Below, piece by piece: positions 1 through 64,000 of a DNA stretch of 64,000 bases. The notes under the pieces were generated by a model. The model saw only the letters and a list, made by a program, of their open reading frames with translations. It had not been told where the DNA came from and made no database searches. The stretch is taken from the NCBI GenBank assembly GCA_015492245.1, contig WGFM01000012.1, positions 126,206-190,205 of the forward strand, written 5' to 3'. Positions within the stretch are counted from its first letter, which is position 1; the number at the start of each line of letters is the position of its first letter. This stretch comes from Deltaproteobacteria bacterium. GTDB lineage: Bacteria; Desulfobacterota; GWC2-55-46; DRQE01. The translations under genes were made by a program, and so were the position numbers.

Positions 1-1
1 T

Positions 2-601
2 GTGGCCGATAGCCCCATCGAGCTTGCGGCACAGGATGTGTTCTGGGAAGAAAGTGGTGCATATACAGGAGAGATTTCGGCAAAGATGCTACGGGATGTG
101 GGCTGTGAGTATGTGATAGTGGGTCATTCAGAAAGGAGAAGATACTTCGCAGAGACCGATGAGGATGTGAACAGAAAGGTTATGGCACTGCTCAAGGTGG
201 GGCTAAAGCCTATCGTGTGTGTGGGTGAGACCCTCGAGGAAAGGGAGAGGGGCAGAACCATAAGGATTGTAACAGGCCAGCTCAAAGGTGCGCTCAGGGG
301 GCTGGGACCAGGTGGTATAAAAGATGTAGTTGTGGCCTATGAGCCGGTATGGGCGATAGGGACAGGCCGAAACGCCACCCCGGAACAGGCCGAAGAGGTG
401 CACAACACCATGAGAGAACTCCTCTACGAAGAGTTCGGCATGGATGCCGCACAGGATGTAAGGATCATATACGGTGGAAGTGTCAAGCCTGACAACATAG
501 ACTCCCTCATGGCCCAGCCAAACATAGATGGAACCCTTGTTGGTGGTGCAAGCCTCAAGGCAGAGGACTTTGCACGAATAGTGCAGTTCAGACATGTATA
601 G
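2..601 (+). CDS. tpiA: triosephosphate isomerase, N-terminus outside window
   Basis: Motifs 'VGHSERR', '[11 protein letters not shown]' and 'YGGSV'. The frame is open to the window edge. Confidence 0.9.
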
Positions 602-625
602 AAGACAATAGGAGGTATAGGGAGA

Positions 626-1171
626 TTAGCCTCTTATAAGTTTCTTGTCGGGTTTCAGGGGTATATCTATCAGTATATGGCCTGAAAGGGTCTTCCTTTT
701 ACTTCCATTCACAAGTATCTGCACACGGGTTATCTCAGGAAAGTTAAGAGCCACTGTGTTTACTATGGAATATATGGTCTGAAGCTCTGCAGATGAGCCA
801 CCAGGGTGGTTGCTGACCAGCTCCCTGGAAAAATCTATGTAGGCGGTATGGTCTACTACCCTGGCAGACAGAACCCTTGCACCCTGCGGGATCGTCCTTA
901 TAAGAGGTGGTTCAGGAGTCCCTGTGAGGGCATCGAGTGTTCTGGCTATCTCTTCTTCAAGGGTGCCTCTTTCTATGGAGTGTTTCAGTGGGACGAGTCT
1001 CTTTGCCGTCTCGTCCGAGAAATAGAGGGTAACTGTGCGTACCACCGGAGGCTTTTTTTCAGGAGGAAACAGCCTTTCTGTGGACATGGTAAAGAGCAGA
1101 ACAGCCACAACAAATGTTACAACCGCAGCCCCTATCAGCAACCATGGAAAGTCCTTCTTCTTTCTCGCCAT
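626..1171 (-). CDS. GerMN-domain membrane-anchored protein
   Basis: N-terminal TM helix followed by a GerMN-like region ('LYFSDE...', 'YIDFS', 'QIVNTV..', 'ILVNG'). It lies directly downstream of murI. Confidence 0.5.
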   Translation of the reverse strand: MARKKKDFPWLLIGAAVVTFVVAVLLFTMSTERLFPPEKKPPVVRTVTLYFSDETAKRLVPLKHSIERGTLEEEIARTLDALTGTPEPPLIRTIPQGARVLSARVVDHTAYIDFSRELVSNHPGGSSAELQTIYSIVNTVALNFPEITRVQILVNGSKRKTLSGHILIDIPLKPDKKLIRG

Positions 1172-1176
1172 AATTC

Positions 1177-1983
1177 TCAGTTTCCTATGCTTACAAGCCG
1201 GGCCTTGATGGGGGCATTGAAGAATCTTATGCCTACTTCCTGGAATCTCTGGGGGGAGTCTGTAACGAAGAATTTGAATCTGCCTCTGTTCTGCCTTGTT
1301 CTCAGAAGCCTGTGCTCTGACAGCACCCTTCTCACCTCATGAGAAGTGGCCTCTGCAGAGTCTATAAGGACCACCTCTTCACCAAGAACCCTCTTTATGG
1401 TTCTTTTCAGAAGCGGATAATGGGTGCAGCCGAGAACGAGGGTGTCTATCCCTTCTTCCACGAATGATTCAAGATATACCCTGGCGGTAAGGAGGGCCAC
1501 CTGGTTGTCTGTCCACCCCTCTTCTGCAAGGGGCACAAAGAGTGGACATGTTCTCAGATATACCACAACCTTTGAGTCTATCTTCTTTATGGCATCGAAG
1601 TAGGCACCACTCCTTATGGTTCCATCTGTGCCGATAACACCCACCTTCTTTGTCCTTGTTATACCCACCGCCATCCTTGCACCAGGCTCTATGACACCCA
1701 CCACTGGCACAGAGAGCCTTGCGGAAAGCTCACTCAGTGCATAGGCAGATGCGGTGTTGCATGCCACAACAAGAAGTTTTATTCCCCTGTAGACAAGAAA
1801 TTCAGCGTTCTCAAGGGCATACTTTACTACCGTCTCCCTGGATTTTGTCCCGTATGGCACGCGGGCGGTGTCTCCAAGGTAGATTATGTCCTCACCTGGC
1901 AGAACCCGCACCACTTCCTGCATCACAGTGAGGCCACCTATACCAGAATCGAATATACCTATGGGAAGGCTCTTTCTACTCAT
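1177..1983 (-). CDS. murI: glutamate racemase
   Basis: 'IGIFDSGIGGLTV', 'VVACNTAS' and 'LGCTHYP' catalytic-Cys motifs. Confidence 0.92.
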   Translation of the reverse strand: MSRKSLPIGIFDSGIGGLTVMQEVVRVLPGEDIIYLGDTARVPYGTKSRETVVKYALENAEFLVYRGIKLLVVACNTASAYALSELSARLSVPVVGVIEPGARMAVGITRTKKVGVIGTDGTIRSGAYFDAIKKIDSKVVVYLRTCPLFVPLAEEGWTDNQVALLTARVYLESFVEEGIDTLVLGCTHYPLLKRTIKRVLGEEVVLIDSAEATSHEVRRVLSEHRLLRTRQNRGRFKFFVTDSPQRFQEVGIRFFNAPIKARLVSIGN

Positions 1984-2010
1984 CGTATATCTATAAAAGA
2001 ATATTTTAAT

Positions 2011-2499
2011 ATGATGATATTGTCAATGGAAAATTATTGTGGTAATCTCCATTTTATGGACAGAATAGAGTATCTCAAGAAACTGGAGAAGGAACACCAG
2101 GTGATAAGACAACTCTTCAAAGAACTTGAGCCTGTTATGGACGCCTGCGTTGTGGATGACCCCGAATATGTCGAGAAGAAGCTTGAAAGACTCAAAGATG
2201 CCCTTGTGGAGCATGTAAGAGACGAGGATGAACTCTTCTATGGGGAACTGCGCAGGAAGGCGGTGGAACTCAACCAGGATGCCCTCCTGCCTGCACTGGA
2301 CCTCTTCATAGAGGAGATGCGAAAGATAACCTCAAGGGCAGAGGTGTTCTTCAAGGACTACTCCACGCCAGAGGAGATAGCCGAGCGCCAGGCAGATTTT
2401 TCCATGAAGCTTAAAAACCTTGAGGCAGAGGTGCTGAAAAGGATAGAGAGCGAGGAACGCAGCCTCTTCTATATCTACAGGGCATACTTTCCAGATTGA
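2011..2499 (+). CDS. hypothetical helical protein, possibly hemerythrin-like
   Basis: His/Glu-rich helical repeats ('EKEHQ', 'VEHVRDEDELFY'). The start is uncertain and may be Met at ~2056. The stop is 3 nt before PolX. Confidence 0.3.
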   Translation: MMILSMENYCGNLHFMDRIEYLKKLEKEHQVIRQLFKELEPVMDACVVDDPEYVEKKLERLKDALVEHVRDEDELFYGELRRKAVELNQDALLPALDLFIEEMRKITSRAEVFFKDYSTPEEIAERQADFSMKLKNLEAEVLKRIESEERSLFYIYRAYFPD

Positions 2500-2502
2500 G
2501 CC

Positions 2503-4260
2503 ATGGAGAACACAGAGATAGCCAGAATCTTCTACGAGATAGCAGACCTTCTGGAGATAAAGGGTGAAAACCCCTTCAGGGTAAGATCCTACCGGAATGC
2601 AGGGCTCGTCATAGAGGGGCTTCCTGTAAGTGTGAAGTCCATAGTGGAGAGGGATGAGCGCGAGCTCGAGAAGATAAAGGGGATAGGAAGGAGTATACGC
2701 GAGAAGGTTGTGGAAATCCTCAGGACAGGCAGATGCACCTTCCAGGAGCAACTCCTGGAGGAGCTGCCCCGGGGGCTGCTGGAAATTCTCAGGATTTCAG
2801 GGGTTGGCCCACGCAAGGTGGAACTCCTCTACAAAAGGCTCGATATAAAGACGGTGGATGACCTTGAGAGGGCTGCAATGAAGGGGCTTCTCAGGGGGCT
2901 GCCCGGCATGGGGGAGAAGACAGAAAAGAAGATACTCAAGTCCATCGAAGACTACAGGAACCTTAAGATTGCAGCCCAGAGGTTCAGACTCTCTGTTGCC
3001 TATCCCTATGCAGCAGCATATGTGGACCATATCAAGGAGGTTGGCCACATCTCCCAGATAGAGATTGCAGGAAGTCTTCGCAGGTGGAAGGATACCATAG
3101 GGGATGTGGATATTCTCGTTACATGCAGAAAAAAAGGGGCTGCAATGGATGTCATGGAGCACTTTGTAAGCTATCCAGAGGTGAGGGATGTGCTCGCAAA
3201 GGGGGAGACAAAGTCCTCCGTGGTGCTCAATGTGGGGCTTCAGGTGGACTTGAGGGTGCTCGATGAGGGCTCCTTCGGTGCGGCACTGCAGTACTTTACA
3301 GGCTCAAAGGCCCATAATATAGCCATCAGGGACAGGGCAAAAAGACTGGGCCTTAAGATAAGCGAATACGGGGTGTTCAAAGAAAAAACTGGCAGGAAGG
3401 TGGCCGGCAGAACCGAAGAAGAGGTCTACACCGCGGTGGGGCTTGTGTGGATACCGCCGGAGATACGGGAGAACCACGGAGAGATAGAGCTTGCAGAAAA
3501 GGACAGGCTACCACATCTCGTAGAGGAGAAAGACATAAGGGGAGACCTTCACGCCCATACCCACTACAGTGATGGCACAAACACCGTAGAGGAGATGGCA
3601 CTCAAGGCCATAGAACGGGGTTACCAGTATCTGGCGATAACAGACCACTCGAAGGCGGTGGGTATAGCCCACGGGCTGGATGAGAAAAGGATACGAGGCC
3701 AGCTCGAGGAGATAGACAGGGTAAACCAGAGACTTGAGCAGAGGGGCATTGAGTTCGCCCTTCTCAAAGGCACAGAGGTGGATATAAGAGCCGATGGCAC
3801 ACTTGATCACTCACCAGAGGTGTTGGGTGAGCTCGACTGTGTGGTTGCTGCCATACACTCAAGGTTCGATATGCCACAGGCACAGATGACGGAAAGGATA
3901 ATAAGGGCCTTAAGCACAGGCCTTGTGCACATACTTGCACATCCTACTGGAAGGCTCATAGGCATAAGAGAGCCCTACCATGTGGACATGGAGGCCATAA
4001 TGGACTGTGCAAAACAGTATGGTGTGGCACTTGAGCTCAACTCCTATCCAGAAAGGCTTGATCTCAACGACAGCCACTTGAGACTCGCAAAGGACAAGGG
4101 GGTTCTTGTGAGCATAGGAACAGACTCGCACAGTGTGTATCACCTTGAGCACATAACCTATGGGGTGCATACTGCAAGAAGGGGATGGCTTGAGGCAAAG
4201 GATGTGCTCAATGCCATGCCACTTGACAGGCTTCTCAAGGTGCTCAAAAGGAAGGGTTAA
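2503..4260 (+). CDS. polX: family X DNA polymerase with C-terminal PHP domain (PolX)
   Basis: HhH region ('GIGRSIREK', 'GVGPRKV'), Pol-beta nucleotidyltransferase motif 'GSLRRWKDTIGDVDILV', and PHP motifs 'DLHAHTHYSDG' and 'ITDHS'. Confidence 0.88.
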   Translation: MENTEIARIFYEIADLLEIKGENPFRVRSYRNAGLVIEGLPVSVKSIVERDERELEKIKGIGRSIREKVVEILRTGRCTFQEQLLEELPRGLLEILRISGVGPRKVELLYKRLDIKTVDDLERAAMKGLLRGLPGMGEKTEKKILKSIEDYRNLKIAAQRFRLSVAYPYAAAYVDHIKEVGHISQIEIAGSLRRWKDTIGDVDILVTCRKKGAAMDVMEHFVSYPEVRDVLAKGETKSSVVLNVGLQVDLRVLDEGSFGAALQYFTGSKAHNIAIRDRAKRLGLKISEYGVFKEKTGRKVAGRTEEEVYTAVGLVWIPPEIRENHGEIELAEKDRLPHLVEEKDIRGDLHAHTHYSDGTNTVEEMALKAIERGYQYLAITDHSKAVGIAHGLDEKRIRGQLEEIDRVNQRLEQRGIEFALLKGTEVDIRADGTLDHSPEVLGELDCVVAAIHSRFDMPQAQMTERIIRALSTGLVHILAHPTGRLIGIREPYHVDMEAIMDCAKQYGVALELNSYPERLDLNDSHLRLAKDKGVLVSIGTDSHSVYHLEHITYGVHTARRGWLEAKDVLNAMPLDRLLKVLKRKG

Positions 4261-5600
4261 AGGGCCTTCTGGTGCATGCGTCCCATAAGGTGCATGGATT
4301 CCACCTTCACCTTTGCTATTCTGTTCTTTTCCATGTCTACCACGGTGAACCTGTAACCGCTGTGTATAACGAATTCTCCACCACGAGGTATACGCTGGAG
4401 TTTTGAGAGCATGAAGCCTGCAAGGGTGTTGTATTCCTCAAGGTCTTCCTCTGAGAAGGGCAGGCCTATCTCCTTGAGGTCCTTCAAAGAGGCAGATGCA
4501 TCTATGACCATTGTGCCGTTTCTGAGCCTTTCCACGAGCCCGCCCTTTTCCACATCGTATTCGTCCTCTATCTCTCCCACGATTTCTTCCAGGATGTCCT
4601 CTATCGTAACGAGCCCGTCCACATCGCCATGTTCGTCCACCACTATGGCTATGTGGGTCTTCCTTTTCTGCATGTCTCGCAAAAGGGTGCTTATCATTAT
4701 GGTATTCGGCACGAAAAATGGTGGACGCACAAGCTCTCTAAGGACTATGGTCTTTTTCTGCTCTATTGCCCTGAAGAGGTCCTTGTTGAAGAGTATTCCC
4801 ACCATGTTGTCCATGGTCTCCCTGTATACCGGGTATCTGGAAAAACCTGTCTCTGCCACAAGTTTCAGCACCTCTTCGGGTGGGGTGTCTATCTCTATGG
4901 CACAGAATTTCGGTTTGGGCACCATTATCTCCTTGACCGTTGTGTCTGCGAACTCGAACACCCCGTGCAGAAGCTGTGCCTCTGTCTCCTGTAGCACTCC
5001 CCTTTCACGGCTCTCCTTTATGTAGTATTTCAGTTCCTCTCTTGGTATGAGCACCTCTTTTATGCCCTCTTTTATGCCGATGAGCCTTAAAAGAAATGTG
5101 GTTGATGCAGTGAGAACCCTTACGAAGGGAGAAAACATCCTTGAGACGAGCTCTATGGGCCTTGCAATCACAAAGGCTATGCGCTCTGAGTATCTCAGGG
5201 CGAGAGATTTGGGCACCAGCTCGCCCACAATGAGCATGGCATAGGATATGAGTATGACCACTGTGCCCACTGCAAGAAGCTCTGCCATATCCTGAACGGG
5301 CCCGAAGGGAACAGCCCTGTAGATGGGCTTGAGGAACTCTATGGCCACCACACCACCTATGACGGAGGCAAGGGTGCCTATGAGGGTTACACCCACCTGT
5401 ATGGTTGCAAGAAAGCGCTCGGGCTCGTCCTTCATCTTCGAGACAAGCCTTGCAGAGCCCTTACCGTCTTTTGCAAATTTTTCTACTACACTGCGGCGGG
5501 ATGAGATTATGGCTATCTCAGATGTTGCAAAGAAGCCGTTAAGGAGTATGAGAAGAAATATTATAATAGCCTCTATAAGCAATCCTTCTATGCTCGACAC
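4257..5600 (-). CDS. CNNM/HlyC-CorC family transporter (DUF21-CBS pair-CorC_HlyC)
   Basis: Four N-terminal TM helices, CBS region ('VKEIMVPK...', 'HIAIVVDEHG...GLVTIEDILEEIVGEI') and a CorC C-terminal domain. Confidence 0.85.
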   Translation of the reverse strand: MSSIEGLLIEAIIIFLLILLNGFFATSEIAIISSRRSVVEKFAKDGKGSARLVSKMKDEPERFLATIQVGVTLIGTLASVIGGVVAIEFLKPIYRAVPFGPVQDMAELLAVGTVVILISYAMLIVGELVPKSLALRYSERIAFVIARPIELVSRMFSPFVRVLTASTTFLLRLIGIKEGIKEVLIPREELKYYIKESRERGVLQETEAQLLHGVFEFADTTVKEIMVPKPKFCAIEIDTPPEEVLKLVAETGFSRYPVYRETMDNMVGILFNKDLFRAIEQKKTIVLRELVRPPFFVPNTIMISTLLRDMQKRKTHIAIVVDEHGDVDGLVTIEDILEEIVGEIEDEYDVEKGGLVERLRNGTMVIDASASLKDLKEIGLPFSEEDLEEYNTLAGFMLSKLQRIPRGGEFVIHSGYRFTVVDMEKNRIAKVKVESMHLMGRMHQKAL

Positions 5601-5704
5601 CTATCCTCCTTATAGAACTTGAAAGTCCCCTTTTACAAGATGGAAACCTTTCATCTCCAATTATAGCACAGAACAGGGGACACTTACAAGCTGACACCCT
5701 CTGG

Positions 5705-6046
5705 TCAGCAGGTAAGATGGAAGGCACCTGCCTTTCTCTTCTCCTTCAGCTCATTGAAGGTCTTCCAGGCAGAAAGTGTCCTCTCCACAACGAGCCTTAT
5801 ACCAGCCCTTTCTGCCACAATTTCTACCTCCCGGGATACCCTGAGCCTTCCATCGTAACCTGTGCCGACAACGAGCACCACTGGTTTCTCCTTCAGCACG
5901 GGCTCAAGGTCTTCCACTAAGAGAGTGTGCCCCTCCTTCCGCCACCAGTTGGGCACCACACCAGAGGGGAGGATGATAAGGTCTGTGGTGTAGGCAACAC
6001 CATCCACATCCATGAAGCCAAAGCTATAGGAATTTATCCTTGCCAT
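5705..6046 (-). CDS. Mth938-like (DUF498) domain protein
   Basis: 'I..YSFG...VDG..Y..DLII.P' and 'VVLVVGTG' pattern typical of the Mth938 fold. Confidence 0.55.
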   Translation of the reverse strand: MARINSYSFGFMDVDGVAYTTDLIILPSGVVPNWWRKEGHTLLVEDLEPVLKEKPVVLVVGTGYDGRLRVSREVEIVAERAGIRLVVERTLSAWKTFNELKEKRKAGAFHLTC

Positions 6047-6052
6047 AGGGTG

Positions 6053-7387
<1,335 letters not shown>

Positions 7388-7463
7388 TCAGGCAGAAAAA
7401 AAGCAAGTATTTGACTTGCCATGCGATATAATATTTATTATAGATGGCTCTGAAGGTGTTCTC

Positions 7464-9089
7464 ATGCATACACTCACACTTTTGAACATATTCGGCGGGG
7501 TGTTTCTGCTCCTTTATGGCATGCGGCTTGTGGGAGATGGGCTTCAGAAGGCATGCGGGGCAAGGTTGAGGGGGTTTCTGCTCACCGCGACCGCCAACAG
7601 GATGCGTGGTGTGTTTGTGGGTGCGGTAATAACCGCACTCCTTCAGAGCTCCAGTGCAACCACCGTGATGTTAGTGGGCCTTGTGGGCTCTGGCCTCATA
7701 GGGCTATCCCAGACCATGGGGGTAATCCTGGGGGCAGATATAGGAACCACCCTGACGGTGCAGATAATAGCCTTCAGGATATACGACTATGCCTTGGGAC
7801 TCGTTGGCCTGGGGATACTGGTAAGGCTTGTATCCAGAAGGGAAGAGTTCCAGCACGGTGGCACAGCCATACTCGGCTTCGGCTTTGTGTTCTTTGCCAT
7901 AAAGATACTCATAGATACCTTCGACCCAGGGGGTGGCAACAGCCTTATGGCAGACCTTATAGCAGGTCTCGGAGAGGACCTCTTTGCCGGCATCGTCATA
8001 TCCGCCCTTGTTACGGCCATACTCCACTCGAGTGCTGCCACCCTGGGTATAGCCATATCTGCCTCCTACTCTGGTGCCCTCAGCCTTGAGGCAGCCATAC
8101 CCATAGTGCTGGGTGCGAACATAGGAACATGTGTAACCGCCATACTTTCCAGCATGGGCTCCACGGTGGATGCGAAAAGGGTTGCCCTTGCACACATACT
8201 CTTCAAGGTGGCAGGCGTGGTGGTCATACTTCCATTGATAGGACCATTTACAGAGCTTGTAAGACTTGCATCAGACGATATGCCCCGCCAGATAGCCTAT
8301 GCCCATACCTTCTTCAACATAGGGATAGCCATAATCTTCCTGCCCATTACATCCATATTCACCAGTGCGGTAAGATACATGATTCCACAGGAGAGAGAAC
8401 CCCTCAGGATGGGGCCAAGGTATCTCGACCCACTGGTGCTCACAACACCATCACTCGCACTGGGGCAGGCATCACGGGAGGCCCTCAGGGTGGCAGACAT
8501 GGTGCAGGAGATGATCAAGGACTCCATAATAGTGTTCAAGAGAAACGACAGGGCACTCTGCGAGAGGCTACAGGAAAGGGACAACGATGTGGACCTTCTT
8601 GACCGCGAGATAAAGCTCTACCTTACAAAACTCTCCCGCGAGAGCCTTACCGAAGAGCAGGCACAGCGCGAATTCGAGATACTGGCATTCACCAACAATA
8701 TGGAGAACATAGGTGATGTGATAGACAAGAACCTCATGGAGCTGGCACTTAAGAAGATAGAAAATCATCTCTCCTTCTCAGAAGAGGGAATGAGGGAGAT
8801 AGAGAGTCTCCACAGAAAGGTGCTCGAGAACTTCGAGATAGGGGTTATAACATTCACCAATAGCGACAGAGAACTTGCCCGCCGGCTTCTACAGAGAAAG
8901 GCCAGGGTTGCGGAACTTGAAAGAAGGCTCCGCCAGGCCCATATAGACAGGCTCCACAGGGGGCTCAAGGAATCCATAGACACAAGCGCCATACACCTGG
9001 ACATACTGACCAACCTTAAGAGGATAAACTCCTACATATGTAACATAGCCTACACCATACTTGGCGAAGAGAAGGAAAGCTCCGCATAA
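7464..9089 (+). CDS. Na/Pi cotransporter family protein with PhoU-like C-terminal repeats
   Basis: 'LFLYGM', 'QSSSATT' and 'HSSAAT' duplicated NptA motifs, with a helical PhoU-like tail. I prefer ATG 7464 ('MHTLTLL') over the track start 7416. Confidence 0.8.
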   Translation: MHTLTLLNIFGGVFLLLYGMRLVGDGLQKACGARLRGFLLTATANRMRGVFVGAVITALLQSSSATTVMLVGLVGSGLIGLSQTMGVILGADIGTTLTVQIIAFRIYDYALGLVGLGILVRLVSRREEFQHGGTAILGFGFVFFAIKILIDTFDPGGGNSLMADLIAGLGEDLFAGIVISALVTAILHSSAATLGIAISASYSGALSLEAAIPIVLGANIGTCVTAILSSMGSTVDAKRVALAHILFKVAGVVVILPLIGPFTELVRLASDDMPRQIAYAHTFFNIGIAIIFLPITSIFTSAVRYMIPQEREPLRMGPRYLDPLVLTTPSLALGQASREALRVADMVQEMIKDSIIVFKRNDRALCERLQERDNDVDLLDREIKLYLTKLSRESLTEEQAQREFEILAFTNNMENIGDVIDKNLMELALKKIENHLSFSEEGMREIESLHRKVLENFEIGVITFTNSDRELARRLLQRKARVAELERRLRQAHIDRLHRGLKESIDTSAIHLDILTNLKRINSYICNIAYTILGEEKESSA

Positions 9090-9107
9090 ATCTGCTATAA
9101 TCTATAC

Positions 9108-9608
9108 ATGAAGAAGAAGGAAGGACCCATACTGATAGTGGGTGTGGGAAACATCCTTTTTTCAGACGAAGGGCTCGGTGTGAGGACGCTGGAATACCTT
9201 GAGAAACACTACCACATCCCCGAGGGGCTGACCCTTCTCGATGGTGGAACCACGGGGCTCAGCCTTGTAGACTGCCTGCTCGATGCCAGGAAGGTGATAA
9301 TAGTGGATGCCATAAGGGGTGGAAATCCACCGGGCTTCGTATACAGTCTTGAGCTGAAGGAGGTGCCATCCGAGATAAGACCCCTTTTCAGCCTCCATCA
9401 ACTGGGGATGAACGAGATTGTAGGGCTTTCAAGGGTTCTCAATGATAAACTCGATATAGTGCTTGCAGGGATGGAACCCATGGAACTCTCGCCCTCCACA
9501 GAGCTGTCTGCGGTTGTAAGGTTGAGGATGCCGCTACTTGCAGAGGCCATAAAGAAGGAGGTCAGAAAGAGCGGGGCAAGGCTACGAAAGAGAAGATGCA
9601 GAGGGTGA
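9108..9608 (+). CDS. [NiFe]-hydrogenase maturation endopeptidase (HyaD/HybD/HycI family)
   Basis: 'ILIVGVGNILFSDEGLGV', 'DGGT.G' and 'IIVDA' motifs. It overlaps the hypF start. Confidence 0.85.
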   Translation: MKKKEGPILIVGVGNILFSDEGLGVRTLEYLEKHYHIPEGLTLLDGGTTGLSLVDCLLDARKVIIVDAIRGGNPPGFVYSLELKEVPSEIRPLFSLHQLGMNEIVGLSRVLNDKLDIVLAGMEPMELSPSTELSAVVRLRMPLLAEAIKKEVRKSGARLRKRRCRG

Positions 9609-11881
9609 GAATACGCATAAAGGGGATTGTGCAGGGCGTGGGGTTCAGGCCCTTTGTGTACAATCTTGCAGAAAAATATGGTCTCAGGGGGTTCTGCATG
9701 AACGACACAGAGGGTGTGCTCATAGATGTGGAGGGGACAGATATGGAGGGCTTCATAGGAGAGATCAAGAGGTGTCATCCTCCACTTGCAAGGATAGAGT
9801 CCCTGTCTGTAGAAAGGCTCGAGCCTGCCACCTTCTCTGGGTTCAGGATAGAGGAGAGCCAGACCCGCACAAAGAGGTTTCCCCTCATACCACCTGATGT
9901 GGCCATCTGTAGAGAGTGCCTGGGGGAGCTTTTCAGCAGAGAAGACAGGAGATACCTCTATCCCTTCATAAACTGCACAGACTGTGGCCCCCGTTATTCC
10001 ATAATAGAAGATGTTCCCTACGACAGGGAACGCACCACCATGCGCACCTTCCGGATGTGCGAGGCCTGCCACCAGGAATACCACAACCCCAGGGACCGCC
10101 GTTTCCATGCCCAGCCCAATGCCTGCTGGCAGTGTGGCCCACAGGTGTGGCTTGTAGACAGAGAGGGCGCTACCCTCTGTGAAAAAAAGATGGCGGTGGA
10201 GAAGGCAAGAGAACTCATAAAAGAGGGGGCAATAGTTGCACTGAAGGGGCTCGGGGGGTTCCATCTTGTGTGCGATGCCGAAAACGATGAGGCGGTGAAG
10301 ACCTTGAGACAGAGAAAACACCGCCCCGCAAAGCCACTGGCGGTTATGTCGCAGAATCTTGAGACCCTGAGGACCTACGCAGAGGTAAGCCCCACAGAAG
10401 AAAGGCTCCTTACATCCCTGGAAAGCCCCATAGTGCTGGTAAGGAGGCTTCCCCGAAATCCCCTTTCAGCACTTGTAGCCCCCGGTATGGAAATATTGGG
10501 CGTCATGCTCGCCTACACACCGCTGCATCATCTGCTCACAGGGGGGTTCAGAGCGCTGGTCATGACAAGTGGCAACATCGCAGATGAGCCCATAGCCATA
10601 TCCAACGAGGAGGCACTGGAAAGACTGCACAGTATTGCAGATTACTTCCTTCTTCACAACCGCCCCATACACACCCGTGTGGATGACTCCATAGTAAGGG
10701 TCGGTAAGAATCGTCCCATTGTCTTGAGGCGCGCAAGGGGCTATACCCCCCATGTGGTGCGCATAGCCCAAAGAGGCCCCGAGCTTGTGGCCTTTGGAGG
10801 AGAGAAGAAGCAGAGCCTCACCCTTGTGAGCTCTGGCTACGCCATAATGAGCCAGCATATAGGAGAGCTCTCTACAGTAAAGACCCTTGAGTTCCTCAAG
10901 GAGAGCCTTGAAAAACTCAAGAGGCTGTTCTCTGTTGAGCCCACCGTTGTTGTCCACGATATGCACCCCCACTACCTTACCACAGGGTTCGCAAAGGAAT
11001 ATGCAAGAGAGCATTCCATAGAGGACGCCAGAGTGATTGCCGCCCAGCATCACCATGCACACATAGCAAGTGTCATGGCAGAGTGGGGGCTTGAGGATGA
11101 ACTGATAGGGGTCAGTTTCGATGGCACGGGCTACGGGACCGATGGGTGCGTGTGGGGTGGAGAGTTCATGGTGGCAACGAGAGAGGACTTTACAAGGGAG
11201 GCACACCTCAGGTATATGCCCATGCCAGGCGGAGAAAAGGTAATAGAGGAGCCCTGGAGGATGGCAGCCTCCTATCTTCATGCCATACATGGCGAAAGAC
11301 TGGAGGACTGGCCAGCGGAGTTTCTCGAGCGGGTGGGTGAGAAGAGGGTGGTGGCCATATCAAAGCTCATAGAACACAGGATAAACACCCCCCTTACATC
11401 GAGCGGGGGAAGACTCTTCGATGCGGTGGCCTCCATTACAGGGCTTAAAGACCATGTAACCTTCGAGGGCGAGGCCGCCATGGTCTTGACAGAGCTGGCC
11501 GAAGGAGAGAAAGAAGGTGGCTGCTATCCCTTCGAGATAAAGGAGAACGGCACCATGGAGATCAATACCCTGCCCACAGTAGAGGCCATAGCCGAAGAGA
11601 TGAAGGATGGTGTGCCTGTATCCATCATATCCCGAAGGTTTCACAACACCCTTGTGCTCATGATGGTAGAGGTGGTGGACATACTCTGTGAGAGAACAGG
11701 CATACGCGATGTTGTCCTTTCAGGCGGGGTGTTCCAGAATATGCTCTTGCTCCATGGGGTGGTGGAGGGGCTAAAGAAGATGGGGCTCAATGTATACCAC
11801 AACCAGCGCTTTCCCATAAACGATGGCGGGCTATCACTGGGGCAGGCACTCATAGGGCTTGAAAGAGCCAGAAGAGGTTGA
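9596..11881 (+). CDS. hypF: carbamoyltransferase HypF
   Basis: Acylphosphatase domain 'GIVQGVGFRPFVY', two Zn-finger pairs ('C.EC...F.NCT.CGPR', 'C..C..EY....RRFHAQ.NAC..CGP'), and YrdC and Kae1-like domains. Confidence 0.95.
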   Translation: MQRVRIRIKGIVQGVGFRPFVYNLAEKYGLRGFCMNDTEGVLIDVEGTDMEGFIGEIKRCHPPLARIESLSVERLEPATFSGFRIEESQTRTKRFPLIPPDVAICRECLGELFSREDRRYLYPFINCTDCGPRYSIIEDVPYDRERTTMRTFRMCEACHQEYHNPRDRRFHAQPNACWQCGPQVWLVDREGATLCEKKMAVEKARELIKEGAIVALKGLGGFHLVCDAENDEAVKTLRQRKHRPAKPLAVMSQNLETLRTYAEVSPTEERLLTSLESPIVLVRRLPRNPLSALVAPGMEILGVMLAYTPLHHLLTGGFRALVMTSGNIADEPIAISNEEALERLHSIADYFLLHNRPIHTRVDDSIVRVGKNRPIVLRRARGYTPHVVRIAQRGPELVAFGGEKKQSLTLVSSGYAIMSQHIGELSTVKTLEFLKESLEKLKRLFSVEPTVVVHDMHPHYLTTGFAKEYAREHSIEDARVIAAQHHHAHIASVMAEWGLEDELIGVSFDGTGYGTDGCVWGGEFMVATREDFTREAHLRYMPMPGGEKVIEEPWRMAASYLHAIHGERLEDWPAEFLERVGEKRVVAISKLIEHRINTPLTSSGGRLFDAVASITGLKDHVTFEGEAAMVLTELAEGEKEGGCYPFEIKENGTMEINTLPTVEAIAEEMKDGVPVSIISRRFHNTLVLMMVEVVDILCERTGIRDVVLSGGVFQNMLLLHGVVEGLKKMGLNVYHNQRFPINDGGLSLGQALIGLERARRG

Positions 11882-11923
11882 TAATCCGACCATTGCTTTA
11901 TTACTGACAGGGAGGCAGAATCT

Positions 11924-12142
11924 GTGTGTCTTGGTATACCAGCGCTTGTGATAGGGCTTGAGGGGGAAGAGGCCCTCGTTGATGTTGCAGGCGCAAGAAG
12001 AAAGGTCTCAACCGCCCTTGTAGAGGGCATAGAAGAGGGAGACTATGTGATAGTCCATGCAGGCTTTATCATACAGAAGATAGACGCAGACAGGGCAGCT
12101 GAAACGATAAGGATGATAAGAGAGCTCGGCAGAAGACCATGA
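11924..12142 (+). CDS. hypC: hydrogenase assembly chaperone HypC/HupF
   Basis: GTG start giving 'MCLGIPA' (essential Cys2). It is 72 aa and lies between hypF and hypD. Confidence 0.9.
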   Translation: MCLGIPALVIGLEGEEALVDVAGARRKVSTALVEGIEEGDYVIVHAGFIIQKIDADRAAETIRMIRELGRRP

Positions 12143-13233
12143 GATACATAGACGAGTTCAGAGACAGCGCACAGGTAAAGGGCATACTCGATGAGATAGA
12201 ATCCCTGGGGTTGAGGGAAGGGATAAACCTCATGGAGATATGCGGCACCCACACCCACTCCATATCCAGGTATGGAATAAGGGGGGTCATACCCAGGGGG
12301 ATAGGGCTTCTTTCAGGCCCAGGCTGTCCTGTGTGTGTAACCACGGAGGAAGAGATAGATGCCATCATAGGGTTTGCAAGAGAGAACAGGGATGTGGTGA
12401 TAGCCACATTTGGCGATATGCTCAAGGTGCCCGCAAGTGTGGGCTCTCTCGAGGGGGTGAGGGCAGAGGGCTCGGATGTAAGGGTGGTATACTCACCACT
12501 GGATGCGTTGGAGGTGGCCATAGGGGAGCCAGAAAAAGAGGTCATCTTCTGTGCCGTGGGTTTTGAGACCACCGCCCCCACGGTGGGTGCAACGGTGCTC
12601 AAGGCCATGGAGCTTGGGGTGGATAACTTCTCTGTCATCTCTTTACACAGGCTCACTCCACCGGCAATGCGCTCACTCATGGAAGAAGGAGAGGTCAGGA
12701 TAGATGGCTTTATCTGCCCCGGCCATGTAACCGCAATCACAGGCAGTGAGGCCTACAGGTTCCTTGCAGGAGAGTACAACACACCCTGCGTTGTGGCAGG
12801 GTTCGAACCACTGGATGCACTGCTGGCCATATACATGCTCCTTAAGCAGATAAAAGATGGTCGGGCAGAAATAGAGGTCGAGTACTCAAGGGTTGTAACC
12901 CCGAAGGGTAACACAAGGGCAAAAAGGATTATGGAAAGACTCTTCAGGGTTGTGGACACCAGGTGGCGCGGATTCGGCCTCATAGCGGCAAGTGGGCTCA
13001 AGCTAAAAGAGGAGTTCTCTCTATACGATGCAGAAAGAAGGTTCTACATAAGAAGGATGGAGGCTGTGGATAAGGACCAGGGCTGCAGATGCGCAGATGT
13101 AATAAGGGGTATCATAACACCAGAGGAATGTAGCCTCTTTTCCACCCTCTGTAGACCAGAGAGCCCGCTCGGGCCCTGCATGGTATCCACAGAGGGCACC
13201 TGTTCGGCATACTACAGATACGAGAGGAGATAA
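12139..13233 (+). CDS. hypD: hydrogenase formation protein HypD
   Basis: 'YIDEFRD', 'MEICGTHTH', 'GPGCPVCV' and 'GFETTAP' motifs. Confidence 0.95.
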   Translation: MRYIDEFRDSAQVKGILDEIESLGLREGINLMEICGTHTHSISRYGIRGVIPRGIGLLSGPGCPVCVTTEEEIDAIIGFARENRDVVIATFGDMLKVPASVGSLEGVRAEGSDVRVVYSPLDALEVAIGEPEKEVIFCAVGFETTAPTVGATVLKAMELGVDNFSVISLHRLTPPAMRSLMEEGEVRIDGFICPGHVTAITGSEAYRFLAGEYNTPCVVAGFEPLDALLAIYMLLKQIKDGRAEIEVEYSRVVTPKGNTRAKRIMERLFRVVDTRWRGFGLIAASGLKLKEEFSLYDAERRFYIRRMEAVDKDQGCRCADVIRGIITPEECSLFSTLCRPESPLGPCMVSTEGTCSAYYRYERR

Positions 13234-13236
13234 CCC

Positions 13237-14232
13237 ATGAGCCAGAGGATAACCCTTGCCCATGGTGCAGGGGGCACAAGGACAGAGGAACTCGTAAAAG
13301 GGGTCTTCCTCGAGGCCTTTGGCAACCCCATACTGGAGGAACTCTCGGATCAGGCAACGGTAGAGATGGAGGGAAAACGTGTTTCCCTTACCACAGACTC
13401 CTATGTGGTCTCGCCACTTTTTTTCCGGGGTGGTGATATAGGAAAGTTGTCTGTGTACGGCACAGTCAACGACCTCTCTGTTGGTGGGGCAACCCCTGTT
13501 TACATGAGCGCATCATTCATAATAGAGGAGGGCACGGAGCTCTCACTCCTTAAGCGTATTGCAGAGAGCATGAGGGATGCCCTCCGTGAGTGTAACACAA
13601 GGATAGTTACAGCTGACACAAAGGTGGTTGAGCGGGGGAAGGCAGACACCCTCTTTATAAACACCACGGGGGTGGGCCTGGTGGATGACCATGTAGAGCT
13701 GTCTGCCACTAACATAGAGGAGGGCGATGTGGTCATCCTTTCAGGCACCGTTGCAGAGCACGGTGCGGTAATACTTGCAGAAAGGGCAGATATAGACATA
13801 CCCTTCAGGAGCGATTGTGCACCACTCAACGGGCTTACAAGTGTCATGCTCCGTGCAGGGGGTGTCAAGCTCATGCGTGATGTTACAAGGGGTGGGCTTG
13901 CAACCATACTCAATGAGTTTGTGGATGCCTCTGGAAAGGGTATAATCATAGAGGAGGGGCTTGTGCCCATAAGAGAAGATGTGAGGGGGGTATGCGAGAT
14001 ACTCGGGATGGACCCACTCTACCTTGCCTGCGAAGGACGCCTTGTTGCCATAGTAAGCCCTGAAGCTGCGGACAGGGTGCTCCATGCCATGCACTGCCAC
14101 CCCATGGGCAGGGGCGCAGCCGTGGTGGGTAGAATCGTGGCACAGGGAAGAGCCGTGATATTGAGGACAACCATGGGGGTTGAAAGGGTGGTGGGAAAGC
14201 TTTCAGGAGAGAATCTGCCCAGGATATGTTAA
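13237..14232 (+). CDS. hypE: hydrogenase expression/formation protein HypE
   Basis: PurM-like fold, 'ITLAHGAGG', and the C-terminal 'PRIC' thiocarboxamide-carrying Cys motif. Confidence 0.93.
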   Translation: MSQRITLAHGAGGTRTEELVKGVFLEAFGNPILEELSDQATVEMEGKRVSLTTDSYVVSPLFFRGGDIGKLSVYGTVNDLSVGGATPVYMSASFIIEEGTELSLLKRIAESMRDALRECNTRIVTADTKVVERGKADTLFINTTGVGLVDDHVELSATNIEEGDVVILSGTVAEHGAVILAERADIDIPFRSDCAPLNGLTSVMLRAGGVKLMRDVTRGGLATILNEFVDASGKGIIIEEGLVPIREDVRGVCEILGMDPLYLACEGRLVAIVSPEAADRVLHAMHCHPMGRGAAVVGRIVAQGRAVILRTTMGVERVVGKLSGENLPRIC

Positions 14233-15185
14233 TCCATCCTTATAAGAACCTTTAACACACCCTTCTTCTCCGCCTCTTTGAAGGCATCAACGCCCCTTTC
14301 TATGGGGAACACACTGGATACAAGGGGGCCTACCCTCACAAGCCCTGCCGAGAGAAGCCTCAGGGCAGGCACGAAGGGGCCACACCTCGAGCCCACAATC
14401 TTGAGCTCATCCACAACGACCCTGCCCATCTCAATCCCTCCACCTTCCTTCACAGTGGTCTTCACAACAAGGGTGCCCCCGGGTCTCAAGAGGCTGGAAG
14501 AAAAACCCGTGCCAGAGGGTGTGCCTGTTGCATCAACCACCGTGTCGAAGCCACCGATAGAAGAGCTGTCTTCAAGCCTGCGTGTCTCTATGCCCATGCC
14601 GTCCAGTATGGCAAGCTTCTCCCTGTACTTACCCACAACCGTAAGACTGCAGCCTGTAAGCCTTATCACCTGTGCAACAACAAGGCCCAGCCTCCCATCG
14701 CCCACAACACATACCTTTGAGGTTGGCCTTATGTGGCATTGCTCGACTATCTCGAGGGCTGCCGCCACAGGCTCTGTGAAGAGGGCCTCATGGTCCTCAA
14801 GTCCATCGGGTACTGGGTGGAGGTTTTCCTCTGGAAGGGTGAGGTAGTCTGCAAAGGCACCATCCCTTCTGTATATGCCGAGCACCGTTCTATCGGGGCA
14901 GTGCTCTTTTTCTCCTTTAAGACACCACCCACACCTGCCACACCCGGAGTTTATCTCTCCCACCACCCTTCTGCCCACAAGCTCTGGGCTACAGGCCCCT
15001 ATCACAGTGCCCACGAACTCATGGCCAGGGATACCGCTGAAGTCCATGTAGCCACGGGTTATCTCAAGGTCAGTGGCACAGATGCCTGCCATGCTGACCT
15101 TCATGAGTGCCTCTCCCCTTTGTGGGGATGGCTCGGGCAGTCCATCCGTATAGCCCAATGTGCCATCGAAAAGAAGTGCGCGCAT
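14229..15185 (-). CDS. zinc-dependent alcohol/threonine dehydrogenase family oxidoreductase
   Basis: 'GICATD', 'GHEFVG', structural-Zn Cys cluster 'CGRCGWCLKGEKEHC' and Rossmann 'VVGDGRLG'. Confidence 0.8.
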   Translation of the reverse strand: MRALLFDGTLGYTDGLPEPSPQRGEALMKVSMAGICATDLEITRGYMDFSGIPGHEFVGTVIGACSPELVGRRVVGEINSGCGRCGWCLKGEKEHCPDRTVLGIYRRDGAFADYLTLPEENLHPVPDGLEDHEALFTEPVAAALEIVEQCHIRPTSKVCVVGDGRLGLVVAQVIRLTGCSLTVVGKYREKLAILDGMGIETRRLEDSSSIGGFDTVVDATGTPSGTGFSSSLLRPGGTLVVKTTVKEGGGIEMGRVVVDELKIVGSRCGPFVPALRLLSAGLVRVGPLVSSVFPIERGVDAFKEAEKKGVLKVLIRMD

Positions 15186-15258
15186 AAGTTTGTGTTTAAA
15201 TTATCACTGTTTTCTGTTATTATTTCTTGAATCCTATTGTATTACAGGAGAGTTCAGC

Positions 15259-16011
15259 ATGGCAACAAAAAAGCCCCTTATACTGGTATCCAATGACGAT
15301 GGAATAATGTCTGAAGGTCTCAAGGCCCTTGAGACGGCACTGAAGAAGGTTGGCTCCGTGTATGTGGTTGCCCCTGACAGGGAGAGGTCTGCCTCGAGCC
15401 ACTCACTCACCCTCCACAGACCCCTGAGGGTGCAGAGACTGTCTGCCCGCCGCTATGCGGTGGATGGCACACCTACGGATTGTGTAACCCTTGCCATACA
15501 TGGTGGCCTGCTGTCAGGGAGACCGGATGTGGTGGTCTCTGGCATAAACAAGGGAGGCAACCTTGGTGAAGACATATCCTACTCAGGCACCGTATCCGCT
15601 GCCATGGAGGGAACCCTTCTGGGGATACCATCTGTAGCCATATCCCTTGTTGCAAAAAGAAGGTTTGACTTCCGGGAGGCCGCAGCCTTTGGCGTCAAGA
15701 TAGTGGGGCATGTGCTGAAGAAGGGGCTGCCAGCAGATACCCTCGTGAATGTGAATGTTCCTCATGGCAGAATCCGTGGCTACAGGATAACACGGCAGGG
15801 CAAACGCATATTCGGCGGAGATGTGGTGGTGGAGAAGACAGACCCCAGGGGAAAGAAATACTACTGGATAGGGGGAAACATGCTCAGGTGGGAAGGTGGT
15901 GAGGATACAGACTTTGCTGCAATATCCAGGGGTTACATATCCATAACCCCCATACACCTCGATATGACGAACTATTCAGCCATGAGTGAGCTGAGGTTCT
16001 GGAGGTTCTGA
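15259..16011 (+). CDS. surE: 5'/3'-nucleotidase SurE
   Basis: 'ILVSNDDGI', '[10 protein letters not shown]' and 'SGIN.G.N.G.D..YSGTV'. The start is moved to ATG 15259, which follows a Shine-Dalgarno-like 'AGGAGAG'. Confidence 0.9.
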
Positions 16012-16015
16012 CCCT

Positions 16016-16672
16016 ATGAGAGGAAAAGACATATACACACGGGCAAGGAAGACCATGGTGGAGAGCCAGCTCATCCCAAGGGGTATAAGGGACGAAAGGG
16101 TCATCTCTGCCATGCTCAAGGTTCCAAGACACCTGTTTGTGGACGAGGCCCTCATGGCCCAGGCATATAGCGACTACCCCCTGCCCATCGGAGAGGGGCA
16201 GACCATATCCCAGCCCTTCATGGTGGCATTCATGACAGAGGCACTGGGGCTTAGGGGCACAGAGAGGGTGCTCGAGATAGGCACAGGCTCGGGCTACCAG
16301 ACAGCCGTGGTGGCAGAGCTCTCGGGAAGGGTATATTCTATAGAGCGTATACCCTCCATAGCAGACAGGGCGAGAAAGACACTGGATAGCCTTGGCTATC
16401 CCAACATAGTCATAAAGATAGGCGATGGAACTCTTGGGTGGGAGGAAGAGTCCCCATTCGATGCCATACTGGTTACCGCAGGTGCACCCCAGGTGCCCCA
16501 CACCTACATGGAGCAGCTTGCAGAGGGTGGCAGACTCGTAATACCTGTGGGTGGTGAGTTCGTCCAGGAACTTATGAGAATAACGAAGAAGAAGGGAAGA
16601 ATCGAAAGGGAGAGCCTCGGTGGGTGCAGGTTCGTAAAACTTGTAGGCAGATATGGCTGGCAGGAAGACTGA
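16016..16672 (+). CDS. pcm: protein-L-isoaspartate O-methyltransferase
   Basis: 'TISQPFMVA' and '[11 protein letters not shown]' SAM motif. It lies immediately after surE. Confidence 0.92.
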
Positions 16673-16682
16673 AAAAGGATAG

Positions 16683-17261
16683 ATGCTTAAACGCCTGTAT
16701 AACTGGACACTCTCGTGGGCACACACACCCTACGGCTGGCAGGCACTGCTGGTGGTGGCATTCATAGAGGCGAGCTTTTTCCCCATACCACCCGATGTGC
16801 TCCTTGTAGCCCTTGCTGTGGCACTGCCCAGGAAGGCATTCTTCTATGCATGGGTCTCTTCAGTGGGCTCTGTTGCAGGGGGGGTGGCAGGCTATCTGAT
16901 AGGGCTTTACTTCATGGACATGATAGGGCAGATAATAATAGATACATACGGGCTCGAGGCAAGATACCATTACATACAGGACCTTTATAACAGATACGAC
17001 GCATGGGCAGTGGGTATAGCAGGTTTCACACCCATACCCTACAAGCTCTTTACCATAACGGCAGGTGCCTTTCGCATAGACTTTACCGTGTTCCTTATAG
17101 CATCTGCCGTGAGCAGAAGTGCACGGTTCTTCCTGGAGGCACTAATACTCTACAGATATGGCGATGCCATAAGGGAATTCATAGACAGATACTTCAATAT
17201 CATTACTGTGGTCATTGCCACGGTGCTTATGATAATAGTCCTTCTTCTCAAATGGTTGTGA
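16683..17261 (+). CDS. YqaA/DedA-family inner membrane protein
   Basis: Multi-TM protein with 'EASFFPIPPDVLL' and 'IPYKLFTI.AG' motifs typical of YqaA-like SNARE-associated proteins. Confidence 0.65.
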   Translation: MLKRLYNWTLSWAHTPYGWQALLVVAFIEASFFPIPPDVLLVALAVALPRKAFFYAWVSSVGSVAGGVAGYLIGLYFMDMIGQIIIDTYGLEARYHYIQDLYNRYDAWAVGIAGFTPIPYKLFTITAGAFRIDFTVFLIASAVSRSARFFLEALILYRYGDAIREFIDRYFNIITVVIATVLMIIVLLLKWL

Positions 17262-17728
17262 ACCTGAGAGACCTTCCCCTCATAGGGGTTGTAGGAAGCG
17301 GGGATGCCACAACCCGTCTCGAAGAGCTTGCCGAAGAGGTGGGTATGTGGATAGCCCACAGGGGGGCTGTGCTTGTAAATGGTGGGCTCGATGGTGTTAT
17401 GAAGGCATCTGCAAGGGGATGCAAGAGGCGGGGTGGGCTCACCATAGGGTTTCTTCCAGGCACATCCCGTAGAGATGCCAACCCCTATATAGACATTGCC
17501 ATACCCACCGGTATGGGAGACATGCGAAATATACTCATCGTGAGGGCATCAGTGGGGCTTATAGCCGTGGGTGGTGGGTACGGAACACTCTCTGAGATAG
17601 CCATAGCACTGAAGAACGGAAAACCTGTGGTGGGGCTTGATACCTGGAACCTGCCAGATGGTATCGTAAGGGCCAAAGACCCTGAAGAGGCTGTAGATGT
17701 AATACTCAAGACCACAAAAGATGCGTAG
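17252..17728 (+). CDS. TIGR00725-like (LOG/SLOG Rossmann-fold) protein
   Basis: 'IGVVGSG', 'VNGGL.GVM.A...G', 'GG.T.G..P' and 'GGGYGTLSEI' motifs. The track ORF 17003 overlaps yqaA out of context. In-frame ATG 17252 is preferred. Confidence 0.6.
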   Translation: MVVNLRDLPLIGVVGSGDATTRLEELAEEVGMWIAHRGAVLVNGGLDGVMKASARGCKRRGGLTIGFLPGTSRRDANPYIDIAIPTGMGDMRNILIVRASVGLIAVGGGYGTLSEIAIALKNGKPVVGLDTWNLPDGIVRAKDPEEAVDVILKTTKDA

Positions 17729-18398
17729 CCTTAAAGCCATAGCATGTGTGTTGAGCCTTGTAATCTTTCTGGCTGGCTGTGCCCCCAGAAGGGGGGTATA
17801 TCATACCGTAAGGAAAGGGGAGACCCTCTGGAGGATTAGCTACAAATACGGCGTTGATATAGAAGACCTGGCAGAGATAAATAACATAAAAGACCCATCG
17901 CGCATCAAGGCAGGCCAGAGGATATACATACCACGCACAAAAAAGGTCAAAAAGAGCAAGAAAAAATACCATACAAAGAGGATAACTAAAAAGAAGACGG
18001 CACAGAAGAGTCCCGCTGTGGCAAAGAAGGTTGAACTCATCTGGCCTGTTAAGGGTAGGGTCATATCGGGCTATGGAATGCGCGGAGATAGCATGCACAA
18101 GGGTATAGACATAAAGGCAAAGGAAGGCACACCAATCAGGGCTGCAGACCACGGAAAGGTGGTCTACGCAGATGATGGAATGCGTGGCTATGGAAATGTT
18201 ATCATCATAGAACACAGGAACAACCTGTTTACCGTATATGCGCACAACAGGAAGAACCTTGCAAGAAAAGGTGATGAAGTGAAGAAAGGGCAGATAATAG
18301 GCTATGTGGGGAATACAGGTAATGCTACTACTTCACATCTACATTTCGAGGTGAGGGATGGAAGCAAGGCGATAAACCCCCTTTTTTTCTTGCCCTGA
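17721..18398 (+). CDS. nlpD: LysM-domain M23 family peptidase (NlpD-like lipoprotein)
   Basis: Lipobox 'LAGC', LysM 'HTVRKGETLWRISYKYG', a Lys-rich linker, and M23 motifs 'HKGIDI' and 'GNTGNATTSHLHFEV'. Confidence 0.88.
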   Translation: MRSLKAIACVLSLVIFLAGCAPRRGVYHTVRKGETLWRISYKYGVDIEDLAEINNIKDPSRIKAGQRIYIPRTKKVKKSKKKYHTKRITKKKTAQKSPAVAKKVELIWPVKGRVISGYGMRGDSMHKGIDIKAKEGTPIRAADHGKVVYADDGMRGYGNVIIIEHRNNLFTVYAHNRKNLARKGDEVKKGQIIGYVGNTGNATTSHLHFEVRDGSKAINPLFFLP

Positions 18399-18423
18399 AA
18401 GATGTTTTATAGTATATTGAATC

Positions 18424-19392
18424 ATGTTCAAAAAGATTACACCCCCGATCCTCAGCATGGATTCGAAGAGTGAAAAAAAATATAACCCTATGGGTGGTAG
18501 GAAAGAAGAAAACATAGTAGCTGAGGATGGTGGCGTGGAAAAAGAGATCCTCGAGGAGCTTCCTGTCCCTACCGATTCCCTGAAGGCCTACTTCGATAGT
18601 ATAAAAAAATATCCACTTCTTACTGCAGAAGAAGAAAAATTCCTCTCCGAACGGATAGCCAGAGGCGATAGAGAGGCGAGAAAGAGAATGATAGAGAGCA
18701 ACCTTCGGCTTGTGGTGAATATTGCAAAGAGATACATGAACAGGGGACTGCCACTGCAGGACCTGATAGAGGAGGGCAACATAGGGCTTATAAGGTCTGT
18801 GGAGAGGTTCAAGGGATCTAAGGGATGCAAGTTCTCCACATACGCCACATACTGGATAAAGCAGAGTGTGGAAAGGGCCATAATGAACCAGGCACTCGCG
18901 GTAAGACTTCCCATACATGTAACCAACGATATATCCAAGATGAACAGGGTGAGAAGGGAGCTGAAAAAGGCCCTCAAGAGAGAGCCCACCCCGGTGGAGA
19001 TAGCCTCGCGTATGGGAGTGAGCGGCAGATACATAAAGAGGCTTTCCAACATAAGCCATAAGGTGTGCTCAATAGATGCCAGCCTCGGTGGGGATACAGA
19101 CGAGACACTGCTCGACAAACTGGAGGACACAAGATTCCCCGAGCCCATAGAACTTATGAGTGCAGAAATAAGGAGCAAGGAGATAGAAGAGTGGCTCTCT
19201 GTGCTCGATGAGAATGAGCGAAAGATAATAAGGTTGAGATTCGGTCTCGACTGCGAGCCAGAGACCCTCGAGAAGATAGGTAAACGCTTCGGGGTTACAA
19301 GAGAGAGGATACGGCAGATAGAGGCGAGGGCACTGAACAAACTGCGCCAGATAGTCAACAGCAAAAACATAGACTCTCTGGATTCCATCTAA
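18424..19392 (+). CDS. sigma-70 family RNA polymerase sigma factor (RpoS/RpoD-like, group 1/2)
   Basis: Region 2 'DLIEEGNIGLIRSVERF......KFSTYATYWIKQ', region 3, and region 4 'LEKIGKRFGVTRERIRQIEARAL'. Its position after nlpD matches rpoS synteny. The exact start is uncertain. Confidence 0.85.
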   Translation: MFKKITPPILSMDSKSEKKYNPMGGRKEENIVAEDGGVEKEILEELPVPTDSLKAYFDSIKKYPLLTAEEEKFLSERIARGDREARKRMIESNLRLVVNIAKRYMNRGLPLQDLIEEGNIGLIRSVERFKGSKGCKFSTYATYWIKQSVERAIMNQALAVRLPIHVTNDISKMNRVRRELKKALKREPTPVEIASRMGVSGRYIKRLSNISHKVCSIDASLGGDTDETLLDKLEDTRFPEPIELMSAEIRSKEIEEWLSVLDENERKIIRLRFGLDCEPETLEKIGKRFGVTRERIRQIEARALNKLRQIVNSKNIDSLDSI

Positions 19393-19421
19393 ATAAACAA
19401 CACATCGAGAGGTGAACCCCT

Positions 19422-19940
19422 ATGGTTGAGAAACTCAAAAGGGCTATAAGGGATGTGCCCGACTTCCCTAAGAAGGGAATAGTATTCAAGGACATAACCA
19501 CACTCTGCAGAGACCCACACTGTTTCCAGACGATGGTGGACTTTCTGGGACACCGTTATGTGGGAAGGAAGATAGACCTTGTCATAGGCATTGAGGCAAG
19601 GGGATTTGTAGTGGGATCGGCCCTTGCCTACAAGATTGGCGCAGGGGTGGTGCTTGTAAGAAAACCAGGAAAACTGCCCTGGAAGACCAGGAGTGCCTCT
19701 TACACACTCGAGTACGGCGAGGACTCCCTTGAAATCCACGAGGATGCCATAGAGAGGGGACAAAAGGTGCTCATAGCAGATGACCTTCTTGCCACCGGTG
19801 GAACAGCTCGTGCTGTGGTTGACCTCGTGGAAAAGCTCGGTGGAGAGGTGGTGGAATGCGCCTTCGTCATAGAGCTAAAAGACATTGGGGGAAGAGACAG
19901 GTTGTACCCCCACAATGTGTTCTCGCTCATACAGTTCTGA
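19422..19940 (+). CDS. apt: adenine phosphoribosyltransferase
   Basis: '[13 protein letters not shown]', 'IEARGF' and PRPP loop '[14 protein letters not shown]'. Confidence 0.93.
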
Positions 19941-19980
19941 TGGCACAGACCACACACGAGGGGGGAGAGGGAGAGTATCT

Positions 19981-20400
19981 TTACTTCTCAAGCTCCTTCT
20001 TGATATTGTCCAGAAGCTCACGGTAGATCGCCTTCACCATACCACCGGATAGGAGAGAGGCCAGTCTGTCTACCAGAGGGTTTCCTATCCTGTAGGTGAG
20101 CTCGAACTCTACAAGAGTGGATTCTCTACCCAGCGGGCTCAACAGGTATCTACCCCTGTTGTATACCCCACGGATCGACTGCCATCCAAAAAGCCTTGGT
20201 CTGTCAAACTCCACCACATCTGCCTCCCACTCAAGGGGTATACCCACAATCTCCACACTCCACAGATAGCGGCGAGGCCCTGTGCTACGAACATCCTTTA
20301 TGACACCAGAGAACCGCCTGAATCCTTCAACATCTGCTATGAGCTCGAATACCTCCTCCCGCGGGGCGTTTATCCTGAGTCTGTAAGATACAGTTCCCAT
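19981..20400 (-). CDS. SRPBCC (START/polyketide cyclase-like) family protein
   Basis: About 140 aa with the layout 'I.AP.E.VF.LI.D.E.F..F......V' typical of SRPBCC/CoxG-like proteins. Confidence 0.5.
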   Translation of the reverse strand: MGTVSYRLRINAPREEVFELIADVEGFRRFSGVIKDVRSTGPRRYLWSVEIVGIPLEWEADVVEFDRPRLFGWQSIRGVYNRGRYLLSPLGRESTLVEFELTYRIGNPLVDRLASLLSGGMVKAIYRELLDNIKKELEK

Positions 20401-20530
20401 AATCTGAAAAGGCTACATCTGGTAATACCACCGTGTCAAGTAAAAAATCTATTTACGCCGCCTAATAGCTTGACCTTTCCTGTGTAAAGTGGTAAAAAGA
20501 TATAAACACAAGGAAAGGAGAGTGAGGGGT

Positions 20531-20680
20531 ATGAGCAACGAATATCAGTGGGGACCACACCTTGGCGCAGTCTCCATGATGGGGCTCGTGGGGCTTGTTG
20601 TAAGTATTGTGCTTCTTTCCGAGTATTTTGACCAGCTCTTCAGGTTCGTAGAGCTTATGATGAAGTCATTGTTCGGCTAA
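20531..20680 (+). CDS. small hypothetical membrane protein
   Basis: ATG 20531 is preceded by 'GGAAAGGAGAG'. It has one hydrophobic helix ('VSMMGLVGLVVSIVLL'). No family was recognised. Confidence 0.3.
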   Translation: MSNEYQWGPHLGAVSMMGLVGLVVSIVLLSEYFDQLFRFVELMMKSLFG

Positions 20681-20693
20681 GGGGCAGATAAAT

Positions 20694-21215
20694 CTATTCC
20701 ATAATGAGGGAGTCCTTTCTCTTATCGAACCTTACGAGCACTATCCCCTGTGGCGGAAAGTTTACCATCTTCTTAAGCAAATAGGGCGGGCTGTTCTTAC
20801 CATCCTTAAGAGTTATCTTCACATTGTGCACACCCTTTTTGAGCAGAAACCTTTCGTATATGTATGAGGCACCGTCTTTTTTCAGTCCTACAGGCTGGTA
20901 TGTCTTCTCAAGCAGAATCTTTCCATCCACCACAAGGCGCAGTTCCACGGGGTATCGTTCTCTTGAGCAGCCTGTCTTCTCAAGGATCCCTATGTCCATC
21001 CTTACACCCTGTGTCTGTCTGTTTTCCCTGCGATACCGCTCGGCCTCTCTGAGGAGAAACCCTGCTTCATCGCACTCTTCGAGCCTTTTGCCCGAGTGCT
21101 TGAAGGCTATCTTGAGCATACTGTCAGAGGGTGCATAAAAGTGAAACTCTGCGGCAGAGAGCATGTATATGAGCACAAAGGGTATGGCAGATACAATGAA
21201 GGCTGCTATACGCAT
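20694..21215 (-). CDS. hypothetical membrane-anchored protein, last gene of the oxidase cluster
   Basis: N-terminal TM helix. The start overlaps the stop of the cytochrome b fusion gene by 10 nt. No motif was recognised. Confidence 0.5.
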   Translation of the reverse strand: MRIAAFIVSAIPFVLIYMLSAAEFHFYAPSDSMLKIAFKHSGKRLEECDEAGFLLREAERYRRENRQTQGVRMDIGILEKTGCSRERYPVELRLVVDGKILLEKTYQPVGLKKDGASYIYERFLLKKGVHNVKITLKDGKNSPPYLLKKMVNFPPQGIVLVRFDKRKDSLIME

Positions 21216-22735
21216 GGGGTGTTTTTGCCTCCGTCTCTGAGTTCTTCGGCAAAGTCTTCTATCTGCTGGCGGAACTCTCTCCGTGCTGTTTGTGGGAGAA
21301 AGAGCATCTTTATACGGTGGTCTCTGCCCACAGATGTCTTGAAAGAGGGGTGTCTCAGGCCACTGAATCTCAGTTTCAGGAGTTCGTCACCAGTTCTGTA
21401 GTGGCAGTCATTGGGAGCACATGCCGCTATGACCACCCCATCCACCCCTGCATCGAGGGCGATCTCTGCCATGGAGGGCTGCACCATACCACCACAGGGC
21501 ACTGTGAGCACCCTTGCCGTGAGGCCATCGAGATTGGCAGATGCATCCACACCCCAGCTGCAGGCAAACACCAGAAGAGTTGGCCCCTCTTTCGTGCCTG
21601 CCAGCTCCCTGGAGATGGCAAGTATCTGCTCCTTGAACTCCCTTTCTGTTAAGCCATCCATACTGATGGCATCGAACTCACAGGCTCCCACGCATATGCC
21701 ACATCCGGCACACCTTTCGGGAGAGACCAGGGCCTCGAGATTGAAGGGCTTTCCATCGCTCCTCCGTTGCATGTAGATGGCCTCATAGGGACAGTCGAAC
21801 ACACACTGCTCACAGCCTGTGCAGTTCTTCAGTATGACAGAGGCGGTGAGACCCTTTCTTGTCGGAAAAAGCCATGGAACGAGTGCAATCCCCACGGTTG
21901 CCACTATTATTATGAACCACATGGTGGGCACAGATAGGTGCTTGAGTGGTGCATACAGAAACATGAAGAACCAGTCCACATCCACAGTGGCAGGCAGGCT
22001 CTTAAGGTCTGCAGGGGGTTCAAGGCCTGCAGGAAACAGGATGGAGTAAAGGAGAAGTAACCCCAGGGTTGCAAGCCCTACCCTGAAAGGCGGGTTTATC
22101 CTTGCAGATGCAATCCTGCTGACATGCACCCACAGGAGTATGAAAAGGAAGACCGTGAGGGCAAAGTGCATTATGAAGAGTATGTAGAAGAATATGGCAT
22201 CCAGACTCCCGGCACCTGAAAAGTTTATGGAAAGAGGTTGTCCAAAGATGGGTATTCGCTCGAGCATCTCTGCAGAGAACAGGGCCACAAGCTGGGCCTT
22301 CCTGTCCCACACGAGCCAGTAGCCGAATATGCCACATATCCATACCATCCACAATATGAAGACCCCGCTTATCCATGCGAGTCTGCGCCAGCCACCATGG
22401 CGAGAGGTTATAAATGTCTTTGCAAGGTGAAGTAGCATCACTGTGACCAGAAGGTCAGAGCCGTAGCGGTGGAGGCTTCGCATGATACCCCCGAGCCACC
22501 ACTGCTCCTCTGTGAGATACCTTACAGACTCATAGGCGCCCTCTGGGTTTATCTTGTAGAATATGAACAGGTATATGCCTGTAAACAATGCCACCCATAT
22601 GAGAAACACACCGATGGAGTGGAGATGATACAGCGGATTGTTGCGGTATATCCTGTTGAGCAGGCCCTCAAGATGGAGCCACATCAGGTGGAACACCCCG
22701 AGGTGTTTATGTTCTGTCTCTACCCTGTCTTCCAT
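21206..22735 (-). CDS. fusion protein: di-heme cytochrome b domain + 2x[4Fe-4S] ferredoxin + MvhD/FlpD-like domain
   Basis: Two H-x13-H pairs in TM helices ('RSLHRYGSDLLVTVMLLH', 'MHFALTVFLFILLWVH'). Two ferredoxin motifs follow ('CTGCEQCVFDCP', 'CAGCGICVGACE'). The C-terminal part is MvhD-like ('LLVFACSWG', 'VPCGGMV', 'GVDGVVIAACAPNDCHY'). Confidence 0.8.
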   Translation of the reverse strand: MEDRVETEHKHLGVFHLMWLHLEGLLNRIYRNNPLYHLHSIGVFLIWVALFTGIYLFIFYKINPEGAYESVRYLTEEQWWLGGIMRSLHRYGSDLLVTVMLLHLAKTFITSRHGGWRRLAWISGVFILWMVWICGIFGYWLVWDRKAQLVALFSAEMLERIPIFGQPLSINFSGAGSLDAIFFYILFIMHFALTVFLFILLWVHVSRIASARINPPFRVGLATLGLLLLYSILFPAGLEPPADLKSLPATVDVDWFFMFLYAPLKHLSVPTMWFIIIVATVGIALVPWLFPTRKGLTASVILKNCTGCEQCVFDCPYEAIYMQRRSDGKPFNLEALVSPERCAGCGICVGACEFDAISMDGLTEREFKEQILAISRELAGTKEGPTLLVFACSWGVDASANLDGLTARVLTVPCGGMVQPSMAEIALDAGVDGVVIAACAPNDCHYRTGDELLKLRFSGLRHPSFKTSVGRDHRIKMLFLPQTARREFRQQIEDFAEELRDGGKNTPCV

Positions 22736-22738
22736 TGG

Positions 22739-23560
22739 CTACTTTTTCTGCACAGAGAATATCTTCGAGAAAAGTGTGCCCAGGGGTCTCCTGAACAATA
22801 CTATGAGTATTGCAGTTATCAGTATGATCTGCAACACAAAGCCCATGACCACCGGCCAGTTCAGAACAAAGGTGCCACTTACAGGGTCATACACCGTGCA
22901 GAGCTGTTTGAGCCTGTCGAGAAAAGTGGGCTCTGTCTCCATGGGTATGTTGCCTGTAAGGAGTTCCACGAGGGGGGTCCTTATGTCCTCGGGCTTGAGG
23001 TTGAATCCGTATACCTGTTTGTATATGGTTCCGTCTTCATCCACCACGCTCACCATGGTGAGATGGGTGAACCCATGGGTATCACGCTCTTTGTAGAAGA
23101 AACCGAACTCACGGGTGAGCCGTTCCATGGTCTGCCGGTCTGCGGTGGCAAACCTTATAAGCCCGGTGGAGTCAAGATGACGCTGGCTGTATGCCTTGAG
23201 TGCTGCAGGGGTATCACGCTCTGTATCAAACCCCAGGATGAGCACATTGAACCTGTCGCCCATCTCTTTTTTTACCTCTTTTACCGCCTCCATGAGTGTG
23301 GTGGTTATGAGCGGACATACATCGGTACAGTGGGTGTATACGAAGCTTACAAGAAGGGGTTTTCCCTGCCCAAAGTAGTCATGCAGATGGAACCCTACGC
23401 CATCCTGGTCTACAAGTTCGTAGTCGTGCAGTTTAACACCCTCTGCCCATTCTGCCTGGGTAACGGCCTTTCTGGCCACCTCTACACTTATGATCTCGGC
23501 ATGGGCGGTGTGCAGGGAGAAGAGGAGTATAAAGATATAGATAATATGGTTCACCATCAT
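22739..23560 (-). CDS. SCO1/SenC family copper chaperone
   Basis: Signal/anchor peptide, thioredoxin-fold 'LVSFVYTHCTDVCP' (CxxxC) and a downstream conserved His ('FTHLT'). Confidence 0.85.
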   Translation of the reverse strand: MMVNHIIYIFILLFSLHTAHAEIISVEVARKAVTQAEWAEGVKLHDYELVDQDGVGFHLHDYFGQGKPLLVSFVYTHCTDVCPLITTTLMEAVKEVKKEMGDRFNVLILGFDTERDTPAALKAYSQRHLDSTGLIRFATADRQTMERLTREFGFFYKERDTHGFTHLTMVSVVDEDGTIYKQVYGFNLKPEDIRTPLVELLTGNIPMETEPTFLDRLKQLCTVYDPVSGTFVLNWPVVMGFVLQIILITAILIVLFRRPLGTLFSKIFSVQKK

Positions 23561-23649
23561 ACCTCGGGTAGATTCAATTCATTATATCACAGACTGAAGG
23601 GAGGGTTCAACAGAGGGGAAGAGAGGGGCAAGCCCGTAGCTTACCCCTC

Positions 23650-23739
23650 TTACTTCCATGGAAGGATTACCATGACAAGTATGATGACAGTTGTTATAAC
23701 GCCTATCCATAATGGCCAGTTGAATCTTTGTTGTTCCAC
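23650..23739 (-). CDS. possible 29-aa one-helix peptide (not in ORF track)
   Basis: A GTG start lies 7 nt after 'GGAGGAGG'. The product is 'VEQQRFNWPLWIGVITTVIILVMVILPWK'. It is supported only by RBS spacing and hydrophobicity. Confidence 0.15.
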   Translation of the reverse strand: MEQQRFNWPLWIGVITTVIILVMVILPWK

Positions 23740-23756
23740 CTTTATTACCTCCTCCA

Positions 23757-23903
23757 TTATTCTACCCACCATACTTCTACGAGCCACTTGAAGTGGAGGA
23801 ACCAGAGCACCATAAAGACCACCAGGAATATGAGAGAAAGTGCGAGAGTGCCTGGCGCCTCTATCTTGTTGCGGTGTTCCTCGTCATCGTATTTGTCTGC
23901 CAT
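23757..23903 (-). CDS. small one-helix protein following oxidase subunit I (paralog 1), not in ORF track
   Basis: My hand translation is 'MADKYDDEEHRNKIEAPGTLALSLIFLVVFMVLWFLHFKWLVEVWWVE'. It has the same architecture and 'MAD + acidic N-terminus + TM' pattern as ORF 25991..26173. Confidence 0.45.
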   Translation of the reverse strand: MADKYDDEEHRNKIEAPGTLALSLIFLVVFMVLWFLHFKWLVEVWWVE

Positions 23904-23927
23904 GTTTCTCTTCCTCCTGTTTATGGT

Positions 23928-25433
23928 TTATGGTGCCACCCTTCTGCCAAATAGCGCAGAACCTATGATTACCACAACATATATTACACCAGCAAAAACG
24001 GCAAGAAGTGTTCCCAGTCCCATTATGCTCAGGAACATATCCACCGATGGGTCGAAGGTGAAGGAGAATGGAGCACCAGAGAATGTTATGTCCCAGTGCC
24101 TTCTGGGCACACCAAGGGCACCTGCGGCCATCATACCTATGGATACCATCGATACCCCTATGAAGTAGAGGTAGGGTTGCACAGATGCAAGCCTTGGCAT
24201 TATAAGCTCTCTTTTGAAGATATAGGGCATCAGCAGATAGGAGAATGCCATGAAGGCAAGTGTGGTGCCCACCACCACCGTGCCGTGGAAGTGTCCTGTT
24301 ATGAAGAAGGTGTTGTGCCTTATTATGTTGAACTGCTCTGTTCCTGCTATGACACCTGTGGTGCCACCAAGGAAGCCGAACCCTATTATGGAAAGAAATG
24401 TGCCAGAGAATGCCGGGTTGCCCCATGGTGCCTTCTTTAGCCACTCGAAGAGCCCGTTGGTGTAGCCCTTTTCCCTGAGTGCCACCTCCATTGAGGCAGG
24501 TATCGCGAAGGCGTGCACCATACTTGCAAACACCGCAAGGTGCATCACATAGCTTGTGTTTATTATCTTGTGCCAGTTGCTGAATATGGGGTCAACCAGC
24601 AGGTGATGCTCACTTGCCACATTTATGAAGAAGATGTAGAGCACGAAGGCCGTTCTTGAGAGCTTTTCGTTCACAGGCTTACCACCGAGAACGAAGGCAC
24701 TCACCATGTACCATGCAGCCACCATGGCACACACATTTATCTGCTGACTGGGATGACCGAGCCCCCAGAATATGAGCCTGTATGTGCCAGGGTCCAGGTA
24801 TTTTATAAGCCCTATGGACCACAGAAGGGTCGGTATCATTATTACCGCACCATGGGCAAGGGTAACCACAGCTATGATCGAGGCAGCGGCCATGCCGAAG
24901 GAGCCAAGGGGAAGTGAGTGCTTGTATGCCCCATCCCTTTTTGCCTGTATTATGTTTGCAAAGAAGTGGCCAAAGGCTGTGAGCGCACCCACTGCAAATA
25001 TTATCACACCCGTGTAGTACACACCGCTGGCCTTGAGAGGCACATAGGATGTGAAGAGCACATCGGCCTTACCTGCAAATGTGGTTATGTTTACGAAGAT
25101 GGCCCCTATCAACATCAACGAGTAGGCGATCCAGCCGGCAGACGGGATGACGGTTCTTGTGTTGAGAAGAACAGCCGAGGTGAAGTGCACAAGGGCGACC
25201 TCGAAGAAGATTATCCACACCAGCAGGGCATCAAACCCGTGTAGAGTAAGGTATCGGTAATAATATGTTGGATCAAGGTAGTGAACACTCGGCCAGCGTG
25301 TAATACCTATGAGGAGACCCATGAGACCTCCGAGGGTCAGGAACAGCACAGCGGTTATCACATTCCACTTTATAAGGTCCTCTGCTGGCTTGTGTATCTT
25401 AAGCCCTGTGAAGGAGCAAGTTCTGAATTCCAT
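23928..25433 (-). CDS. heme-copper oxidase superfamily subunit I, B-family-like, lacking the cross-link Tyr (paralog 1)
   Basis: Twelve or more TM helices. Conserved His: 'LTLHG' (low-spin heme), 'GLGHPSQQ' (CuB), 'SEHHLL' (CuB x2) and 'TGHFHG' (both hemes). The His spacing matches ba3-type enzymes. Confidence 0.85.
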   Translation of the reverse strand: MEFRTCSFTGLKIHKPAEDLIKWNVITAVLFLTLGGLMGLLIGITRWPSVHYLDPTYYYRYLTLHGFDALLVWIIFFEVALVHFTSAVLLNTRTVIPSAGWIAYSLMLIGAIFVNITTFAGKADVLFTSYVPLKASGVYYTGVIIFAVGALTAFGHFFANIIQAKRDGAYKHSLPLGSFGMAAASIIAVVTLAHGAVIMIPTLLWSIGLIKYLDPGTYRLIFWGLGHPSQQINVCAMVAAWYMVSAFVLGGKPVNEKLSRTAFVLYIFFINVASEHHLLVDPIFSNWHKIINTSYVMHLAVFASMVHAFAIPASMEVALREKGYTNGLFEWLKKAPWGNPAFSGTFLSIIGFGFLGGTTGVIAGTEQFNIIRHNTFFITGHFHGTVVVGTTLAFMAFSYLLMPYIFKRELIMPRLASVQPYLYFIGVSMVSIGMMAAGALGVPRRHWDITFSGAPFSFTFDPSVDMFLSIMGLGTLLAVFAGVIYVVVIIGSALFGRRVAP

Positions 25434-25450
25434 TTCAACACCTCCCTACA

Positions 25451-25978
25451 TTACTTCACATATAATTTGCCCACCATCATGTGATGGCCGAGTCCACAGT
25501 ACTCATTGCATACGATGTGATATTCTCCGCTTGTGGTTGGAGTAAGCGTTAAAACATAGTCATAATCCGGGAGGACCATGAAGTTCATGTTTATAGGCAG
25601 TATAGACATACCATGCACTATATCGAGTGAGTATACATGAATCCTGTAGGTCTTTCCCTTCTCCAGTTGCAGTATGGGATACCATTGCCACATGCTTGCC
25701 TGCAGGAACACATCCGAGCCAGGCTCTGGATGCACAACCGGTATGCCCTCCTCTTCACCTACCTTGTATTTCTCCACCATTGCATCCACAAGGGCTGTGA
25801 ACTGTTCTGGATTCCTGACCCTGTATGTCTCAAAGGGTGGATTCTGTTTGCCTATGAAGTGGTACACAGGCATGAATGTGAAGGTGGTGAGCATCCACAG
25901 GAGCGCCACAGCTACCCAGAATTTTTCATCCCATGTGTAGGGTTTCCACCAGATCCTTTCGGGTTCTTTTATCGCCAT
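25451..25978 (-). CDS. oxidase subunit II with CuA centre (paralog 1)
   Basis: One TM helix plus a cupredoxin domain, with 'DIVHGMS' and 'CNEYCGLGHHMM' (C-x3-C-x3-H-x2-M). Confidence 0.85.
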   Translation of the reverse strand: MAIKEPERIWWKPYTWDEKFWVAVALLWMLTTFTFMPVYHFIGKQNPPFETYRVRNPEQFTALVDAMVEKYKVGEEEGIPVVHPEPGSDVFLQASMWQWYPILQLEKGKTYRIHVYSLDIVHGMSILPINMNFMVLPDYDYVLTLTPTTSGEYHIVCNEYCGLGHHMMVGKLYVK

Positions 25979-25990
25979 CTTATCACCTCC

Positions 25991-26173
25991 TTAAGGACTG
26001 TATGAGGGAAGGTCAGGTATCTGCACTATCTCCATAAGCCCCCATACTGTATATACCAGGGTCGGCACTGCGACACCGAAGAAGAAAAGGAGCATTATAT
26101 TGTCATAAAACAACTGCCATGCAGGGATTGGCTCTTCTTCCTGTTCTTCTATTTTTCTTTCTTCGTCTGCCAT
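25991..26173 (-). CDS. small one-helix protein following oxidase subunit I (paralog 2)
   Basis: 'MADEERKIEEQEEE' acidic N-terminus followed by a TM helix. It sits between the two oxidase modules. Confidence 0.5.
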   Translation of the reverse strand: MADEERKIEEQEEEPIPAWQLFYDNIMLLFFFGVAVPTLVYTVWGLMEIVQIPDLPSYSP

Positions 26174-26212
26174 GGCTAAAACCCTCCTTCAGTTTGTGGT
26201 TTGTAATCCTCT

Positions 26213-27655
26213 TTACCAGCCTCTTAAAGGTTTTACCCTCTGCAATCTCGTGAGATACCTTGCTATCACCATGGTTACACCGAAGACCACTATCCATGCG
26301 AAGTATACCGCTATGGTGCTGTAGACCTCGGTTCCGGGCATCTGGACAGCATACCTGCGGGGTGTGCCGAATATCCCTGAGTACATGAACATGGCTGTAA
26401 CCCCGTAGGCACCGATTAACCATGTCCACAGGCCAACCCTGTCCTCGAAGGTGTCCGTGCATCCGCCGAGCTCTTCGGTAAGATGGTAGAGTGCGCCTAC
26501 AAATACGAATGATGCACCTGCAAGCAGATATGTGTGGAAGTGGCCGGGAACGAACATGGTGTTGTGGAACTGCTGGTTAAAGCCAGCATCCATGACTGCT
26601 GCAAAACCACCTATTGCCCATCCCATTAGCCCCAGGAAGAAGTAAAGGGGTGCCACACTCCACTTCATGCCGGACCTGTATACCAGTATCAATGAGCCTA
26701 TTATGGTAACCACCGTTGCGGGAAATGCCGCCATGTATGAGCCGAAGACACCTATTACCTGGAAGGCAAGTGGCTGCACAAAGTCCTGTAACAGATGGTG
26801 CAGATAGGCAAGGGTAACCGCTATGAATGCGGTGTTCCAGGATATGGCCACTATCTTGTTGGACTTCCATGGCCTTCCGGCATACCTTGGAAGAAGCTCA
26901 TAGACGATGGCTGCGCACATGTACATGACCATGTTCATGAGTATGTGGCCGAAGTAGTAGATGAGGTTCTTTATAAAGAGATAGTCTATGTAGTAGGATG
27001 GATTAGCCCAGTAGATGAGCTGCTGAACCACTGTAATGCTACCAGAAAAGAGCGCCATTATGCCACACAGGGCCGTTATCGTGGATATTATGACCACAGG
27101 AGGAGGCGCTGTGTCAGGTGTGTCGTTGCCCCATATGAGATTCCATCCCATAGAGCTTGCAAAACCGTATTTTCTCGAACAGGAGACCACGACATCACAC
27201 CATGCGATGAACATGGCTATTATGACGCACATGATAACCAGAAGGTAGAGGGCACCCGCCCACTCATCCCATGCTCCTGCCGATTTGAATGGCAGGGGGT
27301 AGAGATATGTCCAGCCAGAACCATAATAACCCATGAGCGTGCAGACAAGCAGTGAGACAACCGCTGCACCTATTATGCCGAACATTATCAACATGAGGTT
27401 CATGCTGAGCCGCACATGCTTGCTCAGCGCGTACCACATCAAGGCCGTTACACCTGTCATAAGAGAGCCCGCCACACCCACCGAATGAAGCGTAACGAAC
27501 TCGTAGAGAACATCCGGCCTCAGCTCTATGAAGCCACCCTGACTCGTTCTGGCTATTACTCCAAAGAAAAGTGTTGCACCATAAAGAACAATCGTGATTG
27601 CCCCTATGCCCAGAGCAATGCCAGCGGTTCTTCTCTGATAAAAAGAGTCAGTCAT
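26213..27655 (-). CDS. heme-copper oxidase superfamily subunit I, divergent, lacking the cross-link Tyr (paralog 2)
   Basis: Conserved His: 'VTLHS', 'YFGHILMN', 'AYLHHLL' and 'PGHFHT'. The spacing from the helix VI His to the HH pair is the same 49 residues as in paralog 1. Confidence 0.85.
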   Translation of the reverse strand: MTDSFYQRRTAGIALGIGAITIVLYGATLFFGVIARTSQGGFIELRPDVLYEFVTLHSVGVAGSLMTGVTALMWYALSKHVRLSMNLMLIMFGIIGAAVVSLLVCTLMGYYGSGWTYLYPLPFKSAGAWDEWAGALYLLVIMCVIIAMFIAWCDVVVSCSRKYGFASSMGWNLIWGNDTPDTAPPPVVIISTITALCGIMALFSGSITVVQQLIYWANPSYYIDYLFIKNLIYYFGHILMNMVMYMCAAIVYELLPRYAGRPWKSNKIVAISWNTAFIAVTLAYLHHLLQDFVQPLAFQVIGVFGSYMAAFPATVVTIIGSLILVYRSGMKWSVAPLYFFLGLMGWAIGGFAAVMDAGFNQQFHNTMFVPGHFHTYLLAGASFVFVGALYHLTEELGGCTDTFEDRVGLWTWLIGAYGVTAMFMYSGIFGTPRRYAVQMPGTEVYSTIAVYFAWIVVFGVTMVIARYLTRLQRVKPLRGW

Positions 27656-27667
27656 CGTCCACCTCCT

Positions 27668-28195
27668 CTATTTTACCTCGAATTCTGTCATCATTATGTG
27701 ATGAGCCAGTCCACAGTATTCAAGACACCATACCTCATACTTACCAGGCTCTGTGAAGTTCACATAGAGACGGTTCACATAATCTGGCATGGCCTGTGTC
27801 TGGGCTATAAGCCAGCCATCCTTGTAGATACCGAAACCATGGTTCACATCGTTTGCCATAACATCGAACCTGACCCAGCCCCTTGGAACTTCTGTCTCCG
27901 ACATGTCGAACATGAACTGACTCGACATAACCTTCACAACGAAGGGCTTGCCAGTTACCCTTGACTCCACTATCTGCGGATAGGGGAAGGAGTAGATACC
28001 CACACCAAACAGTAATATACTCACTATCAGGAGCCCCCAGAAATACTCCCTTCTCAGACGATAGCCCCTCTCGGTTACACTCTTATAGTCCTGCTGTGGC
28101 TGAGTCCTTGAACCGACCCACCAGAAGATAGCCGCAATGACCACGGTTGACACAAGTATGGATACCCCTACAAGTATTTGTATTGTGTGGGACAT
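27668..28195 (-). CDS. oxidase subunit II with CuA centre (paralog 2)
   Basis: Two N-terminal TM helices plus a cupredoxin domain, with 'DVNHGFG' and 'CLEYCGLAHHIMM'. Confidence 0.85.
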   Translation of the reverse strand: MSHTIQILVGVSILVSTVVIAAIFWWVGSRTQPQQDYKSVTERGYRLRREYFWGLLIVSILLFGVGIYSFPYPQIVESRVTGKPFVVKVMSSQFMFDMSETEVPRGWVRFDVMANDVNHGFGIYKDGWLIAQTQAMPDYVNRLYVNFTEPGKYEVWCLEYCGLAHHIMMTEFEVK

Positions 28196-28393
28196 GGTTT
28201 CACCTCCTTACTGAACTTGAAAGATGTTAACACCATCATATGGATTTCGATTAATGCAGGATACATAGTATAGAAAGGAAGATGTATAGTAAGACCGGCT
28301 ATACACTTGACAAGCCCCCCCTTTGATTTGGAACCATCGGTAAAGATTAAAGCAAGTTCAAACCAAAATACTTTTGACTATCTATCACTAAAA

Positions 28394-28407
28394 TTGATAT
28401 ATGTCAA
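28394..28407. promoter_or_regulatory. CRP/FNR-family-like box TTGATATATGTCAA upstream of the oxidase cluster
   Basis: The sequence matches TTGAT-N4-(A/G)TCAA. It lies about 200 nt upstream of the first oxidase gene start (28195, minus strand). Confidence 0.35.
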
Positions 28408-28436
28408 GAAAAATATTGTATACAATATACAGAACT

Positions 28437-29291
28437 CTATGGCAGGTTTTCTATCATTTCAGAAAAGCTTTTCTGCAGTTTTCTTGTTATCTTACGCCCT
28501 GTTACAGAGCCAACCCTTTGCCCCTCGAGAGTCCTCACCGGCACTATTTCGAGCACAGAGTTGGTCAACAACAGCCCCTCGGCACCGAAGAGTTCCTCTT
28601 TCCTCACCACACACTGCTCAACACACAGTCCCATGCCTTTTGCGGCCTCAATCGTCTTCTTCCTTGTAACCCCTGGCAGTATGAGCCCACCCCTTGTGTG
28701 CGGGGTCCTGAGGGTTCTGCCCTCTATGATAAACAGGTTCGATGCCGTGCCCTCGAGCACCTGGCCGGCTTTTGTGGTTAGTATGCCCTCATGGGCACCT
28801 CTCTTTGTGGCCTCGAGTCTGCCCATGATATTCTTGAGGTGATTGAGCGTTTTGTATCTCCCACATCCTCCCCAGCCATCCAGTATCATGGCCCCTATGC
28901 CATGCCTTTTGAGCCTCTCTATCCTTTCTGTATCCAGGGGGGTTGCGGTGATTACGAGTGTCGGTGAGTCTGGAGGTTCTGTTACAGCCTCTGAGACACC
29001 CTTTGTGAGTATTATCTTGACCCTTGCATCCCTGCCCTCAAGCCCGTTTGCCCTGAGGACCCTCCCAATGGCTGCCTCTACCTCTTCGAGCCTGTCTGTG
29101 GCAATCTCGAAGGCTGCGGCAGAGTTACTGAGCCTTTCGATATGGTCTTCAAGGAAGGCAGGCCTGCCCCTGTATGTCCTGAGTGTCTCGAAGAGTCCAT
29201 ACCCATAGTTGAGCCCCCACTCGAAGGCCGATATGGCCCTGCCTGCAGGCACTATCCTACCATTTACATACACCTTCATCTTATGGTGCAT
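28437..29291 (-). CDS. pabC: class IV aminotransferase / aminodeoxychorismate lyase
   Basis: Fold-type IV PLP motifs ('YGYGLFET.R', 'TK..NYL') with the start overlapping the pabB stop. The pabC assignment is by context. Confidence 0.7.
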   Translation of the reverse strand: MHHKMKVYVNGRIVPAGRAISAFEWGLNYGYGLFETLRTYRGRPAFLEDHIERLSNSAAAFEIATDRLEEVEAAIGRVLRANGLEGRDARVKIILTKGVSEAVTEPPDSPTLVITATPLDTERIERLKRHGIGAMILDGWGGCGRYKTLNHLKNIMGRLEATKRGAHEGILTTKAGQVLEGTASNLFIIEGRTLRTPHTRGGLILPGVTRKKTIEAAKGMGLCVEQCVVRKEELFGAEGLLLTNSVLEIVPVRTLEGQRVGSVTGRKITRKLQKSFSEMIENLP

Positions 29292-30646
29292 CTCCTCATG
29301 CTCCTCAATGCCTTGAGAAAATCCTCTGCCTTGAGGAGGGTCTCCCTGTATTCTGCCATGGGATTGGAGTCTGCCACTATGCCCCCACCCACATGTAGAT
29401 AAAGACAGGGCTCTCTGTATACAGCCGTTCTTATGGCCATGGCTATATCCATACTGCCCGACACATCGAGCCAGCCCACCCCCCCTGTGTATATCCCCCT
29501 GGGGACGGGCTCGAGCTCATCTATGAGCTCCATGGCCCTTATCTTTGGTGTGCCTGTTACAGAACCACCGGGGAAGCACTCTTTCAGGGCCATAAGGGGT
29601 GAGAGCCCCTCTGTCAGTGTCGCCCTTACCGTGGATACCATGTGATGCAGGTGGGGCATGCTCTCTATCCTCTGAAAGCTTGCCACCTCCACTGTGCCTG
29701 GCAGGGCGAACCTGCCGAGGTCATTCCTTACAAGGTCTACTATCATGAGGTGTTCTGCCCTCTCCTTGGGGCTTGTGCGCAGCTCTTCTGTAAGGAGGGC
29801 ATCCTCTTCAGGTGTTTTTCCCCTTGGACGTGTGCCCTTTATGGGCTCTATCTCTGCCACCCTGTCTTTTATACGCAGAAGCCTCTCGGGTGAGTTCGAT
29901 ATGAGTTGAAAGCCATCGAACTCCATGAACGAGGAGAACCTCCCCCATCCATCTTTACATAGCTTTCCGTACAGTGCCAGTGCATCTCCACAGGCAGGGA
30001 TCCTGAGCCTCTGGGCAAGGTTTATCTGGTATACATCACCCATGGCTATGTAGTGGAGTGCCTTCTCTATTGCAGCCCTGTAGCCCCTTTCTGTAAAGGA
30101 TGAGTCCATCTCTTCGGGCCTGGCAAGAAAGGGCGGCACAGTGTGTGTGGTCTTTCCTGTGATGAGCCTTTTCATACGCATTATGGCTGTCTTCCCATCG
30201 AGGGAGGCCACGAATCCCCTTGCTCGAGCCCTTTCATATATATAGGTAGTCCTGTAAAAACCCAGCGAGGCAAGGGGAAGCTCCTTTAGTTCGTCCCCCG
30301 GGGCCGGCCTCTTCTTCAACGATGGCTCTATGATTTCGTTGAGCTCATAGGAGAAAAAACCAACCAGACCTGCAGAGAAGGGAAAGAAAGGTTTCCCCCG
30401 GGCTGCCATGGCCTCTTCTTCCAGAAGCTCTGCAATGTAGCAGAAGGGGTCTTTGAAGGGTAGCCTCCTGCCGTTAAGGCGAATGGAGTCCCTGAACACC
30501 TCTATTACAAACGATGGCGCCGCACCAACCACGGTGTGCCTTCTCGAACCATCCTCTACAGAGAGGATGAACCCCCTTCCAAGCCCCCTTATCCTGCAGT
30601 AGGCAGAAAGGGGCCCTATGGGCTCTTCCATGGGCTCGATAACCAT
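29276..30646 (-). CDS. pabB: aminodeoxychorismate synthase component I (chorismate-binding enzyme)
   Basis: 'YQINLAQR', 'NSPERLL', 'PIKGTRPRG', 'E..MIVDL.RND', 'GSVTG.PK.RAMEII.ELE...RG.Y.G' motifs. It is coupled to a class IV aminotransferase. Confidence 0.8.
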   Translation of the reverse strand: MVIEPMEEPIGPLSAYCRIRGLGRGFILSVEDGSRRHTVVGAAPSFVIEVFRDSIRLNGRRLPFKDPFCYIAELLEEEAMAARGKPFFPFSAGLVGFFSYELNEIIEPSLKKRPAPGDELKELPLASLGFYRTTYIYERARARGFVASLDGKTAIMRMKRLITGKTTHTVPPFLARPEEMDSSFTERGYRAAIEKALHYIAMGDVYQINLAQRLRIPACGDALALYGKLCKDGWGRFSSFMEFDGFQLISNSPERLLRIKDRVAEIEPIKGTRPRGKTPEEDALLTEELRTSPKERAEHLMIVDLVRNDLGRFALPGTVEVASFQRIESMPHLHHMVSTVRATLTEGLSPLMALKECFPGGSVTGTPKIRAMELIDELEPVPRGIYTGGVGWLDVSGSMDIAMAIRTAVYREPCLYLHVGGGIVADSNPMAEYRETLLKAEDFLKALRSMRRCTIR

Positions 30647-30689
30647 GGGGATAAGGGTATCACAGACTGGAAGGGAAGGGAAGATGTGG

Positions 30690-30717
30690 TTGACATTTCT
30701 ACATTTTGTAGAATAAT
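30690..30717 (+). promoter_or_regulatory. putative promoter of the copper operon with embedded TTCTACA-TTT-TGTAGAA palindrome
   Basis: TTGACA (30690-95), a 16-nt spacer and AATAAT (30712-17). The spacer carries a perfect 7-3-7 inverted repeat (30697-30713). A second TGnTATAAT lies at 30729-37. Confidence 0.35.
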
Positions 30718-30771
30718 CTGAAAGAAGGTGTTATAATGGTTGAAAAAAAGAGATGAGGAGGAAAGGCAGAG

Positions 30772-31119
30772 ATGTTAAGGAGACTTTTTTCAGCTATCTT
30801 CATGGTGCTGTTGTTTGCGGCCACTGTCCAGGCATACGAGGGTTTCATAAAGCCTGAGCTCGTCTGCATGGTAAACGACAGGATAATGGGTGCTCCCCAG
30901 ATACCCGTTGAGGTAGAGGGCAAGACCTACTATGGCTGTTGTGCCGGGTGTGTTGGGGCACTGAAGAACGACGAGTCGGTACGGTATGGGGTAGACCCCA
31001 TCTCTGGCAACAGGGTGGACAAGGCAGAGGCCTACATAGTGGCAGACCCACTGGGTATAGCCATCTACTTCGAAAATCCTGATAATGCAAGGCGCTACCT
31101 TGAGAAGTTGAAAAAGTAG
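30772..31119 (+). CDS. secreted TRASH/YHS-like metal-binding protein
   Basis: Signal peptide '[21 protein letters not shown]' and a Cys pattern C-x22-CC-x2-C ('CMVND...YYGCCAGC'). It lies directly upstream of copA. Confidence 0.55.
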
Positions 31120-31148
31120 AGAAAAGCAGTAAAGGAGGTGGTCCCCAT

Positions 31149-33806
31149 ATGGCCAGGGATCCAGTGTGCGGCATGGATGTGGCACCAGGGAGTGCCGCTG
31201 CCACGGTAGAATACAAAGGCAAGACATATTACTTCTGTAATGTGAACTGCAAGAACAGTTTCGAAAAGGAGCCAGAGCGCTACCTCGAAGAAGAGGAGGA
31301 AGAAGAGGGGGAGGAATCCCCCTCTTCCGGTGCCCAGGAGATTGGTGGCAGAAGCTCTGTAACCCTCGATATAAGGGGGATGAGCTGTGCCTCCTGTGCC
31401 GCGAAGATAGAGAAGGCGCTTCGCTCCATAGATGGGGTCATAAAGGCAGAGGTGAACCTTGCCGCAGAGAGGGCAACAGTATGGTTTGATGCCTCCAAGA
31501 CCTCACCCTTAGAGTTCATAAGGGCCATAGAGGGGCTCAACTACTCGGTGCCATCCCAGAAGGTGGTGCTTCCTGTAGAGGGGTTGAGCTGTGCCTCCTG
31601 TGTGGAGAAGATAGAGGGTGCACTCAAGAAGAAAGAGGGGGTTCTTTCTGTCTCGCTGAATTTTGCGACAGAGAAGGCAACGGTTACATACCTGCCCGCT
31701 GTTGTATCCCTTGAGGAGATAATCGAGACCATAAGAGGGCTTGGCTACCATGTGGCAGAGACCGGGGGGCTTGAGGCCGAAGACATTGTTGCAAGACAGG
31801 AGCGGGAGAAGAAGGAGGCCCTCAGAAGGCTCTGGATAAAGTTTGTAACAGGGGTTGTGCTCACCACAGGGGTGTTCGCCTTTACATATCCGGAGTATTC
31901 AGGGTTAGATGCCCTTCTGGGACTGTCGAAGAAGCAATACCTGTGGATACAGTTGATACTTGCCTCGCCTGTGCAGTTCTGGTGTGGTTACGATTTTCAC
32001 AGGGGTATGCTCATAGCATTGAGGCACAGGAGCGCGGATATGAACACCCTCATATCTGTGGGCACCTTTGCGGCCTATCTCTACAGCCTTACCATTACCC
32101 TGTTTCCAGACTATTTCCTGTCCCGTGGCTTTCCAATAGATGCCTATTACGATACTGCAGCAGCCATAATAACACTCATCGTGCTTGGCAGGTTTCTCGA
32201 GGCGAGGGCAAGGGCACAGACCTCTGCGGCCATCAAGAAGCTTGCACAGATGAAGCCCAAGAAGGCACGCATCATAAGGGATGGCAAAGAGGTGGAGATA
32301 CCCGTTGAGGATGTAATGGTTGGTGATATTGTGGTGGTTCGCCCTGGTGAGAAGATACCTGTCGATGGTGTGGTGGAGGAGGGGGAGTCCGCGGTGGACG
32401 AATCGATGATAAGTGGCGAGAGCATGCCTGTGGACAAGAAGCCGGGCGATGAGGTCATAGGGGCCACCATGAACACCACGGGCTCTTTCAGGTTCAGGGC
32501 GAGCAAGGTCGGCAAAGACACGGTACTTGCCCAGATAATAAAGATGGTGGAAGATGCACAGACCCAGAAGCCACCCATCGCACGGCTTGCAGATGTCATA
32601 TCCGGCTACTTTGTGCCAGTGGTCATAGTGATAGCCGTTATAACATTTATAATATGGTACTGGCTTGGCCCAGAGCCGAAACTTACAAGGGCGATGCTCA
32701 GTTTCGTATCTGTGCTCATAATAGCGTGCCCCTGTGCACTGGGGCTTGCAACCCCAACATCCATAATGGTGGGCACAGGCAAGGGGGCTGAAAATGGAAT
32801 ACTCATAAGGGGTGGCGAGTCGCTCGAGACGGCACATAAGCTCACCACCATAGTGTTCGACAAAACAGGCACCCTTACAGAGGGCAAACCCTCGGTTACA
32901 GATGTGGTGCCAGATGAGGGGTTCACCGAAGAGGAACTCCTTCGTCTTGCAGGCACGGTTGAGAAGTTCTCAGAGCACCCAATAGCAAAGGCGGTGCTGA
33001 AAGAGATAGAAAGAAGAGGGATAACCGTGCCAGAGGCAACAGGGTTTACGGCCCTGCCAGGAAGGGGCGGAAAGGTAGGGCTCGATGATAAGGAGGTGAT
33101 CGTCGGTGGCATAAGGCTTATCGAGGAGATGGGGCTCGATGTATCACACCTCAAGGATGAGATTGCACGGGTCTCCGATGAGGGAAAGACCCCTGTGTAT
33201 GTTATAACAGCTGGAAGGCTTGCAGGCCTCATCGCCATCGCAGATACCATAAAGGAGCATACACAGAAGACCGTGGAACTTCTCCACAGGATGAAGCTCG
33301 AGGTTCTGATGATAACAGGAGACACCCACAGAACCGCACAGGCCATAGCCAGAAGGCTCGGTATAGACAGGGTCCTTGCAGAGGTGCTCCCGGAGGACAA
33401 GGCAGAGGAGATAAAGAGGCTTCAAGCTGAGGGAAAGATAGTTGCCATGGTGGGCGACGGCATAAACGATGCCCCGGCCCTTGCACAGGCAGATGTGGGT
33501 ATTGCCATAGGCACGGGAACAGATGTGGCCATGGAGGCATCAGATATAACCCTTATAGGGGGGGACTTGAGGGGTATTGTTACTGCAATAGCACTCAGTA
33601 GAGCCACCATAAGGAACATAAAGCAGAATCTTTTCTGGGCGTTCTTCTACAACACCTCACTCATCCCCGTGGCAGCGGGCGTACTCTATCCGTTCTTCGG
33701 CATAACCCTCAACCCCATATTCGCAGCCTCTGCCATGGCACTATCCTCTGTGAGTGTCGTTACAAACGCATTGAGGCTTAGATGGTTTCGTCCACCAACC
33801 ATATGA
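31149..33806 (+). CDS. copA: copper-translocating P1B-type ATPase
   Basis: N-terminal TRASH/YHS 'DPVCGMDV...YYFCNVNC' and two HMA domains ('GMSCASCA', 'GLSCASCV'). Also 'CPC' in TM6, 'DKTGTLT', 'GDGINDAP' and 'TGES..V.K' (actuator). Confidence 0.93.
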
Positions 33807-34780
33807 CAGAGAAGGAAAGACTTCTGAAAACCCTTCACAGAAGGCCTGTGGATAGAGCCCCTTTTGTGATACCAGCAGGGCTTGTGGCAGCACCCCTCGT
33901 TGGCGCCCCTTCTTTCTGCAAGGAGGATGCCAGCTCTCTGGCAGGGCTTTCTGTAACGATGAGGCATGTTACAGGGGCAGAAAACCTGGCACTGCCCCAT
34001 ACGATGAGGGTGCTCTCTTCATCACTGGGCGGAGAGAATGACCAGCCCGGGGGGGCACACATGGAAGTGGACTATCCACTGGAGGGTGTCTGCCAGTGGA
34101 GGAGGCTTGCAGACACAGAGCCCTTCGGGGACAGAAGGGTGGTGGCAACGGTAGAGTGTATGGAGATACTCTCAAAGGGCTATCCAGAGGTGCCTGTCAT
34201 AGGAGATGTGCCGGCACCATTGAGCCTTGCAGTGGGGCTTGTCAGTGCAGAGAAGGTGTTGCTCTCTGCCGTGAGGGAGAAGGAGGTGCTGTGCTCTTTC
34301 CTCTCATTCCTTACAGATATTATTGAAGAATATGCACTGGCCCTTGTTGAGGCAGGTGCAGATGTGGTGTTCGTAAAGGATGAGTTCTCTGCACTACTGG
34401 GCGAGAGGCTGTTTTCTGCCATCTCTCTGCCCTTCCTCAATGCCCTTGCAGAGAGGGTGCAGAAAAGGGTGCCGGTAATACTTCATCTATGTGGGGAAGT
34501 GGCCAGTGTGGTAGAGGCAGCTGGAAGAAGTGGGGTCAGGGGGCTCAGCGTGGATACAGTGGTGTCCATGGCAGAACTGAGGGGTGCCCTTCCGGAAACC
34601 ACTCTGATGGGCGGTGTCTGTGTGAAAGCCCTATCAGGTGATGAACCTTTCAGGCAGGTGGAATCCCTCCTTGCGGCCACATACGACTCCATGGAGGCAC
34701 ATATAGTGGCGCCATCCTGCGGGCTTATGGACAGGGCCTCGCTCGAAAGACTCGCCATGGTCAAGCCCATGCTCTTTTAA
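33803..34780 (+). CDS. uroporphyrinogen decarboxylase (URO-D) superfamily protein, MtaA/CmuA-like
   Basis: 'ERLLKTL..RPVDR.P' N-terminus and a TIM-barrel URO-D layout with 'HLCG'. ATG 33803 overlaps the copA stop (ATGA). Confidence 0.55.
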
Positions 34781-34821
34781 TCCTTGATTTTAATCCTCCT
34801 ACTCTTTATAATCGTTCTTCT

Positions 34822-36387
34822 ATGATGATAAGGAAGATTTTTGCCATACTGGTTTTTGTCTTCTCTGTGGCAGTCTATGGAGCAGGGGCTGGCGAGCCCT
34901 CTGTCAGGATAGCCATACTGCCCTGGAAGGTCCATGCAGAGCCCAGGTATGCCTACATAGGCGGGGCACTGCAGGATATGCTCTCTACAAGGATAGGCTC
35001 GAACCTCAGGGTGGAGCTTATAAGAAAGGATGTTGTAAGAGAGAGGCTTCCTGAAGGTGTGGAGATTACCGAGAGTGTTGCCGAAAAGGTTGGCAGAGAG
35101 GTGGGGGCAGAGTATGTGCTCTTTGGTAGCCTCTCGGTTCTCGGTGATTACATAAGCATGGATGCAAGGCTTGTGGATGTGGACAAAGGCGAGGTTGTGC
35201 CCATCTACAGAAAGAGCAGGGGTGTGGGCACAGTGGTGGATATTGCAGATACTGTGGCACAGGATGTGCTGAAGGCCATGGGCACATGGAAGGAGCCTGC
35301 AAGAGTAGAGAGCCCTGTATACAGGGGAAAATTCAGGCCTGCTGAAGAGGAGCCGAAAAGGAAGGAGCCCCCGGAGGAAGGGGCCAGGATGGTGCCTCCT
35401 CCTGCAAAGGGTGTCAAGGTAGACTTTGTTAAGGCCATAGATGTGAAGGAGGATGTAAAGGATATAGAGTTGTATGACCTTACAGGCGACGGTAGGAAGG
35501 AACTTCTGGCACTTACAGAAGATGAGCTCTTAGTGTTCTCCATGGAGGGAAAGAGGCTTGAGAAGCTCCATGCCATCGAAACAGGAGGTGGCAACATCTC
35601 CATGGATGCCACAGGGGGAGTGCTCTATATATCCAGACTCGGCAGGAGTTCCCCTGATAGCTGTATGGTGTGGTATGAAGAGGAGCCGAAAAAGGTATGT
35701 GGCATACCCTACCTTGTGAGGGTTCTGTATGAAGGCAATATGCCTGTGATTGCTGGGCAGGGCTTCAGAAGAGAGTGGGGGTATACGGACAGGGTAGTTG
35801 TGCTTGAAAGAGATGGGCATACACTTAAGAAGAAAGAAGAGCTGCGGCTGCCCAGGGGTGTAACCCTCTATGGACTCGGGTTCTGCAGGCTCGAAGAGGA
35901 TGGCCCTACCTCTCTATTGTGGCTCGATGGTAAGGGCTACTTGAGGGTATACAATAGAGAGGGTGGAGAACAGACAGCCGGCTTCATAGAGAGATGGCGC
36001 AGCCCCACTGTGTATGGGGGCACACTTAACTGGGTGGAGCTTGAAGAGAGGGAAGATTTTGTGCTCTTTGAGGGCAGATTCTACTGCAGAGACATAGACG
36101 AAGATGGCAGAAAAGAGCTTCTTGTAAAGAAGAATGCCGCGGGTGGGATATTTGGCGAGTGGGCCGAAAGAAAGAGGTTCTTCAAAAGCGGCTCTGTAAG
36201 GGTTCTGGAGTGGCACGGGGTGTCCTTCAGTGAGGAGTGGAAGACAGATGAACTGACCCCCTATGTGGCTGATTTTGTTGTGGATACCCTGGATGGGGTA
36301 AAGACCCTCGTTGTTGTTACATCGGAGAAGGGACGCTTTACAGGGAAGAAAAAAAGTTCTATACTTTTTTACAGACTCGATTTATAA
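34822..36387 (+). CDS. secreted hypothetical protein (LpoB/TolB-N-like N-domain, FG-GAP/VCBS-like C-terminal repeats)
   Basis: Signal peptide. The N-domain reads 'IAILPW.........ALQDML.T.......YVLFGSLSVLGDYISMDARLVDV'. The motifs 'DLTGDGRKELL' and 'DIDEDGRKELLV' are repeated. Confidence 0.45.
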   Translation: MMIRKIFAILVFVFSVAVYGAGAGEPSVRIAILPWKVHAEPRYAYIGGALQDMLSTRIGSNLRVELIRKDVVRERLPEGVEITESVAEKVGREVGAEYVLFGSLSVLGDYISMDARLVDVDKGEVVPIYRKSRGVGTVVDIADTVAQDVLKAMGTWKEPARVESPVYRGKFRPAEEEPKRKEPPEEGARMVPPPAKGVKVDFVKAIDVKEDVKDIELYDLTGDGRKELLALTEDELLVFSMEGKRLEKLHAIETGGGNISMDATGGVLYISRLGRSSPDSCMVWYEEEPKKVCGIPYLVRVLYEGNMPVIAGQGFRREWGYTDRVVVLERDGHTLKKKEELRLPRGVTLYGLGFCRLEEDGPTSLLWLDGKGYLRVYNREGGEQTAGFIERWRSPTVYGGTLNWVELEEREDFVLFEGRFYCRDIDEDGRKELLVKKNAAGGIFGEWAERKRFFKSGSVRVLEWHGVSFSEEWKTDELTPYVADFVVDTLDGVKTLVVVTSEKGRFTGKKKSSILFYRLDL

Positions 36388-36399
36388 TATGAGACGCAC

Positions 36400-36476
36400 G
36401 GCGGTGTAGCTCAGGTGGTTAGAGCAGGGGTCTCATAAGCCCCGAGTCGGTGGTTCGAGTCCACCCACCGCCACCA
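36400..36476 (+). tRNA. tRNA with CAT anticodon (elongator Met, or Ile2 if lysidine-modified), CCA encoded
   Basis: Hand-folded cloverleaf: acceptor GGCGGTG/CACCGCC, D-arm GCTC..GAGC, anticodon stem GGGGT/GCCCC, loop CTCATAA, T-arm GGTGG TTCGAGT CCACC, then A-CCA. The G1-C72 pair argues against an initiator. Confidence 0.9.
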
Positions 36477-36516
36477 TACCTCGACTTTTGAACATCGACG
36501 CTACCCTATCTTGTGG

Positions 36517-37151
36517 CTATACAATGTGCCCACACAGTTCGGCGGACAGTCCCACGGCTTCGTGTTGAAAATTGAGTATAAATAGCTTCTTATCTATAAG
36601 TTCACAAATCGGTTGTAGGTTTTTATCTTTCTTTAAGACTTTCTTAAATCTGTCTCGAGAAACCCTGAAGACAGGGGCATTACCCCAAGCTGCAGCTACT
36701 GTTTGAGTAGAATTTTTAACTATCCAGGAAGGGTCTAAGATAGCATATTGGTAAGTTGGTTTGATGATGTATAGAATTTTGGTATCTTCTTTGGGTACCT
36801 TTTTTTCAGCCTTCTATTTTTAGGAGCAATTTTTGAAATTTTGAAATCATATGCACTCAATAGTTCTTTTGCGTATTGAAACTCTATGTACTTAGCCTCT
36901 CCGCTTGAGTATTTAACGATAAAGTCAGGATCCCTTGTTATCCCACCCTTTCTTAGAAACCATATAAACTTATCACCACCAGACCTTTCTACAATAGCGT
37001 TTTTATCCTCTTCATGAATCTTGTCTCTGAGCCAACGCAGGACCTCAAGCTCTACGATTGCTTTCTGTTTCATATCCTTGCGATATTCAAGATAGGTTCT
37101 TGATTTAATATCGCTTGATTGGGCATATGTTGTTTTTGTGTCCAGATTCAT
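36517..37151 (-). pseudogene. putative type II restriction endonuclease (PD-(D/E)xK-like), frameshifted in an A7 run
   Basis: The track ORF 36735..37151 contains 'DPDF...GEAKYIEFQYAK'. After the A7 run at 36800-36806, a second frame stays open for about 96 codons to TAG at 36517 ('KVPKEDTKILYIIKPTYQYAILDPSWIV...'). One extra A would join the two frames. Confidence 0.55.
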
Positions 37152-37156
37152 TGTTC

Positions 37157-38209
37157 TTAAACAAACAGTCTGGTCTGATAATTGTCTAAATTCTCAACTG
37201 CAAGCTCTGCTATATCAGGAACTATCTCGTAACCTACGCCATTTCTTTTAAGATCAGCAGCTGCTTCCAATGTTGTTCCACTTCCTAAAAATGGATCTAA
37301 GATTGTTTCTCCTACAAAAGAGAATGCTTTTATAATTCTATATGGTAATTCATAAGGGAAAGGTGCAACATGTGATCTGTTGTCTCCGCTATTCTGCGGT
37401 TTCATCGTCCAAACATCGGTATTCTTTATGCTCAGCCAAAAATCTTTGTCAAGTCTCGACTCTTCTTTTTGCCTTTTTGTTAAGTGTCCGTATTTGTTGA
37501 AACCTTTCTTGTCTGGTTTGTTAAACTCTAAGATAAACTCGTGCATGTTGTTTATCAAGATTCCTCCGGGGTATGGGTATGTCCCAAAGTGAGCTCTAAC
37601 TCCGTGCGTCTTATGCCATACAATATTTCTTTTAAAGATGAAACCGATTTCTTACATTACATCTATCGTTCTTCCAACTAAATTGAGTGATTTAAAACCA
37701 TTATTGTTGTCCCTTACTGGTAAATTCATGATATTTATAAAAGCCTTTCTTCCTGGTTGGAGAACTCTGAAGACCTCTTTCCACACCATGCTTATTTTTT
37801 CAAACCATTCATCGAGGTCATGGATACTGCCCAGGTCATTCTCCATGGGTCTTTTGGTGTACATCTTGGCATTGAAGTAGGGCGGAGAAGTAATCATCAA
37901 GTGAATAGAGTTGTCTTCCAAGTCTTCCATCTTCATCGCATTTTTTACATAGATTCTTTGTGTAGTGTTGTTTATTGTCAGTATGTTCTCAGTTGGCACA
38001 CTCTTCCTTTTGTTGTTTCTGCTGTGGTTAGAATGCTCTTTTTCGTATCTTTTCAGCTCTTTCAGGTCAAATCTTTTTTGCCCACTCGCGGCAAGAGTGC
38101 ACTTGAGCTTTTTGGCTTTCACTAAATCGTGCAAACTTTGCACAGTTATTCCTAAATATTTCGCTGCTTCTGTAGAAGATAGGTATTTTCGTTCTTTATA
38201 ATCGTTCAT
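37157..38209 (-). pseudogene. beta-class N4/N6 DNA methyltransferase with N-terminal HTH, interrupted by one in-frame TAA
   Basis: HTH 'LSSTEAAKYLGITVQSLHDLV', motif IV 'TSPPY', then TAA at 37652-37654. The same frame continues 'EIGFIFKRNIVWHK...HEFILEF...HVAPFP..LP...DPFLGSGTT' (motif I). Confidence 0.75.
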
Positions 38210-38499
38210 GGTAGAATCTGAAGAGAGTTGTGTTTGTAATCTTGTTTTCCCGATAGACTACCTTATGATAAGATAACTTGTATGGTATGAGGAGTCAATA
38301 AACAAGCTCTACCATTGTGTATGGATGGTTAAATTTAACTGTATATGAGTGGTTGCCTGCCAGCCTTATAATCTGTGGCAACTGAGGCGCTGGAGGATAG
38401 GGTATAACTCAGATGCGGTCGATTTTGTTTGGTTCTGTTCATGCCACTGTAATTTTTTAGAACCGTTGGATGGTCTATCAGTGCTCGCCTGCTTTTCTT

Positions 38500-40437
38500 C
38501 TAATGTACCCTTCCTATCCGCAGTGCATTCAGTATGACTGCAAGGCTCAATCCCATGTCTCCCACGGCAACGGCGAGCCACAGCGTAACTATGCCAGGGA
38601 AGGCGAGGATCGCAAAGGAGCCCTTTATGGAGATGGAGGCAAGGATGTTCTGCTTTACAACGGCCATGGTCCTCTGGCTCAATCTTATAAGGTAGCTCAC
38701 CTTTGTGAGGTCATCTTCCATGAGCACCACATCTGCCGTATTTATGGCCACATCAGAACCTATCGCCCCCATGGCTATACCCACATGTGCCCTTGCAAGG
38801 GCAGGTGCATCGTTTACTCCATCGCCTACCATCACCACATGTTCCTCTCTTTCAAGAAGTTCCTCTATCGTGGTTACCTTGTCTTCTGGAAGTAGTTCCG
38901 CATAGTACTCATCGAGCGAGAGCCTTCGGGCTATGGCATGGGCAACCCGCTCGTTGTCTCCTGTGAGCATAACGGTCTTTATACCCTTCTTCTTGAGTCT
39001 GTTTATCACATCGAAGGCAGCAGGCCTTACTCTGTCCATGAGGGCTATTATGCCTATACACTCTCTGCTGTCGCCCACGAGCACCACGGTCTTGCCTTCC
39101 TCTTCCAGTTCCTCCAGCATCTTTTCTGGAAACGCTATCTTCTCTTCGTTGAAGAAACTGCGGTTTCCGACATAGAATGTGCCGCCTTCGAGTTCAGCGG
39201 TAAGCCCCTTGCCTGTTACAGAGCGGAAGTTGCTGACACTTACAGGCCTTATGCCCTCCTCTTTTGCCCTCGACACAATGGCATCTGCAAGCGGATGCTT
39301 GCTTCTTGCCTCAAGAGAGGCTGCTATCTCGAGCACCCTGTCTCTGGAATAGCCATCGAGGGCTATAACATCTGTAACCCCAGGGCTACCCTCTGTGAGT
39401 GTGCCTGTCTTGTCGAAGACCACCACCCTGGCCTTTCTCAGCTCCTCAAGATATGTCCCCCCCTTTATGAGAACCCCGCACCTTGCAGCAGATGTTATGC
39501 CAGATACCATGGAGACAGGTGTTGATATTGCCAGTGCACAGGGGCATGCCACAACGAGCAACACCAGCGCCCTGTAGAGCCATTCACTGAAGGGAAGTCC
39601 CCACAGAAGTGGCGGCAGACTCATAACGAGGAAGGCAAGCCCCACCACCACAGGGGTGTAGTAGCGTGCGAACCTGTCTATGAACGCCTCTGTGGGAGAC
39701 TTTTCCTTCTCGGCCTCCTCCACTATCTTTATTATCTTGGACAGCGTGGTCTCATCAGACCTTTTCGTTACCCTTACCTCGAGATAGCCCTCCTCGTTCA
39801 TGGTGCCTGCGAACACCTCGCTTCCTTCGACCTTGACCACCGGCATGCTCTCGCCTGTGATGGGCGCCTGGTTCACCGATGATGTGCCGTGGACCACGAT
39901 GCCATCAAGGGGTATCCTGTCGCCTGGTTTTACCACGACAATATCATCAGGGCTTACCTGGTGGACATGGACCACCACCTCTCTGCCGTCCTTTTTGAGT
40001 GTTGCTGTCTCAGGGGCAAGGCTCAGGAGTTCTGCTACAGACCTTCTTGCCCTCTCTGCTGCATAGTCCTCAAGGAGTTCTGCTATGTAGAAGAGAAATA
40101 TAACGGCTGCCCCCTCCTCGCCATGGCCTATCAGGAATGCACCTGCTGCTGCAATGGTCATAAGGAAGTTCATGTCCAGCCTTCTGCGCCATAGAGAAAG
40201 CATGCCCTTCCTCATGATGCCATGGCCTGCGATGAGCACTACGAGCAGAAACAGTGCCTGCGAAAGCCATATGTAGGGGGTGAAGAGCTCAAGGTACAGC
40301 CCTATGGCGAATACCACGCCAGAGGTGGCTACTATAACCATGCCCTTCTGCTTCCACCGTGGGTCCTTTAATGTAAGCCCCTCTTCTCCACAGGTGGTGC
40401 ATAGTTCACCTGAAATATGTTCATCCCTTTTTGCCAT
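38500..40437 (-). CDS. heavy-metal (Zn/Cd/Co-type) P1B ATPase
   Basis: 'CPC' ('VACPCALAISTP'), 'DKTGTLT', 'GDGVNDAP' and 'TGES.PV.K'. There is an N-terminal 'CTTCGEE' but no classical HMA domain. I prefer the start at 'MAKRDEH' (40437) over track 40506. Confidence 0.88.
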   Translation of the reverse strand: MAKRDEHISGELCTTCGEEGLTLKDPRWKQKGMVIVATSGVVFAIGLYLELFTPYIWLSQALFLLVVLIAGHGIMRKGMLSLWRRRLDMNFLMTIAAAGAFLIGHGEEGAAVIFLFYIAELLEDYAAERARRSVAELLSLAPETATLKKDGREVVVHVHQVSPDDIVVVKPGDRIPLDGIVVHGTSSVNQAPITGESMPVVKVEGSEVFAGTMNEEGYLEVRVTKRSDETTLSKIIKIVEEAEKEKSPTEAFIDRFARYYTPVVVGLAFLVMSLPPLLWGLPFSEWLYRALVLLVVACPCALAISTPVSMVSGITSAARCGVLIKGGTYLEELRKARVVVFDKTGTLTEGSPGVTDVIALDGYSRDRVLEIAASLEARSKHPLADAIVSRAKEEGIRPVSVSNFRSVTGKGLTAELEGGTFYVGNRSFFNEEKIAFPEKMLEELEEEGKTVVLVGDSRECIGIIALMDRVRPAAFDVINRLKKKGIKTVMLTGDNERVAHAIARRLSLDEYYAELLPEDKVTTIEELLEREEHVVMVGDGVNDAPALARAHVGIAMGAIGSDVAINTADVVLMEDDLTKVSYLIRLSQRTMAVVKQNILASISIKGSFAILAFPGIVTLWLAVAVGDMGLSLAVILNALRIGRVH

Positions 40438-40528
40438 CACGCGTCTTCGTAACCCTTGTTCATGTAATAACCTTTTAACATAATACCACAAAATAATAAA
40501 ATACAATTGATACTTTTAGCAAGTGCTT

Positions 40529-40547
40529 AGATTATCATTGATAATCT
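40529..40547. promoter_or_regulatory. perfect 19-bp palindrome AGATTATCA-T-TGATAATCT (Fur-family-like GATAAT hexamers)
   Basis: Read directly from the sequence. It lies in the divergent intergenic region between the P1B ATPase (minus strand) and the GT4 gene (plus strand). Confidence 0.4.
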
Positions 40548-40622
40548 TTTATTTTCAAAAGCCATATGTTAAGATTTTATGGCCTCTTCGGATAGAGTCT
40601 CTGGATTCTTTTAGGAGGGTTT

Positions 40623-41762
40623 GTGGTGCCGCATACATCTCCTTTCAGGTCTTTAAGGGTCTGTTATTGTATAGGCAAACTCAGGTTCAGCGGTGGGGTA
40701 AAGGTCCTATTTCAGCATGTGAGGATTTTAAGGTCTCTGGGATGTGATGCCAGCCTTTTTACAAAGAGTTACAGCGGCCTGGAGGAACTCTATGGCATAA
40801 AGGCACAGATGGTGGAGCGGTTCGACCACAAAAGCCTCGGTAATCCACAGATTGTAGTTGCAACGGTGCCAGAGGATGTGAAAGAGGTGTGGAAGGAGTT
40901 TTCCCGTAGAGACACGAGGGTGGTTCATCTCATTCAGGGCATGTATCTTGCCAACATAGATTATGATATAAGGGAGTTTAAGAATATCCCCAAGTACAGG
41001 GATTCATGGATAAGATACCTTCTAAAAAGGCGTCATTACGAAAAAAAGAGAAAGTCTGTTGCCTCCCTTTATAGGCTCGATACCATCAAGGTAGCCGTCT
41101 CAGAGACAATAAAAGAGGAGGTGGAGAGCACTACCCGGAAGGAATGCCACCTTGTGCCTAACGGTGTAGATAGAACCATATTTTATCCCAGAGGAAAACC
41201 CATGTCTTTTGAGCCTGAAAATACTGTAAGGATTCTATCCACAGGGCCTGCAACTGTGAAGATAAAAGCTATAGAGGATGTGCTCTCTGCAGTCAGAATA
41301 CTTAAGTCGAAGGGACTAAAAGTAGGGCTTACGAGGGTCTCCTATACACCAGAGACAGAAGAGGAGAAACGAACCGGGGTTGTTGACGAATACCTTGAAA
41401 ATCTCACGGAGGAGGAGATGGCAGAAGTTTACATAAATTCCCATATATTAATGCTTCCATCTGTTGAAGGTGAGGGTTTTTCTCTACCACCTGTCGAGGC
41501 TATGAGCTGCGGGCTGCCATGTATACTTACAAAGATAGATACACACCTTGCGTATGACAGGATACGGGATTACGCATATTTTGTTCCTCCACACTCTCCA
41601 GCAGCTATGGCTGAGGCGGTTGAGAAGATCATAGGGGATGAAGCCCTGAGGAAGGGGCTTATAAAAGGGGGATTCAGAGTTGCAGAAAGGTACAGCCTTG
41701 AAGAGACGGGAAGAAGGCTTGATGACCTGTTTCGCAGACTTATCGATGCAGATACCCGATGA
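40623..41762 (+). CDS. GT4-family (GT-B fold) glycosyltransferase
   Basis: 'GG......H...L...G' N-terminal region and a C-terminal 'PS..EGF.LP..EAM.CG.P' E-x7-E-type motif. Confidence 0.75.
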   Translation: MVPHTSPFRSLRVCYCIGKLRFSGGVKVLFQHVRILRSLGCDASLFTKSYSGLEELYGIKAQMVERFDHKSLGNPQIVVATVPEDVKEVWKEFSRRDTRVVHLIQGMYLANIDYDIREFKNIPKYRDSWIRYLLKRRHYEKKRKSVASLYRLDTIKVAVSETIKEEVESTTRKECHLVPNGVDRTIFYPRGKPMSFEPENTVRILSTGPATVKIKAIEDVLSAVRILKSKGLKVGLTRVSYTPETEEEKRTGVVDEYLENLTEEEMAEVYINSHILMLPSVEGEGFSLPPVEAMSCGLPCILTKIDTHLAYDRIRDYAYFVPPHSPAAMAEAVEKIIGDEALRKGLIKGGFRVAERYSLEETGRRLDDLFRRLIDADTR

Positions 41763-41857
41763 GCCCATCACAGGCACCGGACGGGACCATGATGCTTGAC
41801 AACCTGTGAAAGGTTTAGTAACCTTAAGCTTTATTATATGATAGAGGAGCAATAGTC

Positions 41858-43069
41858 ATGGCAGATTTCTACCAGAGCAGACTCATAACCACCCTTCACC
41901 GCCTTGGACAGCCCAGCCTCGAAAGACTCGAGGCAGAGCTCGAGCTTTATTCCATGGTAACACCCATAGCACTTGTGCTTCCTGCCCTGTACAGCGATGT
42001 GCAGAGCGAGGCGATGAAGGGCATTGTGGAAGAACTCAAGAAGGCGAAGTTCATAAAAGAGATAGTCCTGAGCCTCGGGCCTGCAACAGATGAGGAGTTC
42101 AAGAGGGTAAGGGAGTTCCTCTCGGTGCTTCCCCAGGATGTAAGTGTTATACACAACAGCGGAAAGCGTATAGTGGAGATATACGGAATATTCGACAAGG
42201 AAGGGGTTGGTGCCGGCAAGGACGGCAAGGGCCGTTCTGCATGGCTTGCCTATGGATATGTGCTCGCAAGGGGCAAGTGCGAGGTGATAGCACTCCATGA
42301 CTGCGATATAAAGAGCTACTCGCGGGAGATGCTCGCAAGGTTGTGTTACCCGGTGGTCAATCCATCGCTGGACTTTGTCTTCTGCAAGGGCTACTATGCA
42401 AGGGTTACAAACAAGCTCCACGGCCGTGTAACACGGCTTTTCGTAACACCCCTTGTTAGGGCACTCGAGAAGATAATAGGCAACCATCCGTTCCTCGAGT
42501 TCATAGACAACTTTCGCTATCCGCTGGCAGGAGAGGTCTGTATGGTTACGGAGCTTGCAAGGGTAAACCGCATACCATGGGACTGGGGACTCGAGGTGGG
42601 TGTGCTCGCAGAGGTATACCGCAACTATTCTCCAAGAAGGGTCTGCCAGGTGGATATAGCAGAGAACTACGAGCACAAACACCAGCCCCTTTCCGAGCAA
42701 GACCCCTCCACAGGGCTTACCAAGATGTCCATAGACATAGCAAAGTCCCTCTTCAGGACCCTCGCCTCTGAGGGTATAGTGTTTTCGGACGGGTTCTTCA
42801 AGACCCTGGTCGTTACCTACCAGAAGCTTGCCGAGGACACCCTGGCCCGCTACGAGGGCGATGCCGCAATAAACGGGCTTGAGTTCGACCGTCATGCAGA
42901 AGCAAGAGCCGTGGATGCCTTCACCAGGGGTATAACCATAGCCGCAGAGACCATAGGCAATGACCCCCTGGGTGCCCCGCTCATACCAAACTGGAACAGG
43001 GTCATATCTGCAATACCTGGTATACTGGAAGGACTAAAAGAGGCAGTGGAAGAGGACAACAAGCTGTAG
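41858..43069 (+). CDS. GT-A glycosyltransferase resembling glucosyl-3-phosphoglycerate synthase
   Basis: The N-terminal 'DFYQ...ITTLHRL' and 'ALHDCDI' (DxD) recall the GpgS family as I remember it. This was not verified by search. Confidence 0.45.
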   Translation: MADFYQSRLITTLHRLGQPSLERLEAELELYSMVTPIALVLPALYSDVQSEAMKGIVEELKKAKFIKEIVLSLGPATDEEFKRVREFLSVLPQDVSVIHNSGKRIVEIYGIFDKEGVGAGKDGKGRSAWLAYGYVLARGKCEVIALHDCDIKSYSREMLARLCYPVVNPSLDFVFCKGYYARVTNKLHGRVTRLFVTPLVRALEKIIGNHPFLEFIDNFRYPLAGEVCMVTELARVNRIPWDWGLEVGVLAEVYRNYSPRRVCQVDIAENYEHKHQPLSEQDPSTGLTKMSIDIAKSLFRTLASEGIVFSDGFFKTLVVTYQKLAEDTLARYEGDAAINGLEFDRHAEARAVDAFTRGITIAAETIGNDPLGAPLIPNWNRVISAIPGILEGLKEAVEEDNKL

Positions 43070-43111
43070 CCCCACCAGAACCACCTGTACCGATAAACCA
43101 GCTCCAGACCA

Positions 43112-43144
43112 AAAACTGCAAACAGTTGTTTGCACCACAGTTTT
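43112..43144 (+). terminator. weak hairpin + T-run downstream of the GpgS-like gene
   Basis: TGCAAAC-AGTT-GTTTGCA stem-loop flanked by AAAAC...GTTTT. There is a bulge and only four Ts. Confidence 0.25.
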
Positions 43145-43194
43145 CCTGCTGCTACGGGCTTGACAGGAGGGAATGGGTGTGTCATATAAAGATA

Positions 43195-43208
43195 AGTAAG
43201 CACTTACT
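43195..43208. promoter_or_regulatory. AGTAAG-CA-CTTACT palindrome, candidate TetR operator
   Basis: A 6-2-6 inverted repeat about 25 nt upstream of the tetR-family start and downstream of TTGACA (43162-67). Confidence 0.3.
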
Positions 43209-43232
43209 AACTTCTTGTATGGAGAGCCTTGC

Positions 43233-43859
43233 ATGCCTGGAAGAAAGAAGAGGCGCTTTACAGGCCAGGAGAGAAGACGGCAGATAGTGGAGGTTGCGGA
43301 GGGGCTTTTCTCAAGGAAAGGCTTCAGGGGAACGACCACGCGGGAGGTTGCAAAGAGGGCCGGCATAAGCGAGGCCACCATATTCAAGCATTTTTCGGGA
43401 AAGGAGGACCTCTACAGGGCGATTATAAACCGTTGCTGTGATGATGCCGGTGGTGGTATAGCCTTCATAAGGAGGATAGAGGACAAAGAGGGGGTGGAGC
43501 TGTTTCGTGAGGTTGCCCGCTTCTTCATGGAGAAATACCGCGAGGACCCATCCTTTCCGAGGCTACTGATGTTCAGTGCCCTCGAGGAAAGGAACTTCTC
43601 TGACATATTCATAAGGTCAAAGGGCATGGACAGCCTGGACTATCTTTCCAGGAGGATAGAGGCCATGATGAAGAAGGGTCTGTTCAGAAAGGCGAACCCC
43701 ACGCTCTGTGCAAGGGCATTCCTGGGTATGGTCATGCATTACTGCATGTTCCAGGAGATATACGGGTTCAAGAGGTTCATGGACTTTCCACAGGAAGAGG
43801 TTATAGACACATTCGTTGAGATATTCCTGAAGGGCATGTCAAAACAGGGGGGAAGATGA
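43233..43859 (+). CDS. TetR/AcrR family transcriptional regulator
   Basis: HTH 'F..KGF.GTTTREVAKRAGISEATIFKHF..KEDLY'. The start was moved to 'MPGRKK'. Confidence 0.88.
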   Translation: MPGRKKRRFTGQERRRQIVEVAEGLFSRKGFRGTTTREVAKRAGISEATIFKHFSGKEDLYRAIINRCCDDAGGGIAFIRRIEDKEGVELFREVARFFMEKYREDPSFPRLLMFSALEERNFSDIFIRSKGMDSLDYLSRRIEAMMKKGLFRKANPTLCARAFLGMVMHYCMFQEIYGFKRFMDFPQEEVIDTFVEIFLKGMSKQGGR

Positions 43860-45160
43860 TGGGAAGAAGCGTTTTTCTGGTTGCCTCTCTATTGCTGGTA
43901 TTTTCCTCTACGCCTGTGTGGGCTGAAGAGCTCACCCTTTACAGGCTCTGGCAGATGGCCCTCAGAAACCACGAGGCCCCGGCCATAGCAGAAGAGGGGC
44001 TCAATCAGGCACGGTTCGATATAAAGAGGGCCTATTCCACACTCCTGCCCTCGCTTACGGTTGAGAGCACATACACCCGTTACTCAGAGGATAAGAGGGT
44101 CAGCGGTTTTCTGATCCAGCCCGAGGAGGCCATGAGGTTCGAGGCAAGGCTCTCGCAGACCATATACAACGGTGGCAAGGAGTGGTCTCTATTGAGGCAG
44201 GCCCGAAAGAGGCTTGAGGCCACAAGGTGGGCAGAAGAGGGCACGAAGGAGAGCCTGCTGCTTGATGTGGCCGGGGCGTTCTTCAACCTCCTGAAGGCAG
44301 AAAAGGAGGTGTCCATAAGAAAGGCATCTCTCAAGAGGGCAGAGGAGCACCTTAGGACCTCGAGGGCGCTCTTCAAGGTGGGCATTGCAACCAGGGTGGA
44401 GCTTCTCAGGGCCGAGACAGAGGTTGCAACCAAACAGACAGAGCTCATAGAGGCAGAGGCAGCGGTTACAGACGCACAGGCACTCCTCAGAAGGCTTACA
44501 GGATACAACGGCAAGCTCATGGTAAAAGAGCCCGGAGAGGATGTCCCACTTGTTGCCACGCCAGAAGAGTTGCTCGAGACGGCACTCAAGGAGAGGAAGG
44601 ACTACCAGCAAAAGCTCATGGAAGAGGAAATCGCAAAGGAAGGCATACGCTATGCAAAGGGAGAATTCCTGCCCACCCTCTCGATAGACGGTGTCTACAC
44701 ATGGAGAGACCAGAGCCCGCGCACAAGCTTCTTCATAGAGGATATACTCTATGGTGGCCTTACGGTGAAACTGCCGCTCTTTGAAGGCGGGCTGAGGATG
44801 GCAGGGCTCAAGAAGGCACGAAGTGTGCTGCGCCAGAGAGAGCTCGAAAGATACTCCCTCAAGAGAAACATAGAGCTCGATATAATAAGACTCCACAACG
44901 ATACGGAGAAGATAGCATCCCTGGTCAATGCCCTCCAGAAAAGGCTCGAGTTTGCAAGGGAGAACTACAGGATGGCACTGAAGCAGTACCGCCACGGTAT
45001 CATAGGCTCCACAGACCTTGTGGATGCAGAAACAGTGCTCGTGGATGCCGAGCTTTCGCTCATGAACGCAAGGCTCGATTACAGGTTTGCAATAATGAGG
45101 CTTAAAAGAAGCACAGGTACATTGCTCGAAGAGGCACTGAAGAAGATGCCAGAAGAATGA
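43856..45160 (+). CDS. TolC-family outer membrane efflux protein
   Basis: Signal peptide and two OEP repeats with coiled-coil content ('LP.L......Y.R', 'GG........A'). It is the first structural gene of the efflux operon. Confidence 0.85.
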   Translation: MMGRSVFLVASLLLVFSSTPVWAEELTLYRLWQMALRNHEAPAIAEEGLNQARFDIKRAYSTLLPSLTVESTYTRYSEDKRVSGFLIQPEEAMRFEARLSQTIYNGGKEWSLLRQARKRLEATRWAEEGTKESLLLDVAGAFFNLLKAEKEVSIRKASLKRAEEHLRTSRALFKVGIATRVELLRAETEVATKQTELIEAEAAVTDAQALLRRLTGYNGKLMVKEPGEDVPLVATPEELLETALKERKDYQQKLMEEEIAKEGIRYAKGEFLPTLSIDGVYTWRDQSPRTSFFIEDILYGGLTVKLPLFEGGLRMAGLKKARSVLRQRELERYSLKRNIELDIIRLHNDTEKIASLVNALQKRLEFARENYRMALKQYRHGIIGSTDLVDAETVLVDAELSLMNARLDYRFAIMRLKRSTGTLLEEALKKMPEE

Positions 45161-45190
45161 TGAAGAAAACACCAGTTTACGGAGCCGAAG

Positions 45191-46258
45191 ATGAAAAAGA
45201 TTATCTACTGTATGGTCGTATTGCTCATGCTCACCTCATGCACCAGAGAGGACAACGGAACACCCACAGCTGAGACAGAGAAGGCCTACATGGTAAGGGT
45301 TGTAAGGGCCATACCCCAGGATGTGCCAGCCACAGTGGAGCTTACAGCAACCCTTGAGGCAGACGAAGAGCTCACCATAAGCGCAGAGGTTGAGGGCACC
45401 ATAAGAAGAGTCCTCAGGGACGAAGGAGACAGGGCCAGAAAGGGTGAGCCCCTTGCCCTCATGGACGAGGCAGACTTCAGACTCCATATAGAAGAGAAAG
45501 AGGCAGAGCTTGAAAAGATAGGGGCAGAGCTTGGGTTTGCCCAGAAGGAGCTTGAAAGAAGAAAGAAGCTCTTCGAAGAGGGCATAGTATCGAGACAGGA
45601 ATACGAGAGGTTTCTCGTCCAGCGTGATAGCCTTGCCTCTTTGAAGAGGGCGGTGGAGAGTGCACTCCAGATAGAGAGAAGAAGGCTCGAGGATTCACGC
45701 ATCAAGGCACCCTTCGATGGCATAGTGGCAGAAAGATACATAACAGAGGGAAGCTATGTGAGAAAGGGCGACAGGCTCTTCAGGTTCCTGCGCATAGACC
45801 CCTTGAAGCTGATCATAAATGTGCCGGAAAGAAGGCTCAAGGAGGTAGAGCAGGGGCAGAAGGTGCTCATAAAGGTAGACCCCTACGGTAAGGAGTTTGA
45901 GGGCAAAATCTACTTTACAAGCCCCTATATAAACAGAAGCACCAAGACCTTCCTTGCAAAGGCCCTGGTGGAAAACACGGATGGGCTTCTGTATCCGGGT
46001 ATATCTGCAGATGTAACGATAATGACGGCCATGATAAAAGGTGGCTTCGTGGTGCCAGAGAAGGCGGTAATCTTCGATGAAGAGGGAGAAATCCTCTTTG
46101 TGGTGAAAGACGGTGTGGCAGAGAAGAGAAGGATTAAGACCGCAGGAAGATTCGAAGGAGAGGTGATAGTGGTGGAGGGAGTAAAGGATGGAGAGTTTAT
46201 TGTGGCAGACGGGGCATCGGCACTCACAGATGGTGCGAGGGTAAAGACAGTAGAGTAG
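45191..46258 (+). CDS. RND efflux periplasmic adaptor (membrane fusion protein)
   Basis: Lipobox 'LTSC', a coiled-coil hairpin, and a beta-barrel 'I.APFDG.V' motif. Confidence 0.88.
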   Translation: MKKIIYCMVVLLMLTSCTREDNGTPTAETEKAYMVRVVRAIPQDVPATVELTATLEADEELTISAEVEGTIRRVLRDEGDRARKGEPLALMDEADFRLHIEEKEAELEKIGAELGFAQKELERRKKLFEEGIVSRQEYERFLVQRDSLASLKRAVESALQIERRRLEDSRIKAPFDGIVAERYITEGSYVRKGDRLFRFLRIDPLKLIINVPERRLKEVEQGQKVLIKVDPYGKEFEGKIYFTSPYINRSTKTFLAKALVENTDGLLYPGISADVTIMTAMIKGGFVVPEKAVIFDEEGEILFVVKDGVAEKRRIKTAGRFEGEVIVVEGVKDGEFIVADGASALTDGARVKTVE

Positions 46259-46265
46259 GGAAGAT

Positions 46266-49200
46266 ATGTTTCTACCAGAATTCGCCATAAGAAGGCCTGT
46301 AACCACCTTCATGCTCATATGTGCCATAACGGTGTTTGGCATAACAGGGTTTCTGCGCCTCGGGGTGGACCAGTATCCAAGGGTGGAGTTTCCCGTGGTT
46401 ACAGTAATAACCCTCATGGAAGGCGCCAGCCCCGAGGTCATGGAAGAGACCATAACAGACATCATAGAGGAAGAGGTTGCCACCATAGAGGGTATAAGGA
46501 ACCTCTCGAGCATATCATCCCATGGTGCATCGGTAATCATAGTGGAGTTCGAGATGGAGAGGGATATAGATGTTGCAGCCCAGGATGTAAGAGACAAGGT
46601 GGGAGCCATATCAGACAAGATCCCCAAAGAGGCAGAAAGACCTGTGGTGGGAAAGCTCGATATTGCAGCCCAGCCCATAATATGGATAGCCGTATATGGG
46701 CAGAGACCCATAGTGGAGCTTACCAGCTATGCAGAGGATGTGCTCAAGCCCAGGATAGAGACCCTTAAGGGAGTGGGCTCTGTAATACTCGGTGGAAAGA
46801 GGGAGAGGACCATAAGGATATGGCTCGACAGGGCCAGGCTCGAGGCAAAGAATGTAAGTGTGGATGAGGTGATCTCGGCACTTAAAAGAGAGCATGTGGA
46901 GATACCAGGCGGGTGGCTCAAGAGCAGAGAGATTGAGTTCAGCATAAAGATAGCCGGTGAGTTCGAAAATGTCCCTGAGTTCAACGACCTCATCATAGCC
47001 TACCGTGATGGCTACCCCTTGAGGCTCCAGGATGTGGGCCATGTGGAAGACGGGCTCGAGGACAGACGAACCCTTGCAAGATACAGCGGTATGCCCGCAG
47101 TGGGTCTCGGCATAAGGAAAAAACCGGGGGCAAACACGGTGGAGCTTGCAGGGCTTGTAAGAGAAAGGCTTGAGGAGATAGAGCCGGAACTACCGGCAGG
47201 CATAAAGGCTGTGGTGGCATTCGATGCCTCGACATTCATAAAGGACAGCATGGAGGAGATGGAGTTCGCACTCCTTGTGGGTGGGGTGCTCGCAATGGTG
47301 GTGGTTTTCCTCTTTCTTAGAAACCTCTCGGCAACCATGATAACAGGTATAACCATACCGGTGGCCGTAACAGGGGCATTCGTGTTCATATACTTCATGG
47401 GCTTTACCCTCAACACCATGACGATGCTGGGCCTTACCCTTGCCATAGGACTCGTGATAGACGACGCCATAATAGTCATAGAGAGCATATATCGTAAAAG
47501 AGAGGAGGGGCTCGACGGCACCGGGGCTGCAAGATGGGGCACGCAGGAGATAGCATTTGCCGCAATGGCGGCAACCTTCTCTCTTGTGGCGGTCTTCACC
47601 CCCGTGGCATTCATGAAGGGTATCGTGGGCAGTTTCTTCTACGAGTTCGGACTCACCGTGGCGGTGGCGGTGCTCATATCCCTCTTTGTGGCACTTACAT
47701 TCACACCCATGGCATCGTCGAGATTCCTCAGGGAGACAAACAGAGAGTCAGCCTTCTATAGAAGCATGGATACACTGTACCGCTCCATGGAAACAATGTA
47801 TGTGAGGCTCCTTTCTGTTGCACTCTCACACAGGCTTTCTGTGATAATACTTGCAGCCCTGATATTCGCAGGGAGCCTTGTTCTGTGGAACTCTACAGGT
47901 AAGGAGTTCATACCAAGGCATGATCAGTCCCGCTTCATGGTGAGGTTCGAGACCCCGGTGGGCTCTTCCATAGACTATACAGACAGAAAGCTTGCAAGGG
48001 GCGAGGAGATCGTCAAGACCCTTCCAGAGGTGGATGGATTCTTCGGTGCCATAGGGATAGGAGAAAGCGCCAGCGTGCACAAGGGATTCATTTTCATAAG
48101 GCTTCTGCCAAAGTCCGAAAGGGAGAGGAGCCAGCACGAGATTATGTCCTATCTTCGAGAAAGGTTCAACCAGGAACCCGACATGAGGGCATTCGTTGAA
48201 CCCCTGGTGTTCGGCTTTGGTGCAAGAAGAGGGCCACCCCTCGAGTTCATTATAAAGGGGCCTTCAATAGATGGGCTTCACAGGTACTCACAGAGGATAG
48301 CCGATAGATTCTCCAGAATAGATGGCATAGTGGATGTGGACACGGACTTCGAGATGGGCCTGCCAGAGCTCAAGATAGACATAGACCGCAGGCGGGCAAG
48401 CGAGCTCGGTGTGGATACCACAACCATTGCCACCACCATTGGAACACTCATCGGTGGAAGGGATGTGGTAAAATACAGGGAGGGGGGAAAACAGTATGAT
48501 GTGAGGGTAAAGCTTGTGCCTTCCCAGAGGGATACCCCCGCAGACATAGGTAGGCTTTTCGTAAAGAACAGAGAAGGGGTGCCGGTAAAGCTCTCGAGCC
48601 TTGTCAGTATACTGGAGAGATCTTCCCCAAGTGTGATAAACCGCAGGGACAGGGAACGCAGTGTAACCATATTTGCAAACACCGTGGGTGAAAAGACCCT
48701 TGGCTCTGCCATAGAGGACATAAAGAAGATAGCAGAGGAGATCCTTCCAGAGGGCTACACCACACGGCTTGGCGGAAGGGCAGAGCTTATGGTGGAGAGC
48801 ATGGAGAGCATGCTCTTTGCCTTCTTCCTTGCAGTGCTCATAACATATATGGTGCTTGCCTCGCAGTTCGAAAGCTTCGTGCATCCCTTTACAGTCATGC
48901 TTGCCCTTCCCCTGAGCATGGTGGGGGCCCTGGGGTTACTGTGGGTTACAGGCAATACCATAAACATCTACAGCCTCATAGGTATAACACTCCTTGTGGG
49001 GCTTGTTACGAAGAACTCCATACTCCTTGTGGACTATGCAAACAGGCAGATAGCCGAGGGCACGCCACTCTACGAGGCCATAAAGAGGGCGGGCTCTGTA
49101 AGGTTACGGCCAATCCTTATGACCGCATTTTCCACCATATTCGGTGTGCTGCCCACTGCCATAGGGGTGGGCCCGGGAAGCGAGGTGAGGGCACCAATGG

Positions 49201-49304
49201 CTATTGCTACCATAGGTGGGCTATTTGCATCAACATTGTTAACACTTGTGGTGGTTCCTGTGGTATATACAATAATAGACGAGGCGAGGAGGAGAGAAAG
49301 ATGA
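46266..49304 (+). CDS. RND (AcrB/CzcA-type) efflux transporter
   Basis: 1012 aa with a 12-TM architecture and an 'F.IRRPV...' N-terminus, plus '[13 protein letters not shown]' and 'ASQFESF..P..V....P'. Confidence 0.93.
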
Positions 49305-49765
49305 GATGCCCCTTCTGTGGATATACAGAGGACAGGGTCATAGACTCAAGGCTTTCGCAGGATGGCAGTGTAACAAGGAGAAGAAGGGAGTGCCTTATGT
49401 GCTCGAAGAGGTTCACCACCTACGAGCGGGTAGAGGAGATGCTCCCCATGGTGGTAAAGAAGGACGGCACACGGGAACCATTCGACAGGACGAAGATACT
49501 GGCAGGCATAAAGAAGGCATGCGAGAAAAGGCCCGTGAGCATGGAGGCCATGGAGGAGGCCATAGACCAGATCGAGGCGCGCTTCATAGAAAGCGGAGAG
49601 AAGGAGATACCAAGCTCTGCCATAGGAGAGGCCGTGATGGAGGCCTTAAGGAGGCTCGATGAGGTTGCCTATGTGAGGTTTGCCTCTGTGTACCGTGAGT
49701 TCAGGGATATAAACGAGTTCATGAAGGAGCTCAAAGACCTTCTGCACACAAAGAAGAAGCCATGA
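49301..49765 (+). CDS. nrdR: transcriptional repressor NrdR
   Basis: 'MRCPFCG...VIDSR.......RRRRECL.C.KRFTTYE' zinc ribbon plus an ATP-cone. ATG 49301 overlaps the RND stop (ATGA). Confidence 0.93.
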
Positions 49766-50853
49766 AGGAAGAAGTCTTCATGCAGATGGCCCTAAGGCTT
49801 GCCCGAAGGGGCCTGGGCAGAACAAGGCCAAACCCGCCTGTGGGGGCAGTGGTGGTAAGGGATGGCCATGTGGCTGGAAAGGGATACCACAAAAGGGCTG
49901 GCACACCACATGCAGAGGTCCTGGCCCTCGGTGAGGCAGGCAGAAAGGCAAGGGGGGCAACACTTTTTGTAACACTCGAGCCCTGCAGCCACCATGGAAG
50001 AACACCCCCATGTGTGGATGCCATAGTGAGGGCTGGCATAAGGAGGGTCCTTGTGGGCTCGGTGGATCCAAATCCGGCCGTTAATGGCAGTGGCATAAGG
50101 GCACTTGAGAGGGCAGGCATAGAGGTCTCAACAGGGGTGCTCAAAGAGAGGTGTGATGAACTCATAGAGTTCTACAGAAAATACATAACCACAGGCACAC
50201 CCTTTGTAACGGTCAAGCTTGCCACAAGTATGGATGGACGAATCGCCACAAAAGGCGGGGACTCACGCTGGATAACATCCACCGCCTCCAGAAGGTATGT
50301 CCACAGGCTGAGGGACATCTACGATTGCGTTATGGTGGGTGCTGGCACACTCAGAAGGGATGACCCAGAGCTAACCGTAAGGCTCGTAAGGGGCAGAAAC
50401 CCTGTAAGGGCTGTGGTGGCAGAGGGGCTGAACTTCAGAGCCTCTCTTAAGTTTTTTGCAGATGATGGCACAGAACGGCTCATATTCACCACAAAGGAGG
50501 GAGAGGCAGACAGGCAGAAGAGGTTCGAAGAACTGGGAGTTGAGGTTGTGCCCACAATGCGGGCCAGCAACGGGGTGAGCCTCAGGGCTGCGATAAAAGA
50601 GCTTGGAAAAAGGGGTATAACAAGTGTTATCATAGAGGGAGGAAGCCGCCTTGCCGCCTCTGTGCTGAAAGAGGGGCTGGCAGACAGAATCATGTTCTTT
50701 CTTGCTCCACTCGTTATAGGTGGAGATGGCATACCAGCCTTGAGGGGGCTTGGGGTAGAACGGTTGGGTGATGCCATAACACTTGAGAAGGTCAGGGTAA
50801 GGCGCTTCGGAGAGGATATGATGGTGGAGGCTACACCATGTTTACAGGGATAG
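49762..50853 (+). CDS. ribD: bifunctional riboflavin biosynthesis deaminase/reductase
   Basis: 'PNPPVGAV', 'HAE', '[14 protein letters not shown]' deaminase motifs and a C-terminal reductase 'KLA.S.DG'. Confidence 0.93.
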
Positions 50854-51482
50854 TGGAGGCAACGGGCAGGGTCAAAGATATTGAAAAAAGGGGTGGTTCT
50901 GGTAGAATAACAGTTGAAACCCCTTTCAGGGACGAAGATGCCATACCCACAGGGGGTAGTGTTGCAGTGGATGGGGTCTGCCTCACGGTAAGGGCCATGA
51001 AGGATGGCCTTTTAAGGGCTGACCTCAGTGGCGAGACCCTTGCAAGGACCACCCTTGGTAGGGCAAAAAGGGGCGACAGGGTCAACCTCGAAAGGCCCCT
51101 TACACCGCGAACCCCTCTGGGAGGCCACCTTGTAACAGGCCATGTGGATTGCACGGGCAGGATAGAGAAGAAAGAAAGGCTTGGGGAGGGGGTTCTTGTC
51201 CACATATCTATACCAGAGGGGCATGGAAGATATGTGGTGGAGAAGGGCTCTGTTGCGGTGGATGGCATGAGCCTCACAGTATGTGGACTTCTGCCACAGG
51301 GGTTTTCGGTGGTTCTGGTGCCACATACACTGAAGGTTACAACCATGGGGGAAAAGCCCGTGGGTAGCCCTGTCAATATAGAGACAGATATTATCGCAAA
51401 GTATGTGGAAAGGTTCCTCAAGGGCTACAGCGGTGGGCTGACAAGGGCATTCCTGAAAGACCATGGTTTCATAAGAGACTGA
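50838..51482 (+). CDS. ribE: riboflavin synthase
   Basis: 'MFTGIVE..G' and a duplicated 'GGS.AVDG.CLTV / GS.AVDG.SLTV' lumazine-binding repeat. Confidence 0.92.
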
Positions 51483-51502
51483 AAAAAAAGGGTGAAAAGA
51501 AG

Positions 51503-52711
51503 ATGTCCATAAAGAGGATAGAAGAGGCGCTCAAGGATATAAAAGAGGGGAAGATGGTAATCCTCGTGGATGACGAGGATAGGGAGAACGAGGGAGACCT
51601 CTGCATGGCTGCAGAACTGGTTACCCCCGAGGCGATAAACTTCATGGCAAGATACGCAAGAGGCCTTATATGTCTTACCCTTACAGAGGAGAAGGCAGAC
51701 TCCCTGGGGCTTGAGCCCATGGTAAGGGACAATACCTCCATGTACAGGACGGCCTTTACCGTATCGATAGATGCAAGGGATGGCACCACAACAGGCATAT
51801 CTGCATACGACAGGGCACTAACCATACTGAAGGCCACAGAGGATGATGCACGCCCCGAGGACTTCGTGAGGCCAGGCCACATATTCCCCCTCAGGGCACA
51901 GAACGGTGGGGTGCTCGTAAGGGCTGGGCAGACCGAGGGCAGCGTGGACCTTGCCCGCCTTGCAGGATGCAGGCCCGCAGGGGTTATCTGTGAAATCATG
52001 AGGGAAGACGGCACCATGGCAAGGATGCCAGACCTTGAGGTCTTCGCAAGGGAGCATGGCCTGAGGATAGTAACCATAGCGGACATAATAGAGTACAGGC
52101 TGAGAAAGGACCGCCTCGTAAGAAGGGTTGCTGAGTCCACCATACCTACAAAGTATGCGGGTGAATTCATGGCAATAGCCTACCAGAACGATATAGATGA
52201 CAACGAGCACCTTGCACTCGTAAAAGGAGAGATAACAGGCGATGAGCCCCTGCTCGTAAGGGTGCATTCAGAGTGTCTTACAGGTGATGTGTTCGGCTCT
52301 GAAAGGTGTGATTGCGGAGAACAACTGGTGGGTGCCATGAGGATGATAGAGAAGGAGGGCAGAGGGGTCATACTCTACATGCACCAGGAAGGCAGAGGCA
52401 TAGGGCTTGCAAACAAGCTGCGTGCCTACGCACTACAGGATGAAGGGCTCGATACGGTGGAGGCAAACAAGAGGCTCGGCTTCGACGCAGACTTGAGGGA
52501 CTACGGTATAGGCGCACAGATACTGCTGGACCTGGGCGTAAGAAAGATGCGCCTTATGACCAACAACCCGAGAAAGATAAAGGGTCTTGAGGGCTATGGA
52601 CTCCAGATAGTGGAGCGTGTGTCCATAGAGATAACACCGGGAAGAAAGAATGTGGAGTACCTCAAGGTGAAGAAGGAAAAGATGGGACACATTCTTACAA
52701 AGGTGGAATGA
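51503..52711 (+). CDS. ribBA: bifunctional DHBP synthase / GTP cyclohydrolase II
   Basis: '[11 protein letters not shown]' and 'GHIFPL' (RibB), plus '[22 protein letters not shown]' (RibA). Confidence 0.95.
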
Positions 52712-52745
52712 TTGTAGAACCTTAAATTGTTCTCAAGGAGGTATT

Positions 52746-53222
52746 ATGGTCAACAGGATAGAAGGTGGTTTTTCGGCCAGGGGATTGAAGTTTGCCATAG
52801 TGGTGGCAAGATTCAACGAGTTCATAGGCGAAAGGCTTCTCGATGGTGCCCTGGATACGCTCAAAAAATGCGGGGCAGAGGAGAAGGATGTGGATGTGGT
52901 AAGGGTTCCTGGCTCTTTCGAGATACCACTTGTGGTAAAAGCACTGGCAGGAAAGAAGCGTTACGATGCAATACTGTGCGTTGGTGCTATAATAAGAGGA
53001 GATACGCCACACTTCGACTATGTGGCAGCCGAGGCAGCAAAGGGGATAGCAAGGGCATCTTTCGAGGAGGGGCTTCCAGTGGCATTCGGTATAATAACGG
53101 CCGATACCCTCGAGCAGGCAATAGAGAGGGCCGGCACCAAGAGCGGCAACAAGGGTAGAGATGCAGCCCTTACGGCCATAGAGATGGCAAACCTTGTGAA
53201 AAGGCTTGCCAGAAAGAGATAG
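52746..53222 (+). CDS. ribH: 6,7-dimethyl-8-ribityllumazine synthase
   Basis: 'FAIVVARFN', 'VPG.FE.P' and 'G..IRG.T.HFDYV' motifs. Confidence 0.95.
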
Positions 53223-53226
53223 GAGA

Positions 53227-53679
53227 ATGTACAAAAGGACACTGGCAAGGGGGCTGACTTTACAGGCACTATACAGGCTCGACCTCACAGATGGCTCACC
53301 ACGGGAATGTCTGGAAGATGTTCTCTCATCGAGAAAGGCGGAAGAAGGGGTCTATCAGTATGCAGAGAGGCTCTTTTACGGTATAGTTGAAAAGAGGCAG
53401 GAACTCGATGCCATCATAGAGAGCCATGCTGCCAACTGGACCGTGGAGAGGATGTCCGTTGTGGACAGAAACATCCTGAGGATAGGGGCATACGAGATAC
53501 TCTACATAGATGATGTGCCCTACAGGGTTGCCATAGACGAGGCCGTAGAACTTGCAAAGAGGTTCAGCACCAGGGACTCGGGGGGCTTCATAAACGCCAT
53601 ACTCGACAGTATTGCAAAAGACCCTTCTGCCGCAGAGAGCGGTGTTCCGTCCCGACGCCTTGCCCCTATAGGACAGTAA
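53227..53679 (+). CDS. nusB: transcription antitermination factor NusB
   Basis: 'R......L.ALY..D', 'W...R....DR.ILR.G.YE' and 'INE.VELAK.F' pattern. It follows ribH as in many bacteria. Confidence 0.88.
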   Translation: MYKRTLARGLTLQALYRLDLTDGSPRECLEDVLSSRKAEEGVYQYAERLFYGIVEKRQELDAIIESHAANWTVERMSVVDRNILRIGAYEILYIDDVPYRVAIDEAVELAKRFSTRDSGGFINAILDSIAKDPSAAESGVPSRRLAPIGQ

Positions 53680-53696
53680 GCCATCATCTCTACAAC

Positions 53697-53730
53697 AAAA
53701 AAAAGCGGGGTGAATGGAGCTCACTCCGCT
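53697..53730 (-). terminator. rho-independent terminator of hsp20
   Basis: On the minus strand, AGCGGAGTGA-GCTCCAT-TCACCCCGCT forms a 10-bp stem with one G.T pair. It is followed by eight T. Confidence 0.7.
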
Positions 53731-53798
53731 ATGGACGAGGCGGGACAGATTGTCTATCAAAGGAAAGAGCCCGACCCCTGAGAGGGGGGCAGGGTGGG

Positions 53799-54275
53799 TC
53801 AGGCCGCTTTCTCCTTCTTGTGTCCTTCCACCTTTACCTCTACCTTCCTTGGCAGTGCCTTAGACTCTGCCGGCATGGAGATGTGAAGCACACCATTGCG
53901 GCAGGATGCCTCTATCTTTTCGGTATCCACACCCTCTGGCAGTGTGAAGGTCCTCTCGAACCTGCCATAGGAGGTCTCGCGAACAAGGTATTCACCCTTT
54001 TCCTCTTCCTTTTCGCATTTCCTCTCACCCTTTATGGTGAGCTGGTTGCCGACCACAGAGATGTCCACATCCTTCGGATCCACCCCTGGCAGATCAGTCT
54101 TTATGTGGAGTCTGTCCTCCTTGATGTAGCTTTCAACAGGGGGAAACCACTCGCCTTTGAACCAGCTTGGTGCTATTCCGCTAAAGGTCCTCTTGAAGAG
54201 CTCATCCATCTCCCTGTGGAGTGTAGAGAGTTCCTCAAAGGGATCCCATTTTCTGAGCCTCAACATCTGAATCAC
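53799..54275 (-). CDS. Hsp20/alpha-crystallin family small heat-shock protein
   Basis: 'P.V....ED...I..DLPGV...D..I.V....L.I.G.R', 'ER..G.F.R...LP' and 'A....GVL.I..P' motifs. Confidence 0.92.
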   Translation of the reverse strand: MIQMLRLRKWDPFEELSTLHREMDELFKRTFSGIAPSWFKGEWFPPVESYIKEDRLHIKTDLPGVDPKDVDISVVGNQLTIKGERKCEKEEEKGEYLVRETSYGRFERTFTLPEGVDTEKIEASCRNGVLHISMPAESKALPRKVEVKVEGHKKEKAA

Positions 54276-54318
54276 CCCCTTTTGTGTTTTTTCACTCCGC
54301 CTCGTCTTCCTATTTATA

Positions 54319-54346
54319 AATATAGACCCGAAAGGAGGGATGTCAA
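54319..54346 (-). promoter_or_regulatory. putative sigma-70 promoter of hsp20
   Basis: On the minus strand: TTGACA, a 16-nt spacer and TATATT, about 40 nt upstream of the hsp20 ATG. Confidence 0.4.
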
Positions 54347-55482
54347 GGGGTGTGCCCCGAGTAGGGGGAGAAAAAACCCTTCGCCACAGAGACCATGTTC
54401 TTGCCGCTATCCTTTGCCATGTACATGGCCCTATCCGCGGCCCTTATGAGGACATCCCTCATCTCCTGTAGCCTCAACCCTGGCCTTACATTACGCCTGA
54501 GCGAGGCAACCCCTATGCTGGCCGTTATGAGTCTTTTTATCTTCAGGGAAGGAATACTGCCGTCTTCTTTGGAAAGGAAGGTATGATTCTCTATGGACTT
54601 TCTCAGCCTTTCAGCGTATCTTCTGGTATACTCTATACCCCTGCCGGGTATTATTATGGCAAACTCGTCCCCGCCATAGCGCGAAGGGATGATGGAGTCA
54701 TCCCCTGTGTTGAGAAGAAGGAAACCGAGTTCCTTGAGAAGCTCGCTTCCTGCAAGGTGGCCGTAGGTATCATTTACCTCCTTGAAGTGGTCCAGGTCCA
54801 GGAAGATGAGCCCCAGGTCCTTACCGTCATGGGTTGCCTTCCTAAGCTCTTTCAACAGGCGATCGAACAGGAACCTGTCATTGTAAAGCCCTGTGAGGTT
54901 GTCCCTTATGGAGAGTTCCCCGAATCTTTTTGCATCCAGGAAGTTCTGTATGAGTGTGGATGTATAGCCGGCGAATATCTTGAGAAGCTCAAGGTCTGTT
55001 CTGTCGTAGTTTATGCCGTCAAGCTTGTTTATAAGCTCCAGCACCCCTATGGTTGCATTCTTTATCTGTATGGGCACGCATATTATGGAGCGTGTTCTGA
55101 ACCCTGTTATCCTGTCTATCTCCCTGTAAAAGTCCCTGTCCTTTTCCACATGTCTGCTTATGCAGGGTCTGCCTGTGCGATAGCTCTTACCGGCTATGCC
55201 CGTAGAGATAGAGAGCACAGAGCCGGCAAGCCTTCTTGAGCCCTTGCCATAGCATGCAACAAAGAAGAGCCTGCCGGGTTTCTTCTTTTCTTCGGTGAGC
55301 ACAGGGTCATCCAGCAGTATGGAGCCAGATTCAGATGGAACGAACCTGTTGGCCCACATGAGGATGCTCTTAAGGGTGCCCTTTATGTCCACCTCAGAGG
55401 GGCTCCTGTCCTGCTCGAGTTTTTTCCTCCTGAGGACATGCTCAAGAACGCTACTTCTGGCAACATATATTCGCACAACCAA
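54343..55482 (-). CDS. GAF-domain diguanylate cyclase (GGDEF)
   Basis: GAF region ('SGSILL.D......F..C.G', 'SIICVPI....ATIGVLELINK') and the GGDEF domain 'D.LTGLYN.R', 'FLDLDHFK.VND..GH..G' and 'RYGGDEFAI'. No RxxD I-site lies upstream of GGDEF. Confidence 0.9.
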   Translation of the reverse strand: MVVRIYVARSSVLEHVLRRKKLEQDRSPSEVDIKGTLKSILMWANRFVPSESGSILLDDPVLTEEKKKPGRLFFVACYGKGSRRLAGSVLSISTGIAGKSYRTGRPCISRHVEKDRDFYREIDRITGFRTRSIICVPIQIKNATIGVLELINKLDGINYDRTDLELLKIFAGYTSTLIQNFLDAKRFGELSIRDNLTGLYNDRFLFDRLLKELRKATHDGKDLGLIFLDLDHFKEVNDTYGHLAGSELLKELGFLLLNTGDDSIIPSRYGGDEFAIIIPGRGIEYTRRYAERLRKSIENHTFLSKEDGSIPSLKIKRLITASIGVASLRRNVRPGLRLQEMRDVLIRAADRAMYMAKDSGKNMVSVAKGFFSPYSGHTP

Positions 55483-55540
55483 AGATCCCCACGATTTTGT
55501 AAATTATACAATTCTACTTTAGAAGGCCCTGTTTTTTCAA

Positions 55541-56902
55541 CTATTCTTTTGGGTGTTCAGGGTGAAGGGGTAGTGTCAGGCTGAAGGTGGTTCCCTCCCC
55601 GGGGGTGCTCTCCACCTCCATCCTGCCCCCGTGCCTTTCCACGATGAGCTTTACAAGGCTTAGCCCCAGGCCCGTGCCCCTTGCAATCTTCTCTGCGTTG
55701 CTGCCCCTGTAGAACTCATCGAATATGCGCCCTATCTCATCGGGGGGTATACCTATACCTGTATCAGATACCTTTATCATCACACAGTCATCAAGGGTTG
55801 TTGCGCCGATGGTTATCCTTCCTCCCTCGGGGGTGTAGTTCATGGCGTTCTCTACGAGGTTTTTCAGCACACAGAAGAGCTGCTCCCTGTCGGCAAGAAG
55901 CTCAATGGTAGAGGGCTCGAGGTTTATATCTACAAGGAGTCGTTTTTTTCTTCCATCGATGAGCGAGACCACATCCCCCATGAGGGATGAAAGTTCCACG
56001 GGCTCGAGCACAAGGCCCTTCTTCAGCCTCATCCCCGATATGTCAAGAAGCTCTGCCACATAGCCATGGAGAAACTCTGCCTTCCTTCTCACACCCTCCA
56101 CAAGTGCCACAGCCTCTTTTGGCATCTTTCTTGAATATTCATCTGTCAGCACATCCAGCATGGTGAGCACGGAAGAGAGGGGGCCCTTTATATCGTGGGC
56201 AACCATTCGGACATATTCGGACTTGAGCCTGTCCTTCTCTTTCAGTGCGAGGTTGAGGTCTTTTAGTCTTCTTGTCTTTTCTGCAAGCTCAATCTCGCCC
56301 TCCCTGAGCCTTTCCGATATGGAGGAGACCATGTAGGTGGTAAAGAATATGGAGGTTGTGAAGGCCGTATAGACCGCGAACAGATAGACAGTGCTGTTGT
56401 AAAGCTCTACAGGGATGAACCCTTCCATGTGATGGTGTGGTATGATGGAAAGATGCTCCAGAAAGACCATTGCACCCACAGAGAGTGAGACCAGTGTTGC
56501 CTGCATGTATGCGGTGGCAGGTGGCAGGAATATGCCGGTAAGCACGGTATGGAAGATGAAGTAGAATATAAAGGGGTTCTCGAGACCCCCTGTGTAATGT
56601 ATGAGAACGGTAAGGGCCACTATGTCCACCACTGCCTGTAAGAGGACGAACCTTTCGGCCCTCTGCGGAAGGTCTATGGAGACGAGATACCTGCTCTTTA
56701 TCCTTCTCAGATAGAGGTAGAAGGCCGTGTTGTAGAGCGCTATGAACAGTGCTATGAGTGTTATCTCGACAAGTGGTGCATCTATCGATAGCCCCTTTGC
56801 AACATTGCCTGCCAGAAAGAGGCTTGCTGCGGTGAGCCACCGTATGTTTATGTACCATCGGAGTCTCTCTGTAAGTTCGGCTTCTTTGAGGCTTATCTTC
56901 AT
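55541..56902 (-). CDS. membrane sensor histidine kinase
   Basis: About 6 N-terminal TM helices, a coiled coil, the H-box 'MVAHDIKGPLSSV', N-box 'NLVENAMNYT', and G-boxes 'DTGIGI' and 'GTGLGLS'. No PAS domain was seen. Confidence 0.9.
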   Translation of the reverse strand: MKISLKEAELTERLRWYINIRWLTAASLFLAGNVAKGLSIDAPLVEITLIALFIALYNTAFYLYLRRIKSRYLVSIDLPQRAERFVLLQAVVDIVALTVLIHYTGGLENPFIFYFIFHTVLTGIFLPPATAYMQATLVSLSVGAMVFLEHLSIIPHHHMEGFIPVELYNSTVYLFAVYTAFTTSIFFTTYMVSSISERLREGEIELAEKTRRLKDLNLALKEKDRLKSEYVRMVAHDIKGPLSSVLTMLDVLTDEYSRKMPKEAVALVEGVRRKAEFLHGYVAELLDISGMRLKKGLVLEPVELSSLMGDVVSLIDGRKKRLLVDINLEPSTIELLADREQLFCVLKNLVENAMNYTPEGGRITIGATTLDDCVMIKVSDTGIGIPPDEIGRIFDEFYRGSNAEKIARGTGLGLSLVKLIVERHGGRMEVESTPGEGTTFSLTLPLHPEHPKE

Positions 56903-57279
56903 TCTTTCAAGAGGGTCTTTATCCTCTCTACAAGTGTGGCAGGTCTTACAGGTTTCTCCAGGAGTTCGTCTGCCAGCAGGTAGTCCTCGTCCTCTGTGGA
57001 GAAGCTGAACCCTGTAACGCTGCCAACAGAGGTGAGTATTATTATGGGTATGCTCCTGAGCTCAGGGTGGTTCTTCAGTTTGTAGCTTACCTGGAAGCCT
57101 TCGTCCTTGGTGCGCATCATCACATCGAGTATTATGAGGTCTGGCCTGATGGTCTCTGCCTTCCTGAGCCCCTCTTCACCATCGTATGCACATTCCACGC
57201 TGTAGCCCCTGGCCTCAAGTGCTATCTTGAGGGCATAGGCAAGCTCTCTGTCATCGTCTATTATGAGGATACAGGCCAT
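56899..57279 (-). CDS. stand-alone response-regulator receiver protein
   Basis: 'ILIIDDD', 'DLIILDVMM', 'IIILTS' and 'EKP'. It is 126 aa with no output domain. The stop overlaps the kinase start (ATGA). Confidence 0.9.
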   Translation of the reverse strand: MACILIIDDDRELAYALKIALEARGYSVECAYDGEEGLRKAETIRPDLIILDVMMRTKDEGFQVSYKLKNHPELRSIPIIILTSVGSVTGFSFSTEDEDYLLADELLEKPVRPATLVERIKTLLKE

Positions 57280-58569
57280 TCAGACAAACTCCACATCCAT
57301 TATATGGGTTGAACACGATATGCAGGGGTCATATGCCCTTACAAGCCCCTCGACACCCTTTACAACCTCTTCTCTGCTACAGGGAAGAAGCCCTGGGACA
57401 AGCCCCCTGAGGTCCTCCTCTATGGAGCGAAGGTTCTGGGCTGTAGGGATTATGCAGTTTGCTGACTCTACAAGCCCCTCGTTGTTTACGGTATAGCTGT
57501 GGTAGAGTATGCCACGGGGGGCCTCCACCATGCCTACACCCCGTCCCCAGGTGGTGCCCCATCGAGGGGGCTCCTTCTTAAGCCCCATATCCAGGAGCCT
57601 GTCTACAAGCTCTATCGCGTACTCTGCAAGGTGGACGCACTCTATTACCTGTGCAAGGTTGTTCATGAAGGGGATATGGCATGGCATGGAAAATGGTGCA
57701 TCCTTTAGAAACCTTCGTGCAAGGGGTGTGAGTCTACGATGGTTGTTGTTGAGCCTTGCAAGGGCACCCACCATGTAGGTGCCATGTCCTGTCTTTGCAT
57801 GCTTGGCTGTGGAGTGGGGCACCACATATTCTTCCAGCCGGTGTGCGTAGTCCTCCTTTTCGATGAATCCGTCTATATTCGAAAATGGTGTGCCATCATA
57901 CATGCCGTAGCCAGAAGAGGGCTTGAGGGATATGAACTCCCTTGCCTTCTCGAACCCGGGGGTTGAAAAACCACGAAAGGTCTCCCACACCCTGTGGAGT
58001 AGTTCTGTGGCCTCTTCAAGGCGCTCCTTTATCTCGATGAGTTCACATTTCTCTGGCATGTGGAGTGTGCCGCCAGGCACAAGGGAGATGGGATGCACGG
58101 GCCTGCCATTGAGTATGGTGGATATGTGGTTGGCAAGGCCTTTGAGTTTGAGCCCCGGCTCCATAAGAGAGGGATTCTCTTTCAGAAGGGGCAGCACAGA
58201 GTGGGTGCCCATGAAGTCTGGCAGCACCAGAAAATACAGGTGCAGGATGTGGCTCTGTATGGTCTCTGCACAGAGGCAGAGTTCCCTCAAGAGCCCTGTT
58301 CTCCTGGATATTCTCATGCCCAGGGCATCCTCCACCGCTTTCAGGCAGGCACAGGTATGGCTTGCGGAGCATATGCCACAGATGCGCGATATTATGTGGG
58401 CCACTTCCTGGTAGTGTCTTCCCTTTATGAGGGCCTCGAAGAAACGGGGAGACTCTATTATCTCAAGCCTTATCTCTCTTACGGTGCCCTTCCGTATGTC
58501 TACCACTATGTTGCCATGCCCCTCCACACGGGTGAGCTCGCGAATCTCTATGTGGTGGTCTTTGTGCAT
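57280..58569 (-). CDS. [NiFe] hydrogenase large subunit, short cytoplasmic type (group 3-like size)
   Basis: 'RVEGHG', N-terminal 'RICGICSASH' and C-terminal 'DPCISCSTH' Ni-Fe ligand motifs. It is 429 aa with only 7 residues after the final His. Confidence 0.9.
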   Translation of the reverse strand: MHKDHHIEIRELTRVEGHGNIVVDIRKGTVREIRLEIIESPRFFEALIKGRHYQEVAHIISRICGICSASHTCACLKAVEDALGMRISRRTGLLRELCLCAETIQSHILHLYFLVLPDFMGTHSVLPLLKENPSLMEPGLKLKGLANHISTILNGRPVHPISLVPGGTLHMPEKCELIEIKERLEEATELLHRVWETFRGFSTPGFEKAREFISLKPSSGYGMYDGTPFSNIDGFIEKEDYAHRLEEYVVPHSTAKHAKTGHGTYMVGALARLNNNHRRLTPLARRFLKDAPFSMPCHIPFMNNLAQVIECVHLAEYAIELVDRLLDMGLKKEPPRWGTTWGRGVGMVEAPRGILYHSYTVNNEGLVESANCIIPTAQNLRSIEEDLRGLVPGLLPCSREEVVKGVEGLVRAYDPCISCSTHIMDVEFV

Positions 58570-59333
58570 CGCCCTTTTCTGTGTATGTAGAAGCTCGAGT
58601 AAAGGTCGAACCTCTTTGTTATCTCATCATCTCCAAGCCCGTGGTTTCCAAGGGTCTCTCTGTGGGCATCCGTGTTTGCATCATCGAGCAGCCCCCTGCA
58701 TCCCCAGCATATGGAACCAAAGCTCACACACACGGCCCTGCACCCACCCCTTGTTACAGGGCCCATACAGGCAACACCCTTCTCGAACACACAGATGTTG
58801 CCCTCCATCTTGCACTCGTTGCACACCGGATACTCTGGAAGCCCTGGGGGTATGCCGAGGACGAGGGCCTTCACGAACCCGAGGAACTCCTCTTTGGATA
58901 CGGGGCATCCAGGGATGCGATAGTCCACCTCTATAACCTCTTCAACAGGCATGGCAGGTATGTTCTCCACCAGTAATCTATTGGGGGGATTCCTGCCGTA
59001 GACACACTCTGTAACATATTCTGGTGAGAAGCGGTTTTTAAGGGCGTTTATACCCCCTGTTGTGGAGCATGCCCCAAGGGTTATGATGGTCTCTGCACGC
59101 TGGCGTATCTCTTTTAATTTTTCTGCCTCCTCCTCTCTGGTTACACTGCCCTCGATGAAGGCCACCTGGTAGTCATCTCTTTTGAGGTCCGTGGCCTCGC
59201 GGAAGTTGACCACATCCACCCTTGTGGAGAGCTCTCTCAGTTCCTCCTCGCAGTTCAAGACCATGAGCTGGCAGCCCTCGCAGGAGGTGAGCGAGAAGAA
59301 GGCTATCCGTGGTCTTTTGATCCAGCGCATCAT
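58548..59333 (-). CDS. [NiFe] hydrogenase small subunit, no Tat signal, three FeS-cluster Cys sets
   Basis: 'SLTSCEGC', 'GACSTTGG' and 'PGCP' (proximal cluster), plus eight further Cys ('CNEC...C...C...C..C...C..C'). There is no twin-arginine leader. Confidence 0.88.
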   Translation of the reverse strand: MMRWIKRPRIAFFSLTSCEGCQLMVLNCEEELRELSTRVDVVNFREATDLKRDDYQVAFIEGSVTREEEAEKLKEIRQRAETIITLGACSTTGGINALKNRFSPEYVTECVYGRNPPNRLLVENIPAMPVEEVIEVDYRIPGCPVSKEEFLGFVKALVLGIPPGLPEYPVCNECKMEGNICVFEKGVACMGPVTRGGCRAVCVSFGSICWGCRGLLDDANTDAHRETLGNHGLGDDEITKRFDLYSSFYIHRKGRCTKTTT

Positions 59334-59371
59334 ACAGTGAAGATATTATCAGAAAAACCAGGGGCTGTAAA

Positions 59372-59400
59372 TTGCCAGAGGGTGGAAAAAGTATTATACT
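59372..59400 (+). promoter_or_regulatory. putative sigma-70 promoter of selB
   Basis: TTGCCA, a 17-nt spacer and TATACT, about 50 nt upstream of the selB ATG. Confidence 0.3.
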
Positions 59401-59451
59401 TGGGTTAACCTGAGTTAGTATTATTGCAGAACCCTTTTGCAAGGAGTGGCC

Positions 59452-61329
59452 ATGGGGCTTGTTATAGGAACTGCAGGACACATAGACCACGGAAAGACCA
59501 CCCTTGTGAGGACACTCACAGGGATAGATACGGATAGACTCAAGGAGGAGAAAAGACGTGCCCTTTCCATAGACCTTGGGTTTGCCCACATGGGGCTTGA
59601 TGGCGGAGGGGTGGTCTCCTTCGTGGATGTGCCAGGCCATGAAAGGTTCATACGAAACATGCTTGCAGGGGTGGGTGGTATAGACTGTGTGCTCTTCTGT
59701 GTGGCATCTGATGACGGTGTGATGCCACAGACGATAGAACACCTTGAGATAGTAAACACCCTTGGCATCGAGCAGGGCGTGTTCGTGCTTACAAAGGCAG
59801 ACCTTGTGGACAGAGACAGGATAGAAGAGGTGAAAAAGGATGTCCAGGGGCTCACAAGAGATACCACACTGGAAGGGGCGCCTGTGGTTGTGGTCTCTGC
59901 CCACAGGGGCACAGGGCTTGAGGATGTGGTGGCACACATAAAGAGGTTTTATACACAGGCCAGGAAGAGGAGAGCAGAGAGGTGGATCAGGCTGCCTGTG
60001 GACAGGGTCTTTCCTGTAAAGGGGTTCGGCTGTGTGGTTACAGGCACATTGATAGATGGCAGCATAAAGAAGGGGCAGAGCCTGACCCTCTTCCCCCATG
60101 GGCAGGTGGTCAGGGTAAGGGGGCTTCAGACACACCATCAGAAGCTCTCTGTGGCAGAGCCACACTCAAGGCTTGCGGTAAACCTTTCGGGCATATCCCA
60201 CAGGGAGACCAGAAGGGGGGATATGCTGATGGAGGCCGCCCTATATGAGAATACAAAAGGGGCTGCCATATTCGACTGTATTATAGATGTATCAAGGTTT
60301 GCTGGAAGACCAATCAAGAACAACACCTATCTCAAGCTCTACTGTTTTACCACAGAGGCCACAGTAAGGATACGCCTTGTAGACCGAGAGGAGCTTTCGC
60401 CCGGTACGAGTGGTGTTGCAAGGGTCTTCAGCAAGACCCCACTACCACTTCTCGGCACAGATAGATTCATCCTCAGGGATCCATCCATAGGAAGGACATC
60501 AGGTGGTGGAAGGGTTGTGGTTACCTATCCCTCGAGAAGACTCATCACCCACCTGAAGGATATGGATACAGATGGACTCAGGAGGGGAGACATTCAGAGG
60601 ATAGCAGGATTCCTGCTCGAAAAGAGGGTTGATGGTATAGGGGTGGACACCCTTGCCTTCATGCTGAATGTGGAAAGGGAAAGGGTTATCAAGGCATGCG
60701 GTGCCGGGGGTTTTCAACCTGTAGGGGAAAGGCTTGTAATGGCCCATGTGGTAAAGAGATTGACGGAACAGGTAGTATCCACCCTGGAGGAATACCACAG
60801 GAGGTATCCTGAAAGAAGGGGGATGCATCGCGATGAGCTTGGAGAGAGGGCAGGTGTTCCAGGCTGCCTCAAGGAGGCATTCTTCAACCTTCTTGTAGAA
60901 CAGGGGAGCATACAGATAGAGGGTGGCCTTGTAAGGCTTTCTGGCCACAGTGCGGTGCTGGTGGGAAGGGATAGGGAGATAGCCAGGTGGCTTCTGTCTA
61001 CCATAAAGGATGGTGTGCGTGCAATAAGAGAGGATACCATAACAGATAACCCTTACAGAAAGGACGAGGTGGAAAGGGTGCTCAGCTATCTAAGAGACAG
61101 TGGCAGGCTGGTGAGACTCAAGGAGGGGCTGTACATGGCAGCGGACACGATCGATATGGCAATGGAAAGGCTGAAATGTTATATAAAGGAGAATGGCGGC
61201 ATAAGGGCAGCCGAGTTCAGGGACCTCATGGGCTGTGGCAGGAGGCTTGCCATAGAGATGCTCGAGTATTTCGACAGGAAAGGTGTAACCATAAGGGAGG
61301 GTGATGTGCGAAGGCTCCTGAATCCTTGA
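59452..61329 (+). CDS. selB: selenocysteine-specific translation elongation factor
   Basis: 'IGTAGHIDHGKTTL', 'DVPGHE', 'TKADL' G-domain, and a long C-terminal winged-helix extension. It is ~625 aa. The start was moved to 'MGLVIG'. Confidence 0.9.
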   Translation: MGLVIGTAGHIDHGKTTLVRTLTGIDTDRLKEEKRRALSIDLGFAHMGLDGGGVVSFVDVPGHERFIRNMLAGVGGIDCVLFCVASDDGVMPQTIEHLEIVNTLGIEQGVFVLTKADLVDRDRIEEVKKDVQGLTRDTTLEGAPVVVVSAHRGTGLEDVVAHIKRFYTQARKRRAERWIRLPVDRVFPVKGFGCVVTGTLIDGSIKKGQSLTLFPHGQVVRVRGLQTHHQKLSVAEPHSRLAVNLSGISHRETRRGDMLMEAALYENTKGAAIFDCIIDVSRFAGRPIKNNTYLKLYCFTTEATVRIRLVDREELSPGTSGVARVFSKTPLPLLGTDRFILRDPSIGRTSGGGRVVVTYPSRRLITHLKDMDTDGLRRGDIQRIAGFLLEKRVDGIGVDTLAFMLNVERERVIKACGAGGFQPVGERLVMAHVVKRLTEQVVSTLEEYHRRYPERRGMHRDELGERAGVPGCLKEAFFNLLVEQGSIQIEGGLVRLSGHSAVLVGRDREIARWLLSTIKDGVRAIREDTITDNPYRKDEVERVLSYLRDSGRLVRLKEGLYMAADTIDMAMERLKCYIKENGGIRAAEFRDLMGCGRRLAIEMLEYFDRKGVTIREGDVRRLLNP

Positions 61330-61347
61330 TAAGGAAAGGGCGAAGGG

Positions 61348-62016
61348 ATGTTGAAAAGGTTTTTGATAACGCTCTCTCTTCTAACCAATCTGGTGTTTAT
61401 CATAGTTGCCTTCACACCTGTTGTCAACAGGCTGGCAGAAGCGTTCTATGTAAAGCCCCATCTGATGAACGCTGACCTCATAGTGGTGCTTGGTGGAGGA
61501 GGATATGAGAATGGTGTGCTCTCGAGGGCATCCATGGAAAGGCTTATTCACGGGCTTGTACTGTATAAGAGCGGCTATGCCAGCAGGATAGCCTTCGTTG
61601 GAGGAACCATAAGAGGCAGACCCGAGAAGATAGTCCGCACACTAACTGGTTCAGAGGGCCCTGAGGCGATAGATGTGGTGGAGTCAGAGATAATGGCAAG
61701 TATAGCCGATGCCCTCGGTGTTTCAGCCGGTGTGTTTTATGTTGAAAAGGAGTCCACCAACACCTACACCAACCTTGAGGCCGTGAAGGACTACATGGAG
61801 GACAACAAGCTCTCAAACTGCCTTGTAGTAACATCTCCCACCCACATCCGGAGGGCCATACTGGTGAGCAACAGGCTGGGGCTCGAGTGCTATCCTGCAC
61901 CTGTGGACAACTACATACCCTACAGGAACTCACCGGAGGATAGAATATCGCTCATGTCCGAGGTTCTATGGGAGTTTGTTGCACTCAAGGTATACCAGAT
62001 ATATGACTATATATGA
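61348..62016 (+). CDS. YdcF/DUF218 family protein
   Basis: N-terminal TM helix, 'ADLIVVLGGG', 'R...G..LY..G.A..I.F.GG' and 'VTS..H..RA'. Confidence 0.7.
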   Translation: MLKRFLITLSLLTNLVFIIVAFTPVVNRLAEAFYVKPHLMNADLIVVLGGGGYENGVLSRASMERLIHGLVLYKSGYASRIAFVGGTIRGRPEKIVRTLTGSEGPEAIDVVESEIMASIADALGVSAGVFYVEKESTNTYTNLEAVKDYMEDNKLSNCLVVTSPTHIRRAILVSNRLGLECYPAPVDNYIPYRNSPEDRISLMSEVLWEFVALKVYQIYDYI

Positions 62017-62042
62017 GTTCAAGGAGGCGTAGACTCAAAGAG

Positions 62043-63086
62043 ATGGGTAAGAAGATAAAACTTACATCCTGGGCGAGCTGTGCTGGTTGAGCATCGAAGA
62101 TGGAGATAGGCTCCCTGATGCAGGTTCTGCATCAGCTACCAGAATCGGATGACCCCAACCTCATCCTTGGCCCACACACCTCGGACGATGCAGGTGTATA
62201 CCGTATAGACGAAGGGCGGGCCATGGTGGTTACGGTGGATTTTTTTCCACCCATCGTGGATGATCCATATCTATTTGGCCAGATAGCCACAGCCAATGCC
62301 TTGAGCGATGTATACGCCATGGGTGCTGTCCCGCTTGTTGCGACCACCATAGTGTGTTTTCCACAGGAGTTGCCTGTGGTGGTGCTCTCGGAGATACTTC
62401 GTGGCTCTTGCCAGAAGCTCAAGGAGGCAGGTGCAGTGATAGGAGGGGGACACACCATAAACGACAAGGAGATAAAGTATGGCCTTTCTGTAACAGGCAT
62501 TGTTGACCCCCGAAGGATGATAACAAGCAGTGGTGCAAAGCCAGGCGATACTCTCATCCTTACAAAGCCTATAGGGGCAGGTGTTGTAACCACCGCACTG
62601 AGGGCTGGAAGAATCTCCACAGAGGATGCCGCAGATACCCTGGACAGCATGAAGACACTCAACGATGTGGCCTCGCGCATAATGGTCGAGGCAGGGGTTA
62701 ACGCATGCACCGATGTTACAGGCTTTGGCCTTCTGGGACACCTCTACGAGATGGCCGTGGCATCAGGGGTTGCTGCCATAATCGAGGCAGACAATGTGGC
62801 CTTCTTCAACCATGCCGCCACACTTGTAAGAAAGAGGCGCAACAGGCCTGCTTCCATACAGACCAACAGAAAGTTCCTCACCCCCCATGTGAGGTTCTCT
62901 GAAGCCGTGGATGAGCCCACAGAGCTCCTTCTCCATGACCCGCAGACATCCGGAGGGCTACTGCTCTCTGTGGGTGAGGATAGAAAAGAGCGCCTCCTCG
63001 AAGGACTCCACACTGAAGGCATAGAGGCAAGACCTGTAGGCATCGTGGTTGAAAAGAGGGAAGGGTGGACTATAGAGGTGAGGTGA
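62043..63086 (+). CDS. selD: selenide, water dikinase (selenophosphate synthetase), selenocysteine-containing
   Basis: The track ORF (62100) is N-terminally incomplete. The frame extends to ATG 62043 through TGA at 62088-90, giving 'SCAG-U-ASK', which aligns to the 'GAGCGCK' catalytic loop. The PurM-like body has 'DDAGVY' and 'DFF.P.VDDP..FG.IA..NALSD..AMG'. Confidence 0.85.
62115..62135 (+). promoter_or_regulatory. SECIS-like hairpin downstream of the selD UGA
   Basis: CUGAUGCAG-GUU-CUGCAUCAG forms a perfect 9-bp stem starting 24 nt after the UGA. The apical 'GCAGGUUCUGC' resembles the E. coli fdhF SECIS apex 'GCAGGUCUGC' as I recall it. Confidence 0.7.
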
Positions 63087-63088
63087 GC

Positions 63089-63970
63089 CTAAAGCATAAA
63101 GAGCAGCATAAGTGGTATCGTTATTACACTCACGATAGTTGTGAGCGCCACCGTGGATGCCACAAGGTCTTTCTCAAGCCCGTACTTGTAGCTCATAACA
63201 AAGTTCATGACAGCCGATGGCATGCTCGAAGAAAGGAGTATCACATTTCTGGTTACACCCTGTATGTCGAAGAGTGTTACGAAAACGAGTGCGACAATGA
63301 ACCCACCCGCAATCCTTATGACAGAGGCTACAACAGAGAGAGTCATCTCTGAAAATCTCGTTGAGTAGAGCTGGTAGCCCAGGCAGACCTGCATGAGTGG
63401 TATCGTTGCAGCCCCGAGCATCTCGAAGCTGGTAAACAGTGGCTCGGGCAGCCTCACCCCACCAAGATTGAGTCCCACACCTATTATCGTAGAATATAGA
63501 AGCGGAAGCCTGAACATCTCCGACAGTCCACCTTCTCCCTTTGCTATGTATATACCAACGGAGTAGACCAGTATGCTTATCACTATATAGTATATTATGG
63601 CTATGGTAAGCCCCTCTCTGCCAAAGGCAAGCAGCGTGAGCGGTAGCGGGATATTGGCAGAGTTCATGAACATGGTGGTAAGGTAGAACCCCCGAAGGTG
63701 CTCCCTGCCGGTAAGCCTTATGTAGACATAGCTTGTGAGCGCACCACCTGCCACCACAGCGCAGGCACACAGGGTGGTAAACAGTGCATCGTTCAGTGCT
63801 ATCTCTTTTCGAGAGAGGGATGATATGACGAGGGCTGGCACCGTGAGGTAGATGAGGGCCTCTATTATGGGCTCGAGGCTTATCCTCCTGAAGTGGGCGA
63901 AGATGTAGCCCACCCCTATTATGGCGAACACAGGGAATACTACATCGAAGACCTTTATGAAAAGGTTCAT
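63089..63970 (-). CDS. AEC (auxin efflux carrier) family transporter
   Basis: About 10 TM helices and an N-terminus 'VFPVFAIIGVGY' typical of the AEC/membrane transport protein family. Confidence 0.75.
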   Translation of the reverse strand: MNLFIKVFDVVFPVFAIIGVGYIFAHFRRISLEPIIEALIYLTVPALVISSLSRKEIALNDALFTTLCACAVVAGGALTSYVYIRLTGREHLRGFYLTTMFMNSANIPLPLTLLAFGREGLTIAIIYYIVISILVYSVGIYIAKGEGGLSEMFRLPLLYSTIIGVGLNLGGVRLPEPLFTSFEMLGAATIPLMQVCLGYQLYSTRFSEMTLSVVASVIRIAGGFIVALVFVTLFDIQGVTRNVILLSSSMPSAVMNFVMSYKYGLEKDLVASTVALTTIVSVITIPLMLLFML

Positions 63971-64000
63971 GCTTTTATCCTGTGGAAGGATGCAGGGTAG

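What the first reader, a model, noticed from the sequence alone, without database searches (positions are those of the whole stretch)
20694..23560. Cytochrome b / 2x[4Fe-4S] / MvhD-like fusion protein co-operonic with SCO1 and the atypical oxidases
**Observation.** Directly after SCO1 (3-nt gap) lies a 509-aa protein with three fused parts:
- A bc1-type di-heme cytochrome b membrane domain, with two H-x13-H pairs.
- A two-cluster ferredoxin domain.
- A C-terminal MvhD/FlpD-like domain.

It is followed by an overlapping gene for an unknown membrane-anchored protein.

**Interpretation.** MvhD normally wires a group 3c hydrogenase to heterodisulfide reductase, and cytochrome b domains exchange electrons with quinones. 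A single polypeptide joining the two would link the quinone pool to a soluble FeS/flavin partner. No cytochrome c or cupredoxin donor for the CuA sites is encoded in the cluster, so this fusion is the only candidate electron-input module there. The window's only structural hydrogenase (57280-59333) lacks any MvhD or diaphorase partner, so a docking relationship is conceivable but purely speculative.
Basis: partly seen in the sequence, partly recalled or inferred. Interest (0 to 1): 0.7.

Follow-up and report, generated by a model that had tools for sequence, protein, structure and literature searches.

The report
Cytochrome b–FeS partner of eNOR
The 509-residue fusion is real and belongs to a widespread, uncharacterised family of Rieske-less two-haem cytochrome b proteins with an iron-sulfur tail, almost always encoded beside an eNOR-type nitric oxide reductase and probably wiring it to cell reductant.

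Summary
Window 21206-22735(-) encodes a 509-aa protein with three parts:
- a six-helix, two-haem cytochrome b;
- a 2x[4Fe-4S] ferredoxin domain;
- an MvhD-type [2Fe-2S] domain.

It lies 3 nt after SCO1 and overlaps by 10 nt a gene for a membrane-anchored beta-sandwich protein ("U173").

It is not an assembly artefact. At least 594 species genomes carry the same architecture.

In 80 diverse loci the order is almost invariant: CuA subunit, HCO subunit I, (haem O synthase), SCO1, fusion, U173. The subunit I always carries GH[S/P/G][S/A]QQ, the Gln-for-Tyr hallmark of eNOR nitric oxide reductases. The second window HCO has Asn there, which is sNOR-type.

Variant architectures point to a function:
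- U173 is fused in-frame to the fusion in 8 of 86 pairs.
- In some Betaproteobacteria the FeS/MvhD tail is replaced by [2Fe-2S]-FAD-NAD(P)H domains.
- In three Nitrospirota loci a NuoF-like gene sits next to the fusion.

My best reading is a dedicated transmembrane electron-input module for eNOR. This is inferred, not shown.

The proposed link to the window's hydrogenase is not supported.

Only one 2026 preprint mentions such genes, calling them "unusual".

The parts
21206..22735 (-). 509-aa fusion protein: cytochrome b, 2x[4Fe-4S] ferredoxin domain and MvhD-type domain
   Evidence: Pfam and NCBIfam hits. Ligands invariant in A1. AF2 model pLDDT 84.7. Foldseek matches bc1 cytochrome b.
21860..22735 (-). 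Cytochrome b domain, about aa 1-292. Six TM helices, haem ligands H89/H190 (P side) and H103/H204 (N side), and VDWF in the place of PEWY.
   Evidence: The gapless match of the ef loop to bovine cytochrome b is my own reading, using the bovine sequence from memory.
21656..21844 (-). 2x[4Fe-4S] ferredoxin domain, aa 298-360 (C305/308/311/315 and C342/345/348/352)
21233..21583 (-). MvhD/FlpD-type domain, aa 385-501, with four invariant Cys (392, 414, 439, 444)
20694..21215 (-). U173: 173-aa protein with one TM helix and a predicted periplasmic beta-sandwich. A conserved partner, sometimes fused to the C-terminus of the fusion protein.
22739..23560 (-). SCO1/SenC copper chaperone with a C-terminal TM helix
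   Evidence: Directly upstream of the fusion in 69 of 72 loci.
23928..25433 (-). HCO subunit I, eNOR-type (GHPSQQ: Gln at the cross-link Tyr position)
   Evidence: PMC8756737 Table A4.
25451..25978 (-). CuA subunit II of the eNOR-type enzyme (CNEYCGLGHHMM)
26213..27655 (-). HCO subunit I, sNOR/bNOR-type (GHILMN: Asn at the Tyr position)
27668..28195 (-). CuA subunit II of the sNOR-type enzyme (CLEYCGLAHHIMM)
23757..23903 (-). 48-aa ORF with one hydrophobic stretch, after eNOR subunit I
   Evidence: Small genes are called at the same place in L001, L003 and L005, and on the opposite strand in L004.
25991..26173 (-). 60-aa ORF with one hydrophobic stretch, after sNOR-type subunit I
   Evidence: A small gene is called at the same place in L001 and L003.
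28394..28407 (-). FNR/DNR-type box TTGACATATATCAA, about 200 nt upstream of the first gene of the cluster
   Evidence: Only match in the window. Similar boxes lie upstream of eNOR II in 19 of 60 loci, against about 1.5 expected.

Best explanation
The fusion protein, together with U173, is a dedicated redox partner of the eNOR-type nitric oxide reductase encoded just upstream.

Shown:
- It is a six-helix, two-haem cytochrome b of the bc1/b6 lineage.
- No Rieske or cytochrome c1/f gene is encoded in the window cluster or in the flanks I read in full.
- A Qo-type pocket motif is retained (xDW[F/Y] in place of PEWY).
- By topology, the C-terminal 2x[4Fe-4S] and MvhD-type [2Fe-2S] domains sit in the cytoplasm.
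- The gene is locked in the order eNOR II, eNOR I, (haem O synthase), SCO1, fusion, U173 across several bacterial phyla and proteobacterial classes.

Inferred:
- A cytoplasmic reductant delivers electrons to the MvhD-type cluster. This would be an NAD(P)H- or ferredoxin-linked partner.
- Electrons pass through the two [4Fe-4S] clusters to haem bH and cross the membrane to haem bL.
- They leave on the periplasmic side to the CuA site of eNOR. They go either directly, with the U173 beta-sandwich as docking adapter, or through a quinone held in the Qo-like pocket.
- This would let NO be reduced without a bc1 complex or soluble cytochrome c. That fits a window with no cytochrome c gene.
For: Architecture and ligands.

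Topology:
- Six TM helices.
- Lys/Arg are concentrated in the three short loops on the predicted cytoplasmic side (my reading).

Synteny in 80 diverse loci:
- SCO1 directly upstream in 69 of 72.
- U173 directly downstream in 74 of 77.
- An HCO subunit I at 45% identity or more in 51 of 52. Every such subunit I whose motif region lies inside the locus carries GH[S/P/G][S/A]QQ.
- The rule that Gln marks eNOR is from PMC8756737.

Rosetta-stone evidence:
- U173 is fused in-frame in 8 of 86 pairs.
- Direct cytochrome b + U173 proteins without any FeS part also exist.

Cytoplasmic input:
- A paralogue in the Gallionella locus L058 is Cytochrome_B + Fer2 + FAD_binding_6 + NAD_binding_1. tblastn shows the same tail in L056 and L075. 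From established knowledge of NqrF, Hmp and dioxygenase reductases, that module normally takes electrons from NAD(P)H.
- A NuoF-like gene lies between two fusion copies in L005, and NuoF-like sequence lies beside fusion copies in L039 and L046, all three Nitrospirota loci.

NO and denitrification context:
- narGHJI adjacent in L003.
- nirS and nosR nearby in the P0118 contig.
- A NirK-like gene in L005.
- FNR/DNR boxes enriched upstream.
- Hemerythrin genes adjacent or close by.

Expression: the Ferrigenium preprint reports the eNOR and both cytochrome b proteins in the proteome under denitrifying conditions.
Against: - No experiment bears on direction or partners.
- Purified two-subunit eNOR from R. 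marinus reduces NO with artificial donors, so the fusion is not needed for catalysis in vitro.
- I could not test whether eNOR operons without the fusion are common. The Ferrigenium authors regard such cytochrome b genes as unusual.
- A route from haem bL to CuA has no precedent, and U173 shows no conserved metal ligands.
- The retained Qo-like motif and the FeS-less cytochrome b + U173 variants fit a quinol-based role as well or better.
Confidence: 0.42

Rival explanations
1. Rieske-less, Q-cycle-like module. Quinol is oxidised at the retained Qo-type pocket. One electron goes to the CuA site of eNOR, which plays the Rieske role. The other crosses via haems bL and bH. It then reduces quinone at a Qi site, or leaves through FeS/MvhD (or FAD) to a cytoplasmic acceptor such as NAD(P)+. 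NO reduction would thus be coupled to making low-potential reductant. This is the idea sketched for Ferrigenium.
For: - Qo-pocket residues are invariant or nearly so across the family: Y139, W143, D144, D254, W255, F256.
- The ef loop matches bovine cytochrome b without gaps (my reading, bovine sequence from memory).
- Cytochrome b + U173 proteins with no cytoplasmic cofactor domain exist. They can only exchange electrons with quinone or a periplasmic partner.
- U173 has the overall layout of a Rieske subunit: an N-terminal anchor plus a periplasmic beta-sandwich.
- The Ferrigenium preprint proposes a quinol:NAD+ oxidoreductase supercomplex.
Against: - Sending an electron from a P-side quinol site to cytoplasmic FeS or NAD+ is uphill in redox terms and works against the membrane potential (my inference).
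- CuA has no group equivalent to the Rieske histidine that binds quinol.
- U173 has no conserved metal ligands. Only the Cys pair, two Arg, two Gly and an Asp are invariant or nearly so.
- Fer2-FAD-NAD modules usually act as NAD(P)H oxidisers.
Confidence: 0.22
2. Maturation factor rather than a working subunit. With SCO1 and haem O synthase, the fusion carries electrons from the cytoplasm to the periplasmic face. There they would keep copper, or the Cys of SCO1 and CuA, reduced during metallation. Alternatively they would support synthesis of the modified haem A of eNOR.
For: - The gene lies after the assembly genes (haem O synthase in 42 loci, SCO1 in 69 of 72), not next to the structural genes.
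- The trio SCO1, fusion, U173 occurs without an adjacent HCO in L012.
- A CopA-like Cu-ATPase lies beside the window cluster.
- eNOR contains an unusual haem A, and its synthesis under anoxia is an open problem raised.
- Two-haem transmembrane metal reductases are a known principle (established knowledge: cytochrome b561, Fre/NOX).
Against: - No homology to CtaA, TlpA, CcdA or DsbD-type factors was found.
- The protein was detected in the Ferrigenium proteome together with eNOR.
- A retained Qo-type pocket is not needed for such a role.
Confidence: 0.15
3. General cytoplasmic-donor:quinone oxidoreductase that is only co-regulated with eNOR. It would feed or drain the quinone pool under denitrifying conditions, with no physical link to eNOR.
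For: - The Qo-like pocket is retained.
- It is analogous to cytochrome b + FeS modules such as HdrED, QmoC and NarHI (established knowledge).
- NAD(P)H-linked variants exist.
Against: - Near-absolute operon linkage to eNOR and SCO1 across the phyla and classes sampled, with a 3-nt gap and a 10-nt overlap in the window.
- Extra fusion copies pair with a second, divergent HCO-like protein. That suggests a physical partnership with HCO-fold subunits.
Confidence: 0.1
4. The MvhD-type domain docks the window's [NiFe] hydrogenase (57280-59333), giving an H2-driven route to the HCOs.
For: - The hydrogenase has only two structural subunits here, with no diaphorase or MvhD gene beside it.
- The fusion carries the only FlpD domain found among the 17 window proteins I scanned against Pfam.
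Against: - The hydrogenase matches group 3b sulfhydrogenase alpha/delta (2.7e-71 and 9e-47) better than MvhA/G (7e-60 and 1e-30).
- It lies 34 kb away, next to a histidine kinase and a GGDEF protein.
- No hydrogenase gene was called in the flanks of the other loci I read in full. The remaining loci were not screened.
Confidence: 0.03

Closest known systems
Cytochrome b6 / cytochrome b of Rieske-cytochrome b complexes (b6f, bc1)
   Same: - Four-helix two-haem core with His pairs in helices B and D.
- The GYxLxWD motif.
- An ef loop of the same length, with a PEWY-like xDW[F/Y] motif.
- Helices E and F.
- Best sequence matches are cytochrome b6 chains (1e-30). Best fold matches are bc1 cytochrome b chains.
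   Different: - No Rieske protein or cytochrome c1/f gene nearby.
- Six helices instead of eight (or 4+3).
- A very short D-E loop.
- No Cys for haem cn.
- A cytoplasmic FeS/MvhD extension.
- Operon partner is an eNOR-type HCO.
MvhD, and the ferredoxin-domain + MvhD tandem at the C-terminus of HdrA2 (Mvh-Hdr complexes)
   Same: - Residues 295-501 match the last 200 residues of the HdrA2 model (2e-32).
- The four Cys of MvhD are conserved.
- The role is presumably the same: a short FeS wire between two redox modules.
   Different: - No HdrA flavoprotein part. The score is 112 bits against a cutoff of 1100.
- No HdrBC and no group 3c hydrogenase.
- The wire ends in a membrane cytochrome b.
Membrane cytochrome b + cytoplasmic FeS modules (HdrED, QmoC of QmoABC, DsrMK, NarHI)
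   Same: The working principle is the same: a two-haem membrane protein passes electrons between a quinone site and cytoplasmic FeS clusters. Qmo also contains an MvhD-like domain, in QmoB (established knowledge).
   Different: - Those use NarI/HdrE-type cytochromes b, a different fold from bc1/b6-type cytochrome b (established knowledge). No Nitrate_red_gam hit was found.
- They serve sulfur or nitrate metabolism, not an HCO.
The 'unusual' cytochrome b genes of the Ferrigenium straubiae eNOR operon (bioRxiv 10.64898/2026.01.22.701106)
   Same: - Same operon type.
- Their second gene (cytochrome b + [Fe-S]) corresponds to the family studied here. Their first corresponds to the Fer2-FAD-NAD variant that I confirmed in Gallionella locus L058.
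   Different: - The preprint treats them as peculiar to Ferrigenium and as marker genes. It does not describe the MvhD domain, the U173 partner or the wide distribution.
- It proposes electron flow from quinol to NAD+.
ExtP/ExtQ b-type cytochromes of the Geobacter selenite/tellurite reduction operon (NCBIfam NF040969 / NF040970)
   Same: A Rieske-less cytochrome b of b6 type with a subunit IV-like part. Residues 35-213 match ExtP (3.7e-28) and residues 224-299 match ExtQ (6.3e-06).
   Different: - Scores are far below the family cutoffs (98.8 against 290, and 26.5 against 150).
- ExtP and ExtQ are covered by separate NCBIfam models, with no FeS/MvhD domain in either model.
- The operon named in their descriptions is for selenite/tellurite reduction, not an HCO.

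Membership tests
Cytochrome b/b6 (Pfam PF00033) | Profile match above the gathering score | tested here: met
   67.2 bits against a cutoff of 27.2, residues 35-206
Cytochrome b/b6 (Pfam PF00033) | Two His pairs in helices B and D that bind haems bL and bH | tested here: met
   H89/H103 and H190/H204, both H-x13-H, invariant in 30 homologues
Rieske/cytochrome b complexes (bc1, b6f) | A Rieske iron-sulfur subunit and a cytochrome c1/f encoded with cytochrome b | tested here: not met
   No Rieske or cytochrome c family among the seven cluster proteins of the window or in the clusters of L001, L003, L004, L058 and L092. L003 and L005 have a cytochrome c gene within 10 kb, outside the core module. 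No credible CxxCH gene in the window.
Rieske/cytochrome b complexes (bc1, b6f) | PEWY (or PDWY/PVWY) Qo motif in the ef loop | tested here: inconclusive
   VDWF in the window and xDW[F/Y] in the family. D254 and F256 are conserved in 90% or more, and W255 is invariant. The Pro is lost.
Rieske/cytochrome b complexes (bc1, b6f) | Eight TM helices, or a split 4+3 arrangement | tested here: not met
   Six TM helices in the AF2 model
MvhD/FlpD (Pfam PF02662) | Profile match above the gathering score, with the four conserved Cys | tested here: met
   61.6 bits against a cutoff of 22.3. C392, C414, C439 and C444 are invariant and align with the Cys of 9sw2_D.
MvhD/FlpD (Pfam PF02662) | Association with a group 3c [NiFe] hydrogenase and/or an HdrA-type flavoprotein | tested here: not met
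   No hydrogenase or HdrA-type gene in the cluster or in the flanks read in full. The window hydrogenase is closer to group 3b.
2x[4Fe-4S] ferredoxin domain (Fer4_7 and related) | Two CxxCxxCxxxC motifs | tested here: met
   C305/308/311/315 and C342/345/348/352, all invariant
HdrA2 (NCBIfam NF040770) | Full-length match above the curated cutoff | tested here: not met
   112 bits against a cutoff of 1100. Only model positions 569-770 are matched.
ExtP (NCBIfam NF040969) | Match above the curated cutoff | tested here: not met
   98.8 bits against a cutoff of 290
eNOR family of HCOs (for the partner gene 23928-25433) | Gln in place of the cross-linked Tyr (GHxxxQ), with the other active-site His kept | tested here: met
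   GHPSQQ, EHH and GHFHG in the window protein. GH[S/P/G][S/A]QQ in every partner subunit I whose motif region lies in the locus. The criterion is from PMC8756737.
eNOR family of HCOs (for the partner gene 23928-25433) | CuA-binding subunit II | tested here: met
   CNEYCGLGHHMM in 25451-25978. Weak COX2/CoxB profile hits.
eNOR family of HCOs (for the partner gene 23928-25433) | NO reductase activity without O2 reductase activity; modified haem A in both haem sites | not testable with these tools
   Biochemistry exists only for R. marinus eNOR
sNOR/bNOR-type HCOs (for gene 26213-27655) | Asn in place of the cross-linked Tyr | tested here: met
   GHILMN. The criterion is from PMC8756737 Table A4. 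No phylogenetic placement was done.

The most novel reading that the evidence does not exclude
Cytochrome b, U173 and eNOR form a Rieske-less and cytochrome c-less supercomplex. Quinol oxidation at the retained Qo-type pocket is split. One electron goes to CuA and then to NO. The other is driven across the membrane into the FeS/MvhD (or FAD) tail to reduce a cytoplasmic low-potential acceptor. This would be a new kind of energy-converting, bifurcating NO reductase. It would also show that a bc-type Qo site can work with a partner other than the Rieske protein.
Probability: 0.1. Interest if true: 0.9.

Novelty: new variant of a known kind. Interest (0 to 1): 0.62.

Why it matters
eNOR-type enzymes are a sizeable share of the NO reductases found in genomes and metagenomes. 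Murali et al. 2024 count 547 GTDB genomes and 2,709 metagenome hits. These enzymes produce the greenhouse gas N2O.

How they receive electrons in vivo, and whether they conserve energy, is unknown. Only artificial donors have been used.

A conserved, operon-locked two-haem cytochrome b with a cytoplasmic FeS/MvhD or flavin tail is the obvious missing piece. It would define a route to NO reduction that needs no bc1 complex or cytochrome c, and it links that step to the cell's NAD(P)H or ferredoxin pool.

It is also a natural case of a bc1/b6-type cytochrome b that keeps its Qo-type pocket but has no Rieske partner. That bears on how Rieske/cytochrome b complexes evolved.

In practice, public records label these genes 'hydrogenase iron-sulfur subunit' or 'cytochrome b N-terminal domain-containing protein'. 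[quoted passage not shown] The module is therefore invisible to denitrification surveys.

Tried and rejected
- **Sequencing-error fusion: rejected.** The same single-ORF architecture occurs in at least 798 proteins and at least 594 species genomes.
- **AOB 'orf1': unresolved.** I tried to find out whether the 'orf1' of the ammonia-oxidiser norSY-senC-orf1 cluster is this protein. The papers read do not describe orf1. The only Nitrosomonadales locus found (L075) has the Gallionella-type arrangement.
- **Murali et al. 2024:** the main text does not mention the fusion, and no supplement is held.
- **U173 as a cupredoxin- or Rieske-like redox subunit: considered unlikely.**
  - Foldseek finds only generic beta-sandwiches, best E-value 8.5e-3.
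  - In 67 diverse homologues, only G110 and D114 are invariant, and C48, C83, R85, R87 and G128 are conserved in 90% or more. The two His are below 90%.
  - There is no twin-arginine signal.
  - I read the Cys pair as a disulfide around the inserted helices.
- **Word-index search with U173:** it returned only 6 relatives. The exhaustive profile search was needed and gave 585 representatives.
- **Cofactor distances:** these could not be measured, because the AF2 coordinates are not exposed to the script environment.
- **Association tested from the eNOR side: not achieved.** The single-protein scan returned only close relatives.
- **Promoter and terminator scan of the cluster:** promoter-like sites were at chance level (10 found, 10.9 expected). 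Terminator-like sites were about twice the shuffle mean (13 against 6.1). None was followed up.

Full report
**1. What is at the coordinates**

The minus strand of window 20694-28195 carries a tight gene row:
- CuA subunit, 27668-28195.
- HCO subunit I of 480 aa, 26213-27655.
- A 60-aa ORF with one hydrophobic stretch, 25991-26173.
- CuA subunit, 25451-25978.
- HCO subunit I of 501 aa, 23928-25433.
- A 48-aa ORF with one hydrophobic stretch, 23757-23903.
- SCO1, 22739-23560.
- The 509-aa fusion, 21206-22735.
- A 173-aa protein I call U173, 20694-21215.

SCO1 and the fusion are 3 nt apart. The fusion and U173 overlap by 10 nt.

Pfam places three domains in the fusion, all above the gathering scores: Cytochrome_B at residues 35-206, two Fer4 motifs at 304-358, and FlpD at 388-500.

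NCBIfam adds two points. Residues 295-501 resemble the ferredoxin-plus-MvhD tail of HdrA2 (2e-32, far below that family's cutoff). Residues 35-213 and 224-299 resemble ExtP and ExtQ, also below their cutoffs.

**2. Cofactor sites and topology**

In an alignment of 30 homologues at 37-78% identity, these residues are invariant:
- The four haem His (H89, H103, H190, H204).
- All eight Cys of the two CxxCxxCxxxC motifs.
- Four further Cys (392, 414, 439, 444).

The last four align with the conserved Cys of a solved MvhD chain, 9sw2_D.

The AlphaFold2 model is confident, with pLDDT 84.7 and pTM 0.83. It has six transmembrane helices at 34-59, 79-109, 117-142, 180-208, 217-233 and 269-289.

Both termini therefore lie on the same side. 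Arg and Lys cluster in the loops at 110-116, 209-216 and 290-297, so that side is the cytoplasm. This is where FeS domains without an export signal must be.

Sequence search of the PDB finds cytochrome b6 first (1e-30). Fold search finds bc1 cytochrome b over about 290 residues, that is helices A-F.

The stretch PADLKSLPATVDVDWFFMFLYAPLKHLSVPT lines up without gaps with the bovine ef loop. VDWF stands where PEWY does. This is my reading, with the bovine sequence taken from memory.

In the family, D254 and F256 are conserved in 90% or more and W255 is invariant, as are Y139, W143 and D144. So the Qo-type pocket looks preserved.

The Cys that binds haem cn in b6 is absent, and the D-E loop is very short.

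**3. The family and its neighbourhood**

The same architecture is found in at least 798 database proteins. They are named, if at all, 'hydrogenase iron-sulfur subunit' or 'cytochrome b N-terminal domain-containing protein'.

These span:
- 'Deltaproteobacteria' and Thermodesulfobacteriota MAGs.
- Nitrospirota.
- Alpha-, Gamma- and Zetaproteobacteria.
- Betaproteobacterial lineages: Gallionella, Polaromonas, Nitrosomonadales and Burkholderiales MAGs.

I searched the 80 retrieved loci with the window's proteins:
- SCO1 is directly upstream in 69 of 72 loci with enough flank.
- U173 is directly downstream in 74 of 77. The three exceptions have it after a paralogous copy.
- An HCO subunit I with at least 45% identity to the 501-aa window protein is present in 51 of 52.
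- Haem O synthase lies between subunit I and SCO1 in most of the 42 loci where it was found.

Every such partner subunit I whose motif region lies inside the locus has GH[S/P/G][S/A]QQ.

According to PMC8756737, Gln at the position of the cross-linked Tyr defines eNOR, and Asn defines sNOR. The window's 501-aa HCO (GHPSQQ) is therefore eNOR-type, and the 480-aa HCO (GHILMN) is sNOR-type.

Only the eNOR-type enzyme is the conserved partner. The sNOR-type pair recurs in the closest relatives, for example L003.

**4. Context points to nitrogen-oxide respiration**
- narGHJI abuts the cluster in L003.
- nirS, nosR, apbE and a Crp/Fnr regulator lie nearby in an alphaproteobacterial contig.
- A NirK-like gene and a cytochrome c gene precede the cluster in L005.
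- Hemerythrin genes are adjacent in two contexts and about 1.5 kb downstream in a third.
- The only TTGAY-N4-ATCAA site in the 64-kb window lies about 200 nt upstream of the first gene.
- Such boxes occur within 350 nt upstream of eNOR II in 19 of 60 loci, against about 1.5 expected from their density in all the loci.

**5. Variant architectures**

(a) U173 is fused in-frame to the C-terminus of the fusion in 8 of 86 pairs. This explains the roughly 690-aa homologues.

(b) In the Gallionella locus L058, a paralogue placed directly after SCO1 is Cytochrome_B + Fer2 + FAD_binding_6 + NAD_binding_1. It is followed by a U173-like gene, a divergent HCO-like gene, and then a cytochrome b-2xFer4-FlpD gene. 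tblastn shows the same Fer2-FAD-NAD tail in L056 (Polaromonas) and L075 (Nitrosomonadales).

(c) In the Nitrospirota locus L005 a NuoF-like flavoprotein gene lies between two fusion copies. NuoF-like sequence also lies beside fusion copies in L039 and L046.

(d) Two representatives, P0156 and P0229, are cytochrome b + U173 with no FeS/MvhD part.

(e) PMC8756737 lists one Chloroflexi ORF that combines a cytochrome c domain with cytochrome b6, FeS and FlpD domains.

The constant core is thus the two-haem cytochrome b plus U173. The cytoplasmic tail is exchangeable, and in two lineages it is explicitly NAD(P)H-linked.

**6. U173**

The AF2 model (pLDDT 86.9) shows an N-terminal TM helix and a beta-sandwich with an inserted helical hairpin.

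No solved structure matches significantly, and no Pfam or NCBIfam family matches.

An exhaustive profile search finds 585 representative clusters.

By topology the sandwich is periplasmic. In the fused forms it follows a TM helix after the cytoplasmic MvhD domain.

Across 67 diverse members, G110 and D114 are invariant, and C48, C83, R85, R87 and G128 are conserved in 90% or more. I read the Cys pair as a disulfide and see no conserved metal site. U173 is more likely an adapter than a redox centre.

**7. Literature**

Murali et al. 2024 define eNOR and show NO reduction by the purified R. marinus enzyme with TMPD and ascorbate. They do not mention these genes.

A 2026 preprint on Ferrigenium straubiae notes two 'rather unusual' cytochrome b genes in its eNOR operon. 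It reports the proteins in a proteome and speculates on a quinol:NAD+ oxidoreductase supercomplex.

My survey shows the genes are not peculiar to Ferrigenium. They are a general companion of eNOR in many lineages.

A complete RefSeq plasmid record from Defluviimonas sp. SAOS-178_SWC carries the module under generic names.

**8. Mechanism**

Shown:
- The domains, ligands and topology.
- The operon lock to eNOR, SCO1 and U173.
- The NAD(P)H-linked variants.
- The denitrification context.

Inferred, as my best reading (0.42): a cytoplasmic reductant feeds the MvhD-type cluster. Electrons run through the two [4Fe-4S] clusters, haem bH and haem bL to the periplasmic side. From there they reach the CuA site of eNOR, directly or via a quinone in the Qo-like pocket. 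NO reduction would then not depend on bc1 or cytochrome c.

The direction rests on the usual role of Fer2-FAD-NAD and NuoF modules and on thermodynamics.

Rivals:
- A Rieske-less Q-cycle or bifurcating scheme (0.22). It is favoured by the conserved Qo motif and the FeS-less variants. It is disfavoured by energetics and the lack of a redox centre in U173.
- A maturation role with SCO1 and haem O synthase (0.15).
- An independent quinone reductase that is merely co-regulated (0.10).
- The hydrogenase link (0.03). The window hydrogenase is closer to group 3b and only two structural subunits are encoded there. It lies 34 kb away beside a histidine kinase.

**9. Limits**
- The association was tested only from the fusion side.
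- I could not establish how many eNOR operons lack the module.
- I could not measure cofactor distances, because no coordinates were available.
- I could not model complexes.
- The window's organism is an uncultured lineage. Its nearest records are labelled 'bacterium' or 'Deltaproteobacteria bacterium' and come from groundwater MAGs.

**10. Verdict**

This is a real, conserved and essentially uncharacterised membrane redox module. It is built from known domains in a new combination and sits in a well-defined, environmentally important context. I rate it a new variant of a known kind, interest 0.62.

Noticed in passing
L058 8173-9585; L005 12632-14065; also L017, L032, L033, L039, L045, L046, L047, L049, L056, L060, L072, L073, L075, L083, L084: A divergent HCO-like protein of about 470 aa. 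It keeps GGGHxLQF and AHYHG but lacks the HH pair of active-site metal ligands. It is encoded next to extra copies of the fusion and, in L058, directly after a U173-like gene. In L005 it is followed by a CbbQ/NorQ-like ATPase gene and a short SCO1 gene.
   Followed up: partly
window 28394-28407 (-): FNR/DNR-type box TTGACATATATCAA in the AT-rich intergenic region upstream of the cluster. It is the only such site in 64 kb. Similar boxes are enriched upstream of eNOR II in related loci (19 of 60).
   Followed up: yes
window 25991-26173 (-) and 23757-23903 (-): Two small ORFs (60 and 48 aa), each with one hydrophobic stretch, one after each HCO subunit I. Small genes are called at the same places in related contigs. 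They may be extra small HCO subunits.
   Followed up: partly
window 57280-59333 (-), with 55541-56902 (-) and 54343-55482 (-): A two-subunit [NiFe] hydrogenase closest to group 3b sulfhydrogenase alpha/delta. No beta or gamma subunit genes lie beside it. A histidine kinase and a GAF-GGDEF protein follow. A sensory role is conceivable.
   Followed up: partly
window 31149-33806 (+) and 38500-40506 (-): A CopA-like P-type ATPase with YHS and HMA domains lies on the opposite strand upstream of the cluster, separated from it by two pabB/pabC-like genes. A second P-type ATPase lies further on.
   Followed up: no
window 34822-36387 (+) and 36001-38000: A 521-aa ORF with no Pfam match, next to a stretch where G+C drops to 0.41 against about 0.51 elsewhere.
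   Followed up: no
P0156 (458 aa) and P0229 (465 aa), from the representative library: Proteins that join the six-helix cytochrome b directly to the U173 TM helix and beta-sandwich, with no FeS or MvhD domains.
   Followed up: partly
L092 (Defluviimonas sp. SAOS-178_SWC plasmid NZ_CP156080.1, record 13852-20598): A complete RefSeq plasmid carries the whole module. [quoted passage not shown]
   Followed up: yes
L012 6511-10063: A TetR-family gene followed by SCO1, the fusion and U173, with no HCO gene in the 8 kb upstream. On the opposite strand upstream lies a row of large ORFs (502, 659, 111, 308 and 146 aa) that I did not identify. This is the one clear exception to the eNOR linkage.
   Followed up: partly

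Follow-up and report, generated by a model that had tools for sequence, protein, structure and literature searches.

In the heme-copper enzymes, the position of the cross-link Tyr is held by Tyr in O2 reductases and by Glu in cNOR and qNOR (PMC8756737, Table A4, after Hemp & Gennis 2008), and by Asn in sNOR, Gln in eNOR, Asp in gNOR and Asn in CuANOR (PMC8756737, Table A4). Biochemical proof for the eNOR family comes from a single enzyme, that of Rhodothermus marinus, which reduces NO and does not reduce O2, and bNOR, with active-site residues in common with sNOR, is also a NO reductase (PMC11214002). For sNOR itself we found no report in the literature of a purified and assayed enzyme; the case for it as a high-affinity O2 reductase has been made on the basis of Nitrosomonas transcriptomes (PMC6967387).

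In the window considered here – the whole stretch of 64,000 nucleotides that was analysed – the region running from 28195 to 20694 on the minus strand, which carries all the operon genes described below, reads with a probability of roughly 70% as one ten-gene operon encoding two CuA-type NO reductases together with shared assembly and accessory proteins. It begins with sNOR subunits II and I, continues with the small subunit, subunit II and subunit I of eNOR, a 48-aa protein and a 35-aa helix, and ends with SCO1/SenC, a cytochrome b–FeS–MvhD fusion and a 173-aa protein. The intergenic gaps from sNOR subunit II to the 35-aa ORF are 12, 39, 12, 17, 24 and -1 nt, a GGAGG-type ribosome-binding site precedes every gene of 28195–23650 other than the 35-aa ORF, and nothing resembling a terminator stands out between the operon genes. 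These tight gaps and GGAGG sites, along with a tandem that is conserved across lineages, make it probable that the genes form an operon. A probable promoter was read from the upstream intergenic region (28196–28436, minus strand), which holds the candidate element TTGACATATATCAA (28394–28407) and a perfect palindrome, ATATTGTATACAATAT (28413–28428); TTGACA hexamers lie upstream of the operon in two related loci (L006 and L008) too.

Aligned to Thermus ba3, both subunit I proteins keep all six canonical His ligands (H65, H227, H276, H277, H381 and H383 in eNOR; H57, H237, H286, H287, H372 and H374 in sNOR), with 49 residues between the helix VI His and the HH pair, exactly as between H233 and H282 of ba3; metal ligands and CuA sites are intact in both enzymes. 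Opposite ba3 Y237 stand Q231 of eNOR (GHPSQQ) and N241 of sNOR (GHILMN), and six residues before HH, at the helix VII position of the C-family Tyr, stand Ile270 and Val280, with no conserved Tyr there in either subunit I alignment. The first-pass annotation had recorded the ligands, the ba3-like spacing, both replacements – with hand-counted numbers that prove exact – and the lack of a Tyr before HH, as well as the SEHH motif of the eNOR protein, whose Glu is E275; Y284 and the invariant Tyr245 of the 480-aa sNOR protein were absent from it.

Its reading of the two as NO-reductase-type enzymes, with eNOR and sNOR among the families it listed, gains support from these diagnostic residues and from a neighbour-joining tree (63 sequences, as distinct from a curated phylogeny of the superfamily), in which the eNOR subunit I joins Thermus, Thermomicrobium and Defluviimonas enzymes in a Gln clade and the sNOR subunit I joins the sNOR of Ruegeria ('Silicibacter') pomeroyi and a Nitrosomonas MAG homologue in an Asn clade, each with a bootstrap of 100. 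Neither protein is nested among the Tyr-containing ba3-type enzymes, which lie outside both clades (bootstrap 99–100). The direct comparisons were made without the sequences of R. marinus eNOR, B. azotoformans bNOR and N. europaea NorY. That both are ordinary B-type cytochrome c oxidases, the missing Tyr being an alignment artefact or replaced from elsewhere, is already disfavoured and scarcely credible: homologues do bear automatic names such as 'cbb3-type' or 'b(o/a)3-type cytochrome c oxidase subunit I', and ba3 is the closest solved structure to the eNOR protein, but the GH-x3-Y register is unambiguous with an identical 49-residue spacing, helix VII offers no conserved Tyr, both clades exclude the ba3 enzymes and O2 is not reduced by the eNOR of R. 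marinus. Compared with each other, the two subunit I proteins show about 30% identity over only 80–100 residues (E = 1e-5) and a profile–profile identity of 20%, and would thus represent anciently diverged families, not recent duplicates.

[quoted passage not shown] Its subunit I (23928–25433; 501 aa with a 12-TM core; Pfam COX1, E = 9.7e-61) finds its best solved-structure match in ba3, whether by sequence (1e-41) or from the predicted model (TM-score 0.87), and Q230, Q231, E78, Y242, S304 and H307 are invariant in 124 of 124 relatives. The position of ba3 S309 is also invariant across the eNOR relatives and is occupied by Ala in the sNOR ones, a pattern described likewise for the two families, with Ala reported for sNOR (PMC11214002); in the Thermus homologue Lys takes the place of the low-spin His, a trait reported for 'some eNORs' (PMC11214002). 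Subunit II (25451–25978; 175 aa) consists of a single TM helix and a CuA cupredoxin domain with the full motif CNEYCGLGHHMM and the upstream His, and shares 42–48% identity with its counterparts in the Gln-type enzymes. Just ahead of its TM helix lies Glu18, which resembles Glu15 of ba3 subunit II; in eight aligned sequences the acidic residue here is Glu seven times and Asp once.

The earlier description of two tandem modules stands as regards the CuA subunit II–subunit I pairs, which lie head to tail on the minus strand with the gaps given, and fails as regards one small helix protein in each: there are three such ORFs, and by homology all belong to the eNOR half. The 60-aa one-helix protein (25991–26173), which has its own GGAGG site, is the eNOR small subunit, the product of a conserved gene that opens eNOR clusters in a place like that of ba3 subunit IIa; in Defluviimonas, Thermomicrobium and Thermus, where no sNOR adjoins, clear homologues are encoded directly 5' of the eNOR subunit II gene. 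The 48-aa one-helix protein (23757–23903), kept as a separate gene in L005, L006 and L008, aligns with the C-terminal helix of the longer subunit I (561–576 aa) of the same three organisms and is, judged by this alignment, its split-off equivalent. The 35-aa one-helix protein (23650–23757) overlaps the preceding stop codon by 1 nt, is translationally coupled and has counterparts in L011 (35 aa) and L006 (38 aa, with the pattern NWPxWI...LPW in common); the end coordinate given in the first-pass annotation fits a 45-aa, GTG-started version of this ORF.

The upstream enzyme is assigned, again by sequence, to the sNOR family of norSY type. Its NorS-like subunit II (27668–28195; 175 aa; Pfam COX2, NCBIfam CoxB) has two hydrophobic segments, predicted as N-terminal TM helices, and then a periplasmic cupredoxin domain with the full CuA motif CLEYCGLAHHIM and the upstream His119; identity is 43% to the Ruegeria sNOR subunit II (106 aligned residues) and 39% to the Thermomicrobium counterpart (176 residues). 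The NorY-like subunit I (26213–27655; 480 aa; Pfam COX1, E = 2.2e-37) is 35% identical to that of Ruegeria pomeroyi. Tyr or Phe occurs two residues before HH across the family (Y284 here).

It is with this enzyme that a division of labour has to be weighed, in which eNOR reduces NO while sNOR acts mainly as a high-affinity O2 reductase or scavenger, co-expressed for removal of O2 traces or for respiration at an oxic–anoxic interface. In N. europaea, sNOR genes rise 2.7- to 10.8-fold at O2 limitation, an oxidase role has been proposed, and sNOR lacks the cNOR glutamates (PMC6967387); a family-invariant Tyr245 lies one helical turn below Asn241, and the predicted subunit I fold matches A-type oxidases roughly as well as, or better than, ba3. 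Against this, the cross-link position is an invariant Asn (122 of 122 relatives), Tyr245 sits at His+8, where i/i+4 cross-link geometry should be impossible, nitrite-transporter and nar genes adjoin the closest relatives, and bNOR, with its sNOR-type active-site residues, is reported to reduce NO. All characterised heme-copper O2 reductases, to our knowledge, carry the His–Tyr cross-link. We regard this proposal as unlikely.

The SCO1/SenC copper chaperone (22739–23560; Pfam SCO1-SenC, E = 3.6e-19), with a CxxxC motif (HCTDVCP) and a C-terminal TM helix, shares 32% identity along its whole length with the SCO encoded in the Defluviimonas eNOR cluster and 27% over 113 residues with Ruegeria sNOR SenC; it likely loads the CuA of both enzymes. 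Next comes a fusion of cytochrome b, a 2x[4Fe-4S] ferredoxin and MvhD/FlpD (21206–22735; Pfam and NCBIfam domains), 37% identical to the same-position Defluviimonas gene and adjoining eNOR also in L006, L008, L075, L097 and L098; it is a conserved accessory of eNOR clusters and a candidate redox partner. The last gene (20694–21215; 10-nt overlap with the preceding gene) encodes a 173-aa protein that has a single N-terminal TM helix and matches no Pfam or NCBIfam family; it is 25% identical (E = 1e-15) to the 172-aa Defluviimonas gene product at the same position and has counterparts in L008 and L011. These three genes are an accessory set that accompanies eNOR genes in other organisms.

The pairing itself had been thought unusual, and it is: none of the 79 sNOR loci taken from other species-representative genomes shows the tandem, and at just one of them is there an eNOR less than 10 kb away, on the opposite strand. 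The tandem is confined to a small Deltaproteobacteria clade of MAGs from vents and the subsurface, where it is conserved across five lineages that are 58–95% identical. In L005 and L006 it directly follows narGHJI, encoded on the same strand; L006 also has a NosD-like gene downstream. Formate/nitrite or HPP-family transporter genes adjoin the closest stand-alone sNORs, as well as those of Ruegeria and Thermomicrobium; the neighbourhood of the Thermus eNOR includes an Rrf2 regulator and genes for a cytochrome P460 and a multicopper oxidase. Most other sNOR genes are followed by senC and orf1, both absent from the sNOR pair of the tandem; a stand-alone sNOR gene pair seems to have been put ahead of a typical eNOR cluster and to have lost its own senC. 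The same absence could suggest a decaying or silent passenger ahead of a working eNOR operon, an idea made improbable in the extreme by full-length frames, intact heme, metal and CuA ligands, strong ribosome-binding sites on both sNOR genes and the retention of all family-invariant residues in the five lineages.

On the two-reductase reading, NO reduction is likely for eNOR and, from the sequence comparisons, plausible for sNOR. By sequence, the periplasmic CuA domain of subunit II accepts electrons from a soluble donor encoded outside the operon and passes them through the bis-His low-spin heme of subunit I to a binuclear site of heme and non-heme metal (Fe or Cu), in which Asn241 (sNOR) or Gln231 (eNOR) replaces the cross-link Tyr. 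Such a site should be unable to give the fourth electron for O2 reduction, and would suit the two-electron reaction 2 NO + 2 e- + 2 H+ -> N2O + H2O. In eNOR, substrate protons probably come from the cytoplasm via a K-channel analogue – candidate residues being Glu18 of subunit II and Tyr242, Ser304 and His307 of subunit I – and the reaction would therefore be electrogenic. CuA would be metallated by the SCO protein, and probably also by a divergently encoded Cu-ATPase. Counting against this reading, the 64-kb window holds no nirS, nirK, nosZ, nar or heme a/o synthase genes; the published eNOR has a heme a derivative that is O2-dependent, and neither ctaA nor ctaB is in the operon.

Another chemistry in one or both enzymes – NO dismutation, N2O reduction or the reduction of another small oxidant – is very improbable: roles as NO dismutases and N2O reductases have been put forward for related Tyr-less families (PMC11214002), the cytochrome b–FeS–MvhD protein is unusual and the NosD-like gene might point the same way, but those proposed families are kin to qNOR and cNOR and not to the B-type lineage, the eNOR protein has every residue invariant in a family for which NO reduction has been measured, and nothing speaks positively for a different substrate. 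For two NO reductases in one operon, differences in NO affinity, O2 tolerance or regulation are all possible.

Set beside the systems already known, both enzymes are members of described families, sNOR and eNOR, and are for that reason ordinary; their joint loss of the Tyr is not new either, since it is a defining trait of both families, and only the head-to-tail pairing is unusual.

Two CuA-type enzymes are encoded at the upstream end of ten tightly packed minus-strand genes, which run from 28195 down to 20694 and read as a tandem of two NO reductases (NORs) of the heme–copper oxidase (HCO) superfamily: an sNOR followed by an eNOR. In order, the genes encode sNOR subunit II (27668–28195, 175 aa) and subunit I (26213–27655, 480 aa), a one-helix protein (25991–26173, 60 aa), eNOR subunit II (25451–25978, 175 aa) and subunit I (23928–25433, 501 aa), two more one-helix proteins (23757–23903, 48 aa; 23650–23757, 35 aa), an SCO1/SenC protein (22739–23560, 273 aa), a fusion of cytochrome b, two [4Fe–4S] and MvhD/FlpD parts (21206–22735, 509 aa) and a protein with one N-terminal transmembrane (TM) helix and no matching Pfam or NCBIfam family (20694–21215, 173 aa). 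The successive intergenic gaps are 12, 39, 12, 17, 24, −1, 89, 3 and −10 nt, and GGAGG-type ribosome-binding sites precede six of the seven upstream genes – all but the 35-aa ORF, whose start overlaps the previous stop codon by 1 nt. The subunit I proteins match Pfam COX1 with E = 9.7e-61 (501 aa) and 2.2e-37 (480 aa), and the CuA motif C-x-E-x-C-G-x2-H-x2-M, together with its upstream His, is complete in both 175-aa proteins (in eNOR subunit II, CNEYCGLGHHMM plus the upstream His forms the site). Hydropathy predicts two TM helices for sNOR subunit II and one for eNOR subunit II.

This layout had initially been read as two modules, each consisting of a subunit II, a subunit I and a small protein. 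The II/I pairs stand, but the division into two three-gene modules does not: there is a third small ORF, and the 60-aa gene belongs with the eNOR, as its homologues lie right before eNOR subunit II in Defluviimonas, Thermomicrobium and Thermus, where no sNOR adjoins. In alignments, the 48-aa protein falls on the C-terminal helix of longer (561–576 aa) eNOR subunit I proteins and, on this basis, is that helix, split off into a gene of its own; L005, L006 and L008 show the same split (L-numbers denote loci in other genomes that carry sNOR and/or eNOR). The 35-aa ORF has conserved counterparts in L006 and L011. We infer from this arrangement that the eNOR half is ba3-like, with a one-helix protein – the counterpart being subunit IIa of cytochrome ba3 – and a one-TM subunit II, and that the sNOR half would be complete with two genes.

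Active-site residues were checked by alignment to Thermus thermophilus cytochrome ba3 and carried over to family alignments. The first-pass annotation had described both subunit I proteins as HCOs devoid of the His-bonded Tyr of O2 reductases, more likely to be NO reductases or enzymes of another chemistry than O2 reductases, and its hand-counted residue numbers proved exact. All six His ligands are kept in both proteins, and the helix VI His is separated from the HH pair by 49 residues in each, as in ba3. Aligned with the cross-link Tyr of ba3 (Y237, four residues after the helix VI His) are Gln in the 501-aa protein (Q231, within GHPSQQ) and Asn in the 480-aa protein (N241, within GHILMN). 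Six residues before the HH pair, where C-family enzymes have their Tyr, stand Ile270 and Val280, respectively, and a Tyr is absent from this position throughout the alignments of both families. Two tyrosines of the 480-aa protein had been overlooked: Tyr245 (His+8), which is invariant in its family, and Tyr284, two residues before HH, which is not an essential Tyr because Phe replaces it in 27 of 122 relatives (Tyr in 93). The Glu reported directly before HH in the 501-aa protein (Glu275, ‘SEHH’) is likewise there; as a family-defining Glu it was rejected, being found in 101 of 124 relatives and missing from the Thermus, Thermomicrobium and Defluviimonas enzymes. The invariant Glu of this family is E78, in helix II.

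Published surveys distinguish the HCO families by the residue at the Tyr position – Y in O2 reductases, E in cNOR and qNOR, N in sNOR, Q in eNOR, D in gNOR and N in CuANOR (PMC8756737 Table A4, after Hemp & Gennis 2008) – and, set against them, the NO-reductase-type reading finds support and can be narrowed to one sNOR and one eNOR, membership being assigned through diagnostic residues and named proxies. For the 501-aa protein, the database holds more than 7,900 relatives at E ≤ 1e-10, chiefly from metagenome-assembled genomes (MAGs) of Deltaproteobacteria/Thermodesulfobacteriota. An alignment of the best 120 of these with three named references has Gln at the Tyr position in 124 of 124 relatives, and Q230, Q231, E78 (in ‘FFE’), Y242 (ba3 Y248), S304 (ba3 S309) and H307 are invariant. 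The protein is 51% identical to the plasmid-borne reference from Defluviimonas, 49% to that of Thermomicrobium roseum and 44–45% to that of Thermus thermophilus, and Tyr-containing ba3-type enzymes reach at most 35%. In the Thermus Gln-type protein, Lys takes the place of the low-spin His (GHFK), in keeping with the His/Lys low-spin heme published for some eNORs (PMC11214002). A ba3-like K channel including Ser309 is described as kept in eNOR and bNOR, with the Ser missing in sNOR (PMC11214002); the eNOR studied here has K-channel-like residues (S304 and Y242, both invariant, with H307 in place of T312) and an acidic residue before the subunit II TM helix (Glu18), like Glu15 of ba3 subunit II. 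The eNOR of Rhodothermus marinus was found to reduce NO and showed no O2 reduction (PMC11214002), and the published eNOR has a heme a derivative (As) at both heme sites.

The 480-aa protein has 13 close relatives (clusters) at 58–95% identity, followed by a gap to the rest at 43% or less. Asn occupies the Tyr position in all 122 relatives and in 75 of 75 parsed loci from a scan of species-representative genomes that returned 80 loci, with carriers that include an uncultured Nitrosomonas as well as Thiobacillus, Aromatoleum, Castellaniella and Mariprofundaceae. Where ba3 has S309, the protein has Ala313 (84 Ala, 21 Val and 12 Ser in the family), and the conserved sNOR Glu mentioned in PMC11214002 was not identified in the family alignment. 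Identity is 36% to the homologue in a Nitrosomonas MAG and 35% to the megaplasmid enzyme of Ruegeria (‘Silicibacter’) pomeroyi, a carrier of sNOR listed in the literature, whose locus reads Rrf2, then II – I – SCO – hypothetical – nitrite/formate transporter. The norSY–senC–orf1 arrangement is absent from the operon, where an SCO gene stands only after the eNOR genes and its product is more similar to the SCO of eNOR clusters than to that of sNOR; no orf1 homologue was found in the window clade, most other sNOR loci having SCO and/or orf1 directly downstream. The missing gene order is a feature of context, not a property of the enzyme. For sNOR alone, the main rival explanation is that of a high-affinity oxidase, a role that has been suggested for the family (PMC6967387); we found no report of a biochemical characterisation of sNOR in the literature.

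The assignment to sNOR and eNOR is consistent with a neighbour-joining tree of 63 sequences, in which the Gln clade, the Asn clade and the 13-member sNOR subclade of the window each have a bootstrap of 100, and the Tyr-containing enzymes of Thermus and Haloarcula fall outside both the Gln and the Asn clade. The 501-aa protein clusters, at bootstrap 100, with the Gln-type enzymes of Thermus, Thermomicrobium and Defluviimonas, which are named proxies rather than the R. marinus eNOR itself. Because the remaining Asn sequences group to the exclusion of the window subclade in 0 of 100 bootstraps, this subclade nests within sNOR diversity; within it, the tandem may or may not have arisen once, the tandem-carrying set having a bootstrap of 25. 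A recent duplication as the origin of the two enzymes was rejected, their subunit I proteins being only about 20% identical in a profile–profile comparison.

AlphaFold models of the subunit I proteins (pLDDT 80 and 85) confirm the HCO fold. The best solved match of the 501-aa model is ba3 (TM-score 0.87); the 480-aa model best matches A-type oxidases (TM-score about 0.8, compared with 0.71 for ba3). No cNOR or qNOR is among the 50 PDB fold matches listed for either model, and the search returned no close solved relative of either protein. The subunit II of A-type enzymes has two TM helices, and the predicted A-type-like fold and two-TM subunit II of the sNOR would sit oddly with the published placement of this family beside the B family.

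The tandem recurs in a small set of relatives. In one branch of the window subclade, all checked members have sNOR followed by eNOR: L005 (GCA_016200645.1); L006, L007 and L015, which share the same sNOR (P0132), L015 being the L006 contig; L008, L009 (from GCA_011375175.1) and L010, which share another (P0125); and L011–L014 (including GCA_015491445.1), which are 94–96% identical and have the same flanking genes as the window. The sister branch, at 64–67% identity, has a stand-alone sNOR, in the order II – I – HPP-family protein – SCO at one locus and II – I – formate/nitrite transporter with hemerythrin – SCO at another. Among 79 other sNOR loci, where the usual order is subunit I, SCO and orf1, an eNOR lies within 10 kb in one (a Ramlibacter MAG), on the opposite strand. 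The two enzyme families and their lack of the Tyr have already been published, as have genomes that carry more than one NOR family, and the tandem reveals no new enzyme family; what is new is that a small clade of Deltaproteobacteria conserves an operon with sNOR and eNOR head to tail, that the sNOR of this clade forms a divergent branch and that the eNOR subunit I is split.

Further HCO variants occur around these loci. L008 (14544–16055) and L009 have an extra eNOR subunit I (503 aa, 71% identical, with GHPSQQ and SEHH intact) that has no subunit II gene of its own. In L098 (10753–12201; GCA_040960375.1), a 482-aa COX1-like protein, encoded right after eNOR subunit I, has neither the HH pair nor the GHFH motif and shares 28% identity with the 501-aa protein; by its sequence, this HCO homologue is degenerate or differently ligated.

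The accessory genes follow the eNOR. SCO, the cytochrome b–FeS–MvhD fusion and the 173-aa protein also stand downstream of eNOR on the Defluviimonas plasmid (32%, 37% and 25% identical to the window proteins, respectively, the last in the same position), and the same set is found in L097 (Desulfobacterota UBA5799, with no sNOR near), L075 (the Ramlibacter MAG), L006, L008 and L098. In a 2026 preprint on Ferrigenium, the common operon is given as eNOR II, eNOR I, heme o synthase, sco1 and a scaffold protein, with cytochrome b–FeS genes noted beside it (bioRxiv 10.64898/2026.01.22.701106), and the 173-aa protein may be this ‘eNOR scaffold protein’. With neither ctaA nor ctaB in the operon or in the 64-kb window, the eNOR half is, in its gene content, a typical eNOR cluster minus the heme o synthase gene.

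The cytochrome b part of the 509-aa fusion has helices A–F and a PEWY-like ‘VDWFF’ loop, the fusion is conserved together with eNOR and SCO in Alpha- and Betaproteobacteria as well as Desulfobacterota, and its neighbourhood contains no gene for a Rieske or cytochrome c1 partner. One might suppose that sNOR, eNOR, SCO, the cytochrome b/FeS/MvhD fusion and the 173-aa protein constitute a single integrated respiratory module and that the two enzymes are not redundant. Such integration could take the form of a supercomplex, in which the Rieske-less cytochrome b–FeS protein feeds one or both CuA enzymes – NO respiration would then be energy-conserving in vent Desulfobacterota – or of a division of labour, in which the divergent sNOR subclade does another job beside a true NO reductase, such as O2 scavenging; even taking both versions together, we consider it improbable.

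The host probably has two NO reductases and may be a source of N2O. [quoted passage not shown] As judged from the literature, the reaction would be the two-electron reduction of NO to N2O, with the eNOR taking up its protons from the cytoplasm. No nir, nos, nar or heme a/o synthase (cta) genes were found in the 64-kb window. Elsewhere, a membrane-anchored cytochrome c gene and narGHJI lie directly upstream of the tandem on the same strand (L005, L006), the sNORs of L008, L100, Ruegeria and Thermomicrobium have nitrite/formate transporter genes beside them, and the surroundings of the Thermus eNOR include genes for cytochrome P460, a multicopper oxidase and an Rrf2 regulator.

Upstream of the operon are pabB and pabC. 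A candidate for FNR/Dnr-type regulation, the FNR-box-like TTGACATATATCAA, lies in the promoter region 212 nt upstream of the first ATG and is common only to the window and a relative at 96% identity; an ordinary TTGACA −35 hexamer, also present in L006 and L008, overlaps it, and beside it (28394–28428), just past the pabC stop codon, lies a perfect 16-bp palindrome, ATATTGTATACAATAT. Neither motif could be matched to a known regulator. Other palindromes, of the form GTTTCA-N3-TGAAAC, occur upstream of the stand-alone sNORs of the sister branch – two in L099 (8736–9456) and one in L100 (2971–3319) – and may be candidate operators; they are absent upstream of the window operon. Divergent from pabB–pabC and the NOR operon, the plus-strand stretch 30772–33806 encodes a 115-aa Cys-rich protein and, after it, a Cu-type P1B ATPase (one YHS domain, two HMA domains) that may supply CuA with copper. 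Another P-type ATPase is encoded some 5 kb beyond it (38500–40506, minus strand). At 36400–38209, a tRNA gene (36400–36473) is followed by a low-GC stretch (0.41 compared with about 0.51 elsewhere) that contains a DNA methylase split into two ORFs (37157–37558, 37652–38209) and an HTH_17 domain, and looks like the remnant of an integrated element. Genes for hypF, hypD, hypE, the NiFe(Se) hydrogenase large subunit and selB (9596–14232, 57280–58569, 59437–61329) indicate that the host is probably a hydrogen-using bacterium that makes selenoproteins.

In databases, both subunit I proteins and thousands of their relatives are named ‘cbb3-type’ or ‘b(o/a)3-type cytochrome c oxidase’, names that would make an apparent aerobe with two oxidases out of this vent deltaproteobacterium. 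The tandem offers a side-by-side comparison of two NOR families under one promoter, adjoined by a cytochrome b–FeS partner, itself conserved, and by nitrate reductase in relatives, and is suited to probing sNOR function and energy conservation by CuA-type NORs.

Compared with known systems, the closest solved structure to the 501-aa protein is Thermus ba3 (E = 1e-41), which has the same ligand spacing and, like the eNOR half, a one-TM CuA subunit II and a small one-helix subunit gene upstream; the 480-aa protein is only distantly similar to it (E = 2e-9). However, ba3 reduces O2 and has a Tyr237–His233 cross-link, and this Tyr is missing from both window proteins, so a B-family (ba3-type) O2 reductase fails on Gln231 and Asn241, where the cross-link Tyr should be, just as a C-family one fails on Ile270 and Val280 at the helix VII position. 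With cNOR, qNOR and the convergent nNOR, the window enzymes have in common the proposed conversion of NO to N2O and the missing Tyr cofactor; yet cNOR and qNOR have Glu at the Tyr position and no CuA (a cytochrome c subunit in cNOR, a fused quinol site in qNOR), and nNOR combines cNOR-type residues with a His/Met low-spin heme (PMC11214002). All three were rejected on the Gln and Asn found instead of Glu and on the low-spin ligands, both of which are His. In gNOR, Asp replaces one metal-binding His and subunit II is without CuA (PMC11214002), and this family was rejected on the three His and CuA present in both enzymes. The bNOR/qCuANOR of Bacillus azotoformans, reported to be electrogenic, is likewise a CuA-containing NOR with Asn at the Tyr position, but bNOR is described as confined to Bacillales, with a ba3-like K channel and a Ser309 equivalent (PMC11214002). 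The 480-aa protein is set apart from this description by Ala, Val and Ile at ba3 S309, T312 and T315, and bNOR/qCuANOR identity fails on the K channel and on the carriers, which are Deltaproteobacteria/Desulfobacterota MAGs.

With the sNORs of ammonia oxidisers and Ruegeria pomeroyi (norSY–senC–orf1), the 480-aa protein has in common the Asn, the CuA subunit II, a non-Ser residue at the ba3 Ser309 position, nesting inside the Asn clade with Ruegeria and a SenC/SCO gene downstream in the operon; unlike them, it belongs to a small, well-separated subclade and has no senC or orf1 of its own and an eNOR cluster behind it. With the eNOR family, the 501-aa protein has in common the Gln, the CuA subunit II, the ba3-like fold, the K-channel-like set (Tyr242, Ser304 and subunit II Glu18), the leading one-helix gene, sco1 and the cytochrome b–FeS gene. 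It differs in that subunit I is split into a 501-aa core and a 48-aa helix, whereas the Thermus, Thermomicrobium and Defluviimonas proteins are each a single chain of 561–576 aa, and in an operon that dispenses with a heme o/heme a synthase gene and carries an sNOR pair in front.

What the first reader, a model, noticed from the sequence alone, without database searches (positions are those of the whole stretch)
54343..59333. Two-subunit cytoplasmic [NiFe] hydrogenase packed against a receiver, histidine kinase and GAF-GGDEF cyclase: candidate H2-sensing module
**Observation.** The minus-strand gene order is small subunit, large subunit, receiver, kinase, GAF-GGDEF.
- The small and large subunit genes overlap by 22 nt.
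- The stand-alone receiver starts at the base immediately following the large-subunit stop.
- The receiver stop overlaps the membrane histidine kinase start (ATGA).
- The GAF-GGDEF diguanylate cyclase follows after a 58-nt gap.
- The subunits have the sizes of group 3 enzymes (429 and 261 aa, no Tat signal). No diaphorase, FAD/NAD, F420 or MvhD partner is adjacent; the upstream neighbour is the divergent selB.

**Interpretation.** Known H2 sensors (HoxBC/HupUV with HoxJ/HupT kinases) establish the principle of a hydrogenase acting as a signal input. Genome surveys have proposed a putative sensory [NiFe] class linked to c-di-GMP enzymes, which to my knowledge has never been characterised experimentally. 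This locus would combine both outputs: phosphorelay and c-di-GMP. The alternative reading is that the signalling genes simply regulate, or are unrelated to, a catalytic hydrogenase whose partners are encoded elsewhere.
Basis: partly seen in the sequence, partly recalled or inferred. Interest (0 to 1): 0.8.

Follow-up and report, generated by a model that had tools for sequence, protein, structure and literature searches.

The report
Signalling-linked two-subunit group 3b hydrogenase
A cytoplasmic nickel-iron hydrogenase that has lost its NAD(P)-linked partner subunits sits in one operon with a quinone-sensor-like kinase, a small receiver protein and a c-di-GMP synthase, and this pairing defines a widespread uncultured lineage that may link hydrogen or redox status to signalling, though a true H2 sensor is not shown.

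Summary
The gene order and junctions are as described. Small corrections: the GAF-GGDEF gene probably starts at GTG 55476, and an MvhD-domain protein and hyp/protease genes lie elsewhere in the window.

The hydrogenase is a group 3b (sulfhydrogenase-type) alpha-delta pair, not group 2b or 2c. It belongs to a clade (98.5% NJ bootstrap) nested within canonical four-subunit hydBGDA enzymes. In this clade the large-subunit gene is almost always followed by REC-HK, GAF-GGDEF or both.

Three results weaken the strict H2-sensor reading:
- Sister loci carry the same REC-HK behind a full four-subunit enzyme.
- The kinase has the RegB quinone-site motif (GGLENPF) at the RegB position. The same REC-HK cassette sits next to Nqr, NrfH-type cytochrome and Hdr/Mvh clusters in other phyla.
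- The catalytic and FeS motifs match canonical 3b, and the large subunit keeps a protease-processed tail.

Points in favour of a signalling link: HydBG are absent from the locus across the window's whole lineage, no DNA-binding regulator is encoded, and the LSU-REC-HK link survives changes of genomic context.

Most likely this is a redox/H2-status signalling module built on a 3b core. A direct sensor role is possible but unproven. I rate it a new variant of a known kind, of moderate to high interest.

The parts
59343..59371 (-). sigma-70-like promoter match (TTTACA-17-TAATAT, TG before the -10) just upstream of the small-subunit start; candidate operon promoter in the divergent selB intergenic region
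   Evidence: consensus match only, 9/12; sequence
58548..59333 (-). [NiFe]-hydrogenase small (delta-type) subunit, 261 aa. It has no Tat signal and 12 Cys arranged for three [4Fe-4S] clusters (proximal C18, C21, C89, C143, plus 8 C-terminal Cys).
   Evidence: best NCBIfam HydD/ShyD; P. furiosus SHI delta, 9e15, E 9e-47; all Cys conserved in 2- and 4-subunit relatives; no C-terminal extension
57280..58569 (-). [NiFe]-hydrogenase large (alpha) subunit, 429 aa, group 3b type. Motifs: L1 RICGIC (C64, C67), L2 DPCISCSTH (C416, C419, H422), E16 and R352 present, 7-residue C-terminal tail IMDVEFV.
   Evidence: ShyA/HydA best; SHI alpha 9nez/5yxy, E 3e-71, full length; motifs invariant; clade support
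56899..57279 (-). stand-alone CheY-like receiver, 126 aa, with D8-D10, D52, T83 and K109 present. It starts immediately after the LSU stop. It belongs to a REC subfamily with an insertion before the K-P motif that always precedes the 6TM kinase.
55541..56902 (-). membrane histidine kinase, 453 aa: 6 TM helices + HisKA (H236) + HATPase_c. The RegB-type quinone-site motif GGLENPF occupies residues 105-111 in the short TM3-TM4 loop. There is no PAS/GAF/HAMP input domain and no RegB Cys265 equivalent.
   Evidence: ActS/PrrB/RegB model aligned over 13-435, 105 bits, below cutoff 350; motif conserved in orthologues and distant homologues; PMC3000548
55503..55540 (-). promoter-like sequence in the HK-GGDEF gap: TTGAAA-18-TAGAAT, and an extended -10 TGTATAAT. 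It is a possible internal promoter for the cyclase gene.
   Evidence: consensus match only
54343..55482 (-). GAF-coiled coil-GGDEF diguanylate cyclase (377 aa from the likely GTG start at 55476). The active-site GGDEF and the DLDxFKxVND metal site are intact, and there is no RxxD inhibitory site.
   Evidence: AF2 model pLDDT 83; Foldseek best hits Dcsbis 4zmu and Lcd1 cAMP-GAF 5w10
53799..54275 (-). Hsp20 small heat-shock protein. It is a constant downstream neighbour in the selB-flanked lineage and has its own promoter-like site. A functional link to the hydrogenase is doubtful; it serves as a control showing how far plain synteny is conserved here.
9108..14232 (+). accessory genes acting in trans: HyaD/HybD-family maturation endopeptidase (9108-9608), hypF, hypC, hypD, hypE. 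The protease is consistent with cleavage of the large-subunit tail.

Best explanation
The locus is an operon-like unit. A group-3b-derived [NiFe]-hydrogenase core (alpha-delta only, diaphorase module lost from the locus) is wired to a redox-signalling set: a RegB-like 6TM kinase, a CheY-like receiver and a GAF-GGDEF cyclase.

Proposed working:
1. The alpha-delta dimer is a mature, catalytically competent hydrogenase that equilibrates H2 with an as yet unknown cytoplasmic or membrane redox partner.
2. The kinase reads the redox state of the membrane quinone pool through its GGLENPF site and phosphorylates the stand-alone receiver.
3. The receiver has no DNA-binding domain, so it acts by protein contact.
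4. The GAF-GGDEF enzyme converts the state into c-di-GMP.

On this view the hydrogenase supplies or biases the reducing signal (H2/redox status to c-di-GMP/phosphorelay) rather than serving as a bulk NAD(P)-linked enzyme. Coupling to the kinase is probably indirect. Any direct partner is more likely the receiver or the GAF domain.

Shown: the gene identities, motifs, clade and conserved linkage. Inferred: every functional step.
For: Group 3b identity:
- Best curated and solved matches are sulfhydrogenase alpha and delta, over their full length.
- Ni ligands, E16, R352 and all 12 FeS cysteines are conserved.

Clade and linkage:
- The signalling-linked loci form one clade (98.5% of 200 NJ bootstraps) inside canonical hydBGDA enzymes.
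- Of about 27 distinct clade loci with enough flank, 4 have REC-HK-GGDEF, about 11 have GGDEF only, about 10 have REC-HK only and 2 have neither.
- LSU-REC-HK adjacency holds in both the selB-flanked and unrelated genomic contexts.
- At least 25 of 120 LSU clusters share a contig with a GAF-GGDEF orthologue, and at least 11 with an HK orthologue.

Loss of the diaphorase module:
- HydB/HydG are absent from the window and from every locus of the window's lineage.
- They are present in all canonical loci with enough upstream flank and in 6 sister loci.
- An alpha-delta dimer of P. furiosus SHI is stable and active but no longer uses NADPH (PMC3200332).

Signalling parts:
- No DNA-binding regulator is encoded in the cluster, so simple transcriptional control of the hydrogenase by these genes is unlikely.
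- The kinase has the RegB motif at the RegB position, conserved in 14 orthologues and in distant homologues (PMC3000548).
- The genes are tightly coupled: TGAATG and ATGA junctions, with no terminator-like site at the LSU-REC or REC-HK junctions.
Against: - The same REC-HK follows full four-subunit enzymes (L014, L090, L091, L096, L100). The link is therefore not tied to a sensor-like reduced enzyme.
- The REC-HK cassette also flanks Nqr, NrfH-type cytochromes and Hdr/MvhD/Mvh clusters, so it could be a generic redox cassette with no functional tie to H2.
- In the window's lineage the wider synteny is also conserved (selB upstream, Hsp20 downstream). GGDEF adjacency there is weak evidence: Hsp20 is at least as constant.
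- The cyclase may have its own promoter.
- The GAF domain looks like ordinary small-molecule GAFs.
- No fusion of hydrogenase and signalling domains was seen in the top 120 hits of three searches.
- HydB/HydG or another partner may be encoded elsewhere in the genome. I could not search it.
Confidence: 0.42

Rival explanations
1. Ordinary catalytic hydrogenase plus an unrelated, generic redox two-component cassette. The alpha-delta pair works with partners encoded elsewhere (relocated HydBG, a ferredoxin, or the cytochrome b/FeS/MvhD fusion at 21206-22735). REC-HK and GAF-GGDEF are redox and second-messenger genes that merely travel with respiratory or redox gene clusters.
For: - The REC-HK cassette lies next to Nqr, NrfH-type cytochromes and Hdr/Mvh in other phyla.
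- The kinase has its own RegB-like input site.
- Four-subunit sister enzymes carry the same cassette.
- Catalytic motifs, the cleavable tail, the protease and hyp genes are as in catalytic enzymes.
- L010 keeps the hydrogenase with no signalling gene, and L009 has 4.5 kb inserted before the cyclase.
- An MvhD-domain protein exists in the window.
Against: - In canonical 3b loci the four genes are always contiguous, so a split enzyme would be unusual.
- HydBG are absent from the locus in every member of the window's lineage, yet alpha-delta stays under strong constraint.
- LSU-REC-HK adjacency, often with overlapping or abutting genes, persists across contexts.
- No partner gene is consistently nearby.
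Confidence: 0.33
2. Direct H2 sensor in the HoxBC-HoxJ / HupUV-HupT sense. The alpha-delta dimer binds the kinase and/or the cyclase, and H2 oxidation switches phosphotransfer and c-di-GMP synthesis.
For: - Two-subunit enzyme with no acceptor in the operon.
- Signalling genes are co-oriented and tightly coupled.
- The lineage-wide minimal unit is alpha-delta plus GAF-GGDEF, in one case with abutting genes (L107), which parallels the putative group 2c class (PMC5037454).
- No DNA-binding regulator is encoded.
Against: - The kinase lacks PAS or any cytoplasmic input domain and has a membrane quinone-type site.
- The large subunit keeps the C-terminal tail that regulatory hydrogenases lack (my knowledge of HoxC/HupV).
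- The residues at the gas-channel positions (I66, L114) are the same in canonical 3b.
- The small subunit has no extra C-terminal peptide.
- The same kinase follows four-subunit enzymes.
Confidence: 0.15
3. Reverse direction: the signalling proteins control the hydrogenase after translation. For example, phosphorylated REC or c-di-GMP gates its activity or partner choice, so that H2 evolution acts as a redox valve when the quinone pool is over-reduced.
For: - The REC gene abuts the large-subunit gene in most loci.
- REC has no output domain.
- HydDB describes group 3b as physiologically reversible NADPH-to-H2 enzymes (PMC5037454).
- The RegB-type kinase is active under reducing conditions (PMC3000548).
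Against: - No known c-di-GMP- or REC-binding element in 3b subunits.
- No clade-specific insertion in either subunit.
- Without HydBG the valve has no known electron source.
Confidence: 0.1

Closest known systems
Group 3b NADP-coupled [NiFe]-hydrogenase (sulfhydrogenase SHI/SHII, HydBGDA/ShyBCDA of Pyrococcus/Thermococcus)
   Same: - Alpha and delta subunits are homologous over their full length (E 3e-71 and 9e-47 to solved SHI chains).
- Same L1/L2 motifs (RIC..C, AYDPCISCS.H), three [4Fe-4S] clusters, a short cleaved C-terminal tail, cytoplasmic location.
- Sister loci still have HydB and HydG.
   Different: - No beta/gamma (FeS/FAD-NADP) subunits at the locus.
- Followed by receiver, kinase and diguanylate cyclase genes.
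- Forms its own well-supported subclade.
- Scores far below NCBIfam equivalog cutoffs (301 vs 700 bits).
Group 2b regulatory hydrogenase systems (HoxBC-HoxJ-HoxA of Cupriavidus necator, HupUV-HupT-HupR of Rhodobacter capsulatus)
   Same: - Cytoplasmic two-subunit [NiFe] enzyme without a Tat signal.
- Co-transcribed with a histidine kinase.
- Same principle of a hydrogenase as a signal input.
   Different: - Different hydrogenase group (3b, not 2).
- The large subunit keeps a C-terminal tail and a protease gene is present.
- The kinase is a 6TM membrane protein without PAS.
- The partner is a stand-alone receiver, not an NtrC-type regulator.
- No uptake hydrogenase operon is nearby to be regulated.
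Group 2c 'diguanylate cyclase-linked (putative)' [NiFe]-hydrogenases of HydDB
   Same: - Genomic linkage of a cytoplasmic hydrogenase to a GGDEF enzyme.
- Function equally untested.
   Different: - The L2 motif does not match the 2c consensus SFDxCLVCTVH.
- Nearest relatives are group 3b.
- The cyclase here has a GAF domain and no EAL.
RegB/PrrB/ActS redox-sensing kinases with RegA/PrrA
   Same: - 6TM + HisKA + HATPase architecture.
- GGXXNPF motif in the short TM3-TM4 loop at almost the same residue numbers (105-111 vs 106-112).
- Conserved Arg in TM1.
- RegB is known to respond to the ubiquinone pool (PMC3000548).
   Different: - No Cys265 redox switch.
- Q38 equivalent not identified.
- Far below the NCBIfam cutoff (105 vs 350 bits).
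- The cognate receiver has no DNA-binding domain and its gene precedes the kinase gene.
Group C putative sensory [FeFe]-hydrogenases (HydS type)
   Same: A hydrogenase lineage defined by co-transcription with kinases, phosphatases or other signalling genes (PMC5037454).
   Different: - Unrelated enzyme superfamily.
- Those enzymes carry a fused PAS domain; no fusion is seen here.

Membership tests
Group 3b [NiFe]-hydrogenase | Large and small subunits most similar to sulfhydrogenase alpha/delta, with L1 RxCGxC and L2 DPCxxCxxH nickel ligands | tested here: met
   - ShyA/HydA and HydD/ShyD are the best families; SHI chains 9nez, 5yxy, 9e15 are the best solved matches.
- C64, C67, C416, C419, H422 are invariant.
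Group 3b [NiFe]-hydrogenase | Heterotetramer with HydB (FeS) and HydG (FAD/NAD(P)) subunits encoded with alpha and delta | tested here: not met
   - No HydB/HydG homologue in the 64-kb window.
- Absent from all loci of the window's lineage.
- Present in canonical loci and in 6 sister loci.
- The rest of the genome could not be searched.
Group 3b [NiFe]-hydrogenase | NADP(H)-coupled H2 turnover | not testable with these tools
   Needs enzyme assays. The engineered SHI alpha-delta dimer does not use NADPH (PMC3200332).
Group 2b regulatory (H2-sensing) hydrogenase | Large subunit belongs to group 2 and lacks the C-terminal extension removed by a protease | tested here: not met
   - The top solved and curated matches are all group 3.
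- The tail IMDVEFV after H422 is conserved in the clade.
- A HyaD-family protease is encoded at 9108-9608.
Group 2b regulatory (H2-sensing) hydrogenase | Soluble PAS-containing kinase (HoxJ/HupT) and NtrC-type regulator (HoxA/HupR) as partners | tested here: not met
   the kinase has 6TM_PilS + HisKA + HATPase_c only, and the receiver is a single domain.
Group 2c diguanylate cyclase-linked hydrogenase (putative) | L2 consensus SFDxCLVCTVH | tested here: not met
   The window has AYDPCISCSTH. Consensus as quoted in PMC4853749.
Group 2c diguanylate cyclase-linked hydrogenase (putative) | Co-location with a GGDEF/EAL enzyme | tested here: met
   - GAF-GGDEF lies 58-64 nt after the kinase gene.
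- Orthologues lie next to the large-subunit gene in about 15 distinct loci.
RegB/PrrB/ActS redox-sensing histidine kinase | GGXXNPF quinone-site motif in the short loop between TM3 and TM4 | tested here: met
   - GGLENPF at 105-111, between hydrophobic segments 84-102 and 111-129.
- Conserved in 14 orthologues and 9 distant homologues, with F or L/I at the last position.
- Definition from PMC3000548.
RegB/PrrB/ActS redox-sensing histidine kinase | Conserved R31 and Q38 in TM1 | tested here: inconclusive
   - R21-W22 in TM1 is invariant.
- No Gln lies seven residues later; an invariant Q89 sits in TM3 instead.
- No RegB sequence was aligned directly.
RegB/PrrB/ActS redox-sensing histidine kinase | Redox-active Cys265 between the H box and the ATPase domain | tested here: not met
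   The only cysteines are at 344 and 373, inside the ATPase domain.
RegB/PrrB/ActS redox-sensing histidine kinase | Passes the curated family cutoff and pairs with a RegA-type DNA-binding regulator | tested here: not met
   NF033792 scores 105 bits against a cutoff of 350. The partner is a 126-aa stand-alone receiver.
Active GGDEF diguanylate cyclase | GG(D/E)EF active site and metal-binding Asp residues; RxxD I-site optional | tested here: met
   - RYGGDEF at 268-274 of the 379-aa TTG-start ORF (GGDEF 270-274), and DLDxFKxVND invariant in 60 orthologues.
- The I-site is absent (DDSI instead of RxxD).
- Fold confirmed.
- Activity itself was not tested.

The most novel reading that the evidence does not exclude
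The alpha-delta dimer is a genuine third kind of [NiFe] H2 sensor. It would have evolved from a group 3b NADP-linked enzyme by losing the diaphorase module, and would feed both a phosphorelay and c-di-GMP synthesis. That would make it the first sensory [NiFe]-hydrogenase outside group 2 and the first hydrogenase experimentally linkable to c-di-GMP.
Probability: 0.25. Interest if true: 0.8.

Novelty: new variant of a known kind. Interest (0 to 1): 0.6.

Why it matters
Hydrogen sensing in bacteria is known experimentally only from group 2b [NiFe] enzymes and a few [FeFe] HydS proteins. The proposed cyclase-linked class (2c) has never been tested.

This locus defines a widespread, uncultured (groundwater/sediment, Deltaproteobacteria/Thermodesulfobacteriota-labelled) branch of group 3b. 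In this branch a hydrogenase core is persistently wired to a quinone-sensor-like kinase, a CheY-like receiver and a diguanylate cyclase, and the NAD(P) module has been shed.

If the coupling is real, H2 or redox status would be tied to c-di-GMP-controlled lifestyle switches. It would also show how a catalytic enzyme becomes a signalling input.

It also matters for metagenome annotation. These genes are now scored as 'group 3b, fermentative H2 evolution', which may be wrong for alpha-delta-only members.

Separately, the REC plus 6TM kinase cassette with a RegB-type motif appears to be a general companion of respiratory modules in several phyla and deserves study.

Tried and rejected
- **Group 2c/2b membership:** rejected on the L2 motif, nearest relatives, C-terminal tail and kinase type (PMC4853749).
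- **Sensor-type gas-channel substitutions:** the residues equivalent to V74/L122 of standard enzymes are I66/L114. Canonical four-subunit 3b enzymes have the same, so this is not informative.
- **Small-subunit C-terminal peptide as in HoxB:** none found, and the 2- and 4-subunit forms do not differ.
- **Rosetta-stone fusions:** none among the top 120 hits for the LSU, HK or GAF-GGDEF.
- **c-di-GMP or other riboswitches in the window:** only one tRNA reached Rfam thresholds.
- **GAF ligand:** the AF2 model and Foldseek found only generic GAF-GGDEF relatives (Dcsbis, phytochrome cyclases, the cAMP-binding Lcd1 GAF). Two conserved Cys (C75, C133 of the 377-aa protein) could not be placed in 3D because no coordinates are returned.
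- **Upstream GAF-GGDEF of the four-subunit loci as orthologue of the window's cyclase:** 37% identity, and the distinctive GAF motifs are not shared, so orthology is left open.
- **Aminicenantes-type 3b loci with receivers and kinases:** different kinases (no GGxxNP motif, hybrid REC-HisKA) and an NtrC-type regulator. This is a separate arrangement.
- **Literature:** searches found no description of a REC/6TM-kinase/GGDEF-linked 3b clade. The Greening et al. 2016 survey itself was not in the library.

Full report
**1. The observation**

The six-frame ORF list shows five co-oriented minus-strand genes at exactly the stated coordinates. Pfam assigns them as follows:
- 58548-59333: Oxidored_q6 (hydrogenase small subunit)
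- 57280-58569: NiFeSe_Hases
- 56899-57279: a single Response_reg domain
- 55541-56902: 6TM_PilS + HisKA + HATPase_c
- 54343-55482: GAF + GGDEF

The junctions are as described. The subunit genes overlap by 22 nt. The large-subunit stop TGA is followed at once by the receiver ATG. The receiver stop and kinase start share ATGA. The kinase-cyclase gap is 58 nt from the TTG start.

Two small corrections apply. Public gene calls and all orthologues start the cyclase at the GTG two codons later (377 aa), which has a GGGGA ribosome-binding site 9 nt upstream. The gap also contains a good sigma-70-like match and an extended -10 (TGTATAAT), so the cyclase may have its own promoter.

No terminator-like site falls at the hydrogenase-receiver-kinase junctions; the only minus-strand match (56591-56571) lies inside the kinase coding sequence. 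The upstream neighbour is a divergent selB.

**2. What the hydrogenase is**

Both subunits are group 3b (sulfhydrogenase) type.
- The best NCBIfam models are ShyA/HydA for the large subunit and HydD/ShyD for the small one. Both score far below the equivalog cutoffs.
- The best solved structures are the alpha and delta chains of Pyrococcus/Thermococcus SHI, aligned end to end. Group 3c, 3d and 3a enzymes follow. The group 1 enzymes below them match only the N-terminal part, and no group 2 enzyme is among the 60 listed.
- The nickel ligands (C64, C67, C416, C419), H422, E16 and R352 are invariant.
- The small subunit keeps all 12 cysteines of three [4Fe-4S] clusters and has no Tat signal.
- The L2 motif AYDPCISCSTH equals that of SHI. 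It does not fit the group 2c consensus SFDxCLVCTVH quoted in PMC4853749.
- The large subunit ends in a conserved 7-residue tail after the histidine. The window also encodes a HyaD/HybD-family maturation protease with hypF, C, D and E at 9108-14232.

Maturation therefore looks like that of catalytic enzymes. From my own knowledge, regulatory hydrogenases lack this tail.

**3. Relatives and their neighbourhoods**

A protein search found more than 120 clusters at 51-93% identity, nearly all 429-430 aa, from metagenomes and MAGs labelled Deltaproteobacteria or Thermodesulfobacteriota. I collected 100 related loci and mapped homologues of every window protein, and of HydB/HydG, on them.

All loci at 33-46% identity with enough upstream flank are canonical hydB-hydG-hydD-hydA. 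These come from Hadarchaeota, Nitrospirota, Planctomycetota, Actinomycetota, Chloroflexota, Aminicenantes and others. The HydB/HydG assignment was confirmed with NCBIfam.

All loci at 51% identity or more form one clade, with 98.5% of 200 neighbour-joining bootstraps. It has two branches.

- **Branch I** (100% support). The large-subunit gene is always followed directly by the receiver and the 6TM kinase.
  - Six loci still have HydB and HydG upstream (L008, L014, L090, L091, L096, L100). Three (L012, L013, L099) do not.
  - Three four-subunit loci (L014, L091, L096) also have a GAF-GGDEF gene upstream of hydB, at 37% identity to the window's. L100 has only a fragment of one at its contig end. 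Orthology is unresolved.
- **Branch II.** The window and L002 group with the selB-flanked branch II (79% support).
  - No locus there has HydB/HydG.
  - Basal members (window, L002, L087, L004) have REC-HK-GGDEF.
  - The crown group has lost REC-HK and keeps SSU-LSU-GGDEF-Hsp20. In one case the cyclase gene starts at the base after the large-subunit stop (L107).
- **Exceptions.** L010 has no signalling gene. L009 has 4.5 kb inserted before the cyclase.

Matching contig lengths across the three protein searches gives lower bounds. At least 25 of 120 large-subunit clusters share a contig with a cyclase orthologue, and at least 11 share one with a kinase orthologue.

The most economical history is an ancestor with HydB-HydG-HydD-HydA-REC-HK. 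HydBG was then lost at the base of the window's lineage, and REC-HK was lost later in its crown.

**4. How much the conserved neighbourhood proves**

In branch II the wider synteny is conserved too (PYC, transporter, selD/selB upstream; Hsp20, nusB-rib downstream). Hsp20 is at least as constant a neighbour as the cyclase. GGDEF adjacency within that lineage is therefore weak evidence.

The strong evidence is that LSU-REC-HK holds in both branches, in unrelated surroundings, with abutting or overlapping genes.

**5. The kinase and receiver**

The kinase has six hydrophobic segments and no PAS, HAMP or GAF input domain. [quoted passage not shown] In RegB this motif (GGXXNPF, residues 106-112, same loop) is the ubiquinone site through which the kinase reads the quinone pool (PMC3000548).

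The motif and an Arg-Trp pair in TM1 are conserved in all 14 orthologues and in homologues at 34-41% identity from other phyla. The NCBIfam RegB/PrrB/ActS model aligns over nearly the whole protein but scores well below its cutoff. The redox-active Cys265 has no equivalent. The kinase therefore works like RegB in its membrane domain, but it is not a RegB orthologue.

The receiver has all phospho-acceptor residues. It belongs to a subfamily with a characteristic insertion.

The receiver-then-kinase pair is a mobile two-gene cassette. In an Armatimonadota contig it precedes a LuxR-type regulator and an HdrCB-HdrA-MvhD-hydrogenase cluster. In a Planctomycetota contig it precedes an NrfH/NapC-type cytochrome. 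In a third contig it lies between nqrA-F and multihaem cytochromes.

So the cassette accompanies membrane and redox modules in general, hydrogenases among them.

**6. The cyclase**

The GGDEF site and metal ligands are invariant in 60 orthologues, and there is no RxxD inhibitory site. The AlphaFold model (pLDDT 83) is a GAF-coiled coil-GGDEF protein. Its best structural matches are Dcsbis, phytochrome-regulated cyclases and the cAMP-binding Lcd1 GAF. Nothing points to a particular ligand.

**7. Tests for sensor-specific features**

All were negative or uninformative:
- The residues at the gas-channel positions (I66, L114) are shared with canonical 3b.
- The small subunit has no extra C-terminal peptide.
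- No hydrogenase-signalling fusions turned up.
- No riboswitch is present.

**8. Interpretation**

The proposed link between hydrogenase and signalling genes is supported by comparative genomics. Three findings weaken the specific claim of a HoxBC/HupUV-like or 2c-like H2 sensor:
- The enzyme is a 3b.
- The signalling link predates loss of the diaphorase.
- The kinase has its own RegB-like input and is not hydrogenase-specific.

On the other side, a catalytic alpha-delta pair without any acceptor gene is kept under strong constraint in dozens of genomes, next to signalling proteins and with no DNA-binding regulator. A purely transcriptional-regulation story does not explain that well. An engineered SHI alpha-delta dimer is stable and active but cannot use NADPH (PMC3200332), so such a core can exist and must use another partner.

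I therefore favour (about 0.4) a redox/H2-status signalling module. In it the hydrogenase biases the signal, the kinase reads the quinone pool, the receiver acts by protein contact and the cyclase sets c-di-GMP.

The rivals are:
- a plain catalytic enzyme with partners elsewhere (about 0.33)
- a direct HoxBC-like sensor (about 0.15)
- reverse control of the enzyme by the signalling proteins (about 0.1)

**9. Novelty**

HydDB recognises kinase-linked (2b) and putative cyclase-linked (2c) sensory classes only within group 2, and describes 3b as NADP-coupled (PMC5037454). I found no description of a receiver/6TM-kinase/GGDEF-linked 3b subclade. This is a new variant of a known kind.

What I could not do: search the rest of the genome for HydBG or other hydrogenases, run HydDB, or test transcription or interactions.

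Noticed in passing
window 9108-14232 (+): HyaD/HybD-family hydrogenase maturation protease followed by hypF, hypC, hypD and hypE, about 43 kb from the structural genes. No hypA/hypB and no second hydrogenase were seen in the window.
   Followed up: partly
window 20694-28195 (-): Unusual 509-aa fusion of cytochrome b, two [4Fe-4S] motifs and an MvhD/FlpD domain (21206-22735). It lies next to SCO1/SenC (22739-23560) and two divergent haem-copper oxidase subunit I-like genes (23928-25433, 26213-27655). It could be a membrane electron entry point and a candidate partner for an MvhAG-like hydrogenase core.
   Followed up: partly
window 36400-38209: A tRNA gene (36400-36473) is followed by a 41% GC island. 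The island holds a DNA methylase split into two ORFs (37652-38209 with HTH_17 plus the N-terminal part; 37157-37558 with the C-terminal part) and a 138-aa ORF with no family. This is probably an integrated restriction-modification remnant.
   Followed up: partly
L012:8927-10001, L013:7721-10001, L014:8580-9576, L091:7827-10001, L096:8276-9388, L099:6721-10001: In the sister subclade, 1-3.3 kb of unrelated genes sit between the small- and large-subunit genes on the same strand. They include a HicA/HicB toxin-antitoxin pair, a SIR2-like protein and BamE-like small proteins. Such an interruption of a hydrogenase operon is unusual.
   Followed up: partly
L109:4829-6638, L110:6492-8235, L111:6601-8380: The stand-alone receiver plus 6TM kinase cassette with the GGxENP(F/L) motif recurs in Armatimonadota, Planctomycetota and another lineage. 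There it lies beside Hdr/MvhD/Mvh, NrfH-type cytochrome and Nqr/multihaem cytochrome clusters. It looks like an uncharacterised RegB-like redox two-component family.
   Followed up: partly
L036, L038, L039, L044 (e.g. L038:9275-13234): Aminicenantes/Eubacteriales-labelled hydBGDA loci have a large subunit fused to a HycI protease domain (579 aa). An NtrC-type sigma-54 regulator and a kinase lie upstream. Two stand-alone receivers and a REC-HisKA-HATPase hybrid lie downstream.
   Followed up: partly
window 53799-54275 (-) and orthologous positions in L002, L004, L007, L010, L011, L088, L089, L092, L095, L105-L107: An Hsp20 gene always follows the cluster in the selB-flanked lineage, even where the cyclase is lost (L010). 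It is either pure synteny or an unexplained companion of the hydrogenase.
   Followed up: no
window 54343-55476 (-), GAF domain: Two cysteines (C75 in A-C-x-G-K-G-S, C133 in S-I-I-C-x-P) and the motif FVPSESGSILLDDP are nearly invariant in 60 orthologues of the cyclase. The cysteines might form a redox-sensitive pair, but their spacing in 3D could not be checked.
   Followed up: no
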